Shown here: positions 1-64,000 of the stretch, one piece after another
Layout of the letters: each line of letters begins with the position of its first letter
Numbering within the stretch: the stretch's first letter is position 1
Assembly (NCBI GenBank): GCA_035697845.1
Contig: DASSCI010000039.1
Location: 4,590 to 68,589, forward strand
Direction: 5' to 3'
Length of the DNA stretch: 64,000 nucleotides
Source: Candidatus Limnocylindria bacterium
Lineage (GTDB): Bacteria > Chloroflexota > Limnocylindria > QHBO01
Notes under the pieces: model-generated
The model's database searches: none
What the model was told of the DNA's origin: nothing
The model's input: the letters and a program-made list of their open reading frames with translations, nothing else
Made by a program: the position numbers and the translations under genes

Positions 1-1
1 G

Positions 2-2335
2 GTGGCCTTGTCCACGACCACGGCTGATGACCTGGATGCCTCCGTCGGCGACCGCCTCGAGCTCGTGCCGGATCCGGACGATCCGCTGGTCGGCCAGTTC
101 GGCCTCCAGCAGGCCGCCGTGGCCGAGGTCGTGGGGATCTACGAGGTGGTCGATCCCAACGCCGACTACTGGGTGGGGGACTACGCGCTCGACCGACCGA
201 CGCGGGTGCCGGTCGGCATCAACGTCGTGTTGATCTACGCCACCGCGCTCGCATCCCCAGACGCCTACCCGGCGCTGGATGCGCTGCACGAGCCGATGCG
301 CTACACCTTTCGCTACTACGTCGACCCCGATCAGATCGATGCCGGCAAGCTCGACCAGCTGGTGGTCGACCTCCAGCAGATGGAGGCCAGCTACGCCTCC
401 TTCGCAAGCGGGTCGAGCGACTCGCTCACCACGCTCCAGACCGGCCTGCTCGACCTGACACAGCAGTACCTCGCCGAGCGCCGTACCTCGGAGGCCGTGC
501 TGACCACGGCGGCCATCGGCCCGACGGCGGTGGCCATCGCGGCCATCGCCATGGTCGCCCTGCTCGCCGTCCAGCGGCGGCGTGGCGCGCTCATCCTCCT
601 GCGGGGCCGTGGCGGGTCGGGATGGCAGCTGATCGGCTCGCATCTCGTCGAGGGGCTGCTATTGACCGCTGCCCCCGCAGCCTTGGCCTCCGTGGTCGCG
701 GTGGCTGTGGTGGACGGGCGCGCGACGCCGATCACGCCGCTCGCGGCTGGCCTGGTGGCGCTCGGTACGATCCTCGTGCTCGCGGCGACCACCCTTCCGA
801 TCGCGCTCGCGCCGCTGCGCCGCTTTGCGCGGGAGGCACCTCAGGCCCTGGGCGCCAGTCCGCGGCGACTCGCGTTCGAGGGATTGGCCGTCGGGCTGGC
901 CATCGGCGGCATCATCCTGCTCCGTCAGCGTGGGCTGGCCGGTGGCAGCGCGGCGGGGGAGCTGGCCGGGGTCGACCCGTTCCTGGCTGCCGTGCCGGCA
1001 CTGGTCGGCCTGGCGGTCGGGATCGTGACCATCCGCCTCTATCCGTACCCGATCCGCGCCGCCGGATGGGTGGCGGGCGGCGGCCGAGGGCTCGTTCCGG
1101 CCCTTGGGCTTCGCCGCGCGGAACGGCAGGTCGGGACCGGACACCTGCCGCTGATCGTGCTGCTGCTGACGATCGCCATCGGCACCTTCTCGTCCACCAT
1201 GCTGGCGACGATCGACCGTGGCCAGGTGGCCGACTCATGGCAGTCGGTGGGCGCCGCGTACCGGATCAGCGGAGGTTCGCTGCCGACGAACTTCGACGTC
1301 AGCGACGTTCCCGGGGTCGTGGCGGTCGCCGGCGCGCACGAGACGGATGCCTCGCTCGGTATCGGCGGCAGCGGCCGAATACCCGTCATCGCGATCGATG
1401 CGGCCGACTACGAGCGGGTCACCGCTGGCACGCCGGCAGAGACGTCGTTTCCCGGCTCGTTCAAGCAGGAGGTCGACCCGTACTGCACCGGCGAGCTGTC
1501 GGCGGAGGAGGTTGCCCAGCTCGGCGACGATCGGCCCGACTGCCCGGGCACCAGCGCTGCGCCGATCCCGGCGATCGTCTCGCGATCGCTCGCGCGGGAG
1601 AGCACGACGCCGCTGGGCGTGGGCGATACGTTCCAGCTGACCTTCGCCGCGCGCTTCGCCACCTTCGAGGTGGTCCAGCTGCGCGATGAGCTGGCCGGCC
1701 AGCCTGCCGGCCCGAGCTTCGTCATCGTTCCGCGCGACCTCGTGCTCGCGTCAATCGGCAACCGCCAGCTGCCGACGACCACCGTCTACGTCGACGCACC
1801 ACCCTCATCGGCCGATGCGCTGCGCGAGCGAGTCACAGCCAGCGGCTCGGGCGCAGCGCTCGATTCGCAGGCCGAGCGCGTCACGTCGCTTCGCGAACGG
1901 CCGCTGGTCGAGGCCGTCAGCAACGGCTTCCTGCTCGCCATGGGCATCGCCGTCGCGTACGCGGCCCTGGCCGTGGTGCTGTCGCTGCTGCTGTCCGGCG
2001 TCGGCCGGGCGCGCGAGACGGCGCACCTGCGGACCCTCGGCATCGCGCGGCGCCAGATCACGGCACTGACGATCATCGAGCACGGTCCGCTGGTGCTGAT
2101 CGCCGTGATCGCCGGGCTGCTGCTCGGGGTTGCCGTGGCGTGGGTGGTCCTGCCCGGGCTGGGTCTGAGCTCGTTCACCGGAGCCGACGTGGATCCGGCG
2201 CTGACGGTCGACATCGGTCAACTGGCCATCCTGACCGGAGTGCTGGTGGTCATCGTCGCCATCGGTGTCGCGCTGGCCGCCTGGGTCCAGCGCCGGACCG
2301 ATCCAGCAGCCGCCGTGCGCGAGGGGCTCGAATGA
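2..2335 (+). CDS. ABC transporter permease, FtsX/MacB-like, large extracytoplasmic loops (5' partial)
   Basis: Open frame continues from window edge. Two clusters of hydrophobic helices (res ~160-400 and ~630-770) separated by large soluble regions, typical of FtsX-domain permeases. The next gene, 16 nt downstream, is an ABC ATPase. Confidence 0.65.
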   Translation: MALSTTTADDLDASVGDRLELVPDPDDPLVGQFGLQQAAVAEVVGIYEVVDPNADYWVGDYALDRPTRVPVGINVVLIYATALASPDAYPALDALHEPMRYTFRYYVDPDQIDAGKLDQLVVDLQQMEASYASFASGSSDSLTTLQTGLLDLTQQYLAERRTSEAVLTTAAIGPTAVAIAAIAMVALLAVQRRRGALILLRGRGGSGWQLIGSHLVEGLLLTAAPAALASVVAVAVVDGRATPITPLAAGLVALGTILVLAATTLPIALAPLRRFAREAPQALGASPRRLAFEGLAVGLAIGGIILLRQRGLAGGSAAGELAGVDPFLAAVPALVGLAVGIVTIRLYPYPIRAAGWVAGGGRGLVPALGLRRAERQVGTGHLPLIVLLLTIAIGTFSSTMLATIDRGQVADSWQSVGAAYRISGGSLPTNFDVSDVPGVVAVAGAHETDASLGIGGSGRIPVIAIDAADYERVTAGTPAETSFPGSFKQEVDPYCTGELSAEEVAQLGDDRPDCPGTSAAPIPAIVSRSLARESTTPLGVGDTFQLTFAARFATFEVVQLRDELAGQPAGPSFVIVPRDLVLASIGNRQLPTTTVYVDAPPSSADALRERVTASGSGAALDSQAERVTSLRERPLVEAVSNGFLLAMGIAVAYAALAVVLSLLLSGVGRARETAHLRTLGIARRQITALTIIEHGPLVLIAVIAGLLLGVAVAWVVLPGLGLSSFTGADVDPALTVDIGQLAILTGVLVVIVAIGVALAAWVQRRTDPAAAVREGLE

Positions 2336-2363
2336 CCGGCAAGATAGATAGGTGGACGAGCGA

Positions 2364-3356
2364 ATGAGCGAACGCGGCAGCGAGATCGTCGACCTCCCAC
2401 GCGACGTGCCGGCGCCCAACGCCGCCGCGTGGGCCGAGGCTCCGACGCCCGCGCCCGAAGCCCGGGCGCGTCGCCGATTCGGCGAGGGCGCCCAGATCGT
2501 GTGCGACAACCTCGTCAAGATCTACAAGGTCGCCGACCTCGAGGTCGTGGCGCTCCAGGGACTCGACCTGCTGGTGAACGCCGGCGAGATGATCGCCATC
2601 GTCGGCGCGTCTGGCTCCGGCAAGTCGACGCTGCTGAACATCCTCGGCGGGCTTGATGTGCCTTCCGCTGGACGCGCCGTTGTTGCGGGCCACGACCTGA
2701 CCCAGATGGGACGCCGCGAGCGGACTCGATACCGGCGCCGCACCATCGGCTTCGTCTGGCAGCAGACCGCCAAGAACCTGCTGCCGTACCTGTCGGCCGT
2801 CGAGAACGTGGAGATGCCGATGATCCTCAATGGCTCGGCCGACCGCGAGCGCGCCTTGGAGCTGCTGCGAACCGTGGGTCTTGCCGAGCGTGCGGATCAT
2901 CGGCCGGAGCGCCTCTCCGGAGGCGAGCAGCAACGGGTGGCTATCGCCGTCGCCTTGGCCAACTCGCCCGAGGTCCTCCTGGCCGATGAGCCGACGGGCG
3001 AGCTCGACACGGCGACCAGCGCCGAGATCTTCGACCTGATGCGCCACGTCAACGCCTCGCTGGGCACGACGGTCATCATCGTCACCCACGACCCGCTCGT
3101 GTCGGAGCAGGTGCAGCGCACGGTCGCCATCCGCGACGGCCGGACGTCGTCGGAGACGCTGCGCCGGGGCCGACTCTCGGACGAGGGCGAGCACGAGATG
3201 TTCGCCGAGGAGTTCGCGGTGCTGGACCGCGCAGGCCGCCTGCAGCTTCCACGTGCGCATGTCGAGGCGCTGGGCCTCGAAGGTCGCGTCCGCGTCCATC
3301 TCGAGGACGACCACATCGAGATCTGGCCGGACGCTCACACGGAGCCTGACCGATGA
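2364..3356 (+). CDS. ABC transporter ATP-binding protein with ~90-aa C-terminal extension
   Basis: Walker A GASGSGKST, ABC signature LSGGEQQRVAIA, Walker B LLADEPT. AGGTGG sits 8 nt upstream of the ATG at 2364 (track ORF begins at an in-frame GTG at 2352). Confidence 0.85.
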   Translation: MSERGSEIVDLPRDVPAPNAAAWAEAPTPAPEARARRRFGEGAQIVCDNLVKIYKVADLEVVALQGLDLLVNAGEMIAIVGASGSGKSTLLNILGGLDVPSAGRAVVAGHDLTQMGRRERTRYRRRTIGFVWQQTAKNLLPYLSAVENVEMPMILNGSADRERALELLRTVGLAERADHRPERLSGGEQQRVAIAVALANSPEVLLADEPTGELDTATSAEIFDLMRHVNASLGTTVIIVTHDPLVSEQVQRTVAIRDGRTSSETLRRGRLSDEGEHEMFAEEFAVLDRAGRLQLPRAHVEALGLEGRVRVHLEDDHIEIWPDAHTEPDR

Positions 3357-4075
3357 CCGCCACGGACCGATGGGCTCCAGGCCACGGCGCCATGGTCATC
3401 GCCGACGCGCTCGTGCGCGACTATCCCTCCGGCGACTCCGTCGTCCACGCCCTGCGCGGCGTTTCCTTCGAGGTTGCCCGCGGTGAGCTGATGGCCGTCA
3501 AGGGCCGATCCGGTTCCGGCAAGACGACGCTGCTCAACCTGCTGGGCGGGTTGGACAAGCCGACGTCGGGGCGCGTCGTCGTCGACGGGCGGGAGATGTC
3601 GAGCATGTCAGAGGCACAGCTCGTGGACGCACGCCGCAACACCGTCGCCTTCATCTTCCAGGCGTTCGGGTTGGTGCCCATCCTGTCCGCGGCAGAGAAC
3701 GTCGAGATCCCGCTGCGCCTGGTCCGGGCCAATCCAGCCGAGCGCGATGACCGGGTCATGGAGCTGCTGGAGCTCGTGGGCCTGGCGGAGCGGGCGAACC
3801 ATCGGCCCCATGAGCTCTCCGGCGGCGAGCAGCAGCGCGTGGCGATCGCCCGCTCGCTGGCGAACCGGCCCAAGCTGCTCCTGGCCGATGAGCCGACCGG
3901 CCAGCTCGACTCGACGACCGGCCACTCGATCATGGCCACGTTGCGGTCCGTGGTCCGGGCGGAGGGCGTCACCGCGGTCGTCGCCACACACGATCCGGCG
4001 CTGCTCGACCTGGCCGATCGCGTCCTCGAGATCCAGGACGGCCGCATCCGCGAGGCGGAGTCCGTCGCGTCCTGA
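3353..4075 (+). CDS. ABC transporter ATP-binding protein (second ATPase, probable heterodimer partner)
   Basis: Walker A GRSGSGKTT, signature LSGGEQQRVAIA, Walker B LLADEPT. ATGA overlap with the upstream stop. Confidence 0.85.
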   Translation: MTATDRWAPGHGAMVIADALVRDYPSGDSVVHALRGVSFEVARGELMAVKGRSGSGKTTLLNLLGGLDKPTSGRVVVDGREMSSMSEAQLVDARRNTVAFIFQAFGLVPILSAAENVEIPLRLVRANPAERDDRVMELLELVGLAERANHRPHELSGGEQQRVAIARSLANRPKLLLADEPTGQLDSTTGHSIMATLRSVVRAEGVTAVVATHDPALLDLADRVLEIQDGRIREAESVAS

Positions 4076-4121
4076 CTCCCCACGGTGCCCGTCGATCGGG
4101 CCGACCCGGACCCGGCCTGGA

Positions 4122-4712
4122 TCAGCCGACGTCCTCGAGCCAACCCTCGCGAAGCGCTCGAGCCGCGAGCTCCGTCCGCGACGCGACGCCGAACCGCTCG
4201 AACAGCCGGCGCAGGTGTGACTCGACGGTGCGCGAGCTGATGCCCAGCCGCGAGCCGATCTCGTCGTTCGAGGCGCCATCGACCACCAGCTGGAGCACTT
4301 CGCGCTCCCGGGCGGACAGCGCGACCCCGCCACCCGGCCGAACGCCGAAGGCGAGCCCGCCGGAGGCAGCGCGGCGGATTGCGTCCAGCAGCTCGGCGGT
4401 CGGAGCGGTCTTGACCACGAAACCGGCAGCGCCGAGGCGGAGGGCCGCATCGGCGTACTGGGGGTAGTCGTACGACGTCACGACGACCACGGCTGGCATG
4501 GCGACGTCGGATCGGAGCAGCTCGAATCCGGACTCCTGCCCGAGGCGGAGGTCCAGCAGCAGCACGTCGGTCGAGCCGGCCTCGAGGATCGGCCGCAGCT
4601 CGTCGAGCGAGCCGGCCACGCCGGCGATCTCCATGTCCTCCTGTCGGTCGACCAGCGCCGCAGTGCCCTCGCGGACCAGTGGATGGTCGTCGACCACCGC
4701 CACCCGGATCAC
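4122..4712 (-). CDS. Two-component response regulator, NarL/LuxR family
   Basis: N-terminal receiver domain (VIRVAVVDDH...LLLDLRL) and C-terminal LuxR HTH (REREVLQLVVDGASNDEIGSRLGISSRTVESHL). Start placed at the GTG (VIRV) 10 nt after the HK stop; the track ORF extends further upstream. Confidence 0.85.
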   Translation of the reverse strand: MIRVAVVDDHPLVREGTAALVDRQEDMEIAGVAGSLDELRPILEAGSTDVLLLDLRLGQESGFELLRSDVAMPAVVVVTSYDYPQYADAALRLGAAGFVVKTAPTAELLDAIRRAASGGLAFGVRPGGGVALSAREREVLQLVVDGASNDEIGSRLGISSRTVESHLRRLFERFGVASRTELAARALREGWLEDVG

Positions 4713-4722
4713 GAGGTGAAGG

Positions 4723-7125
4723 TCACTGAGGACGCCACTCCAGCGCGACGCGCGTGCCGCCCGCCGGCCAGCGCCTGACGTCGAGCAACGCGCCGATCTG
4801 TTCGGCACGCTGCTGCATGTTGGCCAGGCCGAAGTGGCCGACCCGCGGCGCCTCCTCGGCGGCTTCGCTGTCGATGCCGGCGCCGTTGTCGTCGATCGCC
4901 AGGGTCACCCGGCCATCCCCGCGCACGTCGTACCGCACGGCGATCGGCGGCTTGCCGTGCTTGATCGCGTTCGTCAGGGCCTCCTGGGCCACGCGGAAGA
5001 CCGCGAGCTCGACGTTCGCCGGAGGACGCGTCTCGTCGGAGCGCTCAAGCTTCACCGGACCACCGGCCAGCGGCTCGACCCGCTCGACCAGCCACTCGAG
5101 CGCGGCGCCGGCGCCCAGGTCGTCGAGGATCGGCAGTCGCAGGTCGCCGACCACGGAGCGGAGCTTGGTTGCGACCTCGCGTGCCTGTTCCGCGGCGTCG
5201 TTCTGCCCGCTCTCGTCCAGGGTGCGCACCAGCATGGTGAGCTGCTGAAGCGCGTCGTCATGGAGGTCCGCTGCCAGTCGCGCCCGCTCCGTCTCGGCGG
5301 CCGCAACCGCGAGGTCGCGCTGAAGCTGCGTCCGCTGAGCGAAACCGATCAGCGGGTTCAGCGTGAATTGGCGCCAGATGACGACTGCTGCGAGCCAGGC
5401 GATCAGCACGATGAGGCCGATGGTGGCCACGACCGCCGTCGCCGCTGCGCCGGGCGTCAATGCCACCACCAGCGTCTCGAGGCGCTCGCGGACGGCACGT
5501 GTCTCGCTGCCGTCCTCGGCGAACGCGATCGGGATGCCCGCGATCAGCGGCGTGAAGGCCACGAGGACGACCGCCAGGGCCGAACCCGCCGCCATTGCCA
5601 CAAAGGCGAGCGCCATCGGCACCAGTGACGCCGCGAATACGCGCCATCGCCACTCCGGGTCGTTGTGCCTGGAAGCGAGCAGGTGCGCGACGCTGACGGC
5701 GGCGAGGGCCACGGGGACGAGGATCGTCGGGTTCGCGGCGGAATAGGAAACGTATTCGAAGGAGAGCTGGATCACCGGAATGCCAACCGCCGCGGCGAGC
5801 GGGACGGCCGCATCGGTCCATGCGTCTCCCAGGAATCCTCGGCGTATGGCGAAGCCCACGAGCGCCGCGAGGCCGGTCCCGACGATCACGGCCCACGTGT
5901 TGTACTGCGTGATGCCGGCGAAGATCACCAGGGCGAGCAGCGCGTACGTCAAGCGGTCACGCCAGGTCGCGATGATCGGGGCGATCCGGTTCGGCTCGAG
6001 CCGCGCAGCGCGTACCGAGCCCATGCTCGCGGTGACCGCGGCAACGGCTCGCTCCACGGGCAGGAACTGCCAACCGAGCGCGATACCGAGAAGCACGACC
6101 GGCAGGACGGGGTCGGGCATCGGCTGGGTGAAGAGCGTCACCGCCAGGGTCGGCACCAGGGCAAGTGAGACGAGCTGCGCGCGAGCCCGGAGCTGCCGTG
6201 GCATTCCGGTCGCGGCGATCGCCGCCGGGATCACGGCGATGGCGGCGATGACCAGGAGGAGCGCGCCGCGCTGCGTCGGGTCGAGCGCGGGCGAGGTCAT
6301 GTAGCGCACGACGAACAGCACGGCGAGCGCCGCGGCACCGACCGTCGCGGCCACGCCCGTGCGCATCCACGACGGATCGGAGAGTGTGCGCAGCAATGAG
6401 AGGCCGACGAAGAGCGCCAGGGCGATGGGGAGGAGATACCCGGCATAGATGCCGATGGGTGTCCCGACCTGCACGACGGGCAGCAGCAGGAACGGTGTTG
6501 CCGCGGCGACGCCAAGCAGCACGGCAAGCTCCCGGCCCCGGTCACCGCCGAGCCCGTGGGCCAGGAAGCGCCAGATCGCTGCGCCGATCACGACGCCGAG
6601 AATCATCACCCACACCGACTGGCGCAGGGCTGCCTCGAGCGCCCCACGATCGATGGTGCCGATTACCTGGATCCAGTTCGCCTCGAGATCCACGTATCCG
6701 GCCGTCGCGCTGGCAATGTTCTCCGACCGGACCGGCTCCACCGGGATGCTGAACTCGCCACGCTCGTAAGTCCCAAGCTCCTGGGCCATCGGTCCGAGCT
6801 GCTCCCAGATGGAATTGGGAGTCGGGTTGTAGATCGGGATCGGCCCCTCCAGCCTCGCGTTGACCGGCTCGCGCTTCACAGTGGCGCCATCCACGGTCGT
6901 GATGTCGATGATCGGAGACAACGGGCTGAAATACGCTCGGGCGGCATTTCCGTCAGGAGTGACGTCCGCGACGATCACCCCCGGCGGATTGGTCAGCCCG
7001 TGGTCATCGAAGGCCAGTGTCATGCCGATGTCGACCCGGCCGTAGTCCCAAACGACGATCGACGCAATGGCCGCGCCCAGCGCGATGAGCAGCGCGGCGG
7101 CGTCTCGCACTCGGGTCAACGACAT
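4723..7125 (-). CDS. Sensor histidine kinase (HisKA_3/HATPase) with large N-terminal extracytoplasmic plus multi-TM sensor region
   Basis: C-terminus has an H-box (LHDDALQQL) and HATPase motifs (EALTNAIKHG...DDNGAGID). The first ~600 aa carry one TM, a ~150-aa soluble domain and then ~10 hydrophobic helices. Start chosen at MSLTRVRD. Confidence 0.75.
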   Translation of the reverse strand: MSLTRVRDAAALLIALGAAIASIVVWDYGRVDIGMTLAFDDHGLTNPPGVIVADVTPDGNAARAYFSPLSPIIDITTVDGATVKREPVNARLEGPIPIYNPTPNSIWEQLGPMAQELGTYERGEFSIPVEPVRSENIASATAGYVDLEANWIQVIGTIDRGALEAALRQSVWVMILGVVIGAAIWRFLAHGLGGDRGRELAVLLGVAAATPFLLLPVVQVGTPIGIYAGYLLPIALALFVGLSLLRTLSDPSWMRTGVAATVGAAALAVLFVVRYMTSPALDPTQRGALLLVIAAIAVIPAAIAATGMPRQLRARAQLVSLALVPTLAVTLFTQPMPDPVLPVVLLGIALGWQFLPVERAVAAVTASMGSVRAARLEPNRIAPIIATWRDRLTYALLALVIFAGITQYNTWAVIVGTGLAALVGFAIRRGFLGDAWTDAAVPLAAAVGIPVIQLSFEYVSYSAANPTILVPVALAAVSVAHLLASRHNDPEWRWRVFAASLVPMALAFVAMAAGSALAVVLVAFTPLIAGIPIAFAEDGSETRAVRERLETLVVALTPGAAATAVVATIGLIVLIAWLAAVVIWRQFTLNPLIGFAQRTQLQRDLAVAAAETERARLAADLHDDALQQLTMLVRTLDESGQNDAAEQAREVATKLRSVVGDLRLPILDDLGAGAALEWLVERVEPLAGGPVKLERSDETRPPANVELAVFRVAQEALTNAIKHGKPPIAVRYDVRGDGRVTLAIDDNGAGIDSEAAEEAPRVGHFGLANMQQRAEQIGALLDVRRWPAGGTRVALEWRPQ

Positions 7126-7249
7126 GGCCCGGACGGTAGCAGAGGGGCATCGGCACACCAATGCGGGAGATCACGCAACGGGGCTCGGTGACCTGCCGGA
7201 TGGACGCTCGCTCGGTGGGCGGCCACCATCGGTGCCAGGAGGTGAACCG

Positions 7250-7345
7250 ATGCAGACCCTTCGCGCATCCGCGATCGCGCTTCCCTTCATCGGGCTGGCA
7301 GTGCTGATCGGCGTCCTATCGATCCTGCTCGCCTCTCCTCGCTGA
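7250..7345 (+). CDS. Possible 31-aa hydrophobic small protein (MQTLRASAIALPFIGLAVLIGVLSILLASPR)
   Basis: Strong SD GGAGGTG sits 6 nt upstream of the ATG. A single predicted TM helix. Lies in the divergent intergenic region between HK and saccharopine-DH-like gene. Confidence 0.25.
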   Translation: MQTLRASAIALPFIGLAVLIGVLSILLASPR

Positions 7346-7483
7346 CTCGCTGGTATCATCCGCTCGGCGCCACCGAGCCAGTACGGATGAGGCCCCTTTT
7401 CCACTGATTCGGTAGGCTCCCGGCACTCGAGATCCTGTTGCGCAGACGCGTGCCCCACGTCGGAACACGCACCCTGGTGATTC

Positions 7484-8710
7484 ATGCGAGTCCTGCTGAT
7501 CGGTGTCGGGACGGTGGGCGAGGCGATCGCGCGCATCTCCGCCCAATCGGACTGGTGCGAGGCGATGATCCTCGCCGATTACGACCTCACCCGCGCTCGC
7601 ACTCTCGCCGATTCCCTCGGCGATCCCGAACGCTTCCCGGCCATCCAGCTGGACGCCCGCGACGCCGCAACAGTCGCGGAAGCCGCCCGCGCCCATCGGG
7701 CGGACCTGGTCATGAACGCGGTCGCCCCGCAGTTCGTCATGCCGATCTTCCGCGGCGCCCTCGAGGCCGATGCGCACTACATGGACATGGCCTGCTCGCT
7801 GTCGAAGCCGCATCCGGATCGGCCGTTCGAGCTGCCGGGCGTGAAGCTGGGTGACGAGCAGTTCGCCATGGATGACGCCTGGAAGGCGCGCGGCAAGCTG
7901 GCCCTGGTCGGCATGGGCATGGACCCAGGCCTGACCGATGTCTTCGCCGCCCACGCCGCGAAGCACTCGTTCGACGAGGTGCACGAGGTCCACGTCCGCG
8001 ACGGCGGCGACCTCGAGATTCCCGGCTACGCCTTCGCCCCGGTGTTCAGCATCTGGACCACCATCGAGGAGTGCCTCAACCCGCCGGTCATCTGGGCCGA
8101 CGGCGACTGGCACACCACCGAGCCGTTCAGCGCGCCGGAGAACTTCCCGTTCCCGGAGGGCATCGGCCCGGTCGAGTGCGTCAACGTCGAGCACGAGGAG
8201 GTCCTTCTCGTGCCGCGCTGGGTGGACGCGCGAAAGGTCACCTTCAAGTACGCGTTGGGGTCCGACTTCATCGACAAGCTCAAGACGATCCACGCGCTGG
8301 GCATGGATCGGACCGATAAGGTCGCCGTCAAGGGCGTCGAGGTCTCACCGCGCGACGTTCTGGCCGCCATAACTCCCGATCCCATCTCACTCGGTGACAA
8401 GTTCCGTGGTCGCGCGATCGTCGGCACCTGGGTGATCGGCTCCAAGGACGCCCGGCCGCGCGAGACTTTCGCCTACCAGATGGCCGATGCCGAGGAGATC
8501 TGGGCCAAGCATCACCTGCAGGTCGTCGGCTGGCAGACCGGCTTCAATCCGACCATCGCCATGGAGCTGCTCGCCACGAACGCCTGGTCCGGCGCCGGCG
8601 TACTGGGCCCCGAGGCGTTCGACCCGGATCCATACCTCGGCCTGCTGGACCTGCATGGCATCCACCACGCGGTCGTGGAGATGGAGCCGGGCGCGCATCG
8701 GCCAACCTGA
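7484..8710 (+). CDS. Saccharopine dehydrogenase NADP-binding domain protein (LysDH/homospermidine-synthase-like)
   Basis: N-terminal Rossmann motif VLLIGVGTVGEAIA and overall saccharopine-DH-like architecture; 408 aa. Confidence 0.75.
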   Translation: MRVLLIGVGTVGEAIARISAQSDWCEAMILADYDLTRARTLADSLGDPERFPAIQLDARDAATVAEAARAHRADLVMNAVAPQFVMPIFRGALEADAHYMDMACSLSKPHPDRPFELPGVKLGDEQFAMDDAWKARGKLALVGMGMDPGLTDVFAAHAAKHSFDEVHEVHVRDGGDLEIPGYAFAPVFSIWTTIEECLNPPVIWADGDWHTTEPFSAPENFPFPEGIGPVECVNVEHEEVLLVPRWVDARKVTFKYALGSDFIDKLKTIHALGMDRTDKVAVKGVEVSPRDVLAAITPDPISLGDKFRGRAIVGTWVIGSKDARPRETFAYQMADAEEIWAKHHLQVVGWQTGFNPTIAMELLATNAWSGAGVLGPEAFDPDPYLGLLDLHGIHHAVVEMEPGAHRPT

Positions 8711-8889
8711 CGCTGCCGGTTCTCGCCCGATGGGACTAACGGACACTCATTGGCCGAATATCTACCCGGCGGGACTCCCAGCCACGCACCAGCGCCCCAT
8801 ACGCTGGCCGAACGTGCCATCCCACGAGAATTCAGCCACTCATTGGCCGATGGTCCCGCCCCACGAGAGTCGAACGCGAGGTCCGAAGT

Positions 8890-8918
8890 TTGACCGATGC
8901 GGACCTACCCCCTATCAT
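8890..8918 (+). promoter_or_regulatory. Sigma-70-like promoter for tRNA-fMet (TTGACC-N17-TATCAT)
   Basis: -35 TTGACC at 8890-8895, 17-nt spacer, -10 TATCAT at 8913-8918. The tRNA 5' end lies 7 nt downstream. Confidence 0.45.
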
Positions 8919-8925
8919 TCGAAGT

Positions 8926-9000
<75 letters not shown>

Positions 9001-9044
9001 CGCATACGAGATCGAAAGCCGCCTCCCGCCAGGCGGCTTTCGTG

Positions 9045-9422
9045 TTATCCGGCGCGAGCGCCGATGATGATCTCGTTGCCATCGGGATCGAGCACGCGCG
9101 CAACCCGCTCTCCCCATGGCTGGTCGACCGGTTCCGCCGTGACGCGAACGCCGGCTTTCCGCAGCCGATCGACCGCCGCGTCGCAGTCATCGGCGTAGAC
9201 CCACAGGCTCACGGCTCGGGCGACCGGCGACGAGGGCACATCGGCAGCGAGGCCGATGCCGATCGAGGACGCGCCGATCTCGAGGCCGACGTATGCCGGC
9301 AGTCCATCGGGGCCGGGAAACTCGTACGTCACGCGACCGTCGAGCAGGTCGCGGTAGAACCGCAGTGCCCGCTCCATGTCCGGCGTCGAGAGGATGGGAA
9401 ACAGCTCACTGAACATCGGCAT
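9045..9422 (-). CDS. VOC/glyoxalase-family protein
   Basis: MPMFSELFPILSTPDMERALRFYRDLL... resembles the glyoxalase/bleomycin-resistance fold. The track ORF is longer but overlaps the tRNA, so the start was set at the internal ATG. Confidence 0.65.
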   Translation of the reverse strand: MPMFSELFPILSTPDMERALRFYRDLLDGRVTYEFPGPDGLPAYVGLEIGASSIGIGLAADVPSSPVARAVSLWVYADDCDAAVDRLRKAGVRVTAEPVDQPWGERVARVLDPDGNEIIIGARAG

Positions 9423-9555
9423 ACCTCCTGCTCCGAACGACGAACGGTCGCCGGTGGGATCGACGTCTCGGCGGCCATGATGCGTCCGTCGTTCGGTACA
9501 ATGCGGCGACCTACCTCGCCCCCGAGCGATCCCCGCAGAAAGGGTTGACGCGCCC

Positions 9556-11052
9556 GTGACGGTGAATCCCAGGGTGAACCCGAAGAAGCTCCGCCCGTAC
9601 GACGAGCCGCCGAAGCGGCGTCGCACGCTGATCCCCGACGGCCCGGACACCGCCGCCGCCGGCTTCTTCATCGTTGCCGCACTGTGGCTGGCGATGGCGA
9701 CGGCGCTCGGCGCCCTCGCCATCGGCCTTCGCATCGTCCCCTTCGAGATCAAGGCGCCGATCGGCATCTTCGACCTGGCCTTCGAGCTCAACGAGCGGCG
9801 CGTCGAGTACGCCTTCGTGAACGCCACCGTCTACGGCTGGCTGAGCAATGTCGGCTTCGCGGCCATCGCCTTCATCACGCCGCGGCTGACCGGCCACCGG
9901 CTGGCGATGGAGAAGATGCTGCTGCTTGCCCTGCTGGCTTGGAACGGCGCGCTCGCACTCGGGATGGTGCTGCTGTACTTCCTCGACATCAATCCGCACT
10001 CGCCGCTGACTGCCTTCCCGTGGTTCGTGGATGGCGGCCTGGCCACCGGCGCGCTCATCGTGGCCGGCTCGTTCGTGCTGACGGCCGCGTCGTCGCTGCG
10101 GACCGGCTACGTCAGCCTCTGGTTCATCGGCGTCGCCATCCTGTCGCTGCTGGGGCTGATGAGCCTCAATGCGGGGCTCGGCATCTTCGAGCAGTTCCTG
10201 AACCTTGACGAGCTGCCGACCGCGCTCGCATCGGCCTTCTTCGAGGTCGCCCTGCCGGCGATGTGGCTGCTCGGCATGTCGTTCTCGATCCTCTACTACG
10301 TGGTGCCGCGAACCGCCAACCAGCCGCTCGCCTCCGGAGCGGCCGCGCTGCTCGCGTGGCTGACGTGGCTCGTCTTCGCTCCCGCCTCTGCGCTGGCCGC
10401 GCTGGTCGATCCCAGCGTGCCGTTCATCGTCACCACCCTCGGGGGCACCGCCACCATCCTGCTCGTCGTGCCGGCGCTGCTGACCGTTGGGAACCTCGCC
10501 GCAACCATGTCCGGCCGTTGGACGCTGCTGTTCGGCATCGGCGTGGCCGCCTTCGCGGCCGTGTCACTGGTCTTCCTGATGGGTACCAGCCTGTTGGAGG
10601 CCATCGGCGCGCTGCGCGCGGTCGATGCGCGCGTCAGCGGCACCGACTGGGAGGACGGCGTCTTCATCTGGGCCATGTACGGCACCTTCACCCTTGCCGC
10701 ATTCGCGCTGGCCGAGCACGCCATGCCGCGCATCCTGCGCCGCGCGTGGGGCGGGGGCCTCCTGTCCGGCGCGCAGCTGTGGCTGGCATTCGGCGGCGCG
10801 ACCGTCGGCGGCCTTGCCCTGATGGGGGGTGGTCTTGCGCAGGCGGCGCTCATCGCGGGTGGCGCCACGCCGGACGCGCTGTCCGCCGAGCTGCTGATCT
10901 ACCGCGCCATCGCCTTCGCCGGATTCGGGCTCGTGGCACTGTCCGGGATCGCCATGCTGGTGAACATGTTCCTGATGTACACGACCGCCGAGCCCGCGCA
11001 GTACGTGGCTCCCGTGGGCTCGACCTCCGCCCCGGCAGCGGCGAGCCACTGA
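9556..11052 (+). CDS. Polytopic membrane protein (~12 predicted TM), function unknown
   Basis: 498 aa and almost entirely hydrophobic helices. Translationally coupled (4-nt gap) to the downstream cytochrome c. Confidence 0.6.
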   Translation: MTVNPRVNPKKLRPYDEPPKRRRTLIPDGPDTAAAGFFIVAALWLAMATALGALAIGLRIVPFEIKAPIGIFDLAFELNERRVEYAFVNATVYGWLSNVGFAAIAFITPRLTGHRLAMEKMLLLALLAWNGALALGMVLLYFLDINPHSPLTAFPWFVDGGLATGALIVAGSFVLTAASSLRTGYVSLWFIGVAILSLLGLMSLNAGLGIFEQFLNLDELPTALASAFFEVALPAMWLLGMSFSILYYVVPRTANQPLASGAAALLAWLTWLVFAPASALAALVDPSVPFIVTTLGGTATILLVVPALLTVGNLAATMSGRWTLLFGIGVAAFAAVSLVFLMGTSLLEAIGALRAVDARVSGTDWEDGVFIWAMYGTFTLAAFALAEHAMPRILRRAWGGGLLSGAQLWLAFGGATVGGLALMGGGLAQAALIAGGATPDALSAELLIYRAIAFAGFGLVALSGIAMLVNMFLMYTTAEPAQYVAPVGSTSAPAAASH

Positions 11053-11055
11053 CCG

Positions 11056-11532
11056 ATGACGATCCACACCCCCATCGAGACGCGTGGCTCGGGCATCCCG
11101 GCCTGGGTCATCGGTCTCACCGTCTTCGTCCTGCTGGTCGGGGGCGTCTACCTCGCCTCCAACCTGGCGGGCGAGAATCCGGCCTTCGCCATTCCAGGCG
11201 CCAGCGCGCCAGCTCCCGAGGGCAGTGCCGGCGCCGATCCCGCCGTCGGCGAGCAGCTCGTCGGCTCGGTCACGCCGGCATGCACCGCCTGCCATGGCGC
11301 CGACCTGAGCGGCTCGGGCAATTTCCCGAGCCTGCACGGGGTGAACGACGGCCCGGTCAGCGAGAACCTCCAGCAGCTGGCCACCGACCACCCCGACGAT
11401 TGGATTCAGCTCTGGATCGACGGCACCACGCCCGAGACCGAGGGCCTCGACCGCGGCGGCATGCCAGCCTTCGGCGAGCAGCTCTCGCCGGACCAGATCG
11501 ACTCGATCGTCGCCTACCTCAAGAGCCTTTAG
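11056..11532 (+). CDS. Membrane-anchored mono-haem class I cytochrome c
   Basis: N-terminal TM (IGLTVFVLLVGGVYLA) and a single CTACH haem-binding motif. C-terminal half is characteristic of cyt c (PAFGEQLSPDQIDSIVAYL). Confidence 0.75.
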   Translation: MTIHTPIETRGSGIPAWVIGLTVFVLLVGGVYLASNLAGENPAFAIPGASAPAPEGSAGADPAVGEQLVGSVTPACTACHGADLSGSGNFPSLHGVNDGPVSENLQQLATDHPDDWIQLWIDGTTPETEGLDRGGMPAFGEQLSPDQIDSIVAYLKSL

Positions 11533-11539
11533 CTCCCTC

Positions 11540-12451
11540 GTGGCCGATCCGGCCGCGCGACCTGAGCGCGCGGTTCCCGTTCTCATCGGCGCCGACGAGA
11601 TGGCGCGCATCGACGAGGCCGCTCAGCGCCTGGGCATGAGCGAGGACGCGCTGATGGAGTCCGCCGGCGCTGCGGTGGCCGATGTCGCGCTGGCGGAGCT
11701 GACGCGCCTCGCCGAGCGCGTTCGCGGCCCCGGCGGTCCGCTCGTGCGCCCGCCGCTGGTCGTCGTCCTGTGCGGCCCGGGCAACAACGGCGGTGACGGC
11801 TTCGTCATCGCGCGCCGCATGGCCACGGCTGGCCGGCAGGTGATGGCCGTGCTCGTCGCCGATGCCAGCCGCCTGTCCGGGGTCGCGGCGACGCACAACT
11901 GGAATGTCCTCCAGGCCATGGCATCGGCGCATTCGCTGGAGCTGTTCGTGGCGCCGAACCCGGAGATGCTGCTGCGTCTGCGCGAGCGGATCGCCGGAGC
12001 AACGATGCTCGTTGACGCATTGCTGGGCTCGGGCGCGTCGGGTCCCTTGCGCGAGCCGATCTCGACGGCGGTCGACCTGATCAACGCGACGCGCACGCAC
12101 GCGCAGGCCGCGGGCCGTCCGTGTGCCGTGGTCGCGGTGGACACGCCGACGCGCGTCGATCTCACCGGTGGCTCGCGCTCGACGCCGGTGGTGCAGGCCG
12201 ATATCACCGTCACGTTCCATCGAGCCAAGGCGGGCTTCGCGCTCGATCGCGACGCTCGTCAGCTGGCGGGACGCTACCTGGTTGCGCCGATCGGCATCCC
12301 GCTCGAGGCGGAGGAGGGCATCGTGCCGGCCGACGGCGAGTGGCCGCCGGCGCGCATCACCGAGATCACCTGGCAGGAGCCGGTGCCGCACCCCGATGCC
12401 GCGCACAGGGCGGGCGGGGGCATCGCCGCGGGACCCGGCCGCACGGACTGA
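11540..12451 (+). CDS. nnrE: NAD(P)H-hydrate epimerase (YjeF N-terminal domain only)
   Basis: LCGPGNNGGDGFVIARRM motif of YjeF_N. At 303 aa it lacks the C-terminal dehydratase domain. Confidence 0.7.
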   Translation: MADPAARPERAVPVLIGADEMARIDEAAQRLGMSEDALMESAGAAVADVALAELTRLAERVRGPGGPLVRPPLVVVLCGPGNNGGDGFVIARRMATAGRQVMAVLVADASRLSGVAATHNWNVLQAMASAHSLELFVAPNPEMLLRLRERIAGATMLVDALLGSGASGPLREPISTAVDLINATRTHAQAAGRPCAVVAVDTPTRVDLTGGSRSTPVVQADITVTFHRAKAGFALDRDARQLAGRYLVAPIGIPLEAEEGIVPADGEWPPARITEITWQEPVPHPDAAHRAGGGIAAGPGRTD

Positions 12452-12490
12452 ACCGTGGCGGCAATCCGTTAGCCGCGCTAACCTTCCCGA

Positions 12491-13933
12491 ATGTTCGAAC
12501 TTGCCGAAGCCGCCGTCGAAGCGGCCATCGCCGCCGGTGCCAGGTACGCCGACGCGCGGGTGATGGACCGCCGCCACGAGTCCATGAACGCCCGCAACGG
12601 CGAGATCGAGGGACTCAGCCAGGATGGCGCGGTCGGCATCGGCGTCAGAGCGCTCATCGGCTCAGGGTGGGGCTTCTTCTCGACGGCGCAGCTGACTCGC
12701 GAGGCAGCCCATGCGGCCGGCGCGCAGGCGGCCGCGATCGCGCGCGCCAGCGCATCGGTCCCCGGCGCCGATCTGGAGCTGACGCCGGTCGAGGTGCGCC
12801 AGGACCACTGGGAGAACGCCGTCGACGAGGACCCATTGAGCGTGCCGCTGGCGGAGAAGGGCGACCTGCTCGTCAGCCTGACGCGGACCATGCGCGAGCA
12901 CGGGGCCGACGTCGCCAACGCGGGCTACGACATCTGGGACACCACCAAGTGGCTGGTGAGCAGCGAGGGCCATCGCATCGACCAGCGCATCCGCGAGTGC
13001 GGCGCGCGCATGGACGCCACCGCCAACGGCGACAACGAGACGCAGCGCCGCAGCTACCCCGGCATTCGCGGCCAGTACGGCACGCGCGGCTGGGAGCTGG
13101 TCCGAGAGCTGGACCTGCCGGGGAATGCTGCCCGGATCGCCGAGGAAGCCCGCGCGCTGCTGACCGCGCCGCAGTGCCCCAGCTACGACGCGACTGACCT
13201 CATCATCGGCGCCGAGCAGATGGCCCTCCAGATCCACGAGTCGGTCGGCCATGCCGTCGAGCTCGACCGGATCCTGGGTTGGGAGGCCGCCTTCGCCGGC
13301 ACGTCCTGGCTGGACCTGGCGCAGATGGGCTCGATGCGCTTCGGATCCGACCTCATGAACGTCACCGCCGATGCAACCCTGCCCGGTGCGCTCGGTTCCT
13401 TCGGCTACGACGACGAGGGCACGCCCGCGCACCCGGTCGACATCGTCCGCGACGGCATCTGGGTCGGCGTTCTCTCCGGCCGGGATAGCGCCGCCCTCGC
13501 GGGCCTCGACTCGTCGGGTGGCGCCGTCCGGGGCGACGGCTACAACCGCCTGCCGATGGTGCGCATGACGAACGTCGGCCTCCTGCCGGGCTCGTCCAGC
13601 CTCGAGGAGATGATCGCCGCCACCGACGACGGCATCCTGATGGACACGAACCGCAGCTGGTCCATCGACGACAAGCGCCTGAACTTCCAGTTCGGCTGCG
13701 AGATCGGCTGGGAGATCAAGAACGGCAAGCGCGGCCGGATGATCAAGAACCCGACCTACACCGGCATCGGCCCGCGCTTCTGGCAGAGCCTCGACATGCT
13801 CGGCAACAAGAGCGAGTGGACCTTCTGGGGCACGCCGAACTGCGGCAAGGGCCAGCCCGGCCAGGTCGGGCACACCGGCCACCCGGCGGTTCCGTGTCGC
13901 TTCCACGGCGTGCGGGTGGGGGTGACCGGATGA
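12491..13933 (+). CDS. tldD: TldD metalloprotease (peptidase U62)
   Basis: HESVGHAVELD (HExxxH) motif and overall TldD/PmbA family similarity; 480 aa. Confidence 0.85.
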   Translation: MFELAEAAVEAAIAAGARYADARVMDRRHESMNARNGEIEGLSQDGAVGIGVRALIGSGWGFFSTAQLTREAAHAAGAQAAAIARASASVPGADLELTPVEVRQDHWENAVDEDPLSVPLAEKGDLLVSLTRTMREHGADVANAGYDIWDTTKWLVSSEGHRIDQRIRECGARMDATANGDNETQRRSYPGIRGQYGTRGWELVRELDLPGNAARIAEEARALLTAPQCPSYDATDLIIGAEQMALQIHESVGHAVELDRILGWEAAFAGTSWLDLAQMGSMRFGSDLMNVTADATLPGALGSFGYDDEGTPAHPVDIVRDGIWVGVLSGRDSAALAGLDSSGGAVRGDGYNRLPMVRMTNVGLLPGSSSLEEMIAATDDGILMDTNRSWSIDDKRLNFQFGCEIGWEIKNGKRGRMIKNPTYTGIGPRFWQSLDMLGNKSEWTFWGTPNCGKGQPGQVGHTGHPAVPCRFHGVRVGVTG

Positions 13934-15267
13934 GCGACCAACTGCTCGACACCTGCGAGCGCGTCCTCGCCCTGGTCGGGACCGATGCGGAAGCCGAGGT
14001 CACCGTCACGGCGGGCACCGAGGCGCTCACGCGCTTCGCCACCGGCTTCATCCACCAGAACGTCGCCGATGCGGTCCAGCAGGTGCACCTGCGCCTCGCC
14101 CTCGACGGGCGCGTCGCCGAGGCATCCGCCAACCAGACCGATGACGACGCCCTCGCCCGCCTGGTTCGCTCGACCGCCGATGCGGCACGCCTGCAGCCGG
14201 TCGATCCCGGCTGGCCCGGGCTCGCACCGCCCGCCGATGCGCCGGCGGTCGACCACTGGGACGACGCCACCGCTGCCGCCGAACCGGCCGAGCGGGCGGA
14301 GCGCGTCGGCGCGTTCGTCACCGCCGCCGACGATCTCGAGACCGCCGGCTACTGCTCGACGGAGGGCGTGAGCATCGCCTTCGCCAACTCGGCGGGCCAG
14401 CGGCTGTCGGGGCGGACCACCGGCGCCACCCTCGACGGCATCGCCCGCACCGGCTCCTCCGACGGCTCCTCCCGCGCCTCGTCCGTTCGTCTGGCCGATC
14501 TGGACGGAACCGTGACCGGTCTGGAGGCCGTTCGCCGCGCCCGCGACTCCGCCGACGCGACGGACCTGCCGCCCGGGTCGTACGAGGTCGTCCTCTCGCC
14601 CTCGTGCGTGGTCAACATGCTCACCTTCCTGGCGCTGCACGGCTTCAACGGCCGCGCCGTCGAGGAGGGGCGCTCCTTCGCGCGCATCGGCGAGTCGCAG
14701 TTCGACGAGGCCATCTCGCTGGCCGATGACGTCTCCCACCCCATGGCGACCGGCGTCGGGTTCGACGCCGAGGGCACGCCCAAGCGTCGCGTCGAGCTCG
14801 TGCGGGCGGGGGTGACCAGCGGCCTCATCCACGATCGGCGCACCGCGAAGGCGCTCGGCACGGAGTCCACCGGCAACGCCGTCGCAGGCGCCGGCCCCTT
14901 CGGCGCCCTGCCCGCGAACCTCGTGCTGGAGGCCGGATCGGCGTCAGAGGACGAGTTGGTCGGCGGGGTCGAGCGCGGCCTGCTGGTGACCGACTTCTGG
15001 TACACGCGCATCCTCGATCCGCGGACGCAGGTCGTGACCGGCCTGACGCGCAACGGCGTGTGGCTGATCGAGAACGGGCGGATTCAGCGCCCGGTGACGA
15101 ACCTGCGCTTCACGCAGTCCTTCCTGGATGCGCTCGGACCGGGCCAGGTCCGTGGCGTCGGCTCCGATCTCACGCTGGTCGGAGGGGCGGTGTTTGGCAT
15201 CGGCGCCTACGTGGTGCCCTCGCTGCACCTCGCGGCGTGGAACTTCACGGGCGGTGCCAAGGGCTGA
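13930..15267 (+). CDS. pmbA: PmbA/TldE, non-catalytic partner of TldD
   Basis: TldD/PmbA family without HExxxH. ATGA overlap with tldD. Confidence 0.8.
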   Translation: MSDQLLDTCERVLALVGTDAEAEVTVTAGTEALTRFATGFIHQNVADAVQQVHLRLALDGRVAEASANQTDDDALARLVRSTADAARLQPVDPGWPGLAPPADAPAVDHWDDATAAAEPAERAERVGAFVTAADDLETAGYCSTEGVSIAFANSAGQRLSGRTTGATLDGIARTGSSDGSSRASSVRLADLDGTVTGLEAVRRARDSADATDLPPGSYEVVLSPSCVVNMLTFLALHGFNGRAVEEGRSFARIGESQFDEAISLADDVSHPMATGVGFDAEGTPKRRVELVRAGVTSGLIHDRRTAKALGTESTGNAVAGAGPFGALPANLVLEAGSASEDELVGGVERGLLVTDFWYTRILDPRTQVVTGLTRNGVWLIENGRIQRPVTNLRFTQSFLDALGPGQVRGVGSDLTLVGGAVFGIGAYVVPSLHLAAWNFTGGAKG

Positions 15268-15271
15268 AGCA

Positions 15272-15886
15272 ATGACGGCACTCACCGTCCAGCACCTTGA
15301 CCTCAACGGAGTCCGGTCCGTGTCCTTCGACCAGGGCGCCCAATCCTGGGCGATCGTGCTGCCCGGGGCCGGCTATTCAGCCCAGGCACCACTGCTCTGG
15401 TACGCACGCCGTGCCGTGATGGCGGCGGGAAGGAACGCTGTCGTCGTGACCGATACCTTCGATCGTGAGCGCGACGAAGCCGTTTCCTGGGTCGAGGAGC
15501 GCGCAGCGGCTGCCCTGAGCCACGTTGCCGCGATGGATCCGCATCCGTTGCTCGTTGCGAAGTCGATCACTTCCCTGGCGACACCGTTCGCGGCTGTCCA
15601 TGGTCTGCCGGCGGTTTGGCTCACACCTCTCATCGCGAAGGCATCGCCCGCTTCGGAGGCAGTTCTTCGCGGCCTGCGATCCTCGAGCAAGCCAAGACTT
15701 CTCGTGGGCGGCACGGCCGATCCGTCGTGGGACGGCGCTGCATTGAGCGCCATGTCGAATGCCGATGTTCTCGAACTCCCACGGGCGGATCACTCTCTCG
15801 AGCTGGCAGGCGATGTAGGCGCATCGCTCGAGTACCTGCGCCAGGTGACGGACGCCATCCACACCTTCGCGTCGCAACTGCCCTAG
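15272..15886 (+). CDS. Hypothetical protein, possible alpha/beta-hydrolase fold
   Basis: ORF whose ATG lies 5 nt after the pmbA stop. No clear catalytic motif, so the assignment is weak. Confidence 0.4.
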   Translation: MTALTVQHLDLNGVRSVSFDQGAQSWAIVLPGAGYSAQAPLLWYARRAVMAAGRNAVVVTDTFDRERDEAVSWVEERAAAALSHVAAMDPHPLLVAKSITSLATPFAAVHGLPAVWLTPLIAKASPASEAVLRGLRSSSKPRLLVGGTADPSWDGAALSAMSNADVLELPRADHSLELAGDVGASLEYLRQVTDAIHTFASQLP

Positions 15887-15937
15887 GCCGACGACGACGA
15901 CCGGCTCGCCACGTCACCGGCGAGCGGTGGGTACCTA

Positions 15938-16062
15938 GCTCGTGCCCGGTTTGCGCAGGGGAACGCCGGCGTCGCAGAGCTGACAGTTCCCCGCGTCCCA
16001 GGACGGGATCTCGATGCGGCCCAGCGCGTGCAGCGGGAACCGGAGCTGATGGGCGCTAGGCT
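15938..16062 (-). pseudogene. Diverged duplicate of the pyrE 3' end (C-terminal ~40 codons), gene fragment
   Basis: This DNA aligns with the 3' end of pyrE at 16270-16390 (~75% overall, ~90% over the last ~50 bp). Encoded FPLHALGRIEIPSWDAGNCQLCDAGVPLRKPGTS matches pyrE FPLHALGRIEIPSWEPDACELCTAGIPVRKPGSS. Confidence 0.5.
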
Positions 16063-16265
16063 GAGCGGCCCGCCGCGTGCGTTTGTCAGGTACCAACCAG
16101 GATCGGCTTAGGCGACCGGGAAGGACCGCGGGCGGCATCTCCGTCGTCATATCTGCGCCTGAGTGCTATGTGACGGGCCGCTGGTCGGCTGAGTGCCCGC
16201 ACCGTGGCCTAAGAGCTCGGTGATTGGTAGGTGGCGACGCCTGCGGCGCCCGTGGAATCGCGCGC

Positions 16266-16862
16266 TCAGCTGCTCCCCGGCTTACGCACTGGGATCCCGG
16301 CGGTGCACAGCTCGCAGGCGTCCGGCTCCCACGAGGGAATCTCGATACGACCCAGCGCGTGCAGCGGGAACCCGAGCTCGATGGGCGCCGTGGAACGGTC
16401 GACGATGACTGCCGCGGCCACCGGCTCGACGCCCGCGGCTCGCACGGCCTCCACCGTCTCGACCAGGGACGCGCCGGTGGTGAGGATGTCATCCACGATC
16501 ACCACGCGCTCATCGGCGCCGACCGTCCAGCCTCGGCGCAGGGCCCGCCCGCCGGAGGGAATCGCCTCGGCGAAGGCAGCGCGCACGAAGCCGCCCAGCT
16601 GGCGGGCCGTCTCGAACGACAGCAGCACGCCGCCGGTCGTCGGTCCGACCACCAGGGTTGGCGAGTGGGGCGCCAGGAGCTCCGCGAACCGGCGGCAGAT
16701 CTCCACGCCGAAGCGCGGATGCTGAAGGACGAGGAACTTCTCCAGGTAGCGGCCGGCATGACGGCCCGACTTCAGGAGGAAGTGCCCCTCGAGGAGCGCA
16801 CCCGAGCGAACGAACAGCGACTCGACCGAGGCGCCGGCAAGGGACGCATCGGCGTCGGTCAT
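16266..16862 (-). CDS. pyrE: Orotate phosphoribosyltransferase
   Basis: PRPP-binding motif VVIVDDILTTGASL; ~198 aa type-I PRTase. The start codon overlaps the upstream gene's stop (ATGA). Confidence 0.8.
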   Translation of the reverse strand: MTDADASLAGASVESLFVRSGALLEGHFLLKSGRHAGRYLEKFLVLQHPRFGVEICRRFAELLAPHSPTLVVGPTTGGVLLSFETARQLGGFVRAAFAEAIPSGGRALRRGWTVGADERVVIVDDILTTGASLVETVEAVRAAGVEPVAAAVIVDRSTAPIELGFPLHALGRIEIPSWEPDACELCTAGIPVRKPGSS

Positions 16863-17692
16863 TCGTAGACTGCGGTGAAGTCGACCGCCGGGTAGCGCTC
16901 GGCCAGCGCTTCGGTCACCCAGTGCAGGACGTCGGCGGGATCGTAGAAGGCGGCGATGACCTTGGCTTCCGTCACCGACAACCCAGGACGTTGTGCCTCA
17001 ACGCCGCCCACCACGTCCTCCGGTCGATCGGACAGGTCCAGCGACGTCTCGAAGCGGCCATCGGGCCGCAGGACGAGCACGTCCTCCGCTTCGTCGAGCA
17101 GCACCAGCTCGCCGGTCCGACGGAGTACCTCCTCGGCATTCGCGCTGAACTCGCGCAGGTGCTGCGCCTGGGCCGTCGAGAGCTGGAGGCGGTACGCATC
17201 GGCCAGCTGCCAGAGGCGCTGCGCGGCCAGGGTCTCCTGCTGCGATGGCGACAGATCCGCCTCCCAGTCGTCGCCGAACTCGCCGAGCTCCTCCTCGCGC
17301 TTGAGGTCGTCGGCAGCGACCAGGTGCGATGGGGCGTCGCGCGATGTCTCGATCAGCCAGGCGAAGATGTCGGCCGGGTTGTACAGCTCGACCAGCTCGC
17401 TGATCGTCTCGACCAGCTGCTCCTGGTCGTACCACTCGTTGTCCGCCGGATCCTGGTAGGTGAGCCGGGTGGTCCAGGTCTCGTCGACGGGGTGGTAGAG
17501 CAGGTAGTCCTGCTCGTCGTCGACCAGCTTGATGGGGCCGATCTCCCGCAACCGCTCGCGGTTCTGGTCCAGGAAGCGGCGCAGCTGCTCGGTGGCCTCG
17601 TACAGGAAGTCGCGGCGCTCCAGCTCCGCCTCGCCGGCCAGCTCGCGGAGGGCAACCAGTCGCGGCGACCCGCCGCCCGGTGAGCGGCTCAC
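16859..17692 (-). CDS. Acidic hypothetical protein with internally duplicated Y-[ND]-PAD-[IV]-x-x-W-[LV]-x-E motif
   Basis: GTG start overlaps the upstream stop (GTGA). The motif occurs twice: YNPADIFAWLIETS and YDPADVLHWVTEAL. No family recognised. Confidence 0.45.
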   Translation of the reverse strand: MSRSPGGGSPRLVALRELAGEAELERRDFLYEATEQLRRFLDQNRERLREIGPIKLVDDEQDYLLYHPVDETWTTRLTYQDPADNEWYDQEQLVETISELVELYNPADIFAWLIETSRDAPSHLVAADDLKREEELGEFGDDWEADLSPSQQETLAAQRLWQLADAYRLQLSTAQAQHLREFSANAEEVLRRTGELVLLDEAEDVLVLRPDGRFETSLDLSDRPEDVVGGVEAQRPGLSVTEAKVIAAFYDPADVLHWVTEALAERYPAVDFTAVYE

Positions 17693-18015
17693 GGCTTGAA
17701 GACGAAGTCGGGGCCCATCCGCTCGCGCAGGAAGATCGTGTGCTTCGAGTCGAACACCGACTCGGCCACGCGGTGCCCGAAGCCGCGCATGGATGGATCG
17801 GCGTAGAGCTTGTCGAGCACCGCGTAATTCGGCAGGTCCACGATGATCACGTTGTTCCAGGTCGAGCCCTCGGTGACGTTGAACCAACCGACGAAGCGCA
17901 CGCCGTACTTCTCCTCCGTCTGACGGGCGGTCCTCGGAAAGATGTGGCGCATGCCGCGCTTGAAGATCGTGTCGCGGCCCTTGCGCACGTTGAAGAAGGT
18001 GACCATCAGGGGCAT
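17689..18015 (-). CDS. Small hypothetical protein (108 aa)
   Basis: MPLMVTFFNVRKG...; translationally coupled to the downstream acidic protein and pyrE. Confidence 0.45.
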   Translation of the reverse strand: MPLMVTFFNVRKGRDTIFKRGMRHIFPRTARQTEEKYGVRFVGWFNVTEGSTWNNVIIVDLPNYAVLDKLYADPSMRGFGHRVAESVFDSKHTIFLRERMGPDFVFKP

Positions 18016-18099
18016 CAGGCTTGCCCTCGATTCGACTGCGAGATCACGACGCCGATGATGAACCTCACCCAGAGGCCGAGAGAGGCCACGTTCCGCTTC

Positions 18100-18414
18100 T
18101 CATTCATCGGTCTGGTCCTCATCCGTGCTGATTATCCGAGTCTGCGGCTTCGCGATGCCGGTCTGGCGGCCCCTTCCGCGCCGCCGGTCGGCGAAGAAGA
18201 CGCGCAGCAGGAAGACGCTGGTCATGCTGACGAAGAAGAGCAGGAACAGTGCTGCAAAGAGCAGGACCGCCAGCAGCCAGACCGGCCAGTTGAACGTGAA
18301 CAGCCCGATCGGGATGAGGAAGAGCAGGATCGCGAACAAGATCGCCTGTGTGATGAAGCATCCGAATCCCGGGCCCTCGTTCGGGTCGAGGTCCTCGTTG
18401 TAGCGAACTGACAA
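18100..18414 (-). CDS. Small membrane protein (2-3 TM), hypothetical
   Basis: Hydrophobic core ILFAILLFLIPIGLFTF...LLAVLLFAALFLLFFV with charged tails. Confidence 0.4.
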   Translation of the reverse strand: MSVRYNEDLDPNEGPGFGCFITQAILFAILLFLIPIGLFTFNWPVWLLAVLLFAALFLLFFVSMTSVFLLRVFFADRRRGRGRQTGIAKPQTRIISTDEDQTDE

Positions 18415-18513
18415 GCCGATTCCTCAAGGAATTTGGCGGGGCGTGGGCGGTCCAGATCGTCCCACATCCGGCTCGTCCACGCTCCTGCCGTGCCTGGCCG
18501 TTGATGAGCGCGA

Positions 18514-18586
18514 GGTAAGCGTCCGGTAAGCGTCTGGTAAGGCCGACCGTGCTATCACAGTGTTCAAGAGTCTTGAACACTCGTGG
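18514..18586. repeat. Composite intergenic element copy 1: 3 x 11-bp tandem repeat (GGTAAGCGTCY) + spacer + 21-bp palindrome GTGTTCAAGAGTCTTGAACAC
   Basis: Direct inspection of the sequence. The reverse complement of the same ~70-bp architecture occurs at 56959-57029. Confidence 0.7.
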
Positions 18587-18616
18587 GACCGTGCTGCCCG
18601 GGAGCAGGAGACTCGA

Positions 18617-19944
18617 TCAAGACCGATACGTCACGCGCCCATCGGCGACGGTGAGCCGTACGACGCCGGGCAGCTCCATATCCACGAGCGGCGAATTGGC
18701 CGATGCAGACCCCAGCGTCGTCGCATCGACCCGCCAGCCAGCAGCCGGATCGAAAGCGACGAGATCGGCCCGCTCGCCGGTGCGCAATCCGCGCTTCTCA
18801 CCAACGATCGCCGCCGGCCGCGTCGACAGCGCTGCCAGGAGCGCCGACAAGCTCAGGCGTCCGGCCTCGACCGTGAGAAGGCCGACGCTGAGGGCGGTCT
18901 CGAGGCCGATGAGCCCGGGTGCGGCCTGCGCGAACGGCACCAGCTTGCTCTCGGCCGGGTGCGGAGCATGGTCGGTGGCGATGGCGTCCACCGCTCCGTC
19001 GGCGACCCCTGCCAGCAAGGCCATCGCGTCGTCGCGTGAGGCGAGCGGCGGGTTCACCCGGCAGCGACCGTCGTAGGCAAGCTCCGAGCGCGGGTCCGCC
19101 TCTTCCCAGGCGAAACGGCGCGAGCCGGCGACCCATTCGTCGGTGAGCGCCAGGTGGTGCGGCGTCACGTCGCAGGTCACCGCCACGCCGCGCGCTTTCG
19201 CGGCGCGGACAGCGTCAAGCGAGCGCGCCGTGGACAGGTGGGTGAGGTGCAGCCGTGCATGCGCCGCCTCGGCCAGAGCGATGTCGCGCTCGACGATCGC
19301 CACCTCGGCCTCCGGTGGCCAGGGAGCCAGGCCGAGGCGCGTGGCCGCCGGTCCTGCGCGCATGACGCCGCCCCCGGCGACGGACGCATCCTCGGCATGC
19401 TCGAACAACGGCAGGCCGAGCGGTGCGAGTCGCGCGAGCAGGTCGGCTGTCAGCGCGGCCGATGGAACGGCCGCCCCGTCATCGGACACGCCGATGGCGC
19501 CCGCGCGCCCCAATTCCTCGACCGCGGTGAGCTCGCCTCCCGCGCGGCGCCGGGTTGCCGCAGCGATGACGCGCACGCGCGCCGACGCCGGTGCCGCGAC
19601 CACCGCACCAACGGCATCGGCCGAGTCAAGCGGCGGATCGGTGTTCGGCATGGCGCACACCGTGGTGAATCCGCCGTGGGCGGCAGCGCGGGTGCCGCTG
19701 GCAATGGTCTCCGCCCCGCTGATGCCCGGCTCTCGGAGGTGAGCGTGCAGATCGCAGAAGCCGGGCGCGATGACCCAGCCCGATGCATCGATCCGCTCGG
19801 CATCGTCGGCCGCCTCGACGACCAGCCCGTCGCGCACGGCGATGTCCCTCTCCTCGTCGCTGCCGTCCGACGGGTCGATCACCCGGCCGCCGACCAGCAC
19901 GAAGGTGGCGGGTCGATCGGTCAGCAGGCCGAAACGAGCGTCCC

Positions 19945-19948
<4 letters not shown>
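18617..19948 (-). CDS. pyrC: Dihydroorotase
   Basis: Metal-binding motif DLHAHLREPG and amidohydrolase-family similarity. Overlaps the pyrB stop. Confidence 0.85.
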
Positions 19949-21455
<1,507 letters not shown>

Positions 21456-21478
21456 TCGCCGCGGAGTATACCGATGCG

Positions 21479-23152
21479 CTAAGGCGTCTCGGCCTCGTTG
21501 AAGGCGTCGAAGCCGGCCGGTCCGAACCAGCCTTCCTCTGCGGAGCCGATCACGGCCACCTCGTCGGAGACGTTGCCCGTGTTTCGGGTCACCAGCAGAA
21601 GATCGGCTGACGGCGGATCCATGATGCCGGCGCTTGGGCGGCCGGCGGTCACCACGAGGTGATTGCCGGTCGGCGAGACCTTCACGTCGACGACGAACGA
21701 GCCTCCGGGGATATCGGTCGCGTCGATCGCGTGACCGCTGGTCACGCCGCGGGCGTCGGTTGCATGGCTGAAATAGACCCGCTGCGCATCGGGATAGGCG
21801 TTCGGAACCCCGGTCCACGCCGTATTCCAGACGGCGTAGGCGTCACCGTCCGGACCCCACGCGATGGCTGCCGAAGTGAATGCGTCGCGGCGGATCGTGA
21901 CATCCGAGAAGAGCAGGCGCGATTCGGTGAAGTCGTATCCGCGCTCGCCGTCGGGCTGGTTCTCGGCGAGCCACGGCGCCCCACCCTGCACGAACAGCCA
22001 CTCGCTGCCCGATTGCTCCATCACGCCGCTCCAGAAGATGACGAAGGCTCCGTTCGGGCTGACGAGTGGCTGGAAGATGTTCTCGGCCGGCGGGAACTCA
22101 CTGTCCGCCGGATCGGCGGCAGCGATGCTGCCAGCCTCGGGATCGAAGGCGACGAGGTAGCTGGACGGCGTTTCGCCCGCGGTGCTGACCCAGAGGACCG
22201 AGGTCCCGGGCACCCAGCTGCCGGCGTAGGCATTGCCGACGTCGGTCAGGCGCTCCGCCTCGCCGACGGATGGACGGAAGACCCACGCATCGGTCGTTTC
22301 GTCCTTCTGGTCTGCCAGCGTGAAGGCGAGAGTCGACCCGTCGTCGGACCATGACATCTGCTCGAGGAACGGGCTGCCGGCGACGGACTGGCCGAGATCC
22401 ACGGTGTCGCCGACGACGAACGGCGAATCGGGATCATCGGCCACCAATGTGGCGCGCACCTCGTGGAGCCCGCTCTCGCCGAGGGCGCTGATGTACGCCA
22501 GCCACTGCCCGCCGGGCGAGAGCGCGGCGGCAACGACCGGACCGCTCGGCGCCACCGCATCGGTGATCGTGTCGCCGGTCGTGCCGTCCCGGATGGACAT
22601 CTGCCGGTTCTCGACCGGACCGCTGACGGCGATGTAGACGTCGGGTTCGGGCGAGGCCGGGATCGGGGTCGCCGTCGGTTCCGGCTCGGGGGAAGGGGCC
22701 GCAGACTCGACCATCGAGGCGGACGGAGCAGGAGCCGATGCGCTCGGGGCGGCGCTGAAGCTGGCGGTGCCCGTCGGCGTGGGCGAGGCGTCGCCGATGG
22801 GCCGATCGGTCGTTCCGTTCAGGAGCACGATCGCCAGCAGCGCCCCGGCCACGACGGCCAGGCCACCGCCCGCGGCCGCGAAGATCGTGGTCGGACGGCG
22901 CCACCACGGGATCCCGACGGTCGAGCCGCCCTCGATGCCGGCACGCACCCGGGCGCCTAGATCCGCCGGCGGAGCGACGTGGCGAAGCCCGGCGACGATG
23001 CGTCGTTGGTCCGCGAAGGCCGCGAGGGTCGCGCGACACTCGGCGCAGGTATCGAGGTGCGCGTCGAGCCGGACGCGCTCGTCCGCGGAGAGGTCGCCGC
23101 GCAGCGAGGCGCTGATGAGCTCCTCGAACGGCTCGTGGCGGTCCATCGTCAT
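21479..23152 (-). CDS. Anti-sigma factor: N-terminal zinc-finger anti-sigma domain, single TM, large extracytoplasmic beta-propeller-like domain
   Basis: HLDTCAECR zinc-binding anti-sigma motif and a TM at ~res 90-110. The C-terminal ~400 aa are rich in W/G/D repeats (TolB/WD40-like). Start overlaps the ECF sigma stop. Confidence 0.65.
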   Translation of the reverse strand: MTMDRHEPFEELISASLRGDLSADERVRLDAHLDTCAECRATLAAFADQRRIVAGLRHVAPPADLGARVRAGIEGGSTVGIPWWRRPTTIFAAAGGGLAVVAGALLAIVLLNGTTDRPIGDASPTPTGTASFSAAPSASAPAPSASMVESAAPSPEPEPTATPIPASPEPDVYIAVSGPVENRQMSIRDGTTGDTITDAVAPSGPVVAAALSPGGQWLAYISALGESGLHEVRATLVADDPDSPFVVGDTVDLGQSVAGSPFLEQMSWSDDGSTLAFTLADQKDETTDAWVFRPSVGEAERLTDVGNAYAGSWVPGTSVLWVSTAGETPSSYLVAFDPEAGSIAAADPADSEFPPAENIFQPLVSPNGAFVIFWSGVMEQSGSEWLFVQGGAPWLAENQPDGERGYDFTESRLLFSDVTIRRDAFTSAAIAWGPDGDAYAVWNTAWTGVPNAYPDAQRVYFSHATDARGVTSGHAIDATDIPGGSFVVDVKVSPTGNHLVVTAGRPSAGIMDPPSADLLLVTRNTGNVSDEVAVIGSAEEGWFGPAGFDAFNEAETP

Positions 23153-23685
23153 CGTGCGAAGCCCTCAGCGGCCAGGGCTCGACGCATCTCGCCGCGCGCC
23201 CGACACAGCAGCGTGCGGACCGCGCCGTACGAGAGGCCCATCACCTCGCCGATCTGCTGCGCGCTCATGTCCTCGAGATCACTCAGGAGCAGGCACTGTC
23301 GATGATTCGGGCGCAGACCCATCAGGGCGCGCTGCACGCGCTCGTCCAGCGTGGAGGCCATGACCTGTGCCTCGGGGCCGGGGCGCTGATCGGGACGGTT
23401 CACGTACGTCGGCTCATCGGCGCCCATGGGGCGCACGTGGCGACGGCGGCGCATCTCGTCGATGGCGGTGTTCGTCGCGATCCGGTACAGCCACGACTTG
23501 CGCGACGTTGCTTCGTTCACGGTTCCGAGCTTGCGATAGGCCTTGATGAAGGTGTCCTGGGTGATGTCGGCGGCGCGATCGCGGTCGGCGACCATGCGCA
23601 GCACGTAGTTGTAGATCGGGGCCGAGAATTCATCGAACAGCTGGGCGAAGGCCAGCTCGTGCGCGTCGTCCGACCGGCGACTCAT
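23149..23685 (-). CDS. ECF (sigma-70 family) RNA polymerase sigma factor
   Basis: Region 2 (DITQDTFIKAYRKL) and region 4 HTH (LSDLEDMSAQQIGEVMGLSYGAVRTLLCRAR). Start set at MSRRSDD. Confidence 0.8.
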   Translation of the reverse strand: MSRRSDDAHELAFAQLFDEFSAPIYNYVLRMVADRDRAADITQDTFIKAYRKLGTVNEATSRKSWLYRIATNTAIDEMRRRRHVRPMGADEPTYVNRPDQRPGPEAQVMASTLDERVQRALMGLRPNHRQCLLLSDLEDMSAQQIGEVMGLSYGAVRTLLCRARGEMRRALAAEGFAR

Positions 23686-23795
23686 CGTGGGAGCATCCCA
23701 CGAGACCCTGCCGGGCAGCGCCATCGACTCCACCTCGTCCTCCGCACACACGGCCCCCAACTGTTCGCGTTCTGACGCAGGTGGCTGCCCATCTG

Positions 23796-24788
23796 TTACC
23801 GATGCAGCCGTTCGCGCAGCACCTGGGCGGCGTATTCGGGGGCCGCAGGGTTCACCGCAAGCGCGGTGGCGCGCTCCAACCCCGCGATGACACGCAGCCG
23901 CGGATGGATCTCCCAGTGCCAGTGGAAGGTCTGGTCCAGGCGCTCCCCGGCGGGCGCCGTGTGGAGGAACAGGTTGTAGGGCGGGTCCCCCAGCACGTCG
24001 AGCGCGTGCAGCGCCCGCTGCAGCGTGGCGGTCGCATCGGTGATGGCGTCATCATCGAGCTGCGTGAAGTCGGCGGCGTGCTGACGCGGCACCACCATCA
24101 TCTCGAACGCCGATCGGCTGGCGGCCGGGGTGAAGACCACCGCGTGATGGTCCGCGAGCACCAGGCGCTCGCCGTTCTCCTCCTCGGCCTCCGACAGGGC
24201 GCACCAGACGCATCGGCGGGTCTTGATCACCTGCCTGGCGCCGCCGCCGATCTCCTCCGCGACCCAGTGCGGAACCTGCGGGATGGCGTACAGCTCGAGG
24301 TTGAGGTGGGAACTGCGGGATCCGGCCTGCATGCCGTAGCTCTGGACGGCCTGGATGTAGAGCGGTTCCTGCCGGCCGTCGGCATCCGTCTCGCGCGGCT
24401 GCGACGCGATCTCGCGCATCGCTTCGCGGGCCGCGCGCAGGAGCGCTCCGGCCAGCTGTGGCGAGGCATCGGCCAGGCGCTCGTGATGGTCGCGCGGCGC
24501 GACGAGGATCTCCCACGAGCCGGTCGCGCGCTCGACCTCCGACAGGCTCAGCTGAGCGGCGCTTGCCTTGGTCGAGTCGATGCGGTGGAAGGCCTGCGAC
24601 CGCAGCGCGACGCGGCGAACGAGGTGCGGGGGGCCGTCGTCCGGGGACTCGTCGCAGTGGCGGCAGTGGCTGCCTTCGATCCGCTGCGCCTGGATCTCGA
24701 ACGCCTCGCGCTGGAAGGCGCGGTCCGCGACGATGGCCGACCACCACCCGGTGACCGGGTCCCGACGCAGCTCGAACACGCGGCGCAT
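23796..24788 (-). CDS. GalT-like (galactose-1-phosphate uridylyltransferase family, HIT superfamily) protein
   Basis: N-terminus (RRDPVTGWWSAIV...HCRHCD) resembles GalT N-terminal zinc-binding half; 330 aa. Confidence 0.5.
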   Translation of the reverse strand: MRRVFELRRDPVTGWWSAIVADRAFQREAFEIQAQRIEGSHCRHCDESPDDGPPHLVRRVALRSQAFHRIDSTKASAAQLSLSEVERATGSWEILVAPRDHHERLADASPQLAGALLRAAREAMREIASQPRETDADGRQEPLYIQAVQSYGMQAGSRSSHLNLELYAIPQVPHWVAEEIGGGARQVIKTRRCVWCALSEAEEENGERLVLADHHAVVFTPAASRSAFEMMVVPRQHAADFTQLDDDAITDATATLQRALHALDVLGDPPYNLFLHTAPAGERLDQTFHWHWEIHPRLRVIAGLERATALAVNPAAPEYAAQVLRERLHR

Positions 24789-24847
24789 CGTACCCGATGG
24801 ACATCGGCGTCCCCGGAGAAGGCAGTGCTTCCTTGGGCCGCAACGGC

Positions 24848-25957
24848 TCAGCGCAGCTGCGACATCACCTCGTATGGATCGGATCCGACGATTGGCGTGC
24901 CGTACAGCTCCATGGCGCCGATGTCGGATGGCCGGCTGAACGGATCACCGCGATCCACCAGGCGGACCATCGGCGCGAACTCGGGCCAGCGGCCGTCGAG
25001 CGGCGCTCGCCACAGCGCCAGGTTGAACGACGACACGCCGATCTGGTCGCGGTAGGCGATCAAGGCCCGCGCCACGGCATCGGTGAAGGCTGGATCGCGC
25101 TCGTCCAATCCCGGGCGGCCGATCACCAGCAGCTCGCGCTCCTTGATGGGCGTGAGGTGGGCGATGGTCGTCACGCCCGAGGATTCCATGGCGAGGCCGA
25201 GGTCGCGGTGCAGCTCGACCAGATCGGCCACCAGGTCGCGGTCGTGTGCGCCCCGGTAGGCGACCGCCGCGCGATGGAAGCGCTCCAGGTGCGCGTAGTG
25301 CAAGCCCGAACCGAGCAGTGCCTGCGCGTGGCCGTGGACGATCGAGCCACCCGCCCGCCAGAGGCAGTTCCAGATGAGCATGTAGTTCGCCGCTTCGGCG
25401 TCATCGGCTCTGGCTCGATCGGCCCATTCGCGGCCGGTCGAGAACAGATCGGCGACGAGTGAGGCGTCGAAGGCGAGCGGGTCATGGGTGTCGAAGACGA
25501 GGACGGCATGGTGCGCATCGGCCATGGCTGCGTTCGCGCCGCTCACCATGTGCGCTCCGCGGACCCGGCCGAAGGGCTCCGCCGGCGTGCCAGTCTCCGG
25601 CGAGCAGAAGGGGTCGTCTTCGGTGGCGGCGATTTCATCGGCCAGGTTGCGCCCACCGCTCGAGCCGTCGATGGGACGCCGGGCGCGAAGCGGCGCAAAC
25701 AGCGTCGCCTCCAGCGTGGCGATATTGGTGACCTTGACGACGCGCTGCTCGCGAACCGCATCGGCCGACCCGAAGTGCTGCGCCAGCCAGGCTTCGAGCG
25801 CATGAGGAGGCGAGGTGCGTCCGGTGACGACCCGGACGTCGAGCAGGCGGTCGGCACGCGCACGCGCCTCGCCCTCGAGGCCGGCAGTGCGCGACGGCAG
25901 TCCCAGCAGCCCTTTCAGCCGAGCTCCCAGCCGCGCTTTCGTGGCTGCTCCTGCCAT
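24848..25957 (-). CDS. HIT-superfamily nucleotidyltransferase/phosphorylase-like protein (GalT-like), H-x-H-x-Q motif
   Basis: SIVHGHAQ matches the HxHxQ active-site pattern of GalT-branch HIT enzymes. The true start is probably downstream of 25957 because the ORF overlaps the GNAT gene by 43 nt. Confidence 0.5.
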   Translation of the reverse strand: MAGAATKARLGARLKGLLGLPSRTAGLEGEARARADRLLDVRVVTGRTSPPHALEAWLAQHFGSADAVREQRVVKVTNIATLEATLFAPLRARRPIDGSSGGRNLADEIAATEDDPFCSPETGTPAEPFGRVRGAHMVSGANAAMADAHHAVLVFDTHDPLAFDASLVADLFSTGREWADRARADDAEAANYMLIWNCLWRAGGSIVHGHAQALLGSGLHYAHLERFHRAAVAYRGAHDRDLVADLVELHRDLGLAMESSGVTTIAHLTPIKERELLVIGRPGLDERDPAFTDAVARALIAYRDQIGVSSFNLALWRAPLDGRWPEFAPMVRLVDRGDPFSRPSDIGAMELYGTPIVGSDPYEVMSQLR

Positions 25958-26502
25958 TCGGAGCGGAGAAGGCTCATCACGTGGACGTCGTGGTGCTCGC
26001 CGCGCGCGAAGTGCGCCCGCCGCAGCGTGCCCTCGTGGACGAACCCCGCCTTCGCGTACACACGGCGCGCGGCGTCATTGCCGTCGTAGACATACAGGCC
26101 GATGCGTTCCAGCCGCAGCGCCCCGAAGCCGAAGTCACAGATGGCGCGCAGCGCATCGGTGGCATACCCCTTGTTCCACTCATCCTTCTCGCCGATGGCG
26201 ATGCCGAAGTCGGCAGTGCCGTCCTTCCAGCTGATCTCGTGCAGGCCGATGGTTCCGATCGGCCGGGCATCGGCCAGCAGGCAGATGACGAAGTGGTAAT
26301 CGGTCGTGCCCTGTGCGGCCAGCATGCGGTCGAACCAGGCGGTCTCGGCCGCGTCGCTCATTGGCGCGAACATCTCGAGGTTTCGCAGGACGTCCGCGTC
26401 GTTGAACCAGCGGACGAAGGTCGGGACGTCGTCGCGCTCCGCGGGGCGGAGGTAGACCTGCTCGCCTCGGATGATCGGTCGGCGTTCGGGTAGGCTGGTC
26501 AT
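25915..26502 (-). CDS. GNAT family N-acetyltransferase (RimJ/RimL-like)
   Basis: Acetyl-CoA binding region RIGLYVYDGNDAARRVYAKAGF; 195 aa. Confidence 0.8.
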   Translation of the reverse strand: MTSLPERRPIIRGEQVYLRPAERDDVPTFVRWFNDADVLRNLEMFAPMSDAAETAWFDRMLAAQGTTDYHFVICLLADARPIGTIGLHEISWKDGTADFGIAIGEKDEWNKGYATDALRAICDFGFGALRLERIGLYVYDGNDAARRVYAKAGFVHEGTLRRAHFARGEHHDVHVMSLLRSEWQEQPRKRGWELG

Positions 26503-26535
26503 CCCGGGCCGAGTGTAACGAAGGAGACTGCGCCG

Positions 26536-26988
26536 ATGGCTGCAACAAGAACCGCAACCGTGACCTGGACCGGGACGTTGGCCGAAGGCGCCGGCACGGT
26601 CAGCGCCGGCTCGAGTGAGCTTTTCACTGATCTGCCGGTGTCATGGGCATCTCGCACGGAGGAGGTCGACGGCCGCACCTCGCCGGAGGAGCTGCTGGCC
26701 GCCGCCCACGCGTCGTGCTTCGCCATGGCGCTCTCGGGCGGCCTCGCGCGCGCCGGAACCCCGCCCGATCACGTTCACGTGTCCGCCACGGTGACGTTCG
26801 CGCAGGTCGGCGAGGCGTGGACCGTGACCCGCTCCGAGCTCGACGTCGTGGGCACCGTTCCGGGCCTCGACGAGGCCGGCTTCGACGCGGCGGCTCAAAC
26901 CGCGAAGGAAGGCTGCCCGATCTCGCGTGCGCTCGCGGGCAATGTGGAGATCTCCGTCCATTCGACGGTCGAGGATGCCCACGACTGA
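26536..26988 (+). CDS. osmC: OsmC/Ohr family peroxiredoxin-like protein
   Basis: Conserved Cys pair (HASCFAM ... EGCPIS) typical of OsmC. SD AAGGAG sits upstream of the ATG. Confidence 0.85.
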   Translation: MAATRTATVTWTGTLAEGAGTVSAGSSELFTDLPVSWASRTEEVDGRTSPEELLAAAHASCFAMALSGGLARAGTPPDHVHVSATVTFAQVGEAWTVTRSELDVVGTVPGLDEAGFDAAAQTAKEGCPISRALAGNVEISVHSTVEDAHD

Positions 26989-27063
26989 CTCGCGGTGAAA
27001 CCTTTCGGCAACCCATCGGCTCGGTAGTGGTAGGGGCCACAAACGGCCCGGCAAGCACGATCG

Positions 27064-27582
27064 ATGGGAGCCGACACCGTGAACCTTGGCAGCACTCTTC
27101 GAGGAATCGCCTTTGCCATTGGCGGACTGCTCGTCCTGGCGGGCGTGGCGTTCGCCACCAGCGACCGGGGAACCGATGACGTCGCCGGTGCCTCGCCCAG
27201 CGCCCCGGCAGTAGCCACCTTCGGCGGCAGCGTCAGCGCCGATCCGACTGCGAGCGCCAGCGCGGAAGCCGGCGCCAGCGCCGATTCCGCGGCGACCGCC
27301 AGCGGGGCCCCATCGGCCACTGCAGACGCCACGGCCAGCGCGGATCCGAGCGCCAGCCCCGAGACAGCGGCATTCGGCGCGGCGTCGCCGAGCGCATCAG
27401 GCGACGACCATGGCGGCATCGACAATTCCGGTCCGGGCAACGCCGAAGACGACGACGACGAGGACAACTCGGGCCCCGGCAACGGGGATGACGACGACCG
27501 CGACGACAGCTCCGGTCCGGGCCACGGCGGCGACGACGATGGGTCGGACGACGACAGCTCCGGGCACGGCAGCGACGACTGA
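27064..27582 (+). CDS. Secreted/membrane-anchored low-complexity protein with acidic D-x-SGPG repeat tail
   Basis: N-terminal TM/signal (IAFAIGGLLVLAGVAFA) and an Ala/Ser-rich linker. C-terminal repeats are DNSGPGNAEDDDDEDNSGPGNGDDDDRDDSSGPGHGGDDDGSDDDSSGHGSDD. Confidence 0.5.
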   Translation: MGADTVNLGSTLRGIAFAIGGLLVLAGVAFATSDRGTDDVAGASPSAPAVATFGGSVSADPTASASAEAGASADSAATASGAPSATADATASADPSASPETAAFGAASPSASGDDHGGIDNSGPGNAEDDDDEDNSGPGNGDDDDRDDSSGPGHGGDDDGSDDDSSGHGSDD

Positions 27583-27590
27583 CTCGGCGC

Positions 27591-28175
27591 GTGACCGCGC
27601 GGATGTGGCAGGCGGCATGGGACGATGAGGGCGTGGATGACACCGCCCTCATCGCCGCGCTGCGCGCCGGTGACCGCGATGCCTTTGCACTCCTCGTCGA
27701 GCGCGAGACGAGCTCGGTCTATCGCGCCTGCCTGCGCATTCTCGGCCGCCCGCACGACGCCGAAGACGTGACCCAGGAGAGCTTCGTGGCTGCCTACCGC
27801 GCCATCGGCCAGTTTCGATCGGAGGGCTCCCTGCGCGGGTGGCTGCTGCGGATCGCCACCCGCCAGTGCTTCCGTCGGCTCGCGCAACGCCGGCCGGCCG
27901 CCGACCTCGGCGCCATCGGCGATGGGCTGCTCGTCGACACGTCTGCGGAACCGGCGCGCGTCGCGGTCGCCGCCGAGGCGCGAGACGAGATCCGGGCCGC
28001 CGTTGCCGCGCTCGATGATCCGTACCGCGAGGTGGTGGCCCTGCGCTTCTTCGGCGACATGTCGCTGGCCGAGGTGGCCGAGACCACGGGGCGACCGATC
28101 AACACCGTGAAGACGCATCTGCGCCGCGGCCTCGAGCGGCTGCGCCCCGTATTTGCTTCCGAGGTGGACCGATGA
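27591..28175 (+). CDS. ECF RNA polymerase sigma factor
   Basis: Region 2 (DVTQESFVAAYRAIGQF) and region 4 (LSLAEVAETTGRPINTVKTHLRRG). Confidence 0.85.
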   Translation: MTARMWQAAWDDEGVDDTALIAALRAGDRDAFALLVERETSSVYRACLRILGRPHDAEDVTQESFVAAYRAIGQFRSEGSLRGWLLRIATRQCFRRLAQRRPAADLGAIGDGLLVDTSAEPARVAVAAEARDEIRAAVAALDDPYREVVALRFFGDMSLAEVAETTGRPINTVKTHLRRGLERLRPVFASEVDR

Positions 28176-28735
28176 CGCGACATCCCTACGGTCACGACGA
28201 GCTCGACCGCGTCGACCCCGAGCTGGACCGAGTTGCCGGCGAGCTCGAGCGCTACGCGGCGGCACGGTCAGGCGAGCCACCGCTCGGACTCGCCGCGCGC
28301 ATCCAGGCGGCGATCGACGACGAGCCTGAGCGGCGCGCGGGATGGTGGGCGCCCTTCACGGCCGGACTCCGTGGCCTGCGAGGTCCGGCGCGCGCGGTTG
28401 CCGTGGCAGCCGTCGGCGTGGCCGTGGTCGTGGGCGCTCTGGCCCTGGGAGACCTGGCGGAGCGGGCGCGTCAGAACAACGTCGGCGCCTCGTCCACGCC
28501 AAGCCCTCTCGTCACGCCGACCGCCTCACCGACCGCCTCACCAACGCCAAGCGTCACGCCCTCCCCCAGCCCGTCGCCGTCCGCGACGGCGAGTCCGAGC
28601 GACGAGCCGAGTGTGAGCCCGTCCCCGAGCGCATCGGACGATGACGACGTCGAGACCCCCGAGCCGAGCGAGTCGGATCACAGCGGACCCGGGGGCGGCG
28701 GTGACGACAACAGCGGCCCGGGCGGAGGCGGTTGA
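28172..28735 (+). CDS. Putative anti-sigma factor (single TM, Pro/Ser/Thr-rich extracytoplasmic tail ending in SGPGGGG repeats)
   Basis: ATGA overlap with the sigma gene. TM at VAVAAVGVAVVVGALAL. C-terminus ...SDHSGPGGGGDDNSGPGGGG echoes the tail of the protein at 27064-27582. Confidence 0.55.
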   Translation: MTRHPYGHDELDRVDPELDRVAGELERYAAARSGEPPLGLAARIQAAIDDEPERRAGWWAPFTAGLRGLRGPARAVAVAAVGVAVVVGALALGDLAERARQNNVGASSTPSPLVTPTASPTASPTPSVTPSPSPSPSATASPSDEPSVSPSPSASDDDDVETPEPSESDHSGPGGGGDDNSGPGGGG

Positions 28736-28739
28736 GGAC

Positions 28740-29306
28740 TCAGACGCCCTCGAACTTCGGCGGGTAGACGACCATCCCGGCGGGCAGCTCCGTGACGCCG
28801 GGCCGCGGACGCACCTGGAACGCGTCGCCGGCTTCGTCGTACGGCCCGTGGATGTCGTGATCCGACGCAGGCTCGAAGCCGAAGCGCGAGTAGAAGGGCG
28901 GTGAGCCGAGGACCGCGACGAAGGGCTCAGGATGCGTGTCTGCAATGGCGAGCGCGTCGCGCATCAGTGCGGAGCCGATGCCGTAGCCCTGGTAGGGAGG
29001 CAGGACTGCCAGCGGCGCCAGCGCCAGGACGGTGTCGCCGGCCGGCTCGCCGTCGTCGGGGTGGAAGCTGACCCGGCTGATCAGGATGTGACCCAGAACG
29101 CTGCCGTCTCGCGTGGCGGCCACGAGCGAGAGCTCGGGCACGAAGTCCGGGCCGCTGCGGATGGCGTCGACCAGTTCGGCCTCGTCACGCCGGTGGAAGG
29201 CCTCGCGATGGAGGTCGTGGATGAGGTCGAGATCGATCGGCTGCTCCGCGCGGATCGTCCACTCGGGCGCGTCGACAAGATCGGGGGCAGGCAAGGTGAG
29301 CGTCAT
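28740..29306 (-). CDS. GNAT N-acetyltransferase (YhbS-like)
   Basis: QGYGIGSALMRDAL acetyl-CoA motif; 188 aa. Confidence 0.75.
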   Translation of the reverse strand: MTLTLPAPDLVDAPEWTIRAEQPIDLDLIHDLHREAFHRRDEAELVDAIRSGPDFVPELSLVAATRDGSVLGHILISRVSFHPDDGEPAGDTVLALAPLAVLPPYQGYGIGSALMRDALAIADTHPEPFVAVLGSPPFYSRFGFEPASDHDIHGPYDEAGDAFQVRPRPGVTELPAGMVVYPPKFEGV

Positions 29307-29334
29307 GCTCGCCTCCTAGCACGTGGCGCGCCAG

Positions 29335-30423
29335 TCAGCGGCCCGTGACGACGCCTCCGGCGAGCTCCCAGATGTCGGCCCGGGTCCCCTGGCCATCTCG
29401 CCCGCCGAACAGGAGGGCGCGCCCGCGGACGCCGTCACGGACCATCTCGGCGCCGGCCCGCCCCGGCGGCGCGGGGGCGACGGCCTCCAGCGCGACGGCA
29501 TCCGCCTCGCCGTCGACCAGGAGCCATAGGTCTCCGAGGTAGCCGCCGTCCGGGGCCTGGCCGCCGAACACGAGCGTTGCACCGTCGAGGCGTGCCCGCG
29601 CGTAGAGGTTGCGCTCGGGCGGCAGGGCGCCGTCGACCTGGCTCCAGCCCCCGCGGGAGAGCAGCCATCGGTCACCGAGGGCGGTGACGCCGGTCGTTTG
29701 ACCGGCGTACAGCGTGAGCTCGCCGGCATCGGTCCACCAGCAGCCGTGCAGGCAGCGCTCGACGGGTGCGGCGCCGTCCGGCGTCTCGTCGGCCCAGGCC
29801 TCGGCTGCGAAGTCGTAGGCGCGCGTATCGGCGAAGCGGGAGCCATCGGCGGTGAAGCCATGGCTGATCCAGAGGCGGCCGTCCGGTCCGACCGACGCAC
29901 AGGTGCCATATCGAGCGACCGGCACGTCGCCGCCGGCCGAAAGCAGGCGCCACGTCCCCGTCCCCGGCGAGAAAGCCCACAGATCGTCGAAGAAGCGCGA
30001 GCCGGCCTGCCCAGCGAAGATGACCAGCCCGACGCCCTCGACCCACGCGGCCTCGTGGCCGAATCGCGCCTCGGGACCCGGCGGCACGTCGAGCCTGGTC
30101 CATCCGTCGCTCTCGAGGTCGTACGTCCAGAGGTCGTCGTATACGGTCGCGCCGTCGCGCCCTCCGAAGAGGTACGCCAGCCGTCCGTCGCCGTCGACGG
30201 TCCAGGTGTGGTCCTCGCGCGACGGCGGTCCGACGACGTCGAGCTGCGTCCAGGTCATCGGTTCAGTCGCCGGGCCGGGCGGTGCGCTGGGTGGCGGTGT
30301 CGCTGTCGCCGTCGCCGCCGGCGATGCGGCGAGCGTCATGGTCGCCGAAGCCGATGGCTGCGCCGGTGCAGCGCAGGCCGTCAGCACGAGCGCATAGCCG
30401 ATCACCGTCGCCCGCTTCGACAT
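29335..30423 (-). CDS. Kelch-repeat beta-propeller lipoprotein
   Basis: Lipobox-like signal (ALVLTAC). Repeated Kelch-like blades (YLFGG..DLW.., ..LVIFAG..DLWAF.., LLFGGRDG..DIWEL). Confidence 0.7.
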   Translation of the reverse strand: MSKRATVIGYALVLTACAAPAQPSASATMTLAASPAATATATPPPSAPPGPATEPMTWTQLDVVGPPSREDHTWTVDGDGRLAYLFGGRDGATVYDDLWTYDLESDGWTRLDVPPGPEARFGHEAAWVEGVGLVIFAGQAGSRFFDDLWAFSPGTGTWRLLSAGGDVPVARYGTCASVGPDGRLWISHGFTADGSRFADTRAYDFAAEAWADETPDGAAPVERCLHGCWWTDAGELTLYAGQTTGVTALGDRWLLSRGGWSQVDGALPPERNLYARARLDGATLVFGGQAPDGGYLGDLWLLVDGEADAVALEAVAPAPPGRAGAEMVRDGVRGRALLFGGRDGQGTRADIWELAGGVVTGR

Positions 30424-30588
30424 GCGGGCAGGATGCCATGGCGCTCCAACATCGAGCATTCGACGTAGCTCCGACTGGACCGATGCGGCGGTGTCGGCAC
30501 CGCCGCCTGCCGGATGGCGCACGGACCGCCGCGCCTGACGATGAGGGCGTCATCCATCCGCAATCCTCCCTCAGGAGCCGCCCGCACC

Positions 30589-31980
30589 ATGGACACCGCC
30601 GTTACCCTGCGCTTCGCCTCCCAGCCCGTCGACCTCTCCGCCCTTGGCCGCGCACTCCGCGGACGGATCATCGAGGCCGGCGATCCCTCGTTCGACGATG
30701 AACGCCAGGTGTGGAACCTCGCCCACTCCGCCCAGCCGCTGGCGATCGTCCGAGCCGCCGATGCCCGAGACGTTGCCACCGCAGTCGGGTTCGCTCGCCG
30801 CAACGGCATCGAGATCGCGGTCCGCAGCGGCGGCCACAGCCTTGCCGGCCATAGCACCGGCGACGGCGTGCTGGTCATCGACCTGCGCGACCTGCGTGGC
30901 CTGCACATCGACCCGGCCGCAGGGATGGCGTGGGCGGGCGCCGGCCTGACTGCTGGCGAGTACACGGCCGCCGTGGCTGAGCACGGTTTGGCGACGCCAT
31001 TCGGTGACACGGGCTCTGTCGGCCTGGGCGGCATCACCCTGGGCGGCGGCATCGGCTGGCTGGCGCGCAAGCATGGCCTGACGATCGACTCGCTGCTGTC
31101 CGTCGAGATGGTGCTCGCGTCCGGCCAGATCGTGACCGCTTCGGAATCGGAGAACGCTGACCTGTTCTGGGCCGTCCGGGGCGGCGGCGGCAACTTCGGG
31201 ATCGTCACCCGCTTCTGCTATCGGCTGCATCCCGTCGACCAGATCCTTGGTGGCGCGCTCGTCCTGCCACCCACGCGCGACGTGCTCCGCAGCCTGGTGC
31301 CGATCGCGGCCGCGGCTCCTGACGAGCTGACCACGATCGCCATGATCATGCCCGCGCCGGCGCATCCGGCGATGCCCGAGGAGCACCACGGCCGCTTGAG
31401 CCTGGTCCTCATGTTCGTCTACGCCGGGGACCCTGAGGCCGGTCGTGCCGCCATCGCGCCGTTCATGGCCGTCGCCGAGCCGTACGGGGTGCTGGCCTCG
31501 CCGATGCCGTATCCGGGCATCTACGAGCTGACGGCGGGCGGCGCAGCACGCCATGCCAGCACCACGCGTTCGGTCTTCATGAGGACGCTGGACGACGCGT
31601 CGGTCGATGCGATGATGGCGGCGATCGACGTGATCCCGGCGGGCTCGATGATCCAGCTGCGCGTGTTCGGTGGCGCGATGTCACGCGTCCCGGCGACCGC
31701 CACCGCGTTCGCTCACCGCGATGCGGCGGTCCAGGTCAGCGTCATGTCGGCGTTCGTGGATGAGGCATCTGCCCCCGCGGCGGTCGCCTGGAACCGCGGC
31801 CTGTTCGCCGCACTGGAGCCGAAATCCACCGGCGTCTACGCGAACTTCCTCGAAGACGAAGGCGACGCGCGCATCAGAGCCGCCTATCCCGCCGGCGCTT
31901 ACGAGCGCCTGGCCGAGATCAAGCGCCGATACGACCCGGCCAACGTGTTCCATCGCAACCAGAACATCGCGCCGCGCTGA
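30589..31980 (+). CDS. FAD-linked oxidase (PCMH-type FAD-binding, BBE/vanillyl-alcohol-oxidase-like)
   Basis: FAD-binding segment RSGGHSLAGHSTGDGVLVIDL...GAGLTAGEY...GSVGLGGITLGGGIGWLARKHGL and an ADLFWAVRGGGGNFGIVT motif. Confidence 0.8.
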   Translation: MDTAVTLRFASQPVDLSALGRALRGRIIEAGDPSFDDERQVWNLAHSAQPLAIVRAADARDVATAVGFARRNGIEIAVRSGGHSLAGHSTGDGVLVIDLRDLRGLHIDPAAGMAWAGAGLTAGEYTAAVAEHGLATPFGDTGSVGLGGITLGGGIGWLARKHGLTIDSLLSVEMVLASGQIVTASESENADLFWAVRGGGGNFGIVTRFCYRLHPVDQILGGALVLPPTRDVLRSLVPIAAAAPDELTTIAMIMPAPAHPAMPEEHHGRLSLVLMFVYAGDPEAGRAAIAPFMAVAEPYGVLASPMPYPGIYELTAGGAARHASTTRSVFMRTLDDASVDAMMAAIDVIPAGSMIQLRVFGGAMSRVPATATAFAHRDAAVQVSVMSAFVDEASAPAAVAWNRGLFAALEPKSTGVYANFLEDEGDARIRAAYPAGAYERLAEIKRRYDPANVFHRNQNIAPR

Positions 31981-31999
31981 TCGGCCCGGCGAGCGCGGC

Positions 32000-32026
32000 A
32001 ACGGCCCGGCGATGTGCCGGGCCGTT
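32000..32026. terminator. Putative bidirectional rho-independent-like hairpin (11-bp GC-rich stem, 5-nt loop)
   Basis: AACGGCCCGGC-gatgt-GCCGGGCCGTT is a perfect inverted repeat. It lies between the FAD oxidase stop and the tRNA-Gly 3' end. There is no U-tract. Confidence 0.4.
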
Positions 32027-32040
32027 CGTGCGTGATCAAG

Positions 32041-32116
32041 TGGAGCGGGAAACGGGTCTCGAACCCGCGACCTTCTGCTTGGGAAGCAGACGCTCTGCCA
32101 ACTGAGCTATTCCCGC
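32041..32116 (-). tRNA. tRNA-Gly (anticodon CCC)
   Basis: Reverse complement GCGGGAATAGCTCAGTTGGCAGAGCGTCTGCTTCCCAAGCAGAAGGTCGCGGGTTCGAGACCCGTTTCCCGCTCCA. Cloverleaf with anticodon loop UUCCCAA, very similar to known tRNA-Gly. Confidence 0.9.
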
Positions 32117-32237
32117 GCCAGCCGATCGTAGCGGACGAGCGCGCCCTCAGTCCATCGGCCCAGTGGATTTGCGCATGGACATGCCAGACGCCGGGGGGTA
32201 GGTCCCGGCGTCGGCTGGTCGCTGTCGAGTGGAAGGC

Positions 32238-32510
32238 CTAGCGGATCAGGGTCACCCCACCGCCCTGGGCATGGCTCGGGGAGGCTGCGACGGTTCCGAC
32301 GGTGCCGGCGGCGACGGCCGCCATCAGGGCCACGCCAGCCAGGCCGGCCGCCAGCCGCCGAGCTGTCAGTGAGCGGAACGCGTCGCGATTGAACGGTCGC
32401 GCATGCTCGTGGCGGTCCTTCTGGACCATGCGGATGCGGGCCGCGTGATCGAGTCGCTCGCCGTACGTCTGCTTGGCCAGGTGATAGCTGGTGGTGTTCG
32501 GTCCGAGCAT
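32238..32510 (-). CDS. Hypothetical small protein with C-terminal TM
   Basis: Only ORF evidence; weak. Confidence 0.2.
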   Translation of the reverse strand: MLGPNTTSYHLAKQTYGERLDHAARIRMVQKDRHEHARPFNRDAFRSLTARRLAAGLAGVALMAAVAAGTVGTVAASPSHAQGGGVTLIR

Positions 32511-32623
32511 TGAAGTGTCTCCTTCGAGCTGGAGTGGTTGGCTCGTCGTCGTTGGAGGAATGCTCGCCCCGAGCGGGCCGAATCGGTGATCAACGGGCCG
32601 ACAGGAGGCCGGTCAACCTGCCG

Positions 32624-33424
32624 ATGCGCTCCCTGTCGGCCCAGCCGCGCATGCGCTGTCGTACGCGCGACACCTTGACGCCGAGCGCGCTGACGGGGGA
32701 GAGTGTCCGCGCGTACGAGGGTGCCTGCGTGCTCGACCATTCCGTCGCGATCGACCTGCTGCGCCGATGCGCGCTCTTCGCGCACGCGTCGGACGACGGC
32801 CTTCGTGCGCTGGCTGGCCAGATGCGGCGCCGCCGGTATCGGCGCAACGAGGTGATCTTCCACCAGGGAGACATCGGCGATTCCTTCCACGTGGTTGCTG
32901 CCGGCGCGGTCAAGATCGTGCTCCCGTCGGCCGAGGGCGACGAGGCAATCATCGCCAGCCTCAAGCCGGGCGACTTCTTCGGCGAGCTGGCGCTGCTCGA
33001 CAGCTCACCGCGCTCGACGACCGCGACGGCCATCGAGGTGACGGAGACGCTGACGCTTCCCCGTGAGCACTTCCTGCACCTCCTCCAGGACGATCCGGAG
33101 CTCGTCCGCGCCCTGCTGCGAGCGCTGGCCGAGGAGCTGCGCCGCCTCACGGGGCACGTGGAGGAGCTGCACTTCCTGGATCTCGCAGGGCGGTTGTCGA
33201 TGCGCCTGGTCCGCCTTGCCCGCGACGCCAACCCCGACGCCACCGGCCGCTGCGAGCTCGACTGGCCGTTCACCCAGTCTGACCTGGCTGCAATGATCGG
33301 CGGGACGCGCCAGAGCGTGAACAAGCTGCTCAGCGGCCTCGTCGAGGATGGGCTGATCAGCATCGAGCGCGACACCCTCGTCATCAACGACGTGCTCCAG
33401 CTCGAGCGTCATGGAAGCCGATGA
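32624..33424 (+). CDS. Crp/Fnr family transcriptional regulator (cNMP-binding + HTH)
   Basis: cNMP-binding motif (GDFFGELALLDSSPRSTTATA) and C-terminal HTH (QSDLAAMIGGTRQSVNKLLSGL). The start is uncertain; the track ORF begins at 32510. Confidence 0.8.
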   Translation: MRSLSAQPRMRCRTRDTLTPSALTGESVRAYEGACVLDHSVAIDLLRRCALFAHASDDGLRALAGQMRRRRYRRNEVIFHQGDIGDSFHVVAAGAVKIVLPSAEGDEAIIASLKPGDFFGELALLDSSPRSTTATAIEVTETLTLPREHFLHLLQDDPELVRALLRALAEELRRLTGHVEELHFLDLAGRLSMRLVRLARDANPDATGRCELDWPFTQSDLAAMIGGTRQSVNKLLSGLVEDGLISIERDTLVINDVLQLERHGSR

Positions 33425-33528
33425 GTGTCGCGCAGGCGACAGCCAGAGTGTCGGATCAGTGCTTCGGCGAGCGCACCGGGCACCGTAGGATCAGCCACAT
33501 TGCGGTCGATGCTGCCAGCTAGGAGGCA

Positions 33529-33921
33529 ATGAACGATATGGACAGATTCCGGCGGCGACCGCCGATGGAAGGGTTCTCGCGCCCGGGTTCGCTGGGCGGC
33601 GAGGCATACGATGACGACTCAGTGGAGGGTCACATGATGGACGACGATCGCACCCAGGACATCGACACCGAGGGCCACGCCTTCGTCCGCCGCGCGGATG
33701 AGAGCGACGACACCGAGGGTCACGCGTTCACCCGTCGCGCGGACGACAGCGACGATACCGAGGGCCACGCCTTCACCCGCCGAGCGGATGATGACGAGGA
33801 CACCGAGGGCCACGCGTTCACGCGTCGAGCCGACGACGAGGACGACACGGAAGGTCACGCCGGCTGGCTGAAGGCCACCGACGAGGACGACACAGAGGGC
33901 CACGTCTCCAAGATCAAGTAG
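33529..33921 (+). CDS. Small acidic tandem-repeat protein: six copies of a ~15-aa unit D-[DE]-x-D-T-E-G-H-A-F-[TV]-R-R-A-D
   Basis: Protein is MNDMDRFRRRPP...DTEGHAFVRRADESDDTEGHAFTRRADDSDDTEGHAFTRRADDDEDTEGHAFTRRADDEDDTEGHAGWLKATDEDDTEGHVSKIK. The 45-bp DNA repeats differ at synonymous positions. AGGAGG RBS upstream; the start may be ATG 33529 or 33538. Confidence 0.6.
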   Translation: MNDMDRFRRRPPMEGFSRPGSLGGEAYDDDSVEGHMMDDDRTQDIDTEGHAFVRRADESDDTEGHAFTRRADDSDDTEGHAFTRRADDDEDTEGHAFTRRADDEDDTEGHAGWLKATDEDDTEGHVSKIK

Positions 33922-33931
33922 CCACCCGCGC

Positions 33932-34711
33932 GTGGCACAAGATCCCCCAGTGGATGCCGCGATCGCCGCGCTTGTCGCGGCATCGCGGCGTTCCGCCGTT
34001 GGACGACGGCTGCAGGGCGACGTCGAGACCCGTCTCCTCCAGAGCATCGTCGACGCGACCGTGCGACTGTTCGATGCCGAGGCGGCCTCGATTGCGCTTT
34101 TCGAGCCGGATCCGGACCGGCTCGAGTTTCGTGTTGCCGCCGGCGAGCAGGGCGCGGGAGCGATCGGCCTGTCCGTTCCTCCCACCCAGGGCATCGTCGG
34201 CTTCGTCTACTCGACCGGCCAGGCGCTCGCTCTCTCCGACGTCGCCAACGATCCGCGCTTCAACCGGGATGCGGCGGAGCAGACGGGCTACGTGCCTCGC
34301 TCGATCGCCGCGGCCCCGCTGCTCGACGAGAACGGGACGCAGGGCGTCCTGCAGGTGCTCGACAAGCACTCGTCGGCGACCTTCTCACTGCGCGACATGG
34401 AGCTGCTGGCCGTCTTCGCGCGACAGGCGACCGTTGCCATCGCCGCCACCCGGGTCCAGCGCGACACCGCCCGTCTCCTGCGCGGCGTGCTGGCCGATCT
34501 CGCTCCGGACCTGACGGACGAGCAGGCCGAGGCCGCCGTATCGGCGGCGACGCAGGGGCTCGACGCAGAGGACGAGCCCTTCTGGAGTCTGGTCGACCAG
34601 ATCGCCCGACTTCGCGGGCTCAGCGACCGCGAGACGAGCCTGGTCTCGGCCATCCTGGAAACCGTGGCGGCTCACGCGGAGCGAACGCAGCGCGGCCGCA
34701 TCGGTCGATGA
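33932..34711 (+). CDS. GAF domain-containing protein
   Basis: GAF-like core (GIVGFVYSTGQALALSDVANDPRF...SIAAAPLLDENGTQGVLQVLDK). GTG start. Confidence 0.75.
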   Translation: MAQDPPVDAAIAALVAASRRSAVGRRLQGDVETRLLQSIVDATVRLFDAEAASIALFEPDPDRLEFRVAAGEQGAGAIGLSVPPTQGIVGFVYSTGQALALSDVANDPRFNRDAAEQTGYVPRSIAAAPLLDENGTQGVLQVLDKHSSATFSLRDMELLAVFARQATVAIAATRVQRDTARLLRGVLADLAPDLTDEQAEAAVSAATQGLDAEDEPFWSLVDQIARLRGLSDRETSLVSAILETVAAHAERTQRGRIGR

Positions 34712-35556
34712 CGTCGTCCGAGCTCCCGGCCTGGTCCGAGCCGTTCACCAACCGCCGGCGCGAGCTTCGCCGACGCCTCCGGGTCAAGGGCGTCACGCGT
34801 GATTGGGCCTGGGGCGGGGCGACCGGGGCCGGCGTCCGGGTTGGCATCATCGACTCGGGGCTCGAGAACGCACATCCGAGGCTCCGCGGACGCGTCGCCG
34901 AGAACGTCACGGTCGAGATGACCGATGACGGTCCAAGGGTCGTGCCGGACGACCCGATCGACATGTTCGGACATGGCACTGCGTGCGGCGACATCATCCT
35001 CTCGCTCGCTCCCGACGTGGAGCTCGTCAGCATCCGGGTCCTTGGCGCCGACCTGCGCGGCAAGGGAACCGCCTTCGCCGCCGGGCTGGAGTGGGCCCTC
35101 GAGCATGACATCCAGGTCTGCAACCTGAGCCTGTCGTCGAAGAGCGAGTCGCTGTACCCGGTCTTCCACGACCTGGCCGATCGCGCCTACTTCCAGTCGA
35201 TGGCGCTCATCAGCGCCGCCAACAACGTGCCGGCGCCGAGCTATCCGTCCCTGTTCAGCTCGGTCTTCTCGGTGGCCGCTCACGCCGAGCCGGACCCGTG
35301 GCGCATCTACTACAACCCGGCGCCTCCGGTCGAGTTCGGCGCGTGGGGCGTGGACGTGCCGATCGCCTGGAAGGACGGCGGCTCCACGGTGGCCACTGGC
35401 AACAGCTTCGCCGCGCCGCACGTGGCGGGGCTGGTGGCGCTGATCCTCTCGAAGCACCCGGGCCTGAGCCCGTTCGAGGTGAAGGCCATCCTGGCCAGCG
35501 TGGCCGACAACCCCGGACGGCGACATCCGTGGCGTCGGCGCGTGTCCGCTCCGTGA
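34708..35556 (+). CDS. S8 family (subtilisin-like) serine peptidase, no signal peptide (cytoplasmic)
   Basis: Catalytic triad motifs VGIIDSG (Asp), HGTACGD (His) and GNSFAAPHVAG (Ser). ATGA overlap with the GAF gene. Confidence 0.8.
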   Translation: MTSSELPAWSEPFTNRRRELRRRLRVKGVTRDWAWGGATGAGVRVGIIDSGLENAHPRLRGRVAENVTVEMTDDGPRVVPDDPIDMFGHGTACGDIILSLAPDVELVSIRVLGADLRGKGTAFAAGLEWALEHDIQVCNLSLSSKSESLYPVFHDLADRAYFQSMALISAANNVPAPSYPSLFSSVFSVAAHAEPDPWRIYYNPAPPVEFGAWGVDVPIAWKDGGSTVATGNSFAAPHVAGLVALILSKHPGLSPFEVKAILASVADNPGRRHPWRRRVSAP

Positions 35557-37169
35557 GCCTGCTTCGGACCTACCTCGACCTCTTCCGCCGCAACGGTGCG
35601 CTCTCGCGCCTGCTGGCAGGCGAGTTCGTGTCGGGCATCGGCGACTGGCTGTATCTCGTGGCGGTCCTCGTCGTCGTCTACGCCGACAGCAACTCGCCGG
35701 TGCTCCTCGGCATCGTGGGCGCCGCGCGGATCCTGCCGTACGTGCTGCTGTCCGTTCCGGCCGGCATCGTCGCCGACCGCTTCGACCGGCGGATGGTCCT
35801 GTTGGTGACCGACGTCGCCCGCGGCGTCCTGATGCTCGTGCTGGTCGGTGCGGTGATGGTCGATGCTCCGACCCTCGTGATCGTGGCGGTGTCCATCCTG
35901 GCGGCCTGCTTCTCGACCTTCTTCGGCCCGGCCATCGCTGCGCTGGTGCCGACGATCGTCGATGAGCGCGACCTCGGAATCGCCAACAGCGCGTGGGCCA
36001 CGCTCGACAACGTCGCCTTCATCGTGGGGCCCGCGCTCGCGGGGCTCCTGCTCGCCGGCGGAGGGCTGGAGATCGCCTTCCTGCTCAACGCCGTCTCGTT
36101 CGCCGTCGTGGCCGTCGTGCTCTGGCAGCTGCCGATTCCACGCACGGCCGACGTGGTGGTGAGCCCCGAGGACGAGCAGCCGGCATCGGCCTCCTGGCGC
36201 GATCTCGTTCGGCCCCTGGCGGGCCCCTTCATCCTCGACTCGACCACCAGCATCGTCGGAGGCGGCCTGGGCGTGCTGACGGTCGTCATCGCCATCGACG
36301 TGCTGGGCGCGGGCGATGCCGGGACCGGCTACCTGAATGCCGCCATCGGCGTCGGCGGAGTCGTGGCGGGCATCGCCGGAGGTGCGCTCCTCGCACGCAG
36401 GCTGAGCGTGCCGCTCCTGCTGGGCGGCCTCGCCGGAGGTGTCGGCCTCGCGTGGCTCGCGCTGACCGGTGATCTCCTGACCGCCATGCTCGCCATCGGC
36501 GTCGCCGTGGCCGGGCTGCTGCTCCTCGACGTGGTCAACACCACGCTCATCCAGCGCATCGTTCCCGATGCGCTCCGCGGACGCGCCGTGGGCGCGATGC
36601 AGACCAGCTCATCGGTCCTGTATGCCGCCGGCTCGCTGGTCATGCCGCTGCTGGCGGACGCGCTGGGCGTGCCCGTGGTGCTGATCGGCGCAGCGGTCAT
36701 CATGGCCGCCGGCGCAATCCTGGCCCTGGTGCTCAGCGGGAGCCAGGAGGAACCCGCGGCCGTCGATGCCTCGCGCATCCGGTTGCTGGAGCGGCCGATC
36801 TTCGCCGGGCTTCCGCCAGCTCGCATCGAGGCAGCCGCACGAGGACTGGTCCCCGTGCCGGTTGATGCGGGCGAGGCCGTCGTTCGCCAGGGCGAGGCGG
36901 CCGACCGCTTCTACGTGATCGATTCCGGAGAGCTGCGCGTCACGCAGGTCAGCGACGGTGACGTCCATTTCCTGCGTGATCTCGGCCCGGGCGACGTCTT
37001 CGGCGAGATCGGCCTGCTGCGAGGAGTGCCCCGCACGGCGACCGTCACGGCCAGCACTCCCGCCGTGCTCTACGCCCTCGACGCCGCGGCCTTCGGTGAG
37101 CTGGTTGGCTCCGGGCCTGGATTGAGCTCGCGGCTGCTCGATCTGTACCGGGGCGCGCTCAGCCGTTGA
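35553..37169 (+). CDS. MFS transporter fused to a C-terminal cyclic-nucleotide-binding domain
   Basis: ~12 TM helices followed by a cNMP-binding domain (FYVIDSGELRV...GPGDVFGEIGLLRGVPRTATVTA). GTGA overlap with the S8 peptidase stop. Confidence 0.75.
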   Translation: MSLLRTYLDLFRRNGALSRLLAGEFVSGIGDWLYLVAVLVVVYADSNSPVLLGIVGAARILPYVLLSVPAGIVADRFDRRMVLLVTDVARGVLMLVLVGAVMVDAPTLVIVAVSILAACFSTFFGPAIAALVPTIVDERDLGIANSAWATLDNVAFIVGPALAGLLLAGGGLEIAFLLNAVSFAVVAVVLWQLPIPRTADVVVSPEDEQPASASWRDLVRPLAGPFILDSTTSIVGGGLGVLTVVIAIDVLGAGDAGTGYLNAAIGVGGVVAGIAGGALLARRLSVPLLLGGLAGGVGLAWLALTGDLLTAMLAIGVAVAGLLLLDVVNTTLIQRIVPDALRGRAVGAMQTSSSVLYAAGSLVMPLLADALGVPVVLIGAAVIMAAGAILALVLSGSQEEPAAVDASRIRLLERPIFAGLPPARIEAAARGLVPVPVDAGEAVVRQGEAADRFYVIDSGELRVTQVSDGDVHFLRDLGPGDVFGEIGLLRGVPRTATVTASTPAVLYALDAAAFGELVGSGPGLSSRLLDLYRGALSR

Positions 37170-37181
37170 TCCTCGCGCACG

Positions 37182-38102
37182 TCAGGCGGCGAGGTCACCG
37201 GTGAGCATGCGCCGATAGGAGTCGTAGCGCGCCTCGCTCACCGCGCCGGCCTCCACCGCTGCCCGCAGCCCGCAGCGCGGCTCATGCAGGTGGCTGCAGT
37301 CGTTGAAGGCGCAGTTTCCCAGGTGCTCGCGAAACTCGGGGAAGCACCAGGCCAGCTCGCTGGGCGGGATCTCCCACAGGCCGAGCTCACGAATGCCCGG
37401 CGTGTCGGCGACGTACCCACCACCCGCGAGCGCATGCAGCTCCGCGTGGGTGGTGGTGTGCTTGCCCTTGCCGGCGAGCACCTGCGAGACCTCGCCGGTC
37501 GCCAGCTGCAGGCCGGGTTGGATGGCATTCAGGAGCGTCGACTTGCCCACGCCGGACGGCCCGGTGACGATCGACAGCTTGCCGGCCAGCCGCGCGCGCA
37601 GCTCCTCGACGCCCATGCCCGTCTTCGCCGACGCGTAGACGACCTCGTAGCCGATCTGTGCATAGCCGCCGAACAGCCGCTGCGCCTCCGCCTCGCCGAC
37701 GAGGTCGACCTTGTTGGCCACGAGCAGCACGGGCACCTCGTTGTATTCCGTCACCACCAGGAACCGATCCACGAGCCGCGGATTGGGCGGCGGTCGATCG
37801 CACGCGAACACGACGGCCACCAGGTCCGGATTGGCGACCATCACGTCCTCGCGCCACGACCCGCGCGGCCCGGGCTGCCGGCGGCTGAACCGCCGCTCTC
37901 GAGGCTCGACGGCGTCGATGGCGCCGGTCCCATCCGCCAGGCGCTCGACGCTCACGCGGTCGCCGATGACCGCGAGGTCGGACGCCTGGCGCTCCTTCTT
38001 GACCCGGCCGCGCAGGCGCGCCTCCACGAGGTCACCTTCGTCGGTCAGCACGGTGTAGAAGCCGGATCGGGCTCGCAGGACGACCCCGCGGGTGCGGCTC
38101 AT
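37182..38102 (-). CDS. rsgA: Ribosome small-subunit-dependent GTPase A
   Basis: Circularly permuted GTPase motifs (NKVDL...GPSGVGKSTLLN...DTPG) and a C-terminal zinc-binding Cys cluster (CAFNDCSHLHEPRC). Start at MSRTRGVV. Confidence 0.85.
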   Translation of the reverse strand: MSRTRGVVLRARSGFYTVLTDEGDLVEARLRGRVKKERQASDLAVIGDRVSVERLADGTGAIDAVEPRERRFSRRQPGPRGSWREDVMVANPDLVAVVFACDRPPPNPRLVDRFLVVTEYNEVPVLLVANKVDLVGEAEAQRLFGGYAQIGYEVVYASAKTGMGVEELRARLAGKLSIVTGPSGVGKSTLLNAIQPGLQLATGEVSQVLAGKGKHTTTHAELHALAGGGYVADTPGIRELGLWEIPPSELAWCFPEFREHLGNCAFNDCSHLHEPRCGLRAAVEAGAVSEARYDSYRRMLTGDLAA

Positions 38103-38965
38103 CCGAGCGCGCCCACCGCCATGCCGTAGAGCGTCTCCTCGCGCTTCGGCACATCCGCGCCGCGTGCCATCCGTCCGTCCCAGCCGACCGTCTCGACCCC
38201 CAGTCCTCGGAGCCATCTGGCTCCGATCTCGTTGCCCGGTGGCAGATTCAGCCGCAGCCGCTCGACGTCGGGCGCTTGGTCGAACGCCGAAGCCAGGAGG
38301 GTCTCGGCAACGGTCGGTGCGTCGGCCAGGAACGGACCGATGCGGCCGCCGTCGGCACGCACGCACGCGTATCCGGCCAGTTCGTTTGCAGTCGCCGCGG
38401 CGAGCACGGTCGCGCCGGCATCGGCCAGGAGGAGCTCCAGGATTCGCCGTCGATCGCCACCGAAGCGCGGCCGATCGTAGGAGCAGAGTGCCTCGAGGTC
38501 AGCGATGGCCGCGACGCGTACGTCCAGGGATGGGTCGGCCGTGAGAGATAGGCCCCGTGGAATCTCGGCCGTGGCGCTGGTACCCGTGCTGTGGAAGCCG
38601 TGGCGTTCGTAGAGCGGCCGCCCCTCGCTCGTGGCGTTGAGCTCGAGCCGGACGCAACCGGCGGCCTCGAGGAAGCCGATGACGCCGTTCAGGATCGCCG
38701 AGCCCAGGCCTCGCCGCTGCACGTCCGGCGCGACGACCATGTTCCCGACGAAGCCGAGTGGCCCATAGGCGATGCCCGAGCCCACGGCGATGAGCTGGGC
38801 GTTGCCATCGGCGGCGACGAGGCATCGAGCGGACGGTTCGCCGATCACGGCGCGGAGCGCCCATTCGTGGACGCCCCAGCCAACCGACTCGCGCAGGGCC
38901 GCGATCGCGGGCAGGTCCTCGCTCGTCGCGTCGCGCAGGGTCACCCCGTCGGGCAGGCGGCTCAT
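38099..38965 (-). CDS. GNAT acetyltransferase with C-terminal accessory domain (YitH-like two-domain)
   Basis: N-terminal GNAT motif (VQRRGLGSAILNGVIGFLEAAG). Confidence 0.65.
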   Translation of the reverse strand: MSRLPDGVTLRDATSEDLPAIAALRESVGWGVHEWALRAVIGEPSARCLVAADGNAQLIAVGSGIAYGPLGFVGNMVVAPDVQRRGLGSAILNGVIGFLEAAGCVRLELNATSEGRPLYERHGFHSTGTSATAEIPRGLSLTADPSLDVRVAAIADLEALCSYDRPRFGGDRRRILELLLADAGATVLAAATANELAGYACVRADGGRIGPFLADAPTVAETLLASAFDQAPDVERLRLNLPPGNEIGARWLRGLGVETVGWDGRMARGADVPKREETLYGMAVGALG

Positions 38966-39006
38966 CGGGCGGGAGTGTATCGGAGGCGCGCCGGGCGGTC
39001 GCTAGC

Positions 39007-40185
39007 ATGGAGCCCATGCCCCCCCATTTGCTCCGCGCCGATGTCCTGCTGGTCGGTGGTGGCGTGGCGGCCGTGCGCTGCGCCCGCACGCTGCGCCGGC
39101 GCGGCTTCGCCGGCTCGATCCTGCTCGTCGGCGACGAGCCGATGCTCCCGTACAACCGCCCGCCGCTGAGCAAGGAGCTCCTCCGCGAGGATCTGCCCGA
39201 CGACCTCGTGTTGGCCGAACCCGAATCCTGGTACGAGCGGCGTTCGGTGGACCTCCGGCTCGGAACGCGGGTCGAGCGTCTCGAGGCCGCCGACCACCGC
39301 GCCATCCTGGACGATGGAACCGCCGTCGCCTTTGGCCAGTGCCTCCTCGCGACCGGCGCCGAGCCGCGACGCCTGCCCATCCCGGGTGCCGATCGTGCGC
39401 TGGTGCTGCGGACCATCGCCGATGCGCGCCGCCTGGGCGCGGCCGCGACGCCGGGCGAGACCGCGGTGATCATCGGCGGCGGCTTCATCGGCGTCGAGGT
39501 CGCCTCGTCGCTCGCCGCGCGCGGGGTGCGCGTCGTCATCGCCGAGCTTGCGGATGCGCTGTGGGGCGGCGCGTTCGGCGCAGACCTGAGCAGCTGGGCC
39601 CGGGCGCGCCTGGAGGACGCGGGTGTCGTGGTGAGGACCGGCGCCGCGGCGACCGCCGTCGACGAGCGTGCCGTCCATCTGGGCGACGAGCGGATCGACG
39701 CCGGCGTGGTGCTCGTCGCCGCCGGCGTGACGCCCCGGACGGAGCTCGCGGCCGACGCAGGGCTGGACGTCGACGATGGCATCGTCACCGATGCGCTGCA
39801 TCGGACCAGCGCGCCATCGGTCTTCGCCGCGGGCGACGTCGCGCGTGTTGCGGGCGCGCGCGTCGAGCACTGGCATGCCGCGCGGGAGGGAGGGGAGCGA
39901 GCGGCCCTCGCCATGCTGGATGAGCCGGTTCCTCCCGCCCGGGCGCCGTGGGTCTTCAGCGAAGTCGCCGGCCACCAGCTCGACGTCGTCGGTTCGGCGA
40001 CGAACGCGGCCCAGATTCGGCGCATCGGCGACCAGGAGCGCTTTGCCCTGGCGTACGTGTCCGATGGCGTGGTCGAGCAGGTCGCGATCGTGGACGCCGC
40101 CGTCCCGGTGGACGACGCCCGCGCCCTCGTGGAGCGTGGCGCGAGCGCCGAGGAGCTGGAGCGCGCCCTCCTCTCCGGAGTTTGA
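39007..40185 (+). CDS. FAD-dependent pyridine nucleotide-disulfide oxidoreductase (ferredoxin/putidaredoxin-reductase-like)
   Basis: FAD motif VLLVGGGVAAVRCA and NAD motif AVIIGGGFIGVEVASSL. Confidence 0.8.
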   Translation: MEPMPPHLLRADVLLVGGGVAAVRCARTLRRRGFAGSILLVGDEPMLPYNRPPLSKELLREDLPDDLVLAEPESWYERRSVDLRLGTRVERLEAADHRAILDDGTAVAFGQCLLATGAEPRRLPIPGADRALVLRTIADARRLGAAATPGETAVIIGGGFIGVEVASSLAARGVRVVIAELADALWGGAFGADLSSWARARLEDAGVVVRTGAAATAVDERAVHLGDERIDAGVVLVAAGVTPRTELAADAGLDVDDGIVTDALHRTSAPSVFAAGDVARVAGARVEHWHAAREGGERAALAMLDEPVPPARAPWVFSEVAGHQLDVVGSATNAAQIRRIGDQERFALAYVSDGVVEQVAIVDAAVPVDDARALVERGASAEELERALLSGV

Positions 40186-40222
40186 CCAGGGACGGCGGCT
40201 GGGGGACAATGGCGGCGTAACA

Positions 40223-40239
40223 CCGACTATTTCGGTCGG
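40223..40239. promoter_or_regulatory. Inverted repeat CCGAC-N7-GTCGG upstream of sufB (candidate operator)
   Basis: Seen in sequence ~45 nt upstream of the sufB start. Function not established. Confidence 0.25.
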
Positions 40240-40281
40240 GATTCGCGTCGCAGCGAAACCCGGCCCGAGTCCGAGGAGCGC

Positions 40282-41694
40282 ATGGCCCTTCCGAATCCCG
40301 CCCTGACCCAGATTCCAGACTCATACAAGTACGGCTGGAGCGATCCCGAGGCGACGCACCTGAACATCGCCCGCAAGGGCCTTTCGGCCGAGATCGTCGA
40401 GGAGATCAGCCGTTTCAAGGGCGAGCCGGAGTGGATGACGAAGCTTCGCCTCAAGGCCTATCGGCACTTCGAGGCGCGGCCGATGCCGAACTGGGGCGCC
40501 GACCTGTCGGCCATCGACTTCCAGGACATCTACTACTACATCGCGCCGACCGACAAGGCGGTCCAGAGCTGGGACGACGTGCCCGACTACATCCGGCGCA
40601 CGTACGACAAGCTCGGCATCCCGGAGGCGGAGAAGAAGTACCTCGCCGGTGTCGGCGGCCAGTACGACTCCGAGGTCGTGTACCACAACATCCGCGAGGA
40701 CCTCGAGAAGCAGGGCGTCATCTTCCTCGGCACCGATGAGGCCCTCAAGAAGCACCCGGACATCTTCCTCGAGCACTTCGGGACCGTCATCCCGGCCAAC
40801 GACAACAAGCTGGCCGCGCTGAACACGGCGGTCTGGTCGGGCGGATCGTTCATCTACGTGCCGCCGGGCGTGCACGTCGAGCTGCCGCTGCAGGCCTACT
40901 TCCGGATCAACACCGAGAACATGGGCCAGTTCGAGCGGACGCTGATCATCGCCGACGAGGGGTCGAGCGTTCACTACGTCGAGGGCTGCACCGCGCCGAC
41001 GTACTCGACCGCTTCCCTCCACAGCGCCGTGGTCGAGATCATCGTCAAGAAGGGCGCGCGGGTGCGCTACACGACGATCCAGAACTGGAGCCACAACGTC
41101 TACAACCTCGTCACCAAGCGCGCCGTGGCGCACGAGGACGCGGTCATGGAGTGGGTCGACGGCAATCTCGGCTCGCGCGTGACGATGAAGTACCCGTCCA
41201 TCTACCTGGTCGGTGAGCGGGCGCACGGCGAGGTGCTGTCCATCGCCTTCGCGGGCGACGAGCAGCACCAGGACGCCGGCGGCAAGGTCATCCACGCGGC
41301 GCCGCACACGACCTCGCTCATCACCTCGAAGTCGATCAGCAAGGGCTCCGGCCGCACCTCGTACCGCGGCCTGGTCAAGGTCTATCCCGGCTGCGAGAAG
41401 TCGAAGTCGACGGTCCGTTGCGACGCCCTGATCCTCGACGAGCAGGCGCGCTCCGACACGTATCCGTACATGGAGATCGACGAGGAGGACGTCACCATCG
41501 GCCACGAGGCGACCGTCTCGAAGGTCGGCAGCGAGCAGCTCTTCTACCTCATGAGCCGCGGCCTGTCGGAGGCCGAAGCCGCCGCGATGATCGTGAACGG
41601 CTTCATCGAGCCAATCGTCAAGGAGCTGCCGATGGAGTACGCGGTCGAGATGAACCGCCTCATCCAGCTCCAGATGGAAGGCGCCGTCGGGTGA
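40282..41694 (+). CDS. sufB: Fe-S cluster assembly protein SufB
   Basis: 470 aa; highly conserved SufB sequence (e.g. ...[30 protein letters not shown]...). Confidence 0.9.
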
Positions 41695-42929
41695 CGACCG
41701 CGACCACGGCGATCAGCCTCGACGCGGCCGCAATCGCCGATATCTCCAAGCAGCTCGACGAGCCCGACTGGCTGCGCGACCTCCGTGCCGCGTGGTGGGA
41801 GCGCGCGAGCTCCACCCCGCCTCCCACCGGACACGAGGAGGAATGGCGGCGCACGGACCTCGCCGCGCTCCCGCGTGATGGTCGGCTGCTGACGGATGCC
41901 CCACGGCTTGACGTCAGCGGCGTCGCCGAATCCGGCGTCATCCTGACCGACCTGCGGACGGCCGTCGCCGAGCACCCCGAGCTCGTGCGCCGGTACCTCG
42001 GCCAGGGCCAGCCGCAGGCTTCGCACGCGCACTTCTGGGCGCTTGCGCAGGCGGCCTGGACGGGCGGCCTCTTCTGCTACGTGCCGAAGGGCGTCCACGT
42101 TGACGGCACGCTCGTCGCGCGCACCGCACTGCCGGCCTCGGATGTCACCTACCTCCCGGTCAGCCTGGTGGTCGCGGAGGAGGGCAGCAGCGTGTCGCTC
42201 CTCCAGCAGGTCACGTCACCGGACGGCGCCGCCGGCTGGTTCGGTGGGATCGTCGAGATCATCGCCGGCGAGGGCGCCGAGGTGCGCTTCGCCAACCTCC
42301 AGCAGCTCGGTGACGAGACGTGGAACGTCGGTGCGCAGCGCGTGGTGGTCGGGCGCGACGCGCACGTCACGACGCTCGACGCCGAGGTCGGCTCGCGCAT
42401 CACCAAGGTCGGCCTGGATGCCGAGATGGCGGGAAAGGGTGGGACCAGCAAGCTGCTCGGCCTGCTCGCCGCGGGCGACGACCAGCACATCGACATCAAC
42501 GCGCACCAGGTCCTTGCGGCGGACTACACCACCAGTGACCTGCTCTATCTCTCGGCGCTGTACGACCGCGCCCGCGCGGCGTTCTACGGCGTCACGCTGG
42601 TCGAGCAGGGCACGCGCCAGACGAGCTCCTACCAGGAGTGCCGCAACCTGCTCCTGAGCCCCAACGCCGGCGCCGAGCCGATCCCGGTGCTCGAGATCAA
42701 GGCCAACGACATCCTGCGCTGTGGCCACGGTGCGACGGCCGGGGCGATCGACCCCATCCAGCTGTTCTACGCCCAGACCCGCGGCCTGGATCCCGATGCC
42801 GCCGAGCGCATGATCGTGCGCGGCTTCTTCGAGCAGGTCGTTTCCCAGATCCACGACGAGACCATCCGCGCCGAGGTGCTGACCGCCCTCGCCGGCCGCA
42901 TCGGATTCGCTGACGAGGACGCGGCATGA
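41691..42929 (+). CDS. sufD: Fe-S cluster assembly protein SufD
   Basis: SufBD-family C-terminal beta-helix region. GTGA overlap with sufB. Confidence 0.85.
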
Positions 42930-43267
42930 CGGCCCTCGAGCGCGCGACGGGCGGATTCGTGGCCGTGGCACGCGTCGGCGACGTCGAGCCGGGCACCGTC
43001 CGCGTGGTGGAGGTCGACGGACGTTCGCTGTGCCTCGGGCTGACCGAGGATGGCGAGTGGGGAGCCATCGACAACATCTGCACGCACGACGGCGGCACCC
43101 TCGGCGAGGGCGAGCTCGACGACTCGGCCGTCGAGTGCCCGCGTCATGGCGGCCGCTTCGACCTGTTCACGGGACGCGTCCTGGCGCTGCCGCCCGTTCG
43201 GCCCGTGACGGCCTACGAGACGGAAGTCGATGGCGACGACGTGCTCGTCAGGATCGGCCCCGCATGA
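42926..43267 (+). CDS. Rieske [2Fe-2S] ferredoxin-like protein
   Basis: CTHDGG...CPRHGGRFD gives the Rieske CxH...CxxH motifs. Confidence 0.85.
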   Translation: MTALERATGGFVAVARVGDVEPGTVRVVEVDGRSLCLGLTEDGEWGAIDNICTHDGGTLGEGELDDSAVECPRHGGRFDLFTGRVLALPPVRPVTAYETEVDGDDVLVRIGPA

Positions 43268-43769
43268 AGATCAGCACCCGCACCGAATACGGCATTCGCG
43301 TCCTGGTGACGCTGGCGCGCATCGAGGATGACACGAGCTGCCTGTCGCTGACGGAGATCGCGCGCCGCGAGAAGCTGCCGCACGCCTACCTCGAGCAGCT
43401 CGTCGGCGACCTGCGCCGCGCGGAGCTCGTGACGGCAACTCGCGGCCAGTCCGGCGGGTATCGGCTCAACCGACCTGCCGATGAGATTCACATGTCCGAT
43501 GTGATTCGCGCCCTCGAGGGACCGCTGCTGGAGATGCCGTGCGCCGGTGCCGAGGACCTGGAGCACTGCGACCGGCCTCAGCCGTGCAGCGTGCACGAGG
43601 TCTTCAAGCGCGTCTACGAGTCGCTGTCCGTATCGCTCGGCTCCACCAACCTGGCCGACGTGGCCGCGAGCGCAGGCGGGCCTCCCTATCCACCCCAGGT
43701 GCGCCGGCGCCGAGCCGCCGAGCACGCCGCCCTCCTCGATCCGAAGGCATCCCAGCAGGCAAGGAACGC

Positions 43770-43773
<4 letters not shown>
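43264..43773 (+). CDS. Rrf2 family transcriptional regulator (IscR/SufR-like) with three Cys in the C-terminal half
   Basis: N-terminal Rrf2 HTH (MKISTRTEYGIRVLVTLA). C-terminal half contains CAG...C...C. Confidence 0.8.
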
Positions 43774-44630
<857 letters not shown>

Positions 44631-44637
44631 GCCTTCG

Positions 44638-45897
44638 ATGGCCGTCGGGCAGGTCGGCGCCCCGCTCCTGGACGGGGCCGCGCTGCGGGCCGACTTCCCG
44701 GTCTTCGAGCGTCCGACGGCGTCCGGCCGGCCGCTGGCCTATCTCGACTCCGCGGCGTCGTCGCAGAAGCCACGGGCCGTCATCGAAGCCCTGGCCGATG
44801 CGTACGGCCATCACTACGCCAACGTCCATCGCGGCATCTACGAGCTGAGCGTCGACGCCGACTCGCGCTACGAGGCTGCGCGCACCGCCGTCGCCCGTTT
44901 CATCGGCGCATCCAGCCCGCGCGAGGTCGTCTTCGTCCGCAACGCGACCGAGGCGCTCAACCTGGTGGCGGCGAGCTGGGGTGGCGCGAACCTCGGCCCG
45001 GGCGACCTCGTCCTCTCGACCGAGATGGAGCACCACGCCAATCTCGTGCCCTGGCAGCAGGTCGCGCGCGGAACCGGCGCCTCGCTGGAGTACGTCGCCA
45101 TCACCGATGACGGCCGCCTGGATCTCGACGACCTGCGCGCGCGCCTGGCGCGCGGCCCGAAGCTGTTGGCCCTCGCGCACGTCAGCAACTCGCTCGGGAC
45201 CATCAACCCGGTGGCTGAGATCACGCGCATGGCGCACGAGGCCGGCGCCCTGGTGGTCCTGGACGCCGCCCAGAGCGTGCCCCACATGCCCGTCGACGTG
45301 ACTGCGCTCGGCGTCGACTTCGCGGCGCTATCGGGGCACAAGATGCTGGGACCGTCGGGCATCGGCGCGCTGTGGGGCCGCCGGGAGCTGCTCGATGCGA
45401 TGCCACCCTTCCTGACCGGCGGCAGCATGATCACGCGCGTCACGCTGGAGGGTGCCGAGTGGAACGAGGTGCCGTGGAAGTTCGAGGCCGGCACCCCTGC
45501 CATCGCCGAGGCGATGGGACTCGCCGCGGCCATCGACTACCTCCAGAGCATTGGCATGGACCGCGTCCGCGCCCACGAGCGCTTCCTGTTCGAGCGTGCC
45601 TGGGCGTCGCTCGAGGACATGCCCGGCGTCCGCCTTCTTGGCCCGGCCTCTCCGGACGAGCATGCGGGCGTCATCGGCTTCGTGGTGGATGGCATCCATC
45701 CGCACGACGTGGCCACCATCCTCGACAGCGAGGGAATCGCCGTTCGGGCCGGCCACCACTGCGCTCAGCCGGTCATGCTGCGCTACGACCTGCCGGCCAC
45801 CACGCGCGCCAGCTTCTACGTCTACAACGACCTCGATGATGTCGAGCGCCTCGTCGACGGCATTCGCACGACACAGCAGGTCTTCGGCACCGCATGA
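44638..45897 (+). CDS. sufS: Cysteine desulfurase SufS
   Basis: Class-V aminotransferase with PLP lysine region SGHKMLGPSGIGALWG and catalytic Cys in RAGHHCAQP. Confidence 0.9.
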   Translation: MAVGQVGAPLLDGAALRADFPVFERPTASGRPLAYLDSAASSQKPRAVIEALADAYGHHYANVHRGIYELSVDADSRYEAARTAVARFIGASSPREVVFVRNATEALNLVAASWGGANLGPGDLVLSTEMEHHANLVPWQQVARGTGASLEYVAITDDGRLDLDDLRARLARGPKLLALAHVSNSLGTINPVAEITRMAHEAGALVVLDAAQSVPHMPVDVTALGVDFAALSGHKMLGPSGIGALWGRRELLDAMPPFLTGGSMITRVTLEGAEWNEVPWKFEAGTPAIAEAMGLAAAIDYLQSIGMDRVRAHERFLFERAWASLEDMPGVRLLGPASPDEHAGVIGFVVDGIHPHDVATILDSEGIAVRAGHHCAQPVMLRYDLPATTRASFYVYNDLDDVERLVDGIRTTQQVFGTA

Positions 45898-46334
45898 CCG
45901 GCGACAACCTGTACCGCGACTTCATCCTCGAGCACTATCGAGAACCTCACAACCGAGGCGTGCTCGAGCCGCACGACCTGCACTTCGCCGATTCCAACCC
46001 GACCTGCGGCGATGAGATGAGCATGACCCTGCGCCTCGATGAGGCCAGGGAGCGCGTTGCCGACGTCGCCTTCGATGGACGGGGATGCGCCATCAGCCAG
46101 GCATCGGCCTCGATCCTGACCGATGACCTGCGCGGGCTGACGCTGGGCGAGCTTCGAGAGCTCGATCCGGCCGAGGTCGTCGCCAACCTCGGCGTGCCGA
46201 TCGGCCCGGCCCGGCTGAAGTGCGCGCTGCTCGTGTACAAGGTCCTCCAGGGTGCGGTGCGAGGAGCGGCGGTCGGCTGGCCCGAGGAGGCGGACGTCCT
46301 GGCCGGCGGGAACGCCGGCGGCTCGGCGCCGTGA
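45894..46334 (+). CDS. sufU: SufU/IscU-like zinc-dependent sulfur transferase
   Basis: Conserved Cys motifs NPTCGDEM, GRGCAIS and KCALL. Confidence 0.85.
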   Translation: MTGDNLYRDFILEHYREPHNRGVLEPHDLHFADSNPTCGDEMSMTLRLDEARERVADVAFDGRGCAISQASASILTDDLRGLTLGELRELDPAEVVANLGVPIGPARLKCALLVYKVLQGAVRGAAVGWPEEADVLAGGNAGGSAP

Positions 46335-47446
46335 GCGTTCGCAACGTCGGTGCGGCCGAGGCGGTCGCGCTCGCGCGGGCCGGCTATCGGGTCATCGACG
46401 TGCGCGAGCCGGTCGAATGGGATGCCGGTCACATCGCCGATGCGACGCTGCTGCCGCTCGGCGACGTCGTCGAGCGCATCAACCGGGTGGCCCCCGATCG
46501 CGACGCTCCACTGCTGCTGCATTGCAGTGCCGGTGCTCGCTCGGCGCGCGCTGCCGGGTGGCTGGTCGACCTCGGCTACACGAACGTCGCCAACCTTGAC
46601 GGCTCGATCGACGGCTGGCGTGAGCAGGGTGGGGCCTGGGTGGAGCCGACGACCTCGTTGACGGACGCCCAACGGCGTCGATACGCCCGTCAGCTCGTCC
46701 TGCCCGAGGTCGGCCCGGAGGGTCAGCGGCAGCTGCTCGAGGCCCGCGTGCTGGTCGTGGGTGCGGGAGGGCTCGGCTCGCCCGTGGCCCTGTACCTGGC
46801 GGCGTCCGGCGTGGGCACCCTCGGGATCGTCGACGACGACGTGGTCGACGAGTCGAACCTCCAGCGGCAGGTCGTGCACGCCGCGGAACGGCTCGGAATG
46901 CGCAAGGTCGCCTCGGCAGCGGTGGCGGTGCGTGCGCTCAACCCCGAGACGAACGTGGTCGAGCACGACGCGCGCCTGAGCGCCGCCAACGTCGCCGATG
47001 TCATCGCCGGCTACGACCTCGTGGTCGACGGCACCGACAACCTCGACACCCGCTACCTGCTCAACGATGCTGCCGTCGCCACCGGCACGCCGGTGGTGCA
47101 CGGATCGGTATACCGATGGGATGGCCAGGTCACGACGCTCGTCCCGTTCGAGGGGCCCTGCTACCGATGCCTCCACCCGGTCCGGCCGCCCGACGATCTC
47201 GTGCTCGACTGCGACGTTGCGGGCGTGCTGGGCGTGCTGCCCGGCATCGTCGGCACCATCCAGGCTGCTGAGGCGCTGAAGCTCCTGCTTGGCGTGGGCG
47301 AGCCACTGGTCGGCCGGATGCTCATCTACGACGCGCTCGGGGCCCGATTTGACGAGATCGCCATCCCGCGCGACCCGGCGTGCGTGACCTGCGGGTCGGC
47401 CGCGGCTCCCTGGAGGCATCCGGCCATCGCGCCCGCCTCGGCGTGA
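46331..47446 (+). CDS. Rhodanese-ThiF/MoeB fusion (E1-like sulfur-carrier adenylyltransferase/sulfurtransferase; rhodanese domain N-terminal)
   Basis: Rhodanese with active Cys (LLLHCSAGARSA) followed by ThiF motif (VLVVGAGGLGSP) and a CxxC...CxxC zinc site. GTGA overlap with sufU. Confidence 0.8.
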   Translation: MSVRNVGAAEAVALARAGYRVIDVREPVEWDAGHIADATLLPLGDVVERINRVAPDRDAPLLLHCSAGARSARAAGWLVDLGYTNVANLDGSIDGWREQGGAWVEPTTSLTDAQRRRYARQLVLPEVGPEGQRQLLEARVLVVGAGGLGSPVALYLAASGVGTLGIVDDDVVDESNLQRQVVHAAERLGMRKVASAAVAVRALNPETNVVEHDARLSAANVADVIAGYDLVVDGTDNLDTRYLLNDAAVATGTPVVHGSVYRWDGQVTTLVPFEGPCYRCLHPVRPPDDLVLDCDVAGVLGVLPGIVGTIQAAEALKLLLGVGEPLVGRMLIYDALGARFDEIAIPRDPACVTCGSAAAPWRHPAIAPASA

Positions 47447-47472
47447 CGCCCGCGGCACCGGTCGCGAGCCTC

Positions 47473-47880
47473 GTGCTCCCGGTGGATCTCGCCGCGCGCA
47501 TGCTCGAGCATGCTCGAGCCGAGCTGCCGAACGAGGCATGCGGCCTGGTGGGCGGTGACCCGTCCACCAGGCGAGCGGTCAGCTTCCATCCGGCTCGCAA
47601 CCGGCACGCCAGCCCGCTGCGATACGACATTCATCCGGAGGACCTCGTCCGGATCGTCTTCACGATCGAGTCGGCCGGCGAAGCGCTCCTGGCCGTCTTC
47701 CATTCGCACCCGCGATCGGCAGCCGTTCCGTCGCCGACGGATGTGCGCGAGGCCCGATACGAGGCCGTTCACCTGATCGCCACGCTGGCCGACCCAGGGG
47801 GCGATGCCGCGGACGCGCTCCGCGGCTGGATCGTGAAGGACGGCGCGGTATCGGAGGTCGCGATCCGGATCAGCGCGTGA
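47473..47880 (+). CDS. JAMM/MPN+ metalloprotease (Mec+/QbsD-like)
   Basis: JAMM motif E...HSHPRSAAVPSPTD. The start is uncertain (GTG 47473 or ATG 47500). Confidence 0.7.
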   Translation: MLPVDLAARMLEHARAELPNEACGLVGGDPSTRRAVSFHPARNRHASPLRYDIHPEDLVRIVFTIESAGEALLAVFHSHPRSAAVPSPTDVREARYEAVHLIATLADPGGDAADALRGWIVKDGAVSEVAIRISA

Positions 47881-50434
47881 GCGCGCGGTGCAGGAAGGCC
47901 GCCATCTGCTCACGGCTCACGGCACTGCCCGGGCAGTAGGTGGACGGACCACATCCGCGCGTGATCCCGCTCGCGGCGAGCGCGTTGATGTCGGCCTGGT
48001 GCGGCGAGGCCGAGTCATCGGTGAAGAAGTCGGTCCCGGACGCCGGGAGCCTGAGAGCCCGCACCAGGAACGAGGCCATCTCCTCGCGCGTGACCGCCCG
48101 GTCCGGGCAGTAGACGCGCCACCCGCAGCCGAGCGTGATGCCTGCCGCCGCCAGGGCGTTGATGTCGGCCTGGTGCAGGCCCGCGTCGTCGTCGAAGTAG
48201 TCGGTGCCCGCACCCGGCAGGCCGAGCGCGCGGACGAGGAACGAGGCCATCTGCGCACGAGTCACGGCGTCCGTGGGGCAGAACATCCCGCTTCCGCAGC
48301 CGATGGTGATGGCGCGCTGCGCGATCCACAGGATGTCGTCATAGAACGGCGATCCGGCGGCATCCGAGAAGGGGCTCGTCATGGCCCACGCCAGCCCGAA
48401 CGGCTCCTCGGCAGCGTTGAAGCGCGGCTGAAGGATCTCGATCCGCATCACTCCCGTGGCTGCCGCCGAGATGTCGACCACCTCGTACGGGTTGTCGTAG
48501 CTGATCGAGAGGCCCGGTGCGCCGCTCGGCATGGTCACGCGCAGGTCGAGATCGGCGGTGAGCACGTCCGCCTTCCCCAGGTTCGTGCCCGAGGTATGGC
48601 TGCTCCAGGCGAGGGCGACCCGAACCTGCTGGCCGGCCACGACCGGGACCTCCTGCACGATCGACTCGCCGGGATGCGCGGCGCCGATGCGGTAGCCGCC
48701 CCATGGACCGTTGCCGTTGACCAGGATCCGGTTCGACCACACCGCCGACGCCGTTCCGACGCCCTCGTGATCGTTGTTCGCGCCGCCGCCGGGCAGCGGC
48801 GTGCGGCGAAGTGCTCCGGCCATGAGGATGGCGCGCGTCCCTTCCGGCCACACCGCCAGCGACGGTGCACGAGCCAGCAGCTGCGCCGCCAGGCCGGCGA
48901 CGATCGGGCTGGCCACGCTGGTGCCATCGCCCGAGATGCCGTTGGCGGTTCGCACGCTCACCGCGGGAGCGGAGAGGTTCGGCTTGTTGTAGTCGCCGTG
49001 AGGGTTCCATGCCGTACCGCCCAGGTCGACGTAGTTCGCGCCGTTGACGCCGGGCCGATACCACAGGATGTCGTCGGCGGTGCCGGCGGAGTTGCGGTCG
49101 TCGATGCCGCCGACGGTCAGCACGTTGTATCCGGTGCCCGGCGAGACGACGTTCCAGTTCCCGAAGGTGGTGAAGTTTCCGGACGAGGCGACGACGAGGC
49201 GGTTGCCCTCCCAGCCGATCGAGTCGAAGTAGCGACGCGCCTCCTCCGCGCCCTGCGCGGTGTCCTGGCCGATGCTGGCGTTGAGGATGTCGGCGTTCCC
49301 GCCGCCCGGTGCAACGGCCCAGTCCGCGGCGGCGATGATGGCCCGGTCGTAGGCCAGGCTCGGCGTGTAGCCACCGGTCCCGGCCGAGACGATGACCGCG
49401 CCGGGAGCGACGCCGCCGTACGTCCCGTTCTGGCTGGCGATCGCACCCGCGACCCAGGTGGGATGCCCGCCGACGACGGTCGTTCCGCTGGTCGAATAGC
49501 TGGCGGCGACCTTGCCCGCCAGGTCGCCCGAGTTCGAGACGTTGTGGTACTCCACGATGCCGACGCGGACGCCGCTGCCCTGGTCGCCGCCGTCGCCCGT
49601 CCAATCGGCGCCGATCGCCGGGCCGGCGGAGGACATCTGCGCCTCCCATTGCTCCTCGAGGCCCAGGCTCAGGACGTCGGCGCGCGCGGCGAGCCCCGCC
49701 ACCGCCGGGGCGGGCACGTCCAGGAACACGAGCGGGGCGGAGGTGCTGGCGTAGCCGATGCCGCCGCCGGCGGCCTCCACCGCCGGACGGAACGCGTTGG
49801 CGGCCGCCTCGTAGGTCGCCCGCCGCGCCTCCCACAGCTCGGCGCGCAGGGCGCGGACCTGCTCGATCGATTCGGCCATTGGCCGGCCGGCGACCCAGGT
49901 GATCTCCGGATGTGCGTCGCGCACCGCGGCCTCCGCCGCGGCCGGATCGGCATCCAGCCAGACGGCCACGCGCAGCGAGTCGGGCTTGCCGCCGGCGACG
50001 GCTGCCTGGAGTGCGGCATCCGCCTTCCGCTCCAGCGCGGGGAGATCCTTGGCGGCTGCCGCCGAGCGCTCCTCGCGCAGGCCCGCTCCGGCCGTGACGC
50101 CGGCCGCAGGATCGCTGTCGACGGCGACGATCTCACCGGTCGTCCGATCCAGGAACTTCCCGGCCCAGAGCGTCGCATCGGAGTGCTCGACCGCGGCGTC
50201 GCGTTCGTAGAGCAGCTCGAAGTCGTTCGGCGATCCGCCGCGCGTCTCGGCCAGATGGCGTGCCGCAGCCGCAGCTGGCGGCTCCGCGGCACGCGCCGTC
50301 CCGCCGGGCACCAATACCGTCCCACCCACGACCAGCGAAATCACGAGCGCCCCCCCACGGGCGAGCGCGCGCGGTCTGCGACTGCGCACTTTCAGCCTCT
50401 CTCGTTCGTAAGACGCCGTATGACAGTCTTGCAT
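47870..50434 (-). CDS. Secreted S8 subtilisin-like peptidase with three C-terminal Cys-containing SLH-like repeats
   Basis: Signal peptide after MQDCHTASYERERLKVRSRRPRALARGGALVISLVVGG. S8 Ser motif GTSVASPIVAG. Three ~60-aa C-terminal repeats follow the pattern F.DD....H..DI..LA..GIT.GCG...YCP...VTR.QMA.FL.RAL.LP. Confidence 0.75.
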   Translation of the reverse strand: MQDCHTASYERERLKVRSRRPRALARGGALVISLVVGGTVLVPGGTARAAEPPAAAAARHLAETRGGSPNDFELLYERDAAVEHSDATLWAGKFLDRTTGEIVAVDSDPAAGVTAGAGLREERSAAAAKDLPALERKADAALQAAVAGGKPDSLRVAVWLDADPAAAEAAVRDAHPEITWVAGRPMAESIEQVRALRAELWEARRATYEAAANAFRPAVEAAGGGIGYASTSAPLVFLDVPAPAVAGLAARADVLSLGLEEQWEAQMSSAGPAIGADWTGDGGDQGSGVRVGIVEYHNVSNSGDLAGKVAASYSTSGTTVVGGHPTWVAGAIASQNGTYGGVAPGAVIVSAGTGGYTPSLAYDRAIIAAADWAVAPGGGNADILNASIGQDTAQGAEEARRYFDSIGWEGNRLVVASSGNFTTFGNWNVVSPGTGYNVLTVGGIDDRNSAGTADDILWYRPGVNGANYVDLGGTAWNPHGDYNKPNLSAPAVSVRTANGISGDGTSVASPIVAGLAAQLLARAPSLAVWPEGTRAILMAGALRRTPLPGGGANNDHEGVGTASAVWSNRILVNGNGPWGGYRIGAAHPGESIVQEVPVVAGQQVRVALAWSSHTSGTNLGKADVLTADLDLRVTMPSGAPGLSISYDNPYEVVDISAAATGVMRIEILQPRFNAAEEPFGLAWAMTSPFSDAAGSPFYDDILWIAQRAITIGCGSGMFCPTDAVTRAQMASFLVRALGLPGAGTDYFDDDAGLHQADINALAAAGITLGCGWRVYCPDRAVTREEMASFLVRALRLPASGTDFFTDDSASPHQADINALAASGITRGCGPSTYCPGSAVSREQMAAFLHRALTR

Positions 50435-50501
50435 AGCGGCGATCCTCACTATCGGCTCAGCACGCGTCGGCGGCAATGGGCAATCGGTGTAGCCTTCGTC
50501 C

Positions 50502-51638
50502 ATGACGACTCCGGCGTTTGACGTAGGTGGCTCCGTTGCAACGCGCCACCGCGAGCGGCTGCAGCGCGCCGCCGCGCAGGCGCGCGAGACCGGCGTGGAC
50601 GTGATGCTCGTCACGCCGTCGAAGGACTACGCCTATCTGCTGGGCTACGCGGCGCCGGCCATGGAGCGCCTGACCTGCCTGGTCGTCCCCGCGGATGGCA
50701 ACGCGACGCTGGTCCTGCCGCGACTGGAGGAGCCGCTCGCCCGCCACGAGCTCGGCGACCTCGCCGATGAGCTCGAGATCGTGCCGTGGGCGGAAACCGA
50801 GGACCCCATCCGCACCGTCCAGACCCTGGTTGGATCGGCCGGCCGGGTGGCCGTGCAGGACCAGATGTGGGCGCGCTTCGCCCTGGCCCTGCAGGCCGCG
50901 CTCGACCCGGCCCAACTGGTGGCGGCTGGACCGATCCTCAGCTCGCTTCGGCGGGTCAAGGACGTCGATGAGGTCGATCGCCTTCGCGCGGCGGCCGCCG
51001 CGGCGGACCAGGCGATGCTGGCCATCACCGGCGAGCGCCTCTCCGGGCGCACCGAGCGCGACGTGAGCACACGGGTCCGTGAGCTGCTGCTCGAGGCCGG
51101 CCACGACGAGGCGGGCTTCGCCATCGTCGCATCCGGGCCGAACGCGGCGAGCCCGCATCATGCGGCCGGCGATCGGGAGATCGAGGCCGGTGATGCGATC
51201 GTGCTCGACATCGGCGGCTTCCGCGCCGGCTACGGCAGCGACACGTCACGCACGGCGTTCGTCGGCGAGCCACCGCCCGACTTCGCCGCGCTCTACGAGG
51301 TGCTGCGCCACGCCCAATCGGCCGCGTGCGACGCCGTCCGCCCGGGCGTCCCGGCGGCGCAGATCGACCGCGTGGCGCGCGACATCATCACCGATGCCGG
51401 CTACGGCGACGCATTCCTGCACCGGACCGGCCACGGCATCGGCATGGAAACCCACGAGGAGCCGTACATCGTCTCGTCCAACGCCGAACCGCTGGTTGCC
51501 GGCAACGCCTTCAGCGTCGAGCCTGGCATCTATATCCGTGACACGTGGGGCGCGCGCATCGAGGACATCGTGGTCTGCACCGAGTCCGGTGGCGAGCGCC
51601 TCAACACCACCTCGACGCAGCTCTACCTCGTCTCCTGA
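50502..51638 (+). CDS. M24 family Xaa-Pro aminopeptidase/dipeptidase
   Basis: Pita-bread fold metal ligands (DIGGFRAGYGSD...HRTGHGIGMETHEEP...SVEPG). Confidence 0.8.
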   Translation: MTTPAFDVGGSVATRHRERLQRAAAQARETGVDVMLVTPSKDYAYLLGYAAPAMERLTCLVVPADGNATLVLPRLEEPLARHELGDLADELEIVPWAETEDPIRTVQTLVGSAGRVAVQDQMWARFALALQAALDPAQLVAAGPILSSLRRVKDVDEVDRLRAAAAAADQAMLAITGERLSGRTERDVSTRVRELLLEAGHDEAGFAIVASGPNAASPHHAAGDREIEAGDAIVLDIGGFRAGYGSDTSRTAFVGEPPPDFAALYEVLRHAQSAACDAVRPGVPAAQIDRVARDIITDAGYGDAFLHRTGHGIGMETHEEPYIVSSNAEPLVAGNAFSVEPGIYIRDTWGARIEDIVVCTESGGERLNTTSTQLYLVS

Positions 51639-51642
51639 CTGG

Positions 51643-52299
51643 CTAGTCTCGGCCCCGGTGTGAGCTGACCAGGGCGGTCAGCACCTGGTCGATCGCCGCG
51701 TTGGCCTCATGGAAGGCGGCTGTGACCTCGGCCACGTCCGCGGAGCGCCGTCGCAGATGGCCCACGATCGCGTCCAGGACCGGCGAGCGGAAGAACAGGA
51801 ATGCCTCGACCGTCTCGGCCAGCGACAGCCCGGCGCGCGAGGCCTCGCCTCCGTACAGCGCGCCCATCTTCTCGGCCTCCTCCAGCAGGAGCTGGCGCTC
51901 GGCCTTCTTCGAGGCGGCGACGTACTCGATCACCAGCTGGAAGGTGCGCTGTCCCCATCGGCGGAACTCGTCGCGCTGCTCCGCCGACAGTCGCGCCTGC
52001 CACGGCTGGCTGGCGTAGCCCGTCCGCTGCATTCGCCGATGCAGCTCGCCGGCCATCGTCTGTCGCGAGTCGGGCAGGCGGTCCATGCCGTATCGCTGCC
52101 GGCGCGGCGCGTTGATCATCGCCTCGAGGCTGGAGCGCAGGAAGCGCCGATGGCCGCCGGGCGTGTGATAGCTCTGGACCTTGCCGGTGTCAGCCCACCG
52201 CCTGAGCGTGTCCGGACCGACGCCCACCAGGCGCGAGGCAGCGCCGAGCGGCAGCCAGGGATCGTCGGGATCGGCGGCTGGTGCGGGGCGTTCGGGCAC
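51643..52299 (-). CDS. MerR/excisionase-type HTH (HTH_17) DNA-binding protein with uncharacterised C-terminal domain
   Basis: LGAASRLVGVGPDTLRRWADTGKV matches the MerR-like HTH. The start (GTG 52299) is inferred from the position of the upstream M20 stop. Confidence 0.5.
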   Translation of the reverse strand: MPERPAPAADPDDPWLPLGAASRLVGVGPDTLRRWADTGKVQSYHTPGGHRRFLRSSLEAMINAPRRQRYGMDRLPDSRQTMAGELHRRMQRTGYASQPWQARLSAEQRDEFRRWGQRTFQLVIEYVAASKKAERQLLLEEAEKMGALYGGEASRAGLSLAETVEAFLFFRSPVLDAIVGHLRRRSADVAEVTAAFHEANAAIDQVLTALVSSHRGRD

Positions 52300-52316
52300 G
52301 AAGACTCCGGTGGCCG

Positions 52317-53744
52317 TCAGCCGCGCAGCTCGTCCGCGCCCATCGCCCCGAGCTCGGCCCAGAGATGGACGAGCGAGGCCATGCCGTCGCGGATGTTGCG
52401 CAGGCTCATCCACTCGTTGGGGGCGTGGAAGTTGCCGGTGGGATTGGCGAAGCCGACCATCAGGGTCTTGATGCCGAGGTGGGCATCGAGCGCCGCGACG
52501 ACCGGGACCGATCCACCCGACCGCTGGAACAGGGGCGCGGTCCCGAAACCAGCCTCGAGCGCCCGGGCCGCAGCGGCGACGCCGGGATGGTCGAGCGGCG
52601 TCAATGCCGGCGCCCCGCCGTGGATGACCTTGACCTCGACGCGAACGGTCGGTGGGGCGATGGCCCTCAGGTGATCGACCACCTGCCGTTCGATCTTGCG
52701 GTGATCCTGGTCGGGAACGAGGCGGGTCGAGATCTTGGCCGCGGCCCAGGCGGGGATGATCGTCTTCGAGCCCTCGCCGGAATAGCCGCCCCAGAGCCCG
52801 TTGACGTCGAACGTGGGTCGAGCGGAGAGGCGTTCGCGGAGCGTGTAGCCCGCCTCGCCCTGCATCGGCTGCGCGACGCCGGTCTCGTCGGCCCAGGCGC
52901 GCTCGTCGAAGGGGAGGGAGGCGTAGGCGGCGCGCTCGTCGTCGGTGAGCTCGCGGACGTCGTCGTAGAAGCCGGGAACGGTGAAGCGGCCGTCGGCATC
53001 GGTGAGCGAGGCGAGCATGCGGACCAGGACGTTGGCCGGGTTGTCGACGCCTCCGCCGTACTGACCGGAGTGCACGTCCTGGCGCGGGCCATGGACCTTC
53101 ACCTCCCAGTACGCGATGCCACGCAGGCCGTGGCCGATGGCTGGGGTGCCCTCGTCGTCGAAAGTGTCGCCGTCGCTGACGACGCAGACATCGGCCTGGA
53201 GCAGCTCGGCGTGATCGGAGATGAACTGCTCGATCGGCTCGGAGCCGACCTCCTCGTCGCCCTCGAAGAAGAAGCGCAGGTTGACGGGCAGGCTGCCGGC
53301 GGTCTCCATCCAGGCCTCGACCGCCTTGAGATGCATGAACAGCTGGCCCTTGTCGTCCCCGGCTCCGCGCGCGTAGACGCGGTCGTTCTCGTGGCGTGGC
53401 TCGAACGGGGGACGGATCCACTCCTCGAGCGGATCGGCCGGCTGGACGTCGTAGTGGCAATAGACGAGCACGGTCGGGGCACCGTCGCCGGCCTTCAACC
53501 ACTCGCCGGTGACGATGGGGTGGTGCGAGGTCTCGTGCAACGTGGCGCGCTCGATGCCGAGTCGGCTGAGCTCGTCGACGATCCACTCCGCCGTGCGGCG
53601 CACGTCCGCGACACGCTCCGGATCCGCGCTGACGCTCGGGATCGACAGGAAGGCGTCGAGCTGGGCAAGATGCTGGTCCTGGTGCTCGCGCAGGTAGTCG
53701 AGGGCCGCATCGGTCATGCGGACGGTATCGGTCTGGCTCGTCAT
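52317..53744 (-). CDS. M20 family dipeptidase
   Basis: M20 motifs (YCHYDVQPAD, ARGAGDDKG, FFFEGDEEVGS). Confidence 0.8.
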   Translation of the reverse strand: MTSQTDTVRMTDAALDYLREHQDQHLAQLDAFLSIPSVSADPERVADVRRTAEWIVDELSRLGIERATLHETSHHPIVTGEWLKAGDGAPTVLVYCHYDVQPADPLEEWIRPPFEPRHENDRVYARGAGDDKGQLFMHLKAVEAWMETAGSLPVNLRFFFEGDEEVGSEPIEQFISDHAELLQADVCVVSDGDTFDDEGTPAIGHGLRGIAYWEVKVHGPRQDVHSGQYGGGVDNPANVLVRMLASLTDADGRFTVPGFYDDVRELTDDERAAYASLPFDERAWADETGVAQPMQGEAGYTLRERLSARPTFDVNGLWGGYSGEGSKTIIPAWAAAKISTRLVPDQDHRKIERQVVDHLRAIAPPTVRVEVKVIHGGAPALTPLDHPGVAAAARALEAGFGTAPLFQRSGGSVPVVAALDAHLGIKTLMVGFANPTGNFHAPNEWMSLRNIRDGMASLVHLWAELGAMGADELRG

Positions 53745-53808
53745 ACGTCGATGATAGGCTGGTTGGGCCGATGCAACCGATGGCCACGCTCGAGCGTCTC
53801 CGGCGCCA

Positions 53809-54390
53809 ATGAGGCTCCTGCTGGCGCTGGCCGCCGCCTTCGCTCTCGCCGCGCTGCCCATCGACCAGGTCGCCGCCTGCTCGTGCGCACAGACGACCGT
53901 CGAGGAGGCGGCCGCGAATGCGCAGGCGGTGTTCGCCGGAACGGTCGTCGACCAGCGCCCGGTCGGCCGCGAGGATGGTCCGCTCCGCGCGGTCGCGGCC
54001 ACGGCGCCGATGCCCGGGCCGCTCGGCCAGGTGATCTACACCTTCAAGGTCGACGGCGTTGCCAAGGGCGAGGTCGGCGCGCAGGTCGAGCTGCTCGGCG
54101 GCGGCGATGGCGCGTCGTGCGGCATGAGCTTCGGCATCGGCGAGCGGTGGCTGGTGTTCGCCTCCTGGGATGGCGCGGTGCACACCACGAGCCTGTGCGC
54201 CGGCAACCTCATGCTCGCGCCGGACGAGGCGCCGCCGTTGCCGATGTCAGCACCAGGCGCCGAGGGTGCCGTGCCCGATGCGCCGATGCAGATCCCATGG
54301 ACCGCGCTCGGCGTGCTTGGCGCGGTCGCGCTCATCCTCGGCGCGTCCTGGTTCGCGTTCCGCTCGGAGCCGCCGCGCCGGATCAGCTGA
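53809..54390 (+). CDS. Membrane-anchored TIMP/NTR-like protein (N-terminal Cys-x-Cys exposed after signal cleavage)
   Basis: Signal peptide MRLLLALAAAFALAALPIDQVAA|CSC. Several patterns parallel TIMP N-domains: AVFAGTVVD; YTFKV...KGE; CGMSFGIGERWLVFAS...HTTSLC. C-terminal TM anchor. Confidence 0.45.
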   Translation: MRLLLALAAAFALAALPIDQVAACSCAQTTVEEAAANAQAVFAGTVVDQRPVGREDGPLRAVAATAPMPGPLGQVIYTFKVDGVAKGEVGAQVELLGGGDGASCGMSFGIGERWLVFASWDGAVHTTSLCAGNLMLAPDEAPPLPMSAPGAEGAVPDAPMQIPWTALGVLGAVALILGASWFAFRSEPPRRIS

Positions 54391-54655
54391 AGGCGCCGAA
54401 CACGAAGCCAAGGAAGAGCGCGACCGCCAGCAGCGGCACGATGCTCGCCGCCCGCAGGAATGGCGGCCATCCGGCGCCTCCCGCGAACGCGTAGACCGGA
54501 ATGGCAAGCGGGAAGACGAACGCCGCCGCCGACCAGGCGATGCGGCCGCGGACGCTGAGGTCGGCTCGGTCCTGCACGTCCAGCCAGTAGGCCGCGATCA
54601 TGAGGAAGCCGCCCACGGCAAGCACGGCGAAGATCGCCCAGATGACCGGAAGCAT
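54383..54655 (-). CDS. Small 3-TM membrane protein (PLD-nuclease N-terminal-like)
   Basis: Hydrophobic 90-aa ORF. Weak resemblance to the PLDc_N family. Confidence 0.35.
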   Translation of the reverse strand: MLPVIWAIFAVLAVGGFLMIAAYWLDVQDRADLSVRGRIAWSAAAFVFPLAIPVYAFAGGAGWPPFLRAASIVPLLAVALFLGFVFGAFS

Positions 54656-54684
54656 GTCCAGATGCTACCCGCGGCGACGCCTCG

Positions 54685-55431
54685 TCAGCGCACGTCCCGC
54701 CGGCGCGCGACGTCATCGGCGCCGTTGAGCAGGTCGCTCACGAACGCCAATGGTCGCCAGCGCGGAAGGGTGGGCTGCTGGCGCGGAAGCAGCTCGAGGA
54801 TCCCCTCGCGCACCGCGCGCTCGAGCGCAGCTCTCGCCTCGCGGCCGCGGGTCGCACCCGCCTCGATCGGCGCACCGAACCGGATGTCGACGCGCTTGCG
54901 GAGCCAGAGGTCCGTGCTGCCGACGATCGCGCATGGAACGACTGGGACCGCGGATGCGGCGGCGAACGCGGTCGCACCCTCCTCGAACGGCAACAGGGAG
55001 GTCTCGTCGAAGCCGATGCGCCCCTCGGCGAAGATGCCGAGCACGCCATCGGCGTCGAAGACTCGCCGGACCGCCCGAACCGCCGACGTCATGGTGGTCC
55101 CGGCGGGGTCGTACGGGATCATGCCGCCGAAGAAGGCCATGATCCTGTTCTTGAAGCCGCGGCTGAAGTCGGCCTCGCGCGGCCCGAACCAGGTGATGCG
55201 CGGCTCCATCGGCGTGACCGCGATCACGAGCAGAGGGTCCCAGCCGTTGTGGTGGTTGGCGACGAGCTGAAACGGTCCCGCGGGCCAGTTCTCGAGCCCG
55301 CTGACGCGGACGTCGAACAGTGGCCGGACCAGCGCGCGAACGAGCCAGCGCATGAGCCGGTAGCGCGGCGTCACGGACACGCTCAGCTCGCGCGGTCCCG
55401 TGCGGCGGACGCGATCGGTGACGGCGTTCAC
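54685..55431 (-). CDS. 1-acyl-sn-glycerol-3-phosphate acyltransferase family protein (PlsC-like)
   Basis: HxxxxD motif NHHNGWD and an FAEGRI motif. Confidence 0.75.
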   Translation of the reverse strand: MNAVTDRVRRTGPRELSVSVTPRYRLMRWLVRALVRPLFDVRVSGLENWPAGPFQLVANHHNGWDPLLVIAVTPMEPRITWFGPREADFSRGFKNRIMAFFGGMIPYDPAGTTMTSAVRAVRRVFDADGVLGIFAEGRIGFDETSLLPFEEGATAFAAASAVPVVPCAIVGSTDLWLRKRVDIRFGAPIEAGATRGREARAALERAVREGILELLPRQQPTLPRWRPLAFVSDLLNGADDVARRRDVR

Positions 55432-56825
55432 GCCGCCACTGCCCGTTGTTCGTCCGCGCGCGACGGGCTTCCCGCACGGACCGGCTCACGAACGCGGCGC
55501 AGCGCCAGCGCCCCGAGCCCGAGCTCGAGGGCCATGACGACGAACAGCGCGCGGAAGCCCAGCTCGGCGGCCACCGTCCGATCGGCGATGAAGAGGGCCA
55601 CCGCGAAGGTGATCAGTCCGCCGATGGTCGAGCCGATCGGCCCTGCGCTGGCGACGGCGATGTTGCTGATGCCCATGTATCGGCCCGATGCCGCCTTGGG
55701 AATGATGTCCGTCATCAACGCCCAGTCGACGCCGAGGAAGACGCCGGTGCAGAGCCCGATGGGCACCGCCGCCGCGAGCACCATCCAATAGGCGGGCGCG
55801 AACGCCAGCATCAGTCCGCCCACGGCGCCGAAGCCGATGGCGACATACAGGACCGGCTTGCGGCCGATTCGGTTCGAGATCCGCCCGCCCGGCACGGAGC
55901 TGATGAGCGCCGCGGCAAGCATCAGGACGAGCACCGGGAAGCTGGCGCCCTGCGCCTCGTCCGGCCCCATGCGATGAGCGTTCTCCAGGTAGAAGACCGC
56001 GAACGCCTGGAGCGTCACGAGGCCGGTCAGCACGAGCAGGCGGCTGACCATGACCCACACGAAGTCCTTCTCTTCGAGGATGTCCGTGCCCCATGCCGAC
56101 TTTGCGCGCTCGAGGAGGCCCAGCTCATTGGGCGGTGCCGGTCGGTCGGGGACCCAGATGACGGTGATGAGCATGGTCACCACCTCGATGAGACCGATGG
56201 TCACGAACAGCCCGAGCGTGATTTCCGGGAAGCCGAGGACGCCCGGCAGGACGGTGATGAACAGGATCGCCAGGCCCGGCCCGAGCAGGTTGCCGGCGAT
56301 GTTGGCGCCGCCCAGGAGGCCGGATGCGAGCCCGACCTGGTGCGAGGGCACGAGGTCCGGGACGTAGCCCTGGTAGGGGCCCTGCGCGAAGTTGCTGCTG
56401 AACTGGAGGCACGCGACCGCGATGAGGAACGGCCAGTACAGCTCGTTCCAGAAGGCCCACGCAAGGAACGCCAGGAACACGAGGTCCATCAGCGTGCCGG
56501 CCACGATGAACGGCTTGCGCCGCCCGAGCCGATGCTGGGTTCGGTCGCTGATGGCTCCCATGGTCGGCTGCACGACGATGGCGATGAGCACCCCGGCCGT
56601 GGTGATGGCGCCGACGGCGAGTCCAGCCAGCGGGTGGTTCGAGTTCCCGAGCACCGACTCCACCAGGCGCGGGATGACGCTGAAGGTGAGCGCTCCCATC
56701 AGGGTCGTGATGGCCAGCCAGTAGGCGGTGACCGCCAGGAGCCGCCCGGTCGACAGCTCGGCCTTCGGCCGGCCGAACTCGTCGCGGTCGTCCGCAGCCG
56801 TCGCAGGTGCCGCCGATTCGAGCAT
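55428..56825 (-). CDS. MFS transporter
   Basis: 12-TM topology with MFS loop motif GRRKPF. Start set at MLESAAP (the track ORF starts upstream, inside the repeat element). Confidence 0.7.
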   Translation of the reverse strand: MLESAAPATAADDRDEFGRPKAELSTGRLLAVTAYWLAITTLMGALTFSVIPRLVESVLGNSNHPLAGLAVGAITTAGVLIAIVVQPTMGAISDRTQHRLGRRKPFIVAGTLMDLVFLAFLAWAFWNELYWPFLIAVACLQFSSNFAQGPYQGYVPDLVPSHQVGLASGLLGGANIAGNLLGPGLAILFITVLPGVLGFPEITLGLFVTIGLIEVVTMLITVIWVPDRPAPPNELGLLERAKSAWGTDILEEKDFVWVMVSRLLVLTGLVTLQAFAVFYLENAHRMGPDEAQGASFPVLVLMLAAALISSVPGGRISNRIGRKPVLYVAIGFGAVGGLMLAFAPAYWMVLAAAVPIGLCTGVFLGVDWALMTDIIPKAASGRYMGISNIAVASAGPIGSTIGGLITFAVALFIADRTVAAELGFRALFVVMALELGLGALALRRVREPVRAGSPSRADEQRAVAA

Positions 56826-56958
56826 GCCGTGGCCTCGTCGTGGTGTGGTGCGCAGCCTACGGCCGCGCGTTGGCGAGCACCATGGGTCACCGGCACTGCG
56901 GCCCGAATGCGGGCGGCTTGCTCCAGCCTTCTGGCGCCTCGAGGGCAGCGCCGTGCCG

Positions 56959-57029
56959 CGAGTGTTCAAGACTCTTGAACACTGTGATACCACCGGCCGC
57001 TTACCGGCCGCTTACCGGCCGCTTACCGG
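56959..57029. repeat. Composite intergenic element copy 2 (reverse orientation): palindrome GTGTTCAAGACTCTTGAACAC + spacer + 3 x CGGCCGCTTAC
   Basis: Reverse complement matches the architecture at 18514-18586. ~30 bp (GAGTGTTCAAGACTCTTGAACACTGTGATA) is identical between the two copies. Confidence 0.7.
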
Positions 57030-57058
57030 TCCCTATCGGCCGCGTACCCTGAGCGCTC

Positions 57059-58303
57059 ATGTCGACCGATCCGGCGGAAGGCCGGCTCATCGTCCTGCGC
57101 CATCCCGACCTGCGTCGCTACCTGACGGCTCGCTTCATCGCGTCCATCGCCACCCAGGTCCAGACCGTCGCCGTCGGCTGGCAGGTCTTCCGGGCCACGG
57201 GCGACCCCTTCGACCTGGGCCTGGTGGCGCTATCGCAGTTCCTGCCCTTCGTGCTGCTCATCCTGCCGGCCGGACATGTCGCCGACCGATACGATCGGCG
57301 CCGCATCCAGCTCGTGACGTACGTGCTGCTGGCGGCCTGCGCCGCGGCGCTGTTCGGTCTCGCGCTGTCCGGAAACATCGATACCGGGCCCGTCTTCGCC
57401 GTGATGGTGCTGTTCGGCACCGCGCGCGCCTTCAATCACCCCGTCGGCCAGGCGCTCCTGCCGAACCTGGCCCCGATCACGCTGTTTCCTCGCGCCGTTG
57501 CCGTCAACTCGTCGCTCGGTCAGGTCGCCACCATCGCGGGGCCGGCGATCGGCGGCGCGCTGGTCCTGTTCGGAGAGCAGGTGGCGTTCGGGCTCTCGCT
57601 CGTGCTGCTGGTGGCCGCGGTGGTGCTGGTCGCAGGGCTGCGCGGAGGTGGTCGCACCGAAGCCTCGACCGAACCGGTGTCGTGGGCGGCATTGCTCACG
57701 GGCGTCAACTTCGTGCGCAGCCGTCCGATCGTGCTTGGCTCGATCTCGCTCGACCTGTTCGCGGTCCTGTTCGGCGGGGCGGAGGCGCTGCTGCCCATTT
57801 ATGCCGGTGAGATCCTCGATGTTGGACCGGTCGGCCTGGGCATCATGCGGGCCGCTCCGGCGGTCGGTGCCGGCGTCCTCGCGGCAGTCGTGGCTGTGCG
57901 CCCCATCCGGCGCAACGTGGGCAGATGGATGTTCGGCGGCGTCATCGTGTTCGGGATCGCCACCATGCTCTTCGGCGTGTCGACCAGCTTCCCACTGAGC
58001 GTGGCGGCGCTGGTCGTGATGGGGGCCGGCGACATGGTCAGCGTGTACATCCGCCACCTGCTCGTGCAGCTCGAGACGCCCGATGCGATCCGGGGTCGCG
58101 TGAGCGCGGTCAACTCGGTGTTCATCGGCGCATCCAACGAGCTCGGTGAGTTCGAGTCGGGCATCACCGCGTCGTGGTGGGGGATCGTCCCGGCCGTTGT
58201 CGTCGGCGGAGCGGCGACGCTCGCGGTCGCCGCGACCTGGACTCGCGTCTTCCCGGTTCTGCGACGCCTCGACCGTTTCCCCGAGCCTGAGGACGTGCCC
58301 TAG
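57059..58303 (+). CDS. MFS transporter (EntS/MFS_3-like)
   Basis: 12 TM and a DRYDRRR loop motif. Confidence 0.8.
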   Translation: MSTDPAEGRLIVLRHPDLRRYLTARFIASIATQVQTVAVGWQVFRATGDPFDLGLVALSQFLPFVLLILPAGHVADRYDRRRIQLVTYVLLAACAAALFGLALSGNIDTGPVFAVMVLFGTARAFNHPVGQALLPNLAPITLFPRAVAVNSSLGQVATIAGPAIGGALVLFGEQVAFGLSLVLLVAAVVLVAGLRGGGRTEASTEPVSWAALLTGVNFVRSRPIVLGSISLDLFAVLFGGAEALLPIYAGEILDVGPVGLGIMRAAPAVGAGVLAAVVAVRPIRRNVGRWMFGGVIVFGIATMLFGVSTSFPLSVAALVVMGAGDMVSVYIRHLLVQLETPDAIRGRVSAVNSVFIGASNELGEFESGITASWWGIVPAVVVGGAATLAVAATWTRVFPVLRRLDRFPEPEDVP

Positions 58304-58352
58304 CGCCTTTGCCGTCATCGGCCGATCCGTGGATCGGCGCTAGAATCGGCCG

Positions 58353-59249
58353 GTGATCGACCCCATCGCTCTCGAGATCGGCCCGATCCAGCTGCACTGG
58401 TACGGGATCATCATCGCCACCGCGGTGCTCGTCGCCGCGCTCGTCGGCTCCCGGGTGGCGGCGTGGCTCGGCGAGGACCCCGACGACGGCTGGTCGATGC
58501 TCCTGCTCGTCATCATCCTGGCCGTCATCGGCGCGCGCGTGTACCACGTGATCCACATGTGGGACTTCTACCGCGAGAATCCGATCCTGATCCCGCAGGT
58601 CTGGAACGGTGGCATCGGCATTCCGGGGGCGGTCGCCGGCGGGGCGCTCGGGATCTTCCTCTACACGCGGTCGAAGGGCCTGAACACCGCCCGCTGGCTG
58701 GACATCTTCGCGCCCGCCCTGCTGCTGGGCCAGGTGATCGGCCGCCTGGGCAACTTCGTCAACCAGGAGCTCTACGGACCGCCGATCAGCGAGTGCGGCA
58801 ACGGCTTTCCTCCGTGCCTGCCATTCGGCATCCCGATCGACGCGGCGCACCGGGCCGGGACTCCCTGGGATGCGGCGACCTACCCGGTGGAGACGACCCA
58901 GTTCGTTCCGATGTTCGCCTACGAGATGGTCCTGAACCTCATCGGCATGGCGGTCCTGCTGTACGTCATCCGGCGCTTCGCGCCTCGCCTCTTCGCCGGG
59001 GACGCGGCCCTGATCTACATCATGTGGTACGGCGCCGTGCGAACCCTGCTCGAGACGTATCGAGTCAATAACTGGACGATCATCGGTGTGCCGACCGCGA
59101 TGTGGGTCGGGATCATCGGCTTCATCCTGGCGGGCGGCTGGCTGATCTACCGTCATCGCCGAGGCTGGGGCTCGCCGATGCTTCGGCCCGATCCCGAGCT
59201 CTCGACCGGATTGGGTTCGCAGCCGCACGTCGAGGCCTCCGCTGGCTGA
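58353..59249 (+). CDS. lgt: Prolipoprotein diacylglyceryl transferase
   Basis: Lgt signature GRLGNFVNQELYG and a conserved N-terminus. Confidence 0.9.
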   Translation: MIDPIALEIGPIQLHWYGIIIATAVLVAALVGSRVAAWLGEDPDDGWSMLLLVIILAVIGARVYHVIHMWDFYRENPILIPQVWNGGIGIPGAVAGGALGIFLYTRSKGLNTARWLDIFAPALLLGQVIGRLGNFVNQELYGPPISECGNGFPPCLPFGIPIDAAHRAGTPWDAATYPVETTQFVPMFAYEMVLNLIGMAVLLYVIRRFAPRLFAGDAALIYIMWYGAVRTLLETYRVNNWTIIGVPTAMWVGIIGFILAGGWLIYRHRRGWGSPMLRPDPELSTGLGSQPHVEASAG

Positions 59250-59271
59250 ACGGCCGGGCATCCTGCCCGAT

Positions 59272-60291
59272 GTGACCGCCGCGGTTGGCAGGACGCCGCT
59301 CGTCGCCCTTGATCGGCTGGCAGCGGACGTCCGGCCGCGCATCGTGGCCAAGCTGGAGCACATGAACCCCGGCGGGTCCGTGAAGGACCGGATCGCGGTG
59401 CCGATGATCGAGGCTGCCGAGCGCGCGGGTCTGCTCAAGGCGGGCGGAACGATCGTGGAGCCCACGTCCGGCAATACCGGCGTCGGGCTCGCGCAGGCGG
59501 CCGCAGCGCGAGGCTATCGGTGCATCTTCGTGATGGCGGACAAGCAGTCGGAGGAGAAGCGGGCGCTGCTGCGGGCGTATGGCGCCGAGGTCGTCGTCTG
59601 CCCCACCGATGTCGACCCGGGTGACGAGCGTTCCTACTACCGCGTCTCCGATCGGCTGGCGCGCGACATTCCGGGCGCCTGGAAGCCCGACCAGTACTCG
59701 AACCCGGCCAACCCACAGGCCCATTACGAGACGACCGGCCCCGAGATCTGGGAGGCGACCGAGGGGCGCATCACCCACCTGGTGGTCGCGCTCGGCACCG
59801 GTGGGACCGTGTCGGGCGTCGGCCGCTACCTCAAGGAGCGCAACTCGTCCGTCGTCGTCGTTGGGGCCGATCCGGACGGCTCGGTGTATTCCGGTGCCGC
59901 GCCGCACCCATATTTGACCGAGGGCATCGGCGAGGACTTCTGGCCGACAACCTACGACACCTCGATCTGCGACGTGGTGATCCGCGTCAGCGACCGCGAC
60001 TCGATGCTCACGGCGCGCGTTGCGACGGCGCGCGAGGGGATCCTGATGGGGGAGTCGGCGGGGACGGCGCTGTGGGCCGCGCTGCAGCATGCCCGCGAGG
60101 TCGACGATCCCGATGCCCTGTTCGTGGTGCTGCTGCCGGACTCCGGTCGCAACTACGTCGGCAAGCTCTACGACGATGCGTGGCTGCGTGAGAACAGTCT
60201 GCTTGGCGTGGACGAGGAGGTGGCGGCCTACGACTGGCGGGAGACGTCGCCGGCGGTGGTCCTGACTGGCGACGAGGTCCCGCGCGGCTGA
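59272..60291 (+). CDS. Cysteine synthase / cystathionine beta-synthase family PLP enzyme
   Basis: PLP-lysine motif NPGGSVKDR and glycine loop GTGGTVSG. GTG start. Confidence 0.8.
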   Translation: MTAAVGRTPLVALDRLAADVRPRIVAKLEHMNPGGSVKDRIAVPMIEAAERAGLLKAGGTIVEPTSGNTGVGLAQAAAARGYRCIFVMADKQSEEKRALLRAYGAEVVVCPTDVDPGDERSYYRVSDRLARDIPGAWKPDQYSNPANPQAHYETTGPEIWEATEGRITHLVVALGTGGTVSGVGRYLKERNSSVVVVGADPDGSVYSGAAPHPYLTEGIGEDFWPTTYDTSICDVVIRVSDRDSMLTARVATAREGILMGESAGTALWAALQHAREVDDPDALFVVLLPDSGRNYVGKLYDDAWLRENSLLGVDEEVAAYDWRETSPAVVLTGDEVPRG

Positions 60292-60292
60292 C

Positions 60293-60454
60293 CTAGGCTT
60301 CGGCCTCCGTGTCCGATGGCATCCATCGGTCGCGCTGCTCGACGTCCGTGTTCGAGTACACACAGCCGGAATGCGCCGCGGCGCCGTCGTCGGCCTGCAT
60401 CCAGGCGTGGTCCGCGTCGATGGGATCGCCACACATGTCGCAGGTTCTCGTCAT
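60293..60454 (-). CDS. Possible small zinc-ribbon protein (53 aa)
   Basis: CDMC...HSGC Cys/His cluster. Only ORF-level evidence. Confidence 0.25.
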   Translation of the reverse strand: MTRTCDMCGDPIDADHAWMQADDGAAAHSGCVYSNTDVEQRDRWMPSDTEAEA

Positions 60455-60597
60455 CGGTTCCACGCCGTCACGATACGCGTCCGGGACAAGCGCTCGGTCC
60501 GCCGCGCCAGGGGAGACCTCCGTTCTGACGGGTTGGGGCGCGCGGAGTATGGTTGAGGCCGTACGAGATACACCGAGCGCGCACACGAAGGAGCGTC

Positions 60598-62145
60598 ATG
60601 ACGCACGTCGCAGAGCCGCCGGTCGCCGGGGAGCGCGACGCGACCGAGCTGGAGCGGGTCAATCACTGGATCAACGGTGCCCGCGTGGCGGGCACGAGCG
60701 GCCGCAAGGGCCCCGTCTTTAACCCCGCCACGGGCGAGACGGCCCGAGAGGTCGACTTCGCATCCGTCGAGGAGGTCGACGCGGCAGTTGCCGCCGCGCA
60801 GGCAGCCCTTCCCGGTTGGCGTGCGACGAGCATCAGTCGACGGACCGAGATCCTGTTCCGGATGCGGAACCTGGTCGACCAGCATCGCGAGGAGATCGCG
60901 GCGTTCCTGACGCGCGAGCACGGCAAGGTCAGGACCGATGCGCTGGGCGAGGTCGCGCGAGGCCTGGAGAACATCGAGTTCGCGACCGGCATCCCTCACC
61001 TGCTCAAGGGCGGCTTCAGCGAGCAGGTGTCGACCGGGATCGACGTCTACCAGATCCGTCAGCCGCTGGGCGTGGTGGCGGGCATCACGCCGTTCAATTT
61101 CCCGGCCATGGTGCCGATGTGGATGTTCGCCAACGCCATCGCCTGCGGCAACACCTTCATCCTCAAGCCCAGCGAGAAGGACCCGTCCGCATCGGTCTAC
61201 CTGGCCGAGCTGTGGAAGGAAGCTGGGCTGCCGGACGGCGTCTTCAACGTCGTCCATGGTGACAAGGTCGCGGTCGACCGCATCCTCGAGCATCCCGACA
61301 TCGCCGCCGTCTCGTTCGTGGGTTCGACGCCGATCGCGAGGTACATCTACGAGACCGGCACGAAGGCCGGCAAGCGGGTGCAGGCCCTGGGTGGTGCCAA
61401 GAACCACATGGTCGTCCTGCCGGACGCCGATATCGCCATGGCCGCCGATGCCGCCGTCTCCGCCGCCTACGGCTCCGCCGGCGAGCGCTGCATGGCGATC
61501 TCGGTGGTCGTCGCCGTCGGCGACGTCGCCGATCCGCTGGTTCAGGCGATCGAGGAGCGACTGCCGAAGATCAAGGTCGGTCCCGGTCACCAGGAAGGCT
61601 CCGAGATGGGGCCGCTCATCACCAAGGAGCACCGCGACAAGGTCGCCTCGTACCTGGACAGCGGCAAGCACCAGGGCGCGACGCTGCGCGTCGATGGCCG
61701 TGAGCACGTCCTGTACGACAAGGACGGCGGCGGCTTCTTCCTGGGCGTCTCGCTGCTCGACAACGTCACACCGGAGATGGAGTGCTACCGCAACGAGATC
61801 TTCGGGCCCGTCCTCGAGATCGTCCGCGTCCCGGACTACCCATCGGCGCTGAAGATCGTCAACGACAACCAGTACGGCAACGGGACCGCGATCTACACCC
61901 GCGACGGCGGTGCGGCGCGGCAGTATCAGTTCGACGTGGAGGTCGGCATGGTCGGCATCAACGTGCCGATCCCGGTGCCGGTCGCCTACTACAGCTTCGG
62001 CGGTTGGAAGGCGTCGCTGTTCGGTGACCTGCACATGTACGGGCCGGAGGGCATCCAGTTCTACACCCGCGCCAAGGTGGTCACGGCCCGCTGGCCTGAC
62101 CCGGGAACGTCCTCGGTCGACCTCGGGTTCCCGCGCACGCGCTGA
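60598..62145 (+). CDS. mmsA: CoA-acylating methylmalonate-semialdehyde dehydrogenase
   Basis: ALDH family with catalytic Cys (GSAGERCMAIS) and Glu region. SD GAAGGAG precedes the ATG at 60598. Confidence 0.85.
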   Translation: MTHVAEPPVAGERDATELERVNHWINGARVAGTSGRKGPVFNPATGETAREVDFASVEEVDAAVAAAQAALPGWRATSISRRTEILFRMRNLVDQHREEIAAFLTREHGKVRTDALGEVARGLENIEFATGIPHLLKGGFSEQVSTGIDVYQIRQPLGVVAGITPFNFPAMVPMWMFANAIACGNTFILKPSEKDPSASVYLAELWKEAGLPDGVFNVVHGDKVAVDRILEHPDIAAVSFVGSTPIARYIYETGTKAGKRVQALGGAKNHMVVLPDADIAMAADAAVSAAYGSAGERCMAISVVVAVGDVADPLVQAIEERLPKIKVGPGHQEGSEMGPLITKEHRDKVASYLDSGKHQGATLRVDGREHVLYDKDGGGFFLGVSLLDNVTPEMECYRNEIFGPVLEIVRVPDYPSALKIVNDNQYGNGTAIYTRDGGAARQYQFDVEVGMVGINVPIPVPVAYYSFGGWKASLFGDLHMYGPEGIQFYTRAKVVTARWPDPGTSSVDLGFPRTR

Positions 62146-62218
62146 TCGGCACCACGGTTCGTTCCGGACGCCTGGACGAGGGAGCGAAGCCGCGATCTGA
62201 GGCCCTCCCCGGCCATCG

Positions 62219-63391
62219 GTGGCAGAATGGCCGCCGATGACCGACCGATTCGAGACCCTGGCCGTTCACGCTGGCGCCGCGCCCGATCCGGAGACCGGCG
62301 CGGTGGTGCCGCCGATCCAGATGAGCACCACCTTCAAGCAGGACGGCGTCGGCGGCCTGCGCGGCGGCTTCGAGTACGGACGCTCCGGAAACCCGACGCG
62401 AAAGGCGTTGGAGGAGGCCATCTGCGTCCTGGAGAACGGTGCTCACGGTCTCGCCTACGCGTCAGGACTGGCGGCCACCCAGAACATCCTGTACCTGCTC
62501 GAGCCGGGCGACCGGCTGCTCATGAGCGATGACGTCTACGGCGGCACCTGGCGCCTGGCTGACAAGGTCTGGCGCCGTTACGGGATCGAGACCGATACGA
62601 TCGACCTCCGCGACCTGGACGCCGTCGCGACCACCTTGTCGAGCGCGAAGCCCCCACGCATGGTGTGGATCGAGACTCCGTCCAACCCGCTTCTGAAGGT
62701 CATCGACATCAGCGCCGTGGCCCGCCTGGCGGCCGTGGCGGGCGCGATCACGGTGGTCGACAACACATTCGCCACGCCGTACCTGCAACGGCCGTTGGAG
62801 CTCGGCGCCGACCTGGTCCTGCATTCGGCCACGAAGTACCTGGGCGGCCACTCCGACGTCATCGGCGGGCTGGTGGTCACACGCTCCGACGAGCTGGCCG
62901 AGCGGCTGCGCTTCCACCAGAACGCCGCCGGCGCGGTGCCGAGTCCCTTCGACTGCTTCCTGGTCATGCGAGGCCTCCGCACGCTCGCGGTTCGCATGGA
63001 GCGGGCATGCGCCAACGCGCTTGTCCTGGCCCTGTGGCTCAGCGAGCGACCCGGCGTCGCCGCGGTGCATTACCCCGGTCTACCGGACCATCCGGCCGCC
63101 GAGCTGGTCGAGCGGCAGATGCGCCTGCCCGGCGCCATGCTCAGCTTTGAGATGAGCGGTGGGGAGGAGGCGGCACGGCGATTCGCGGCCGCCACCCGCC
63201 TGTTCACGCTGGCCGAATCGCTCGGTGCGGTCGAGTCGCTGATCGAGCTGCCAGCACCGATGACCCACGCATCCGTCGCCGAGTCCGCCCTGGCCGTGTC
63301 GCCCTCACTGGTGAGGCTGTCGGTCGGCATCGAAAACGCTGGCGACCTCCAGTCGGATCTCGAGGCGGCCTTCCGAAGCGCGGGCTCGTGA
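62219..63391 (+). CDS. Cys/Met metabolism PLP-dependent enzyme (cystathionine gamma-synthase/gamma-lyase family)
   Basis: PLP lysine motif HSATKYLGGHSDVIGG. The start may be 62237. Confidence 0.8.
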   Translation: MAEWPPMTDRFETLAVHAGAAPDPETGAVVPPIQMSTTFKQDGVGGLRGGFEYGRSGNPTRKALEEAICVLENGAHGLAYASGLAATQNILYLLEPGDRLLMSDDVYGGTWRLADKVWRRYGIETDTIDLRDLDAVATTLSSAKPPRMVWIETPSNPLLKVIDISAVARLAAVAGAITVVDNTFATPYLQRPLELGADLVLHSATKYLGGHSDVIGGLVVTRSDELAERLRFHQNAAGAVPSPFDCFLVMRGLRTLAVRMERACANALVLALWLSERPGVAAVHYPGLPDHPAAELVERQMRLPGAMLSFEMSGGEEAARRFAAATRLFTLAESLGAVESLIELPAPMTHASVAESALAVSPSLVRLSVGIENAGDLQSDLEAAFRSAGS

Positions 63392-63906
63392 CGGACGAGA
63401 AGCCGCGCGAGGACGGTCCGACGGAGGTCGTCGAGACCGAGGAGGGCGAGCTCATCGAGCGGCTGTCCGGTGGGACGGCGACGCTCCTGTTGGTGTGGCT
63501 GATCGGCATCGGCGCGCTCTCGACCCTGCTGGCGGCGTGGATCTTCGTCTGGATGGTCAGTGGCCAGCGGCTCGGCCTCGACGCCTTGTTCGGAGGCTTT
63601 GGGATCTACACCGCGCTGGCTGGCGCTGCGGGGCCGTGCGTCCTGTGGCTGGCCGGCCGCGCTCAGGGGCACACGCTCGGCTGGTTCATGCTGACCGCGG
63701 CGAAGATCGCGCTGGTCATGGTCGTCGTCATCGCGCTGATGATCCTGGGCGCGGCGCTGATCATGGGCGGCGCGATGCCGGTCGGAGGCACGCTCGTCGC
63801 CGCCGGCGTCATGGTCGCTATGGCCCTGGTCCTGAGCCAGGTCTGGGCAGTCGCCACCTGGGGCGCCGACCGCTGGATCGCGCGGGCTCGGCTGGACGAG
63901 CCCTAA
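63388..63906 (+). CDS. Hypothetical membrane protein (4 TM, acidic N-terminus)
   Basis: GTGA overlap with the upstream stop. Hydrophobic helices. Confidence 0.45.
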   Translation: MTDEKPREDGPTEVVETEEGELIERLSGGTATLLLVWLIGIGALSTLLAAWIFVWMVSGQRLGLDALFGGFGIYTALAGAAGPCVLWLAGRAQGHTLGWFMLTAAKIALVMVVVIALMILGAALIMGGAMPVGGTLVAAGVMVAMALVLSQVWAVATWGADRWIARARLDEP

Positions 63907-64000
63907 GCCTTGCTCCGAGCCTCGAGCTCGGCGCGCAGATCCTTGCGCAGCGCCTTGCCGATCATGGTCTTTGGCAGCTCGTCGCGAATCTCGACCGTGG
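63903..64000 (-). CDS. C-terminus of an AMP-dependent synthetase/ligase (acyl-CoA synthetase), 3' partial in window
   Basis: Reverse-strand translation ...TVEIRDELPKTMIGKALRKDLRAELEARSKA* matches the conserved C-terminal LPKTxSGKIxR motif of adenylate-forming enzymes. Confidence 0.5.
   Translation of the reverse strand, partial: TVEIRDELPKTMIGKALRKDLRAELEARSKA

Follow-up and report, generated by a model that had tools for sequence, protein, structure and literature searches.

Organization of the two copies

The stretch of DNA analyzed here (the window; 64,000 nt) carries two copies of a composite intergenic element. Copy 1 sits between the stop of pyrC at 18617 (gene at 18617 to 19948, minus strand; homologues in Candidatus Limnocylindria are named dihydroorotase) and a 104-aa hydrophobic, predicted membrane-protein ORF downstream (18100 to 18414, minus strand), which gives no Pfam match and is kept in synteny in three relatives (L093, L094, and L095). 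Between copy 1 and this ORF is a conserved extended -10-like motif, GGATGTGGGACGAT (18456 to 18469, minus strand), which also occurs in a relative without the cassette. Copy 2 sits between two divergent genes identified by Pfam as MFS transporters, one on the box side (55428 to 56828, minus strand; MFS_1, 2e-43) and the other, matching MFS_3/MFS_1, on the repeat side (57059 to 58303, plus strand). Both contexts agree with the promoter-proximal location given in an initial annotation of this DNA. The ATG of the MFS_3 gene (57059) is preceded, at a distance of 8 nt, by a -10-like hexamer, TACCCT (57045 to 57050, plus strand). We infer a leaderless-type promoter here, in which the last repeat unit would occupy the -35 position.

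The initial annotation described repeats and a palindrome at each site in opposite orientations, and this is confirmed by the sequence, copy 2 being the reverse complement of the copy 1 architecture. The order of modules in both is 11-bp direct repeats, a spacer, a 23-bp palindrome, and a GCTGCCC box. The copy 1 repeats GGTAAGCGTCC, GGTAAGCGTCT, and GGTAAGgccga (18514 to 18546, plus strand) make up the tandem triplet reported previously, with the qualification that the third unit retains only GGTAAG. The 12-nt spacer CCGTGCTATCAC (18547 to 18558, plus strand) holds a degenerate unit, GCTATC, and, directly before the palindrome, a TAnnnT-like hexamer position that is occupied in other copies of the family by TATCGT, TACGCT, TAAGCT, or TACCGT. 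The palindrome, AGTGTTCAAGAGTCTTGAACACT (18559 to 18581, strand neutral), is perfect over 23 bp and not the 21 bp originally assigned; it reads AGTGTTCAAGA-G-TCTTGAACACT, and the general form for both window copies is AGTGTTCAAGA-S-TCTTGAACACT. The box, GCTGCCCGGG (18593 to 18602, plus strand), lies 11 nt past the palindrome and is homologous to codons 7 to 9 of a GntR-family regulator gene discussed below; pairwise alignment places its GCTGCCC core (18593 to 18599) on the side of the palindrome away from the repeats.

In copy 2, the box is in reverse complement, GGGCAGC (56943 to 56949, plus strand), and is followed by a perfect 23-bp palindrome (56961 to 56983, strand neutral) with C as the center base on the plus strand, and then by a spacer with GATACC and the repeat array (56984 to 57048, minus strand). 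Perfect GCTTACC units are present at 56999 to 57005, 57010 to 57016, and 57021 to 57027, with two degenerate units at 57032 to 57038 and 57042 to 57048. TRF finds both arrays, and in copy 2 it reports a period of 11 with 5.3 units across 56992 to 57048, degenerate units included.

The two copies share a 31-mer that contains the palindrome (18553 to 18583, identical to the reverse complement of 56959 to 56989), so the earlier estimate of ~30 identical bp is exactly 31; the likeness extends over about 110 bp in a pairwise alignment and takes in the GCTGCCC module, which had been missed. A chance origin of the pair is excluded, because the palindrome has no match in 100 dinucleotide-preserving shuffles and a common 31-mer within 64 kb has a chance expectation of ~1e-9. 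The element is 55 to 61% GC, compared with 70.0% for the window, and is AT-richer than its surroundings, as had been reported for the palindrome.

A promoter-side cassette family in Limnocylindria

Only two copies are found in the window by nhmmer, but the initial description of a two-copy element is wrong, as the family has many members in related genomes. A scan of GTDB species representatives with TGTTCAAGANTCTTGAACA yields 34 loci, 22 of which are in two soil metagenome-assembled genomes (MAGs) of Candidatus Limnocylindria (Chloroflexota), with 12 in SMAG_U2317 and 10 in SMAG_U2040. The other GTDB loci are AT-richer chance matches, except for L014 and L020, and a metagenome scan adds about a dozen further Limnocylindria contigs, from soil. 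The search for further copies that the initial annotation proposed thus returns 10 to 12 or more loci per MAG. The cassette family is specific to Limnocylindria, with a dozen or more promoter-side members.

Most copies share the order and spacing of box, palindrome, spacer, and two to six repeat units, the unit consensus being GGTAAGCGGCC (GGTAAGC plus 4 nt) with neighboring units 11 bp apart in 29 of 39 spacings. About 12 orthologous families can be distinguished among the copies. Copy 1 has orthologues in L003 and L015 and copy 2 has one in L025, and the window therefore derives from a third, closely related genome. Because family members were recovered only by exact match to the palindrome, part of its uniformity among paralogues reflects how the copies were ascertained. 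A profile search with nhmmer of the window and ~250 kb of related loci, which has low power, found no further or decayed copies. There are no cassette matches in viral contigs, and copies occupy conserved orthologous positions; an attP-like site with a core and arm-type repeats was rejected on both grounds.

Of the approximately 12 families, seven or eight are between divergent genes, four or five are between codirectional genes, and none is between convergent genes, as judged from GC3-filtered ORFs and Pfam, and every locus has at least one adjoining gene start. The orientation of the cassette relative to the genes is variable (one way in F1 and F4, the opposite in F7 and F11), as would be expected if the cassette is a binding site and not a promoter or terminator. 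The flanking genes include those for MFS transporters, a Na+/H+ exchanger, a class I/II aminotransferase, a PIG-L deacetylase, an O-methyltransferase, inositol monophosphatase, serine hydroxymethyltransferase (SHMT; glyA), CbiQ, homoserine dehydrogenase (hom), XdhC, an FAD oxidase, P5C reductase (proC), a mannose-1-phosphate guanylyltransferase-type nucleotidyl transferase, and PurH. Most of these form no obvious single pathway; the aceE, NDH-2-like, and glcD-like genes described below fit as regulator targets, and most others are unrelated housekeeping genes.

Scans of both window sites for sigma-70 consensus promoters and intrinsic terminators gave none, and no terminator-like U tract follows the hairpin. 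Rfam finds only tRNAs in the window and nothing in 12 related loci, with only chance-level matches at gathering and permissive thresholds, and a ZTP riboswitch at the purH and glyA copies was set aside for want of an Rfam match. Arrangements of the form TAnnnT-N6-9-ATG, like that of the MFS_3 gene, are present at other family loci (e.g., TACACT before glyA, and TAGACT on both sides in L021), and several flanking genes probably have leaderless promoters, with the repeats or the palindrome then at about -30 to -90. Three promoter types that would lie within the cassette were considered and rejected. For a sigma-54 promoter (GG-N10-GC), GGCACGGCGCTGCC and its relatives are 1 to 2 nt too short, and the segment is coding in the GntR gene; for an ECF-type promoter (TGAAC-N17-GCCC), there is no CGT-like -10 and the orientation is inconsistent at F1 and F4. 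A single promoter reading from the repeats to the box, with the TAnnnT hexamer before the palindrome, is attractive at many copies, but in F1 and F4 it would run antisense to pyrC and the PIG-L gene, respectively, and the GntR gene itself lacks the hexamer.

Three members (F8, F10, and L014) are without the full cassette. Only the palindrome is present in F8, next to VWA and luciferase-like genes. In F10, it is accompanied by one GCTTACC-like unit and lies 27 nt ahead of a glcD-like FAD oxidase gene (TIGR00387, 2.7e-119, below the equivalog cutoff) that is divergent from the XdhC gene. L014 has the palindrome and box with no repeats, between aceE and a gene that is NDH-2-like in that its first 58 residues align with type II NADH dehydrogenase N termini (a weak match, with E about 1e-3). 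The L014 contig is labeled Candidatus Angelobacter (Acidobacteriota), and is probably misbinned given that its AceE is 86 to 92% identical to proteins of Limnocylindria and Chloroflexota MAGs. The glc genes are classic GlcC targets in E. coli. Targets of PdhR include the pyruvate dehydrogenase (PDH) complex and Ndh (PMC7660256), and by analogy the aceE, NDH-2-like, and glcD-like copies would match classic PdhR and GlcC target types.

Insertion history and constraint

The pyrC locus in more distant Limnocylindria shows both filled and empty states. L094 (pyrC 77% identical) has the cassette with one arm change, and L093 (pyrC 80% identical) has it with three, whereas in L095 (pyrC 69% identical) pyrC and the membrane-protein ORF are just 72 bp apart and there is no cassette. 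L095 retains a conserved promoter-like motif, GGATGTGGGACSAT, that elsewhere is downstream of the cassette. The empty site in L095 thus indicates an insertion, or lineage-specific loss, of about 125 to 150 bp; comparison of L095 with the filled sites (window, L093, and L094) reveals no target-site duplication. We note that L094, which is from the same assembly as the regulator locus L080, and L080 itself each have a single A-for-T arm change, at symmetric positions and in opposite arms relative to the flanks.

Third codon positions of the flanking genes are ~84% identical between the two MAGs, and the 18 specified bases of the palindrome are intact in nine of 11 orthologous pairs, compared with a neutral expectation of about 0.84^18, or 4%, per pair; two unpaired loci may be missing from incomplete MAGs. 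Identity between MAG orthologues is 89% for the box, 93% for the 20 nt beside the palindrome, and 91% for the repeats; all three values exceed third-position identity, yet within the element these regions evolve fastest. Orthologues differ by the gain or loss of whole 11-bp units, the modules readily undergo tandem duplication and 11-bp indels, and the center base flips between C and G (L031 versus L008, and window copy 1 versus L003 and L015). A core of 19 bp is the same in all Limnocylindria copies, as recovered by exact match, and the flanks of paralogues are only 55 to 76% identical. The cassette is thus under purifying selection, with stronger-than-neutral conservation.

Homology to the 5' end of a GntR regulator gene

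In one family, F5 (L006, L017, L035, L070, and L076), a GntR-family gene begins within the palindrome; the 64-kb window has no such regulator gene. The F5 gene starts with TTG AAC ACT, which is the right arm, followed by CAA TGG GCA GAA and then GCT GCC, which is the box, giving MNTQWAEAA, so that the start codon and first ~10 codons consist of the right arm of the palindrome and the GCTGCC box. A 29-bp partial duplication in L077 and L056 gives the same N terminus with an ATG start. The F5 protein has a GntR winged helix-turn-helix (wHTH; PF00392) and a weak FCD match in Pfam; its nearest solved structures are PdhR and then NanR, and its best NCBIfam similarities are to NanR (1.2e-15), GlcC, and PdhR, all below family cutoffs. 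By these similarities, the F5 regulator is a FadR-subfamily GntR protein with PdhR, NanR, and GlcC as its closest characterized relatives. It has a conserved N-terminal extension of ~17 residues before the wHTH, in which the motif (T/H)QW.(E/D)A.(I/N)F is kept in homologues down to 45% identity.

We examined the upstream DNA of 10 further regulator homologues. In 12 orthologues, at 45 to 94% identity, the complete cassette overlaps the start of the PF00392-plus-FCD gene. Three RRTAAS units with an 11-bp period are present in all except L088, which has two; all likewise have a conserved motif, gTGyGAG, and an inverted repeat that overlaps the start codon. Its arms are AGTGTTCA..TGAACACT in the clade of the window and AGTGTGCA-N7-TGCACACT in L084 and L085, where Asn in the protein becomes His. 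Among the orthologues there are compensatory changes from TGTTCA..TGAACA to TGTGCA..TGCACA and from GTTCA..TGAAC to CTTCA..TGAAG (CTTCA-N7-TGAAG in L088), as well as a G.U-type asymmetry at one arm position in L082, L084, L085, and L087. In an alignment of 11 sequences, 81.8% of cells are paired, compared with 24 to 47% for shifted partners, and both sides have changed in three of the pairs. The box Ala codon is GCT in 10 of 11 orthologues, and GCT makes up only 5 to 7% of Ala codons; retention of this rare codon points to constraint on the box nucleotides themselves, even where they are coding.

By sequence comparison, the cassette is homologous to the control region of the regulator gene, coding bases included, and this relationship, like the box and the wider family, was missing from the initial annotation. 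The dispersed copies have 5 to 8 extra nt between the repeats and the palindrome and a box that is 1 nt shorter than in the GntR gene. The box is therefore frameshifted and noncoding, and a small ORF starting from the palindrome TTG in the dispersed copies was rejected for this reason. The dispersed copies are more alike among themselves than they are to F5, and the simplest history would be that the 5' control region of the regulator was copied once and that this copy then spread.

Candidate operators and their alternatives

We give about an even chance to the explanation that best accounts for these observations, which is that the cassettes are candidate operators of the F5 FadR-subfamily GntR regulator and have spread by copying; both the binding protein and the transcriptional effect are inferred from sequence. 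Regulator dimers would bind the palindrome, AGTGT-N13-ACACT, as the main site, and the phased GGTAAG repeats would form an auxiliary array, possibly bound cooperatively as by NanR. Cassettes would lie directly upstream of the core promoters of flanking genes or overlap them, with occupancy modulating these promoters according to the ligand of the regulator, which is probably a 2-hydroxy- or 2-oxo-acid. Autoregulation would follow at the regulator gene, where the bound protein would cover the ribosome-binding site and start codon, and the family would have grown by copying of the cassette into other promoter-side intergenic sites. The operator reading explains the promoter-side placement, orientation independence, stand-alone palindromes, and strong conservation, and it also accounts for the tie to the regulator gene and for the presence of copies at aceE and glcD. 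An operator was already suggested in the initial annotation, and it is favored, indirectly, by the palindrome being the most conserved module, by its promoter-side position and overlap with the GntR start, where the arms change in a compensatory way among orthologues, and by GntR-like motifs. The annotation also suggested that the repeats form a second binding array, which is plausible in light of their units of 7 plus 4 nt, their 11-bp phasing, and their presence in all regulator orthologues. The operator reading explains neither the sharing of whole cassettes nor the role of the GCTGCC box. Two further points are against it: regulons typically evolve sites in situ, whereas homologous cassettes of ~110 bp resemble a mobile repeat, and the four G.U-type asymmetries are more easily reconciled with an RNA hairpin than with a symmetric DNA site.

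The cassette includes both an AGTGT-N13-ACACT dyad and GGTAAGC units, which resemble the published GntR-family sites of NanR, YtrA, and PdhR; the canonical FadR-subfamily dyad, TNGTNNNACNA (TGGT-N3-ACCA) or GGTnnnACC, is absent from the cassette. In E. coli, three NanR dimers cooperatively bind (GGTATA)x3 by means of an N-terminal extension (PMC8012715). As in the NanR operator, the cassette has at least three GGTA-containing direct repeats in promoter DNA, and the regulator is of the same subfamily with an N-terminal extension; the differences are that the NanR repeats are closer than the 11-bp period seen here, that the unit is GGTAAGC and not GGTATA, and that the cassette adds a 23-bp palindrome and a GCTGCC box and is dispersed at a dozen or more loci. 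YtrA of Bacillus subtilis binds AGTGTA-13 bp-TACACT (PMC8060467, citing Salzberg 2011). The YtrA operator shares with the cassette the outer dyad AGTGT...ACACT and a location both before the regulator's own operon and elsewhere, but its dyad is AGTGT-N15-ACACT compared with AGTGT-N13-ACACT here, and YtrA belongs to another GntR subfamily without FCD. The PdhR box of E. coli is AATTGGTnnnACCAATT, with the core GGTnnnACC (PMC7660256). The likeness to the PdhR and GlcC regulons consists of a homologous regulator, the copies at aceE/NDH-2-like and glcD-like genes, and GGT in the repeat units; unlike those regulons, the cassette lacks the GGTnnnACC dyad and most of its flanking genes are not known target types.

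Three other explanations, which together with the candidate-operator reading are not mutually exclusive, bear on the same observations. It is unlikely, in our estimation, that the cassette is a selfish or neutral repeat of the MITE/REP/BOX type, spread by transposition or recombination, with the palindrome kept as a recognition hairpin for a mobilizing enzyme or by hairpin self-correction, and with the GntR N terminus exapted from one old insertion. Such a repeat would account for whole cassettes being homologous among loci with divergent flanks, for the dispersed copies being closer to each other than to the GntR copy, which suggests serial copying, and for the C/G flip of the center base. 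It also fits the empty site in L095, the 10 to 12 or more loci per MAG, and the modules prone to tandem duplication and 11-bp indels, and the GGGCAGC box and GGTAAGC units are inverted and weakly resemble terminal inverted repeats (TIRs), matching at about eight of 10 positions with no defined termini. The suggestion of a MITE-like dispersed repeat in the initial annotation therefore stands insofar as this is a multicopy sequence family with presence and absence among genomes, and not in the further respects of target-site duplications (TSDs), clear TIRs, or a partner transposase, none of which was found. Counting against mobility, the filled and empty pyrC sites show no target-site duplication, an incidental (not systematic) look at ~250 kb of flanks noticed no transposase or RAYT gene, and there are no viral-contig matches. 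REP/BIME elements have hundreds of copies, mainly at gene 3' ends or between convergent genes, and a RAYT partner. Each MAG has about a dozen cassettes, with none between convergent genes. Their positions are shared by the two MAGs and the window genome, and all of their modules are more conserved than third codon positions. The N-terminal peptide and GCT codon are kept in orthologues at 45 to 50% identity, and the regulator-gene version is therefore old and constrained.

That the RNA hairpin is the functional unit strikes us as quite improbable; it would sequester an SD-like AGG/GAG and the UUG start in the GntR mRNA for translational control, and the dispersed copies would be mRNA stabilizing, processing, or pausing hairpins with the same fold on either strand. 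Consistent with this are predicted stems of -10 to -17 kcal/mol in most orthologues, the compensatory changes, one pair with four sense-strand-specific G.U wobbles, an SD-like purine run in the loop region 4 to 6 nt before the TTG, and an orientation independence that suits the mixed orientations. The absence of an Rfam match and of a terminator-like U tract counts against a hairpin, as do the arms, which are the same across about 12 paralogous families (as recovered by exact match) with no wobble or compensated variants, a pattern not predicted by constraint on structure alone; several copies are upstream of probable leaderless starts and so would lie outside those mRNAs, and the conserved repeats and GCTGCC box would be unexplained. 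We are similarly doubtful that other proteins bind, with the repeats occupied by an OmpR/PhoB-type response regulator, the palindrome by an unrelated dimeric factor, or both, and with the GntR gene as just one more regulated target. PHO boxes and other sites of winged-helix response regulators have a direct-repeat architecture of 7 plus 4 nt, and the units here have seven conserved and four variable nt with strict 11-bp phasing; the departure of the palindrome from the canonical FadR-subfamily consensus points the same way. However, no response-regulator gene is linked to any copy, and the complete cassette is linked most tightly to the GntR gene, in orthologues at 45 to 94% identity. In addition, GGT units and AGTGT..ACACT dyads are documented types of GntR-family site (PMC8012715, PMC7660256, and PMC8060467). 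Among other known elements, none of LexA/Cheo, CIRCE, HAIR, IdeR/DtxR, parS, KstR2, or dif is known to match.

Returning to the candidate operators, a more specific proposal, which we hold only tentatively and consider on balance doubtful, is that the regulon arose when the cassette through which the regulator controls its own gene was copied and pasted into a dozen unrelated promoter regions. The unit copied would consist of the phased repeats, the palindrome as operator, and the coding start (start codon and first ~10 codons), which would also serve as a cis element. Such a mobile operator cassette would have no transposase hallmarks, and its palindrome would be kept identical through coevolution with the protein. 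Regulons in bacteria are usually thought to grow by in situ evolution of short sites, and the spread of a ready-made site by repeats is well documented in eukaryotes and rarely in bacteria. If the regulator binds the cassette, this would be a clear case of regulon expansion through duplication of an autoregulatory region. Limnocylindria are an abundant, uncultured class of soil and freshwater Chloroflexota, and the regulon, if true, would be a first handle on transcriptional control in this group.

The pneumococcal BOX, E. coli BIME/REP, and Neisseria Correia elements are likewise short, modular repeats present in multiple intergenic copies, built around a palindromic core with differing numbers of internal units; promoters or protein-binding sites occur in some of them. 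Unlike these, the cassette is low copy (about a dozen), strictly promoter side, without TIRs or TSDs found, and clearly homologous in its sequence to the 5' region of a regulator gene, coding bases included. Neither dispersed intergenic repeats nor GntR operators are new as kinds of element; what is unusual here is their combination in a low-copy, selected, promoter-side cassette with homology to a regulator gene's own control region.

Variation in the cassette and its palindrome

Several related loci carry rearranged versions of the cassette modules. In L028 (3717-3869), 40-bp units are repeated four times in tandem, each consisting of a GGGCAGC box and the left half of the palindrome, and the palindrome is complete only in the last of the four; the orthologous locus L021 has one unit only. 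Half-sites have thus recently been multiplied in tandem in L028, with a spacing of about four helical turns. A tandem duplication of the GGGCAGCGCC box is also present in L025 (∼7340-7360), the orthologue of window copy 2.

At the GntR-family regulator loci L077 and L056, a 29-bp partial tandem duplication lies immediately 3' of the palindrome and restores a GntR N terminus, MNTQWGEAA, whose ATG start codon follows the palindrome at a distance of 25 nt. In the other orthologues, the start codon is a TTG within the right arm of the palindrome.

Two palindrome copies come from a single assembly, ERZ28493267, one at a GntR locus (L080, ∼9897) and one at a pyrC locus (L094, ∼11364-11390). Each has one A-for-T change at arm position 3, on opposite arms when the flanking modules are taken as reference; the two copies appear to carry the palindrome in inverted orientation relative to each other. 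Chance, selection, or ectopic conversion acting in either orientation could account for this pattern.

Palindrome matches on contigs assigned to other phyla

An identical 19-bp palindrome occurs in Nannocystis-like Myxococcota (L020, 7940; L046, 3077; L065, 1773), where its position 16 nt upstream of a gene for a Gly/Ser-rich lipoprotein is conserved and an additional GTGAACACT half-site precedes it. The sequences on either side show no relationship to the cassette of Limnocylindria, and this palindrome may be an independent operator for a related factor. The aceE-associated locus L014 (DATHTR010000132.1) is binned as Candidatus Angelobacter (Acidobacteriota), but the AceE encoded there shares 86-92% identity with proteins from Limnocylindria and Chloroflexota; the contig, which carries the Limnocylindria palindrome and box, is probably mis-binned.

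Promoter-like motifs and other repeats

An extended -10-like motif, GGATGTGGGACGAT, lies on the minus strand of the window (18456-18469) upstream of the small membrane ORF. It is also found at the pyrC loci L093, L094, and L095, and is kept even in the cassette-less relative (L095); this motif is a candidate for a promoter internal to the pyr cluster. At several genes, including gene starts at window 57045-57061 and in L008, L021, and L001, a TAnnnT hexamer is located 6 to 9 nt 5' of the ATG and there is no Shine-Dalgarno sequence, an arrangement suggesting that this lineage commonly produces leaderless mRNAs. TRF also reports tandem repeats of 45/90 bp (33663-33904), 42 bp (27420-27539), and 171 bp (2.1 copies; 47955-48311) in the window, all apparently within coding regions.

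Follow-up and report, generated by a model that had tools for sequence, protein, structure and literature searches.

What do five adjacent genes for a Crp-like regulator, a tandem-repeat protein, a GAF protein, a subtilase and an MFS transporter do in a member of the Candidatus Limnocylindria (Chloroflexota), and do they work together at all? The question arises from a 64-kb stretch of DNA of a MAG of this class, referred to here as the window, for which an earlier note had proposed a cNMP-controlled system processing and exporting a multi-core peptide by analogy to cyanobactin or kexin-type pathways. The co-orientation and the domains described there were confirmed: all five genes lie on the plus strand, and the regulator, the GAF protein, the S8 protease and the transporter have the respective Pfam matches (Table 1). 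Based on the analysis given below we see an even chance that the five genes form a cNMP-controlled module that makes, cuts and releases small unmodified peptides.

Table 1. Features of the gene cluster in the 64-kb window
Feature	Position	Strand	Basis
Operator-like palindrome TGTCGTACGCGCGACA (TGTC-N8-GACA)	32657..32672	.	57 nt upstream of probable regulator start
Crp/Fnr-family regulator	32729..33424	+	231 aa from GTG 32729; Pfam, orthologue length, upstream GAGG
Operator-like palindrome TGTCGCGCAGGCGACA	33426..33441	.	directly 3' of regulator stop, ~90 nt upstream of repeat gene
TAGGAT, -10-like box of putative repeat-gene promoter	33486..33491	+	~52 nt downstream of palindrome centre
Repeat protein, 130 aa, proposed precursor or substrate	33529..33921	+	TRF, motif count; family-less
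GAF protein, 259 aa	33932..34711	+	Pfam GAF 7.2e-19; PDB matches; orthologue alignment
Cytoplasmic subtilase (S8), 282 aa	34708..35556	+	Pfam Peptidase_S8 3.7e-23; triad D49/H89/S233, N173
MFS_3-type transporter (EntS / 'transmembrane secretion effector' family), 538 aa	35553..37169	+	Pfam

The module, i.e. Crp-like regulator, repeat protein, PDE-type GAF protein, signal-less S8 and MFS_3-cNMP, recurs in about 140 fetched loci and is kept throughout this uncultured class of soil bacteria. In 51 genome loci chosen via the repeat protein, including loci with rearranged gene orders and unrelated flanks, the Crp, GAF, S8 and MFS-cNMP genes are all present wherever the sequence allows, and among 80 metagenome loci chosen via S8 an ORF with the motif of the repeat protein is found in all 31 having at least 1.3 kb upstream. 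The genes thus stay grouped despite altered order and flanks and independently of whether the repeat protein or the protease was used for locus choice. As the gene set is complete in every fetched locus of sufficient length, its recurrence is far more than chance, supporting a single functional module of five genes; a lack of synteny in other genomes had been named as a refutation of the proposal, and the outcome is the opposite. The reported 4-nt overlaps are present as well, ATGA (34708-34711) being shared by the GAF stop and the S8 start and GTGA (35553-35556) by the S8 stop and the MFS start, with equivalent overlaps between the called genes of orthologous loci. Genes for cNMP cyclases adjoining the cluster in several loci support the proposed system. 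Against it speak a sub-clade (S8 identity 64-79%) in which MFS-cNMP often does not adjoin the other genes, L080 and L098 having a stand-alone cNMP-binding protein in its place, and L058, where xEGH-rich proteins occur with no protease nearby.

The repeat protein has no Pfam or NCBIfam family match, and its 178 homologues are all unnamed. It is acidic (pI 4.3, 41 Asp plus Glu and 7 His in 130 aa), lacks Cys and is predicted to be disordered by AlphaFold2 (mean pLDDT 52, no secondary structure). A conserved N-terminal block (RRRPPMEGFSRPGSLGGEA..SVEGH) is followed by six DTEGH units and the tail VSKIK, giving seven [VT]EGH motifs in total, and the DTEGH units are separated by basic spacers (AF[TV]RRA four times, and AGWLKA). 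TRF detects a 45-nt period with 4.4 copies (score 233) at 33663-33861. The tandem repeat thus stands, but the earlier description of six almost identical units that all end in RR goes too far: AF[TV]RRAD is present in only four units, while the fifth reads AGWLKAT and the tail VSKIK. Orthologues do not conserve the dibasic, kexin-type site, and their spacers differ between genomes (e.g. GVLKRA, KLNTRGIA, RLFKQGE, FRAT, RKLQAT). What is conserved is the motif [DE]-D-[TV]-E-G-H: in 892 instances from 216 proteins E-G-H is invariant, position -1 is T or V in 99% and position -2 is D in 86%. The repeat protein is the fastest-evolving member of the module, with a median identity to main-clade orthologues of 60% vs 86% for S8; the units within the window gene are old (pS 0.64) and alike at the protein level (pN 0.16), and spacers within a repeat gene are under purifying selection. 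Two to nine tandem motif copies occur, and in some relatives (L107, L113) a single-motif 60-aa protein replaces the repeats, so that the term multi-core does not apply universally. Single-motif forms have a varied C-terminal 'cargo', i.e. tails of 4-6 aa, a 12-aa tail or a 42-aa helix.

The S8 protease has an intact catalytic Asp, His and Ser as well as the oxyanion Asn, and an invariant N-terminal LPAWSEPF. The earlier view of a signal-less enzyme holds, the Kyte-Doolittle 19-residue score reaching at most 0.32 over the N-terminal 50 aa; its 282 aa contain neither a signal peptide nor an I9 propeptide, a Ca loop 75-83 or a macrocyclase insert. Its best named family model is QhpE, with a score of 112.6 below the family cut-off of 165. 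The substrate-binding strand carries a basic [RK]-G-K triplet in place of BPN' residues 101-103. All loci that have the acidic EGH motif also show a basic [RK]-G-[KR] triplet on this strand. L140, L144 and L146 lack it, and L145, with the motif DDV[QT]GN, has T-G-R with the R kept at position 103 only. This covariation is partial: the motif of L121 is D[TV]SGH although K-G-K is retained, and L140 has S-G-S despite an EVEGH ORF; the structure model of S8 was too poor for inspection of the pocket.

Three cyclic-nucleotide or small-ligand sensing modules had been noted, and all three prove to be of the cyclic-nucleotide type. The regulator combines a cNMP-binding domain (1.5e-26) containing the canonical phosphate-binding cassette FGELALLDSSPRST with a C-terminal HTH_Crp_2 (3.8e-14). 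The GAF domain belongs to the PDE/CyaB2 type (DPRFNRDAAEQTGYVPRSIAAAPL...GVLQVLDK), its nearest solved relatives being the GAF domains of PDE2A, PDE5, PDE10A and CyaB2, and is followed by a conserved helical tail of ~85 aa. The transporter (MFS_1 7.8e-36, MFS_3 7.1e-28) ends in a cytoplasmic cNMP-binding domain (1.6e-22; FGEIGLLRGVPRTAT), a fusion also present in orthologous loci and, in L142, next to a fused GAF-S8 gene. Two gene starts were revised: position 32510, taken before as the start of the cluster, is just where the ORF opens, the regulator most likely starting at GTG 32729, which gives it the same length as the orthologues and has GAGG upstream, and the transporter start was moved from 35298 to 35553.

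The window contains TGTC-N8-GACA just twice, once before the regulator gene and once before the repeat gene, with an additional TGTC half-site near the latter copy (33449-33452). The regulator-side copy suggests autoregulation and is found at the equivalent position in most orthologous loci. In 75 of 88 loci the 400 nt preceding the first motif codon contain an exact match (about 0.03-0.05 expected), and the palindrome is also found at rearranged and non-Limnocylindria loci. TAGGAT forms a conserved column block in an alignment of 20 upstream regions and may be part of the repeat-gene promoter, in whose region a sigma-70 consensus scan gave no match; a Shine-Dalgarno sequence (AGGAGG) lies at 33521-33526.

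In further lineages, small [DE]VEGH peptides accompany the GAF/S8 pair. L142 encodes DVEGH ORFs of 34 and 50 aa next to a GAF-S8 fusion, preceded by the same palindrome. In L140 a 70-aa ORF has the C-terminal end DEVEGHDLKLV, and in L145 genes for GAF, S8 and Crp come after DDV[QT]GN repeats. S8 relatives at 40-53% identity include GAF-S8 fusions and one ABC-exporter-S8 fusion; in Thermocatellispora and in L146 an S8 relative adjoins GAF in a radical-SAM/MFS_3/cyclase cluster.

The QhpE match of S8 and its relatives fused to GAF or an ABC exporter, or located in radical-SAM/MFS_3 peptide clusters, make a precursor, a presumed cytoplasmic processing protease and a presumed exporter the best-supported logic of the module. 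The Crp-like regulator with bound cNMP would act at the TGTC-N8-GACA operators before its own gene and the repeat gene, and so control how the repeat gene, and probably also the downstream GAF-S8-MFS genes, are transcribed. The repeat protein would serve as a poly-precursor, acidic and disordered, and its [DE]D[TV]EGH motifs as recognition and cleavage sites for the QhpE-like cytoplasmic S8, and as a guess V/T-E-G-H might occupy P4-P1 with scission after His. The PDE-type GAF protein, which is translationally coupled to S8 in the window and forms fusions with it in relatives, could make proteolysis dependent on a nucleotide ligand. MFS_3 might export the fragments, and its C-terminal cNMP domain would gate transport. 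The fragments could be 15-residue units, for instance AFTRRADDSDDTEGH, or short basic peptides like AFTRR and VSKIK if a further cut follows. A cut after His would leave the acidic motif in every product, so that the short basic peptides would require a second protease. What the data show directly is that the genes are linked, which domains they encode, that motif and operator are conserved and that fusions exist; from this we infer the identity of the substrate, the cleavage position, the direction of regulation, export and the biological role, which might be that of a signal, metal-binding peptide or toxin.

An unlikely alternative is that the repeat protein acts within the cell as a metal or Ca buffer, a stress hydrophilin or a scaffold binding a partner through its motifs, the cNMP-controlled GAF/S8 pair merely setting its lifetime and the MFS moving a metal chelate, nucleotide or other cargo. 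Its extreme composition, the predicted disorder and the D-x-D-x-E-G-H pattern, which we take to resemble DxDxDG-type cation-binding loops, would fit such a role, as would an HMA/P-type ATPase adjoining MFS in distant-clade loci, the non-adjacent MFS of some loci and the lack of a gene for a peptide receptor in the module. However, no HMA ATPase is present in the neighbourhood of the window cluster, this S8 subfamily otherwise occurs in peptide-maturation clusters and exporter fusions, MFS_3 is paired with S8/GAF in three separate lineages, and the single-motif forms with their varied cargo resemble leader plus core more than a metal buffer. We regard it as quite improbable that the motif protein is a trans-acting inhibitor or folding helper replacing the I9 propeptide, with the EGH units as slow substrates in the cleft. 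An S8 without any propeptide, motif ORFs always adjoining it and an invariant motif within a drifting remainder agree with this, and QhpE was reported to be a single-turnover, suicidal enzyme, showing that unusual enzyme-to-peptide stoichiometry occurs in the group (PMC7876137); yet two to nine tandem copies and purifying selection on the spacers are hard to account for, and the exporter is left unexplained, as is the fact that the motif gene has an operator-controlled promoter of its own.

A conventional modified RiPP pathway of the cyanobactin or kexin type, cutting at dibasic sites and having its modifying enzymes encoded elsewhere, appears very improbable. The multi-copy architecture and the radical SAM enzymes adjoining actinomycete S8/GAF relatives speak for it, but RR is not conserved, Cys is absent from the precursor and from 210 of 216 family members, S8 has no macrocyclase insert, and no modifying enzyme is found among the five genes or within ±12 kb in the window, nor a conserved one in those Limnocylindria loci whose called genes were inspected. 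Neither the kexin nor the cyanobactin analogy is supported, heterocyclase, macrocyclase insert and precursor Cys all being absent, and calling the product a RiPP in the strict sense is unsupported, as no modifying enzyme is encoded in the cluster or its flanks. There is practically no chance that the gene order is the functionally meaningless inherited synteny of one lineage: the main-clade flanks (Kelch, GNAT, RsgA) are syntenic too, but the association persists over at least four gene orders and unrelated flanks, appears in S8-chosen loci, is mirrored by GAF-S8 fusions and comes with a common operator, the rearranged loci and the fusions already contradicting this explanation.

Compared to known systems, kexin-processed repeat precursors such as yeast alpha-factor and those of the fungal ustiloxin type are likewise multi-copy, alternate recognition sequences with variable peptides and are cut by a subtilisin-family protease. 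Cyanobactin PatA/PatG/PatE systems share the multi-copy precursor, the alternation of recognition sequences with variable peptides and subtilisin-family cutting (PMC10885120). Both differ from the module, which has no heterocyclase, macrocyclase or conserved dibasic site and combines the acidic [DE]D[TV]EGH with a minimal 282-aa protease. LanP-type leader peptidases (ElxP) are cytoplasmic S8 enzymes recognising a short motif at the leader end (PMC10885120); here, in contrast, the motif is repeated many times, and there is neither a lanthipeptide synthetase nor Cys/Ser/Thr ring chemistry. QhpE, which together with QhpC and QhpF serves maturation of the quinohemoprotein amine dehydrogenase gamma subunit, is a small signal-less subtilisin-like leader peptidase cutting a ribosomal peptide in the cytoplasm before export by a dedicated ABC exporter (PMC7876137). 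Unlike qhp, the module lacks QhpC, the radical SAM enzyme QhpD and QhpG, uses MFS_3 and has a tandem-repeat acidic substrate, whereas qhp lacks GAF and cNMP control. Tandem Phr propeptides of Bacillus Rap-Phr systems also hold several short pheromone-like peptides, which diversify between strains and are released by proteases including Epr and Vpr (PMC11343458). Phr propeptides are, however, Sec-exported and cut extracellularly, with the Rap receptor gene adjacent, whereas the receptor-less module presumably combines cytoplasmic processing, MFS export and cyclic-nucleotide control. In actinobacterial FxSxx-COOH/zincin systems (Kaur, Burroughs, Iyer and Aravind 2020) a peptidase adjoining a small, rapidly diverging precursor frees a short C-terminal peptide, and some lie among cyclase/STAND systems and have a CRP-like cNMP-sensing regulator associated with them (PMC7159879, section 24), but the peptidase is a zincin, the motifs differ, and GAF and the MFS-cNMP fusion are absent. 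TIGR03896 'bacteriocin-type transport-associated' proteins, against which both cNMP domains gave weak matches far below the cut-off, also couple a cNMP-binding domain physically to an export system, though partnering ABC/C39 systems. Mycobacterial MFS-cNMP fusions (Rv3728, Rv3239c), which are uncharacterised efflux pumps, join the domain to the transporter itself. Neither group is known to be linked to a GAF/S8 pair or EGH-motif peptides, unlike the module described here.

The earlier note did not recognise the combination as a described system, and no prior description was found. The cluster most likely represents a system undescribed so far, in which a second messenger controls the cutting and release of small peptides.

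The five co-oriented genes carry all the domains named in the earlier note, as confirmed by Pfam, and the 4-nt overlaps joining GAF to S8 (ATGA, 34708-34711) and S8 to MFS (GTGA, 35553-35556) are genuine, the called genes of orthologous loci having the same pattern at both junctions. The transporter gene starts at 35553, correcting the coordinate proposed before. A regulator gene is present as claimed, with its start misplaced at 32510; GTG at 32729 is probably the start, giving 231 aa as in the orthologues. The window S8 protease is 100% identical to a protein of Candidatus Limnocylindria MAGs, and one such MAG (locus L004) shows 91-99% identity in every protein of the region compared. The divergent 90-aa ORF upstream of the regulator gene shows by eye a hydrophobic stretch in its C-terminal half and is kept at this place only in the loci closest to the window module, referred to as the main clade. 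One of the two upstream ECF-type sigma genes has a zf-HC2 anti-sigma protein of 557 aa as its partner, and GNAT, OsmC and HIT-family genes lie between the two. The start of the suf operon has a G+C of 0.65-0.68 compared to 0.70-0.76 around it.

Aligned homologues of the repeat protein served to scan a single genome of each species, which yielded 51 loci, nearly all from Limnocylindria, Limnocylindrales or 'uncultured Chloroflexia', with all five genes being present in every locus with sufficient sequence. As the main-clade flanks are syntenic as well, linkage within this clade proves little. In distant loci, with S8 being 55-64% identical, the flanks are unrelated and the gene order is rearranged, e.g. 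MFS+, Rep+, S8-, GAF-, Crp-; Rep, Crp, GAF, S8 and an oppositely oriented MFS; and MFS, Crp, Rep, GAF, S8 (Rep, repeat gene). For a reverse test we used 80 metagenome loci with S8 similarity as sole selection criterion, and an ORF with the motif of the repeat-protein family, [DE]D[TV]EGH, was found in all 31 loci having at least 1.3 kb upstream of S8. The earlier note had named an absence of synteny in other genomes as an outcome that would refute it; the opposite was seen. Loci assigned to Steroidobacteraceae, Binatia, Angelobacter and Acidimicrobiales do not count here as a sign of spread: they share Limnocylindria synteny at 54-83% protein identity, and we take them as mis-binned contigs.

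The tandem repeat in the 130-aa protein encoded between the regulator and GAF genes is genuine (TRF: 45-nt period, 4.4 copies, score 233). Of the six DTEGH units only four have the RR spacer that had been ascribed to every unit. The protein has a pI of 4.3, 41 acidic residues, seven His and no Cys, and no family was found for it among Pfam, NCBIfam and PADLOC models. Across 892 motif instances from 216 family members E-G-H is invariant, preceded by T or V in 99% and before this by D in 86%, with two to three further acidic residues upstream. The sequence following the His differs by genome (AFTRRA, GVLKRA, KLNTRGIA, RLFKQGE, FRAT), spacers reaching up to about 70 residues. The main-clade proteins end in short, basic tails (A-x-K-[LI]-[KR], x-L-[NT]-K-R-S). 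Distant members lack the N-terminal block RRRPPMEGFSRPG; at their C-terminus they have either a conserved FGQLKSPSSRGE or a basic helix of 42 residues (..MNPxLARxLARAxExDIQR..), and the terminal [ST]-R-G-E of the former may be likened to the way Pup/UBact-type protein modifiers end.

The repeat protein is the fastest-evolving product of the module, with a median identity of 60% compared to 86% for S8. Units within the window gene and within its L001 orthologue differ with pS of 0.64 and 0.53 and pN of only 0.16 and 0.04, respectively, which places the whole unit including the spacer under purifying selection inside one genome, though it differs between genomes. The units of other genomes are recent copies with pS near 0. 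AlphaFold2, run on a 17-sequence alignment, predicts no secondary structure (mean pLDDT 52), which fits a disordered precursor or linear-motif protein rather than a folded structural protein. The block M-E-G-F-S-x-P-G (residues 13-24, window 33565-33600) is invariant in the alignment of main-clade repeat proteins and resembles EGF/EGI sub-repeats that lie in spacers of the distant clade; a degenerate EGH unit and a docking site are both conceivable.

Neither processing route put forward in the earlier note is supported by the comparison of orthologues and neighbours. Kexin/furin-type cleavage at dibasic sites is rejected on the basis of the alignments, RR being absent from most orthologues; what is frequent is just one basic residue towards the end of the spacer, followed by A, T or S directly before the acidic run. 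A cyanobactin pathway of the PatA/PatG/PatE type is not indicated, as the neighbours include no heterocyclase or macrocyclase gene, the S8 protease has no extra domain and the precursor no Cys.

Alignment of 20 regions upstream of the repeat gene revealed a conserved TGTC-N8-GACA palindrome directly after the regulator stop codon, a geometry which we take to be that of Crp/NtcA-type operators, followed about 52 nt downstream of its centre by a conserved TAGGAT and then by a Shine-Dalgarno sequence. The 64-kb window contains just two copies, at 33426-33441 and at 32657-32672, the latter 57 nt upstream of the probable regulator start. In 75 of 88 loci an exact copy precedes the first motif codon by no more than 400 nt, compared to about 0.03-0.05 expected from the background rate, and the palindrome is retained in rearranged loci, in single-motif variants and upstream of a DVEGH ORF beside a GAF-S8 fusion (L142). 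From this arrangement we infer that the adjacent regulator acts on its own gene and on the repeat gene. Scanning 32100-37400 for sigma-70 promoters and intrinsic terminators gave nothing above shuffled expectation. The regulator is of the Crp/Fnr type, combining a cNMP domain with its FGE...PRS cassette and a C-terminal HTH (cNMP_binding and HTH_Crp_2, both above the Pfam cut-off), and the 16-bp palindrome lies at its own promoter and at that of the repeat gene; as a CRP equivalog it was rejected (99.6 bits, cut-off 266).

Both cNMP domains of the module show canonical phosphate-binding cassettes (FGE...PR[ST]). The GAF domain, also above the Pfam cut-off, has the nucleotide-binding GAFs of PDE2A, PDE5, PDE10A and CyaB2 as nearest solved relatives; its block DPRFxRxxAExTGYVPRS...GVLxVLDK aligns with the PDE/CyaB2 GAFs with LDK in place of the NK of the NKFDE-type signature. 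No cyclase gene was found within 12 kb on either side of the module in the window; in other loci the module is flanked by a cyclase of 1,100-1,200 aa that has Guanylate_cyc and AAA_16 domains and in some cases TPR. In one of these, L098, a third TGTC-N8-GACA copy precedes the cyclase operon, hinting that the regulator might feed back on nucleotide synthesis.

The protease belongs to PF00082 (82.7 bits, cut-off 21.8), its residues D49, H89, S233 and N173 aligning with D32, H64, S221 and N155 of BPN' and being conserved among the orthologues. It is a bare 282-aa catalytic domain with an intact triad and an invariant N-terminal LPAWSEPF, having neither signal peptide nor propeptide. The best named model is QhpE (NF049966), and QhpE equivalog status was rejected (112.6 bits, cut-off 165), as was a mycosin (TIGR03921; 104.8 bits, cut-off 278.75); radical SAM, QhpC-like and ABC genes were not found within 12 kb on either side, a hydrophobic segment is found nowhere in S8, and ESX genes were not found nearby. 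Against the PADLOC anti-phage models the module gives only generic matches to cNMP domains and to the subtilase. A basic [RK]-G-K triplet replaces S101-G-Q103 of the BPN' substrate-binding strand, R117 and K119 of the window S8 being the residues at BPN' 101 and 103. All loci having the acidic EGH motif show this basic pair, which is replaced in L140, L144 and L146, with L145 retaining just R at 103; the apparent covariation between the motif P3 residue and positions 101/103 is partial, covers few loci and is suggestive only. The AlphaFold2 model of S8, built on a shallow alignment, is too poor for pocket inspection (mean pLDDT 43).

An exhaustive search with S8 among 1.8 billion cluster representatives gave 239 clusters at E <= 1e-30. 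Pfam scanning of the ten longest of the best 150 matches revealed GAF-S8, S8-kinase, LuxR-S8 and ABC-exporter-S8 fusions, the first arguing that the GAF domain may act directly on the protease and the last that this S8 subfamily may couple cutting to export. The ABC-S8 fusion of L144 is analogous in layout to C39-containing PCAT exporters but has a subtilase as protease, and it is followed by a 125-aa ORF with the look of an NHLP/Nif11-type precursor, i.e. an NHLP/Nif11-like N-terminus and a Cys-containing C-terminus. The neighbours of the GAF-S8 fusion in L142 are one Crp-like and one MFS_3-cNMP gene together with two small DVEGH ORFs. L145 encodes a 77-aa protein with DDVQGN, DDVTGN and DDAGGH repeats, then GAF, S8 and Crp, and L146 has the order LuxR-S8, GAF and two radical SAM genes, with no EGH ORF found in 6 kb of sequence. 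In Thermocatellispora tengchongensis (L140), with an S8 49% identical to that of the window, the order is a 70-aa ORF ending in DEVEGHDLKLV, cyclase, S8, GAF, a 42-aa acidic Cys-containing ORF, radical SAM, DUF6895, MFS_3 and LuxR.

The transporter is a member of MFS_3 (PF05977; 97.8 bits, cut-off 27), Pfam assigning MFS_1/MFS_3 and a C-terminal cNMP_binding domain, with hydrophobic segments between residues 24 and 399 followed by the soluble cNMP domain. It was rejected as EntS or ryptide-exporter equivalog with scores below the cut-offs, and both cNMP domains of the module missed the cut-off for TIGR03896 equivalog membership.

Features of the window and of related loci (L-numbers denote fetched genome or metagenome loci with locus-internal coordinates)
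Feature	Location	Strand	Remarks
Two ECF-type sigma factor genes	window 21479-23760; 27591-28175	-; +	upstream of module
tRNA-Gly(CCC)	window 32041-32116	-	just upstream of module
Divergent 90-aa ORF	window 32238-32510	-	between tRNA-Gly(CCC) and regulator gene; no Pfam match
suf operon start	window 40000-41500		order sufB, sufD-like, Rieske, sufC-like, sufS, ThiF/rhodanese
Large class III cyclases beside S8/GAF module	L080 170-3769; L098 6955-10392; L107 5506-9057; L140 3839-5428; L141 3836-6952		Guanylate_cyc and AAA_16; TPR or zinc ribbons in some
Stand-alone cNMP-binding protein, about 140 aa	L080 6825-7244; L098 5136-5564	-; -	convergent, just downstream of S8
Motif protein ending in FGQLKSPSSRGE	L055 7001-7219		as in many other distant-clade proteins
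HMA ATPase/DNA_binding_1 neighbours	L055 1794-4154; L056 13517-14396; L057 13029-14426		
Two adjacent xEGH-rich proteins, 151 and 155 aa	L058 329-1418		x-[VT]-[EQ]-G-H motifs in a different, possibly folded context
ABC exporter with C-terminal S8 domain of the same subfamily, 967 aa	L144 1317-4594		

We propose a mechanism, given an even chance of being correct, whereby a cyclic nucleotide would act at three levels, i.e. via the Crp-like regulator on the TGTC-N8-GACA operators, via the GAF protein on S8 and via the cNMP domain on the MFS_3 exporter. The cyclase for this nucleotide would be encoded at another place in the genome. The analysis itself establishes the linkage, the domains, the motif, the operator and the fusions, and catalysis and transport are proposed. 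S8 would cut the disordered repeat protein at the [TV]EGH motifs and the fragments would then be exported. Our guess is that V/T-E-G-H occupies P4-P1 of the cut site, given the length of the conserved block (about four to six residues), its sharp end at His and its similarity to I-E-G-R-type protease sites. Products would be 15-mers, basic at the head and acidic at the tail, or else short basic peptides if a second cut followed, predicted fragments being AFTRRADDSDDTEGH, AFTRR, VSKIK and ADDSDDTEGH; they might serve as signal, metal-binding peptide or toxin. Several findings count against this mechanism: in a sub-clade MFS is not adjacent, a stand-alone cNMP-binding protein taking its place; single-motif forms of the repeat protein exist; the module encodes no receptor; and the xEGH-rich proteins of L058 (contig GC 61%) come with no S8, GAF or MFS gene found within 7 kb downstream; these may form a family of their own with no relation to the module, or be motif proteins lacking the protease and thereby a possible counter-example.

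Other explanations account for parts of these observations. The repeat protein might be an intracellular acidic His-rich effector, i.e. a metal/Ca buffer or scaffold, with nucleotide-controlled turnover, which we regard as unlikely. The MFS-cNMP gene of the rearranged clade has a heavy-metal P-type ATPase gene (HMA and E1-E2_ATPase) and an Ogt-like DNA_binding_1 gene as neighbours; this may reflect plain synteny, yet it bears on a metal-binding role. There is a slim chance that the motif protein acts in trans as inhibitor or foldase of the propeptide-less S8. A slimmer one falls to a conventional modified RiPP with enzymes encoded elsewhere: radical SAM genes do adjoin actinomycete relatives of the S8/GAF pair, but no RiPP modifying enzyme was found among the five genes or the flanking genes of the window. 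That the gene order is mere synteny is close to inconceivable, as the linkage to the motif ORF persists in rearranged orders, between unrelated flanks and in loci picked by S8.

The module shares features with several described systems, being a member of none. It resembles QhpE/QhpF in combining a leader peptidase with an exporter, QhpE removing the leader peptide in the cytoplasm ahead of ABC export (PMC7876137), the cytoplasmic LanP ElxP in the logic of a leader peptidase (PMC10885120) and the tandem Phr pheromones in being a multi-copy propeptide system (PMC11343458). Cyanobactins and kexin-processed repeats are alike as multi-copy propeptides, the tests for cyanobactin and dibasic features being negative here. 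As regards the cNMP link, the nearest precedent in concept is the FxSxx-COOH/zincin peptide-processing system, with CRP-like regulators as associates in some cases (PMC7159879). In the literature we found no description of the motif family or gene combination, full-text motif matches being unrelated, and nothing relevant on DUF6895 or Limnocylindria.

Rather tentatively, the module could represent an undescribed form of peptide signalling in Terrabacteria, shared by Chloroflexota, among which Limnocylindria have it widely, and by Actinomycetota, in which relatives occur. As intracellular second messenger, cAMP or cGMP would control three steps simultaneously: transcription, GAF-coupled S8 processing with [DE]D[TV]EGH as universal tag, and MFS release of short, lineage-specific, unmodified peptides from tandem-repeat precursors, the peptides possibly being a pherotype-forming quorum or kin signal. 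If true, bacteria would thereby have a counterpart to the processing of prohormones or of alpha-factor, with peptide release coupled to second-messenger signalling; to our knowledge there is no earlier case of a cyclic nucleotide gating both a peptide-processing protease, via GAF, and the exporter of the peptide. The tag and the S8 that matches it could represent a new family of leader or recognition sequences, aiding genome mining, and are a potential sequence-specific protease and tag tool. In actinomycetes the S8/GAF cassette marks radical-SAM peptide clusters, and the related cluster in T. tengchongensis suggests that experiments may be feasible there. Limnocylindria, the former Ellin6529, are an abundant soil lineage, known here solely from metagenome-assembled genomes, and a class-wide conserved module with testable logic is a rare handle on their cell biology.

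Follow-up and report, generated by a model that had tools for sequence, protein, structure and literature searches.

A repeat-protein family of soil Chloroflexota encoded with an S8 protease, an EntS-like transporter and cyclic-nucleotide-type sensor domains

Described systems and the locus compared with them

In the cyanobactin system (PatE/PatA/PatG), PatA cleaves on the C-terminal side of G(L/V)E(A/P)S (PMC10885120). Fungal KEX2-processed repeat proteins (KEPs) and the yeast alpha-factor precursor consist of tandem peptide copies with basic separators; S8 processing releases them as many secreted copies, and the peptides are often species-specific (PMC7329392, PMC6339444, PMC9769878). QhpE, which acts in the maturation of quinohemoprotein amine dehydrogenase, is a subtilisin-like enzyme of the cytosol; it takes off a leader peptide prior to export (PMC7876137). 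In the intracellular subtilisins (ISPs), a short conserved extension at the N-terminus is placed so that it can regulate the active site (PMC6220982). In the 64-kb stretch of DNA analysed here (the window), a gene for a repeat protein lies beside genes for a regulator, a GAF-domain protein, an S8 protease and a transporter:

32729–33424, plus strand: Crp/Fnr-family regulator (crp; PF00027, cNMP_binding, 1.5e-26; PF13545, HTH_Crp_2, 3.8e-14)
33529–33921, plus strand: repeat-protein gene, 130 aa from ATG 33529 or 127 aa from ATG 33538, the likelier start
33932–34711, plus strand: GAF-domain protein, 259 aa (Pfam GAF, 7e-19)
34708–35556, plus strand: minimal subtilisin-like (S8) serine protease, 282 aa (PF00082, 3.7e-23)
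35553–37169, plus strand: MFS_3 transporter with a C-terminal cyclic-nucleotide-binding domain (MFS-CNB; MFS_1, 7.8e-36; MFS_3, 7.1e-28; cNMP_binding, 1.6e-22)

The S8 protease retains, by sequence, the catalytic triad D49/H88/S233 and the oxyanion residue N173 (equivalent to N155 of subtilisin BPN'). The triad is intact over 46 orthologues and the protein is 83–100% conserved among the best 120 database matches. It has neither a signal peptide nor an I9 prodomain and is predicted to be cytoplasmic. The alignment covers residues 20–248 of mature BPN'; in it E156 is replaced by V174, G166 by S178 and G127 by S143, and residues 157–162 are deleted. Read from this alignment, the S1 pocket is small and neutral (V174, S178), not acidic as in kexin. 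The N-terminal motif LPAWSEP is conserved over the 46 orthologues, and LPAWS is kept at 53% identity. An AlphaFold model built on a 22-sequence alignment (pLDDT 58) is too poor to describe the N-terminal LPAW segment or the pockets, or to support docking. As a predicted cytoplasmic, prodomain-less enzyme with an intact triad, the protease fits a dedicated role in peptide processing.

The likeness to PatE/PatA/PatG is one of form only: a multi-cassette precursor in which short conserved recognition sequences flank variable segments. The PatA site and D(T/V)EGH share a format (β-branched or hydrophobic residue, Glu, small residue, polar residue), but the sequences are unrelated. In contrast to the cyanobactin system, the locus has one 282-aa S8 protease with no DUF or macrocyclase insert, it lacks a heterocyclase, an oxidase and a prenyltransferase, and the repeat-protein family is devoid of Cys and of Pro/Cys-rich cores. 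Among the scanned neighbours and related loci there was neither a YcaO nor a DUF or prenyltransferase gene. The host (Chloroflexota), the proposed export route (MFS) and the cNMP-based control also differ. With KEPs the locus shares tandem short peptides parted by basic residues and the presence of an S8-family protease. Here, however, there is no signal peptide or secretory pathway, the acidic-TEGH element has no KEP counterpart, only 38% of the spacers carry dibasic pairs and the S1 pocket is, by alignment, small and neutral (V174, S178); on these last two grounds a dibasic, kexin-type cleavage was rejected.

The nearest NCBIfam model to the protease is QhpE (NF049966), whose full profile is covered, at a score of 112.6 bits for a cutoff of 165. 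Each is a small subtilase of the cytoplasm that lacks a prodomain and shares an operon with its single peptide substrate (here a presumed one), on which it would act ahead of export by a dedicated efflux transporter (PMC7876137). The present putative exporter is an MFS rather than an ABC protein, the presumed substrate is repetitive, and a search nearby for a QhpC-like Cys/Trp peptide, the radical-SAM enzyme QhpD and QhpG found none of them. The ISPs of Bacillus and Planococcus are likewise cytoplasmic S8 enzymes with no I9 prodomain. Their motif [LVI]-[IFLV]-P-[YFH] (PMC6220982) is not matched by x-L-P-A-W-S-E-P (E-L-P-A-W) of the present protease, and they are general stationary-phase proteases that lack the association with a GAF protein, a repeat substrate and a transporter. 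In the association of a cNMP-binding domain with an exporter there is also a resemblance to TIGR03896, a family linked to peptide or bacteriocin export, to which the Crp homologue and the MFS C-terminus are weak matches (41 and 28 bits, far short of the 161-bit cutoff); here the domain is fused to an MFS protein and is not a free tandem-CNB protein beside ABC/C39. Searches of the literature on the motif, the gene combination and Limnocylindria found no description of such a system, and in no paper found did DTEGH or DVEGH occur in such a sense.

The repeat array and its protein family

The initial annotation described six 45-bp tandem repeats at this site. The 45-bp period is real: at 33663–33861 Tandem Repeats Finder gives a period of 45 (4.4 copies, 80% matches, score 233), with a second call over the same positions at period 90 (score 282). 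The count, on the other hand, is seven. In-frame parsing of the ORF 33529–33921 (plus strand) places EGH at residues 33, 48, 63, 78, 93, 108 and 123, an exact 15-codon period over 33616–33918:

33616–33918, plus strand: seven 45-bp (15-codon) units, each with [DE]-x-D-[TV]-E-G-H followed by a variable spacer with a basic residue
Unit 1: DSVEGHMMDDDRTQD
Unit 2: IDTEGHAFVRRADES
Unit 3: DDTEGHAFTRRADDS
Unit 4: DDTEGHAFTRRADDD
Unit 5: EDTEGHAFTRRADDE
Unit 6: DDTEGHAGWLKATDE
Unit 7: DDTEGHVSKIK-stop

EGH is present in all seven units, as had been claimed, but the dibasic RR said to mark each of them occurs in only four. Nor are the last two units degenerate as supposed: they keep the motif whole, homologues share the AGWLKA[ST] spacer, and the VSKIK end belongs to a family feature, a C-terminal tail of 4–6 residues ending in K/R (xSKIK, AKIR and similar). 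The synonymous divergence between copies was borne out. Among units 3, 4 and 5, each pair differs at 4–7 synonymous and 1–2 non-synonymous codons; NG86 estimates for these pairs (dN 0.06–0.12, dS 0.6–2.2) are noisy because the units have only 15 codons. Since the units diverge at synonymous sites, recent slippage is ruled out, and the earlier view that the array is under protein-level selection agrees with a dN/dS far below 1 in the codon-level comparison within the window. It agrees also at the scale of the family, where between units of the same protein (41 members) the D-T-E-G-H block has a dN/dS of 0.04. The remainder of the unit, outside the motif, has a family-wide value of 0.54, a moderate constraint. 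We had considered the spacers as strongly selected identical cores; this holds for units 3–5 of the window and, given the value of 0.54, not for the family.

Database searches yielded 178 close homologues and, in a search of 1.84 billion sequences at E ≤ 1e-3, no fewer than 334 representatives of distant clusters. In the close homologues, with E-G-H as anchor, position −2 is D in 99% and position −1 is T/V in 98%; over 212 diverse representatives H is kept in 95%, G in 98.5% and E in 92%. The family motif retained is [DE]-x-D-[TV]-E-G-H, recurring every 12–21 residues in proteins of 50–240 aa with 3–9 units and no Cys. The spacers are variable (4–13 residues; 238 distinct among 376), contain K/R in 100% of cases, and show an identity of 0.45 within proteins as against 0.12 between proteins. 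The number of units shifts even between near-identical genomes, one of which (L005) has one unit fewer. Named loci all belong to Chloroflexota, save for a few MAG contigs that are probably mis-binned. This is a large family with no curated annotation, found in soil Chloroflexota, with hundreds of 50%-identity clusters and a strict six-residue motif. Two unrelated repetitive proteins (P0177, P0185) were treated as false positives of the profile. A protein that appears to join a cNMP-binding domain to DAEGH repeats (P0181) was considered as a Rosetta-stone fusion and rejected; its junction looks like out-of-frame junk, an internal Met start matches other family members, and it is probably a read-through ORF call. 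In many genomes a second repeat gene, of another type, lies beside the same protease.

The extent of this family bears on whether the ORF is a coding sequence at all. That the ORF is non-functional, a low-complexity product of replication slippage in a genome of high GC content, or that its frame was mis-called, might be suspected from the acidic, low-complexity sequence, the missing database annotation and the overlapping ORFs in other frames. However, hundreds of homologues (the 178 close ones and at least 334 representatives keep the motif) conserve frame, motif and start region, the motif dN/dS is 0.04, GC3 is 0.83 in the repeat-gene frame, the ribosome-binding site and putative upstream operator are conserved, and the units have diverged synonymously. 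The homologues keep a conserved motif, and the low-complexity drift that the initial annotation had named as a counter-explanation fails. We regard a fortuitous ORF as extremely improbable; that reading is refuted by the comparative data.

The probable true start, ATG 33538, gives MDRFRRRPP…, as its homologues have; it lies 11 nt past the AGGAGG ribosome-binding site, and ATG 33529 only 2 nt past it. The N-terminal region of the protein is conserved (RRRPPMEGFSRPGSLGGEA-x-DDDSVEGH[IM]M, followed by the DDTEGH units). This long region, which is typical of the window's subfamily, is missing from distant subfamilies, and leader-guided recognition is therefore not general. Inspection of the sequence revealed no signal peptide or hydrophobic N-terminus. 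The protein has a pI of 4.4 and no Cys, and a full 15-residue unit has a mass of 1.7 kDa. AlphaFold predicts it to be fully disordered, with no secondary structure (pTM 0.11). It has no match in Pfam or NCBIfam at default thresholds (only noise at E ≤ 10), and a PDB search with the family profile gave no match at E ≤ 10.

Besides core peptides separated by protease sites, metal binding had been suggested for the repeats. The protein would then be a disordered metal- or calcium-binding protein, or the source of such peptides, with which processing would be compatible; each block would supply three carboxylates, a turn-forming Gly and a His, and the whole could act as a buffer, a chaperone or, after cleavage, a cation scavenger. 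The carboxylates at −4 and −2 together with E, G and H are nearly invariant across the superfamily, the 127 residues include 40 acidic residues (D+E) and 7 His, and the linked MFS is of the EntS-like family, associated with siderophore export. The 1-3-5-6 spacing of the block resembles the DxDxDG/EF-hand loop. Position 5 is nevertheless Glu (92–100%), not the Asp/Asn/Ser of canonical calcium loops, no Glu is conserved at position 12 (nothing is conserved at +12) and no flanking helices are predicted. His is replaced by Gln in most or all units of P0188 (6/6), P0166, P0170, P0174 and P0207, which counts against metal because a ligand His should not tolerate the swap. The loci examined have no linked metal-responsive regulator, metal transporter or metalloenzyme, and the sensors are all of cNMP type. 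On balance we consider metal binding unlikely.

Genes of the module and their upstream elements

The likely start of crp is GTG 32729, which gives a protein of 231 aa like its homologues (231 aa in the L001 and L003 orthologues); the mechanically called ORF begins at 32510. For MFS-CNB, annotated as an EntS-like 'transmembrane secretion effector' (Pfam MFS_3), the likely start is GTG 35553, which overlaps the S8 stop by 4 bp as it does in orthologues (541–542 aa); here the mechanical ORF begins at 35298. The GAF protein has a clear Pfam GAF match at residues 34–170, followed by a helical C-terminal part of ~90 aa, and its closest solved relatives by sequence are the cAMP/cGMP-binding GAFs of PDE2A/5/10 and CyaB. 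Its gene starts 10 bp past the repeat gene, and its last 4 bp (ATGA) are also the first 4 bp of the S8 gene. The 4-bp overlaps at GAF/S8 and S8/MFS suggest co-translation.

In all 50 GTDB loci whose flanks are long enough, the repeat gene has Crp, GAF, S8 and MFS-CNB as neighbours, and the linkage to all four partners is seen in distant subfamilies too. Of 25 metagenome contigs that carry the motif and measure 4 kb or more, 20–21 have Crp, GAF and S8 matches; the remainder are mostly cut by the contig end, and one (L097) has its upstream flank and no partner match. There are at least five gene orders of the module (PRE, repeat gene):

Order 1: Crp-PRE-GAF-S8-MFS
Order 2: MFS>PRE><S8<GAF<Crp
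Order 3: PRE><MFS<Crp GAF>S8>
Order 4: GAF-S8-Crp-PRE-MFS
Order 5: MFS-Crp-PRE-GAF-S8

MFS-CNB remains linked in the rearranged loci. Across the class the module is syntenic and vertically inherited, with RsgA, Kelch and GNAT genes as flanks, so that it looks like core physiology and not like an accessory antibiotic cluster. No modifying enzyme accompanies the repeat gene, the only conserved partners being the regulator, the GAF protein, the protease and the transporter; the module is therefore not a classical RiPP system. The organisms are uncultured and represented by MAGs. Three cNMP-type sensor domains are encoded in the module (Crp, GAF and MFS-CNB). Class III cyclase genes adjoin it in loci L056–L058, which belong to distant subfamilies; no nucleotide cyclase was found near it within the 64-kb window.

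Upstream of crp and of the repeat gene the following elements are present:

32657–32672, no strand assigned: palindrome TGTCGTACGCGCGACA (TGTC-N8-GACA, Crp/Fnr-type 5-N6-5), 57 bp 5' of the likely crp start
33426–33441, no strand assigned: palindrome TGTCGCGCAGGCGACA, putative Crp operator of the repeat-gene operon
33486–33491, plus strand: −10-like hexamer TAGGAT, 44 nt 3' of the palindrome
33521–33526, plus strand: AGGAGG ribosome-binding site (GGAGG conserved in the alignment)

The first box sits in the divergent intergenic region that crp shares with a small ORF (32238–32510, minus strand), and most related loci have a box in the equivalent place. The second begins 2 bp past the crp stop, ~100 bp 5' of the repeat gene. 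TGTC-N8-GACA has these two matches only in the 64-kb window, where 0.93 are expected by chance. Of 114 repeat genes, 98 carry it no more than 400 bp upstream (0.067 expected), and the median distance from box to first motif codon is 207 bp. In 35 aligned upstream regions conservation reaches at least 90% in the TGTC and GACA columns; the TA..AT columns of the hexamer and GGAGG are conserved too, and the box persists where the partner proteins are just 34–55% identical. A protein with cNMP_binding and HTH_Crp_2 domains together with TGTCG-N6-CGACA-type boxes 5' of crp and of the repeat gene is the pattern of a Crp/Fnr regulon; from these sequences we infer that the boxes are operators of the Crp homologue, and likewise its binding and its effector nucleotide. 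A generic sigma-70 and terminator scan found no promoter and was uninformative, so TAGGAT is put forward only as a putative promoter element. An Rfam scan of the intergenic regions yielded tRNA-Gly and no other RNA element.

A possible cyclic-nucleotide-controlled peptide module

Tentatively, and with chances of being right that fall somewhat short of even, we propose that the locus is a cyclic-nucleotide-controlled module for transcribing, cutting and exporting short peptides from a multi-unit precursor. The repeat gene would be the first of an operon encoding the repeat protein, the GAF protein, the S8 protease and MFS-CNB, with the Crp-type regulator just upstream. On a rise in cAMP or cGMP, the Crp homologue would act at the TGTC-N8-GACA boxes before its own gene and the repeat gene. 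The prodomain-less S8 protease, probably gated by the co-translated cNMP-type GAF protein, would recognize the [DE]-x-D-[TV]-E-G-H blocks and cut the precursor into several short peptides, and the EntS-like MFS would export the fragments under the control of its own C-terminal cNMP-binding domain. The conserved motif would be the recognition or cleavage element, possibly also an active part of the product, and the lineage-specific, always basic spacer would yield a species' own peptide. We infer cleavage of the repeat protein by the S8 protease and the site of the cut, and equally any export and the role of the product (signal, metallophore or other).

Of the two suggestions in the initial annotation, the context favours core peptides with protease sites over metal binding, because the S8 protease and the exporter are genetically locked to the repeat gene; judged from the sequences, the processing element would be D[TV]EGH and not the dibasic RR. 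The substrates of MFS transporters usually stay under about 1 kDa. For a unit of 1.7 kDa to be exported, it would have to be cut twice, or another peptidase would have to take part. Against the repeat protein as a precursor stands the dN/dS of 0.54 outside the motif, which is typical of a disordered linker, unlike a strongly selected bioactive core. The same weak constraint on the spacers would suit a regulatory substrate or decoy (inhibitor, sponge or timer) that acts inside the cell and is destroyed by the GAF-controlled S8 protease once the cyclic nucleotide rises, where the transporter does something else or disposes of the fragments and no exported product matters. Such a role accords with a predicted fully disordered protein beside a dedicated cytoplasmic protease, with the conservation of the module as core, syntenic chromosome content, and with an LPAWSEP segment placed like the auto-inhibitory extension of intracellular subtilisins (PMC6220982). 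It leaves unexplained, however, the EntS-like exporter with its cNMP domain, linked through every rearrangement, the free diversification of unit number and spacers between species, and the presence in many genomes of a further, different type of repeat gene next to the protease; we think a decoy improbable.

For the peptide module, a further step is doubtful, if conceivable: that a cyclic-nucleotide signal inside the cell leads, through three gated steps, to the release outside it of species-specific short acidic-His peptides cut from a multi-unit precursor with the D[TV]EGH motif. If true, one second messenger would gate transcription (Crp), the protease (GAF) and export (MFS-CNB), and the products, signalling or ion-binding peptides set free by a protease and left unmodified, would be a class not described before that is widespread in soil Chloroflexota.

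Very little is known of the physiology of Limnocylindria and their Chloroflexota relatives, which are abundant in soil and uncultured. The analysis provides precise coordinates for an unannotated family, a five-gene module kept through many rearrangements and a conserved putative operator. Should the motif bind metal instead, it would be a new short metal-binding repeat. If the peptide module holds, it would stand as a bacterial parallel to the systems of S8 protease and repeat precursor in fungi and cyanobacteria, would link cAMP/cGMP signalling to peptide secretion and would offer a new pair of protease and recognition sequence (D[TV]EGH) of possible biotechnological use.

The repeat array and its gene

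Tandem Repeats Finder reports a 45 bp period at 33663–33861 (4.4 copies, 80% matches, score 233) and a second period of 90 bp (score 282) in the window, whose G+C content is ~70%. The array lies within a single gene:

33529–33921, + strand: repeat-protein ORF containing the tandem repeat

In-frame parsing of this ORF locates seven EGH tripeptides (residues 33, 48, 63, 78, 93, 108 and 123) in a register of exactly 15 codons from 33616 to 33918. Unit 1 is DSVEGHMMDDDRTQD, units 2–5 read (I/D/E)DTEGHAF(V/T)RRAD…, unit 6 is DDTEGH followed by AGWLKAT and unit 7 is DDTEGH followed by VSKIK and the stop codon. The initial annotation had counted six units, each with a dibasic RR, and had called the final two degenerate; the motif-bearing units number seven, RR is present in only four of them, and the last two both keep DDTEGH, the AGWLKA[ST] spacer and xSKIK tail being found again in other species. 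Its proposal of selection on the protein holds: units 3, 4 and 5 encode near-identical peptides and differ by 4–7 synonymous against 1–2 non-synonymous codons (dN 0.06–0.12, well under dS at 0.6–2.2, the ratio being noisy for units of 15 codons), therefore the copies are old and maintained at the protein level.

The first ATG (33529) is 2 nt 3′ of an AGGAGG element (33521–33526); the second (33538) is 11 nt 3′ of it and yields MDRFRRRPP…, an N-terminus as in the homologues. Spacing and N-terminus together indicate that the protein probably starts at 33538 and is 127 aa long, with a pI of 4.4, 40 Asp + Glu, 17 Lys + Arg, 7 His and no Cys. An AlphaFold model built from the family alignment shows no secondary structure (pTM 0.11).

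A family built on a short acidic motif

The repeat protein has no match in Pfam or NCBIfam, even at E ≤ 10, the family profile has no relatives among PDB sequences, and a literature search found no paper that uses the motif with this meaning. Among 5.8 billion proteins searched, 178 match at E ≤ 1e-3, every one labelled ‘hypothetical’, from soil metagenomes and Candidatus Limnocylindria/Chloroflexota MAGs; all relatives come from uncultured organisms. Their architecture is uniform, with a conserved N-terminal region (in close homologues M-D-x-[YF]-RRRPPMEGFSRPGSLGGEA-x-DDDSVEGH[IM]M), 3–6 further units and a short tail (in close homologues 4–6 residues, with K/R or K-R-S at its end).

When the units of 121 proteins are anchored on EGH, position −2 is Asp in 99%, position −1 is Thr (90%) or Val (8%), positions −3 to −5 are Asp or Glu, and the residues after His are variable; the motif recurs every 12–21 residues. 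The spacers between motifs are diverse: there are 238 distinct sequences among 376 spacers, all 376 contain at least one Lys or Arg (a dibasic pair in 38%), and identity is 0.45 within a protein vs 0.12 between proteins. Unit number differs among almost identical genomes; in the related locus L005 one AFTRR unit is missing, though the genes around it show 97–99% identity.

Searching 1.84 billion cluster representatives with a profile, word filters off, extends the family to 334 representatives (E ≤ 1e-3), proteins of 50–240 aa with a common [DE]-x-D-[TVA]-E-G-H repeat. Their N-termini diverge (MxFGKKFGPGEGFSVRPGGE…, MxxKFQPGEExFDDVxGH… or very short leaders), and one subtype has an extra conserved C-terminal tail, …NPxLARELARAREQDIQR…. 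The motif is strict in 212 diverse representatives (His 95%, Gln 3%; Gly 98.5%; Glu 92%), with Val (48%), Thr (45%) or Ala (7%) at position −1. In 41 genes with available DNA sequence, comparison of the units within each protein gives a dN/dS of 0.04 on D-T-E-G-H vs 0.54 on the remainder (short units, hence noisy); therefore the motif is the principal target of selection, and the spacer behaves as a compositionally constrained linker. Hundreds of homologues thus share the motif, unlike the outcome of low-complexity drift, and the comparative data rule out a non-functional low-complexity repeat.

A second type of DxEGH-repeat protein has the conserved tail …EGH(M/S)M..NPxLAR(E/D)LARARE(Q/R)DIQR… (loci L032, L041, L042, L043, L053 and L058; cluster representatives P0125, P0133, P0182, P0183, P0186, P0226 and P0331). 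It is often encoded by an additional repeat gene that adjoins the one set of Crp, GAF and S8 genes; the window holds no copy. The metagenome protein P0181 (381 aa) apparently carries 11 DAEGH repeats fused to a cNMP-binding domain; we rejected it as a true fusion, since the called ORF seems to run on from crp into the repeat gene, and it places Crp and repeat side by side in one more subfamily.

Gene neighbourhood and a putative operator

The strongest evidence comes from genetic context. Four partner genes surround the repeat gene:

likely 32729–33424, + strand: crp, Crp-type regulator (cNMP_binding + HTH_Crp_2), directly upstream of the repeat gene
33932–34711, + strand: GAF-domain protein, beginning 10 bp past the repeat gene
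34708–35556, + strand: S8 peptidase, 282 aa, 4-bp overlap with the GAF gene
likely start 35553, end 37169, + strand: MFS_3/MFS_1 transporter with a C-terminal cNMP-binding domain (MFS-CNB), 4-bp overlap with the S8 gene

The five genes occur together around homologues on long contigs, and among 50 loci the association is found in every GTDB locus with enough flank. In six loci (L042, L043, L047, L049, L051 and L052) the order is MFS>PRE> <S8<GAF<Crp, where PRE is the repeat gene, and the partners are 51–62% identical; reordering at this divergence means that the linkage does not merely reflect close-relative ancestry. One subfamily, seen on a 3-Mb contig and distinct in its leader, has PRE> <MFS-CNB<Crp GAF>S8> followed by a guanylate-cyclase/kinase fusion. 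Scanning JGI metagenomes for the motif alone gives 29 contigs ≥4 kb long, and on 25 of them an ORF contains three or more motifs. Of these 25, 20–21 have matches to Crp, GAF and S8, and additional gene orders appear (GAF-S8-Crp-PRE-MFS; MFS-Crp-PRE-GAF-S8). In most of the others the contig end truncates the locus; contig L097 has the upstream flank and no partner match. Its ORF at 6054–6589, close to the contig end, has three DTEGH units, a predicted transmembrane segment and an Ala/Gln-rich C-terminal region, and may be a membrane-anchored variant.

Two further distant members also adjoin class III cyclase genes, so that Guanylate_cyc domains fused to Ser/Thr kinase or AAA_16 lie beside the module in three; the window has no such gene near the module.

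L056 12362–13702, next to the module: class III nucleotidyl cyclase gene
L057 2064–3467, next to the module: class III nucleotidyl cyclase gene
L058 13365–16345, next to the module: class III nucleotidyl cyclase gene

That the repeat protein binds metal or Ca, as its invariant carboxylate/Gly/His pattern with 1-3-5-6 spacing might suggest, we consider unlikely: no metal-related gene is linked in any locus examined, every sensor in the module appears to be of the cNMP type, and in some whole proteins Gln replaces His throughout. Such binding could be a property of released peptides.

In the window’s lineage the neighbourhood is syntenic and housekeeping (Kelch protein, GNAT, RsgA, SUF operon), and the module looks vertically inherited, not mobile. 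Six GTDB module contigs (L017, L012, L033, L038, L029 and L031) carry MAG labels of Binatia, Steroidobacteraceae, Acidimicrobiales or Angelobacter; they share 74–88% gene identity with Limnocylindria, so these contigs in public MAGs are probably mis-binned. Neighbouring features of the window are:

29335–31980, upstream of the module: Kelch-repeat β-propeller protein (−), its gene syntenic with the module in related genomes, and BBE-type FAD oxidase (+)
32041–32116, − strand: tRNA-Gly, anticodon CCC, flanked by the BBE/FAD oxidase gene and the small divergent ORF
32238–32510, − strand: 90-aa ORF, one predicted transmembrane segment, divergent from crp
40282–47446, + strand: SUF Fe–S assembly cluster (two SufB/D genes, SufC-like ABC ATPase, class-V aminotransferase/SufS), then a rhodanese–ThiF fusion

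Alignment of the regions upstream of the repeat gene in 35 loci reveals a 16-bp palindrome, TGTC-N8-GACA, with each half-site at least 90% conserved and a 5-N6-5 layout as in Crp/Fnr sites; ~44 nt 3′ of it comes a conserved TA..AT hexamer, then GGAGG. The 64-kb window contains exactly two matches (chance expectation 0.93):

32657–32672: TGTC-N8-GACA box, 57 bp before crp
33426–33441: TGTC-N8-GACA box, before the repeat gene

The same two positions recur in most loci and in distant groups. Across all sequences analysed, a box lies no more than 400 bp upstream of the first motif codon in 98 of the 114 repeat genes (median distance 207 bp, IQR 187–240), where overall density predicts 0.067 per 400 bp. 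On this evidence the repeat gene very probably heads, as a regulated gene, an operon that depends on Crp and is autoregulated, Crp being the protein presumed to bind the box. The 90-aa ORF shares with crp the intergenic region containing the first box, is kept at the same place in ~34 related loci, has no Pfam match, and may be a sixth module member.

Partner proteins and a possible peptide pathway

The S8 protease aligns to residues 20–248 of mature subtilisin BPN′, has ~17 additional N-terminal residues, and contains neither a signal peptide nor an I9 prodomain. Across 46 orthologues D49, H88, S233 and the oxyanion Asn do not vary, and the N-terminal LPAWSEP is conserved still at 53% identity. 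Its best 120 database matches are 83–100% identical, far above the conservation of the repeat protein. The other S8 protein of the window (47870–50614, − strand, 914 aa, with an S-layer-homology domain) is a large cell-surface subtilase unrelated to this minimal cytoplasmic enzyme.

Relative to BPN′, the alignment gives G127→S143, E156→V174, G166→S178 and a deletion of residues 157–162, from which the S1 pocket appears small and neutral; a kexin-like preference for basic P1 is thus unlikely and a small or polar P1 more plausible. The AlphaFold model (pLDDT 58) is too poor for pocket analysis. The closest solved relatives of the GAF protein are the cAMP/cGMP-binding GAF domains of PDE2A, PDE5, PDE10 and CyaB. 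The transporter belongs to the EntS-like ‘transmembrane secretion effector’ family, with weak matches to peptide and macrolide exporters.

With a little less than even confidence, we read the module as a multi-unit peptide precursor with its own protease and exporter under cyclic-nucleotide control, cleavage and export being presumed steps. We favour this because the repeat protein is signal-less, cysteine-free and predicted to be disordered, its invariant short motif is regularly spaced, its spacers are lineage-specific and its copy number variable, and a dedicated cytoplasmic subtilase is apparently co-translated, along with an exporter. The alternative that the repeat protein acts only inside the cell, as a regulatory substrate for GAF and S8, accords with the predicted disorder and weak spacer constraint, but accounts neither for the exporter, which is always linked, nor for the diversification, and we think it improbable.

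Under the precursor reading, the motif would be a recognition or cleavage element for the S8 protease. Cleavage after His would release peptides of spacer, acidic run and TEGH plus a small tail; cleavage after a basic residue would make all products resemble the natural C-terminus and would fit the S1 pocket poorly. A 15-mer unit (1.7 kDa) is large for an MFS transporter, so export would need two cuts per unit (6–8-mers, ~0.7 kDa) or additional trimming.

This proposed working has analogues. It resembles that of cyanobactin PatE with PatA/PatG, and the motif shares its format with G(L/V)E(A/P)S, the sequence that PatA recognises (PMC10885120), but the module has no second protease and no heterocyclase. 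It likewise recalls fungal KEX2-processed repeat proteins and α-factor (PMC7329392, PMC6339444, PMC9769878), from which it differs in that the repeat protein lacks a signal peptide and a dibasic rule and the S8 sequence lacks the acidic S1 pocket of kexin. A third analogue is QhpC with QhpE, a cytosolic subtilisin-like enzyme that cuts the QhpC leader before export by a dedicated efflux transporter (PMC7876137). QhpE is the best curated model for the S8 protease, but the full-length match scores 112.6 bits, below the cutoff of 165, and the module has no rSAM partner. The S8 layout resembles that of intracellular subtilisins, without their LIPY/F motif (PMC6220982). The module therefore falls outside the definitions of the cyanobactin, KEX2-repeat and QhpC/QhpE systems alike, and searches of the literature and sequence libraries found no published description of the repeat family, motif, five-gene module or operator. 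A cyclic nucleotide would control precursor, processing protease and exporter together; if this triple cNMP gating is confirmed, the system could be categorically new.
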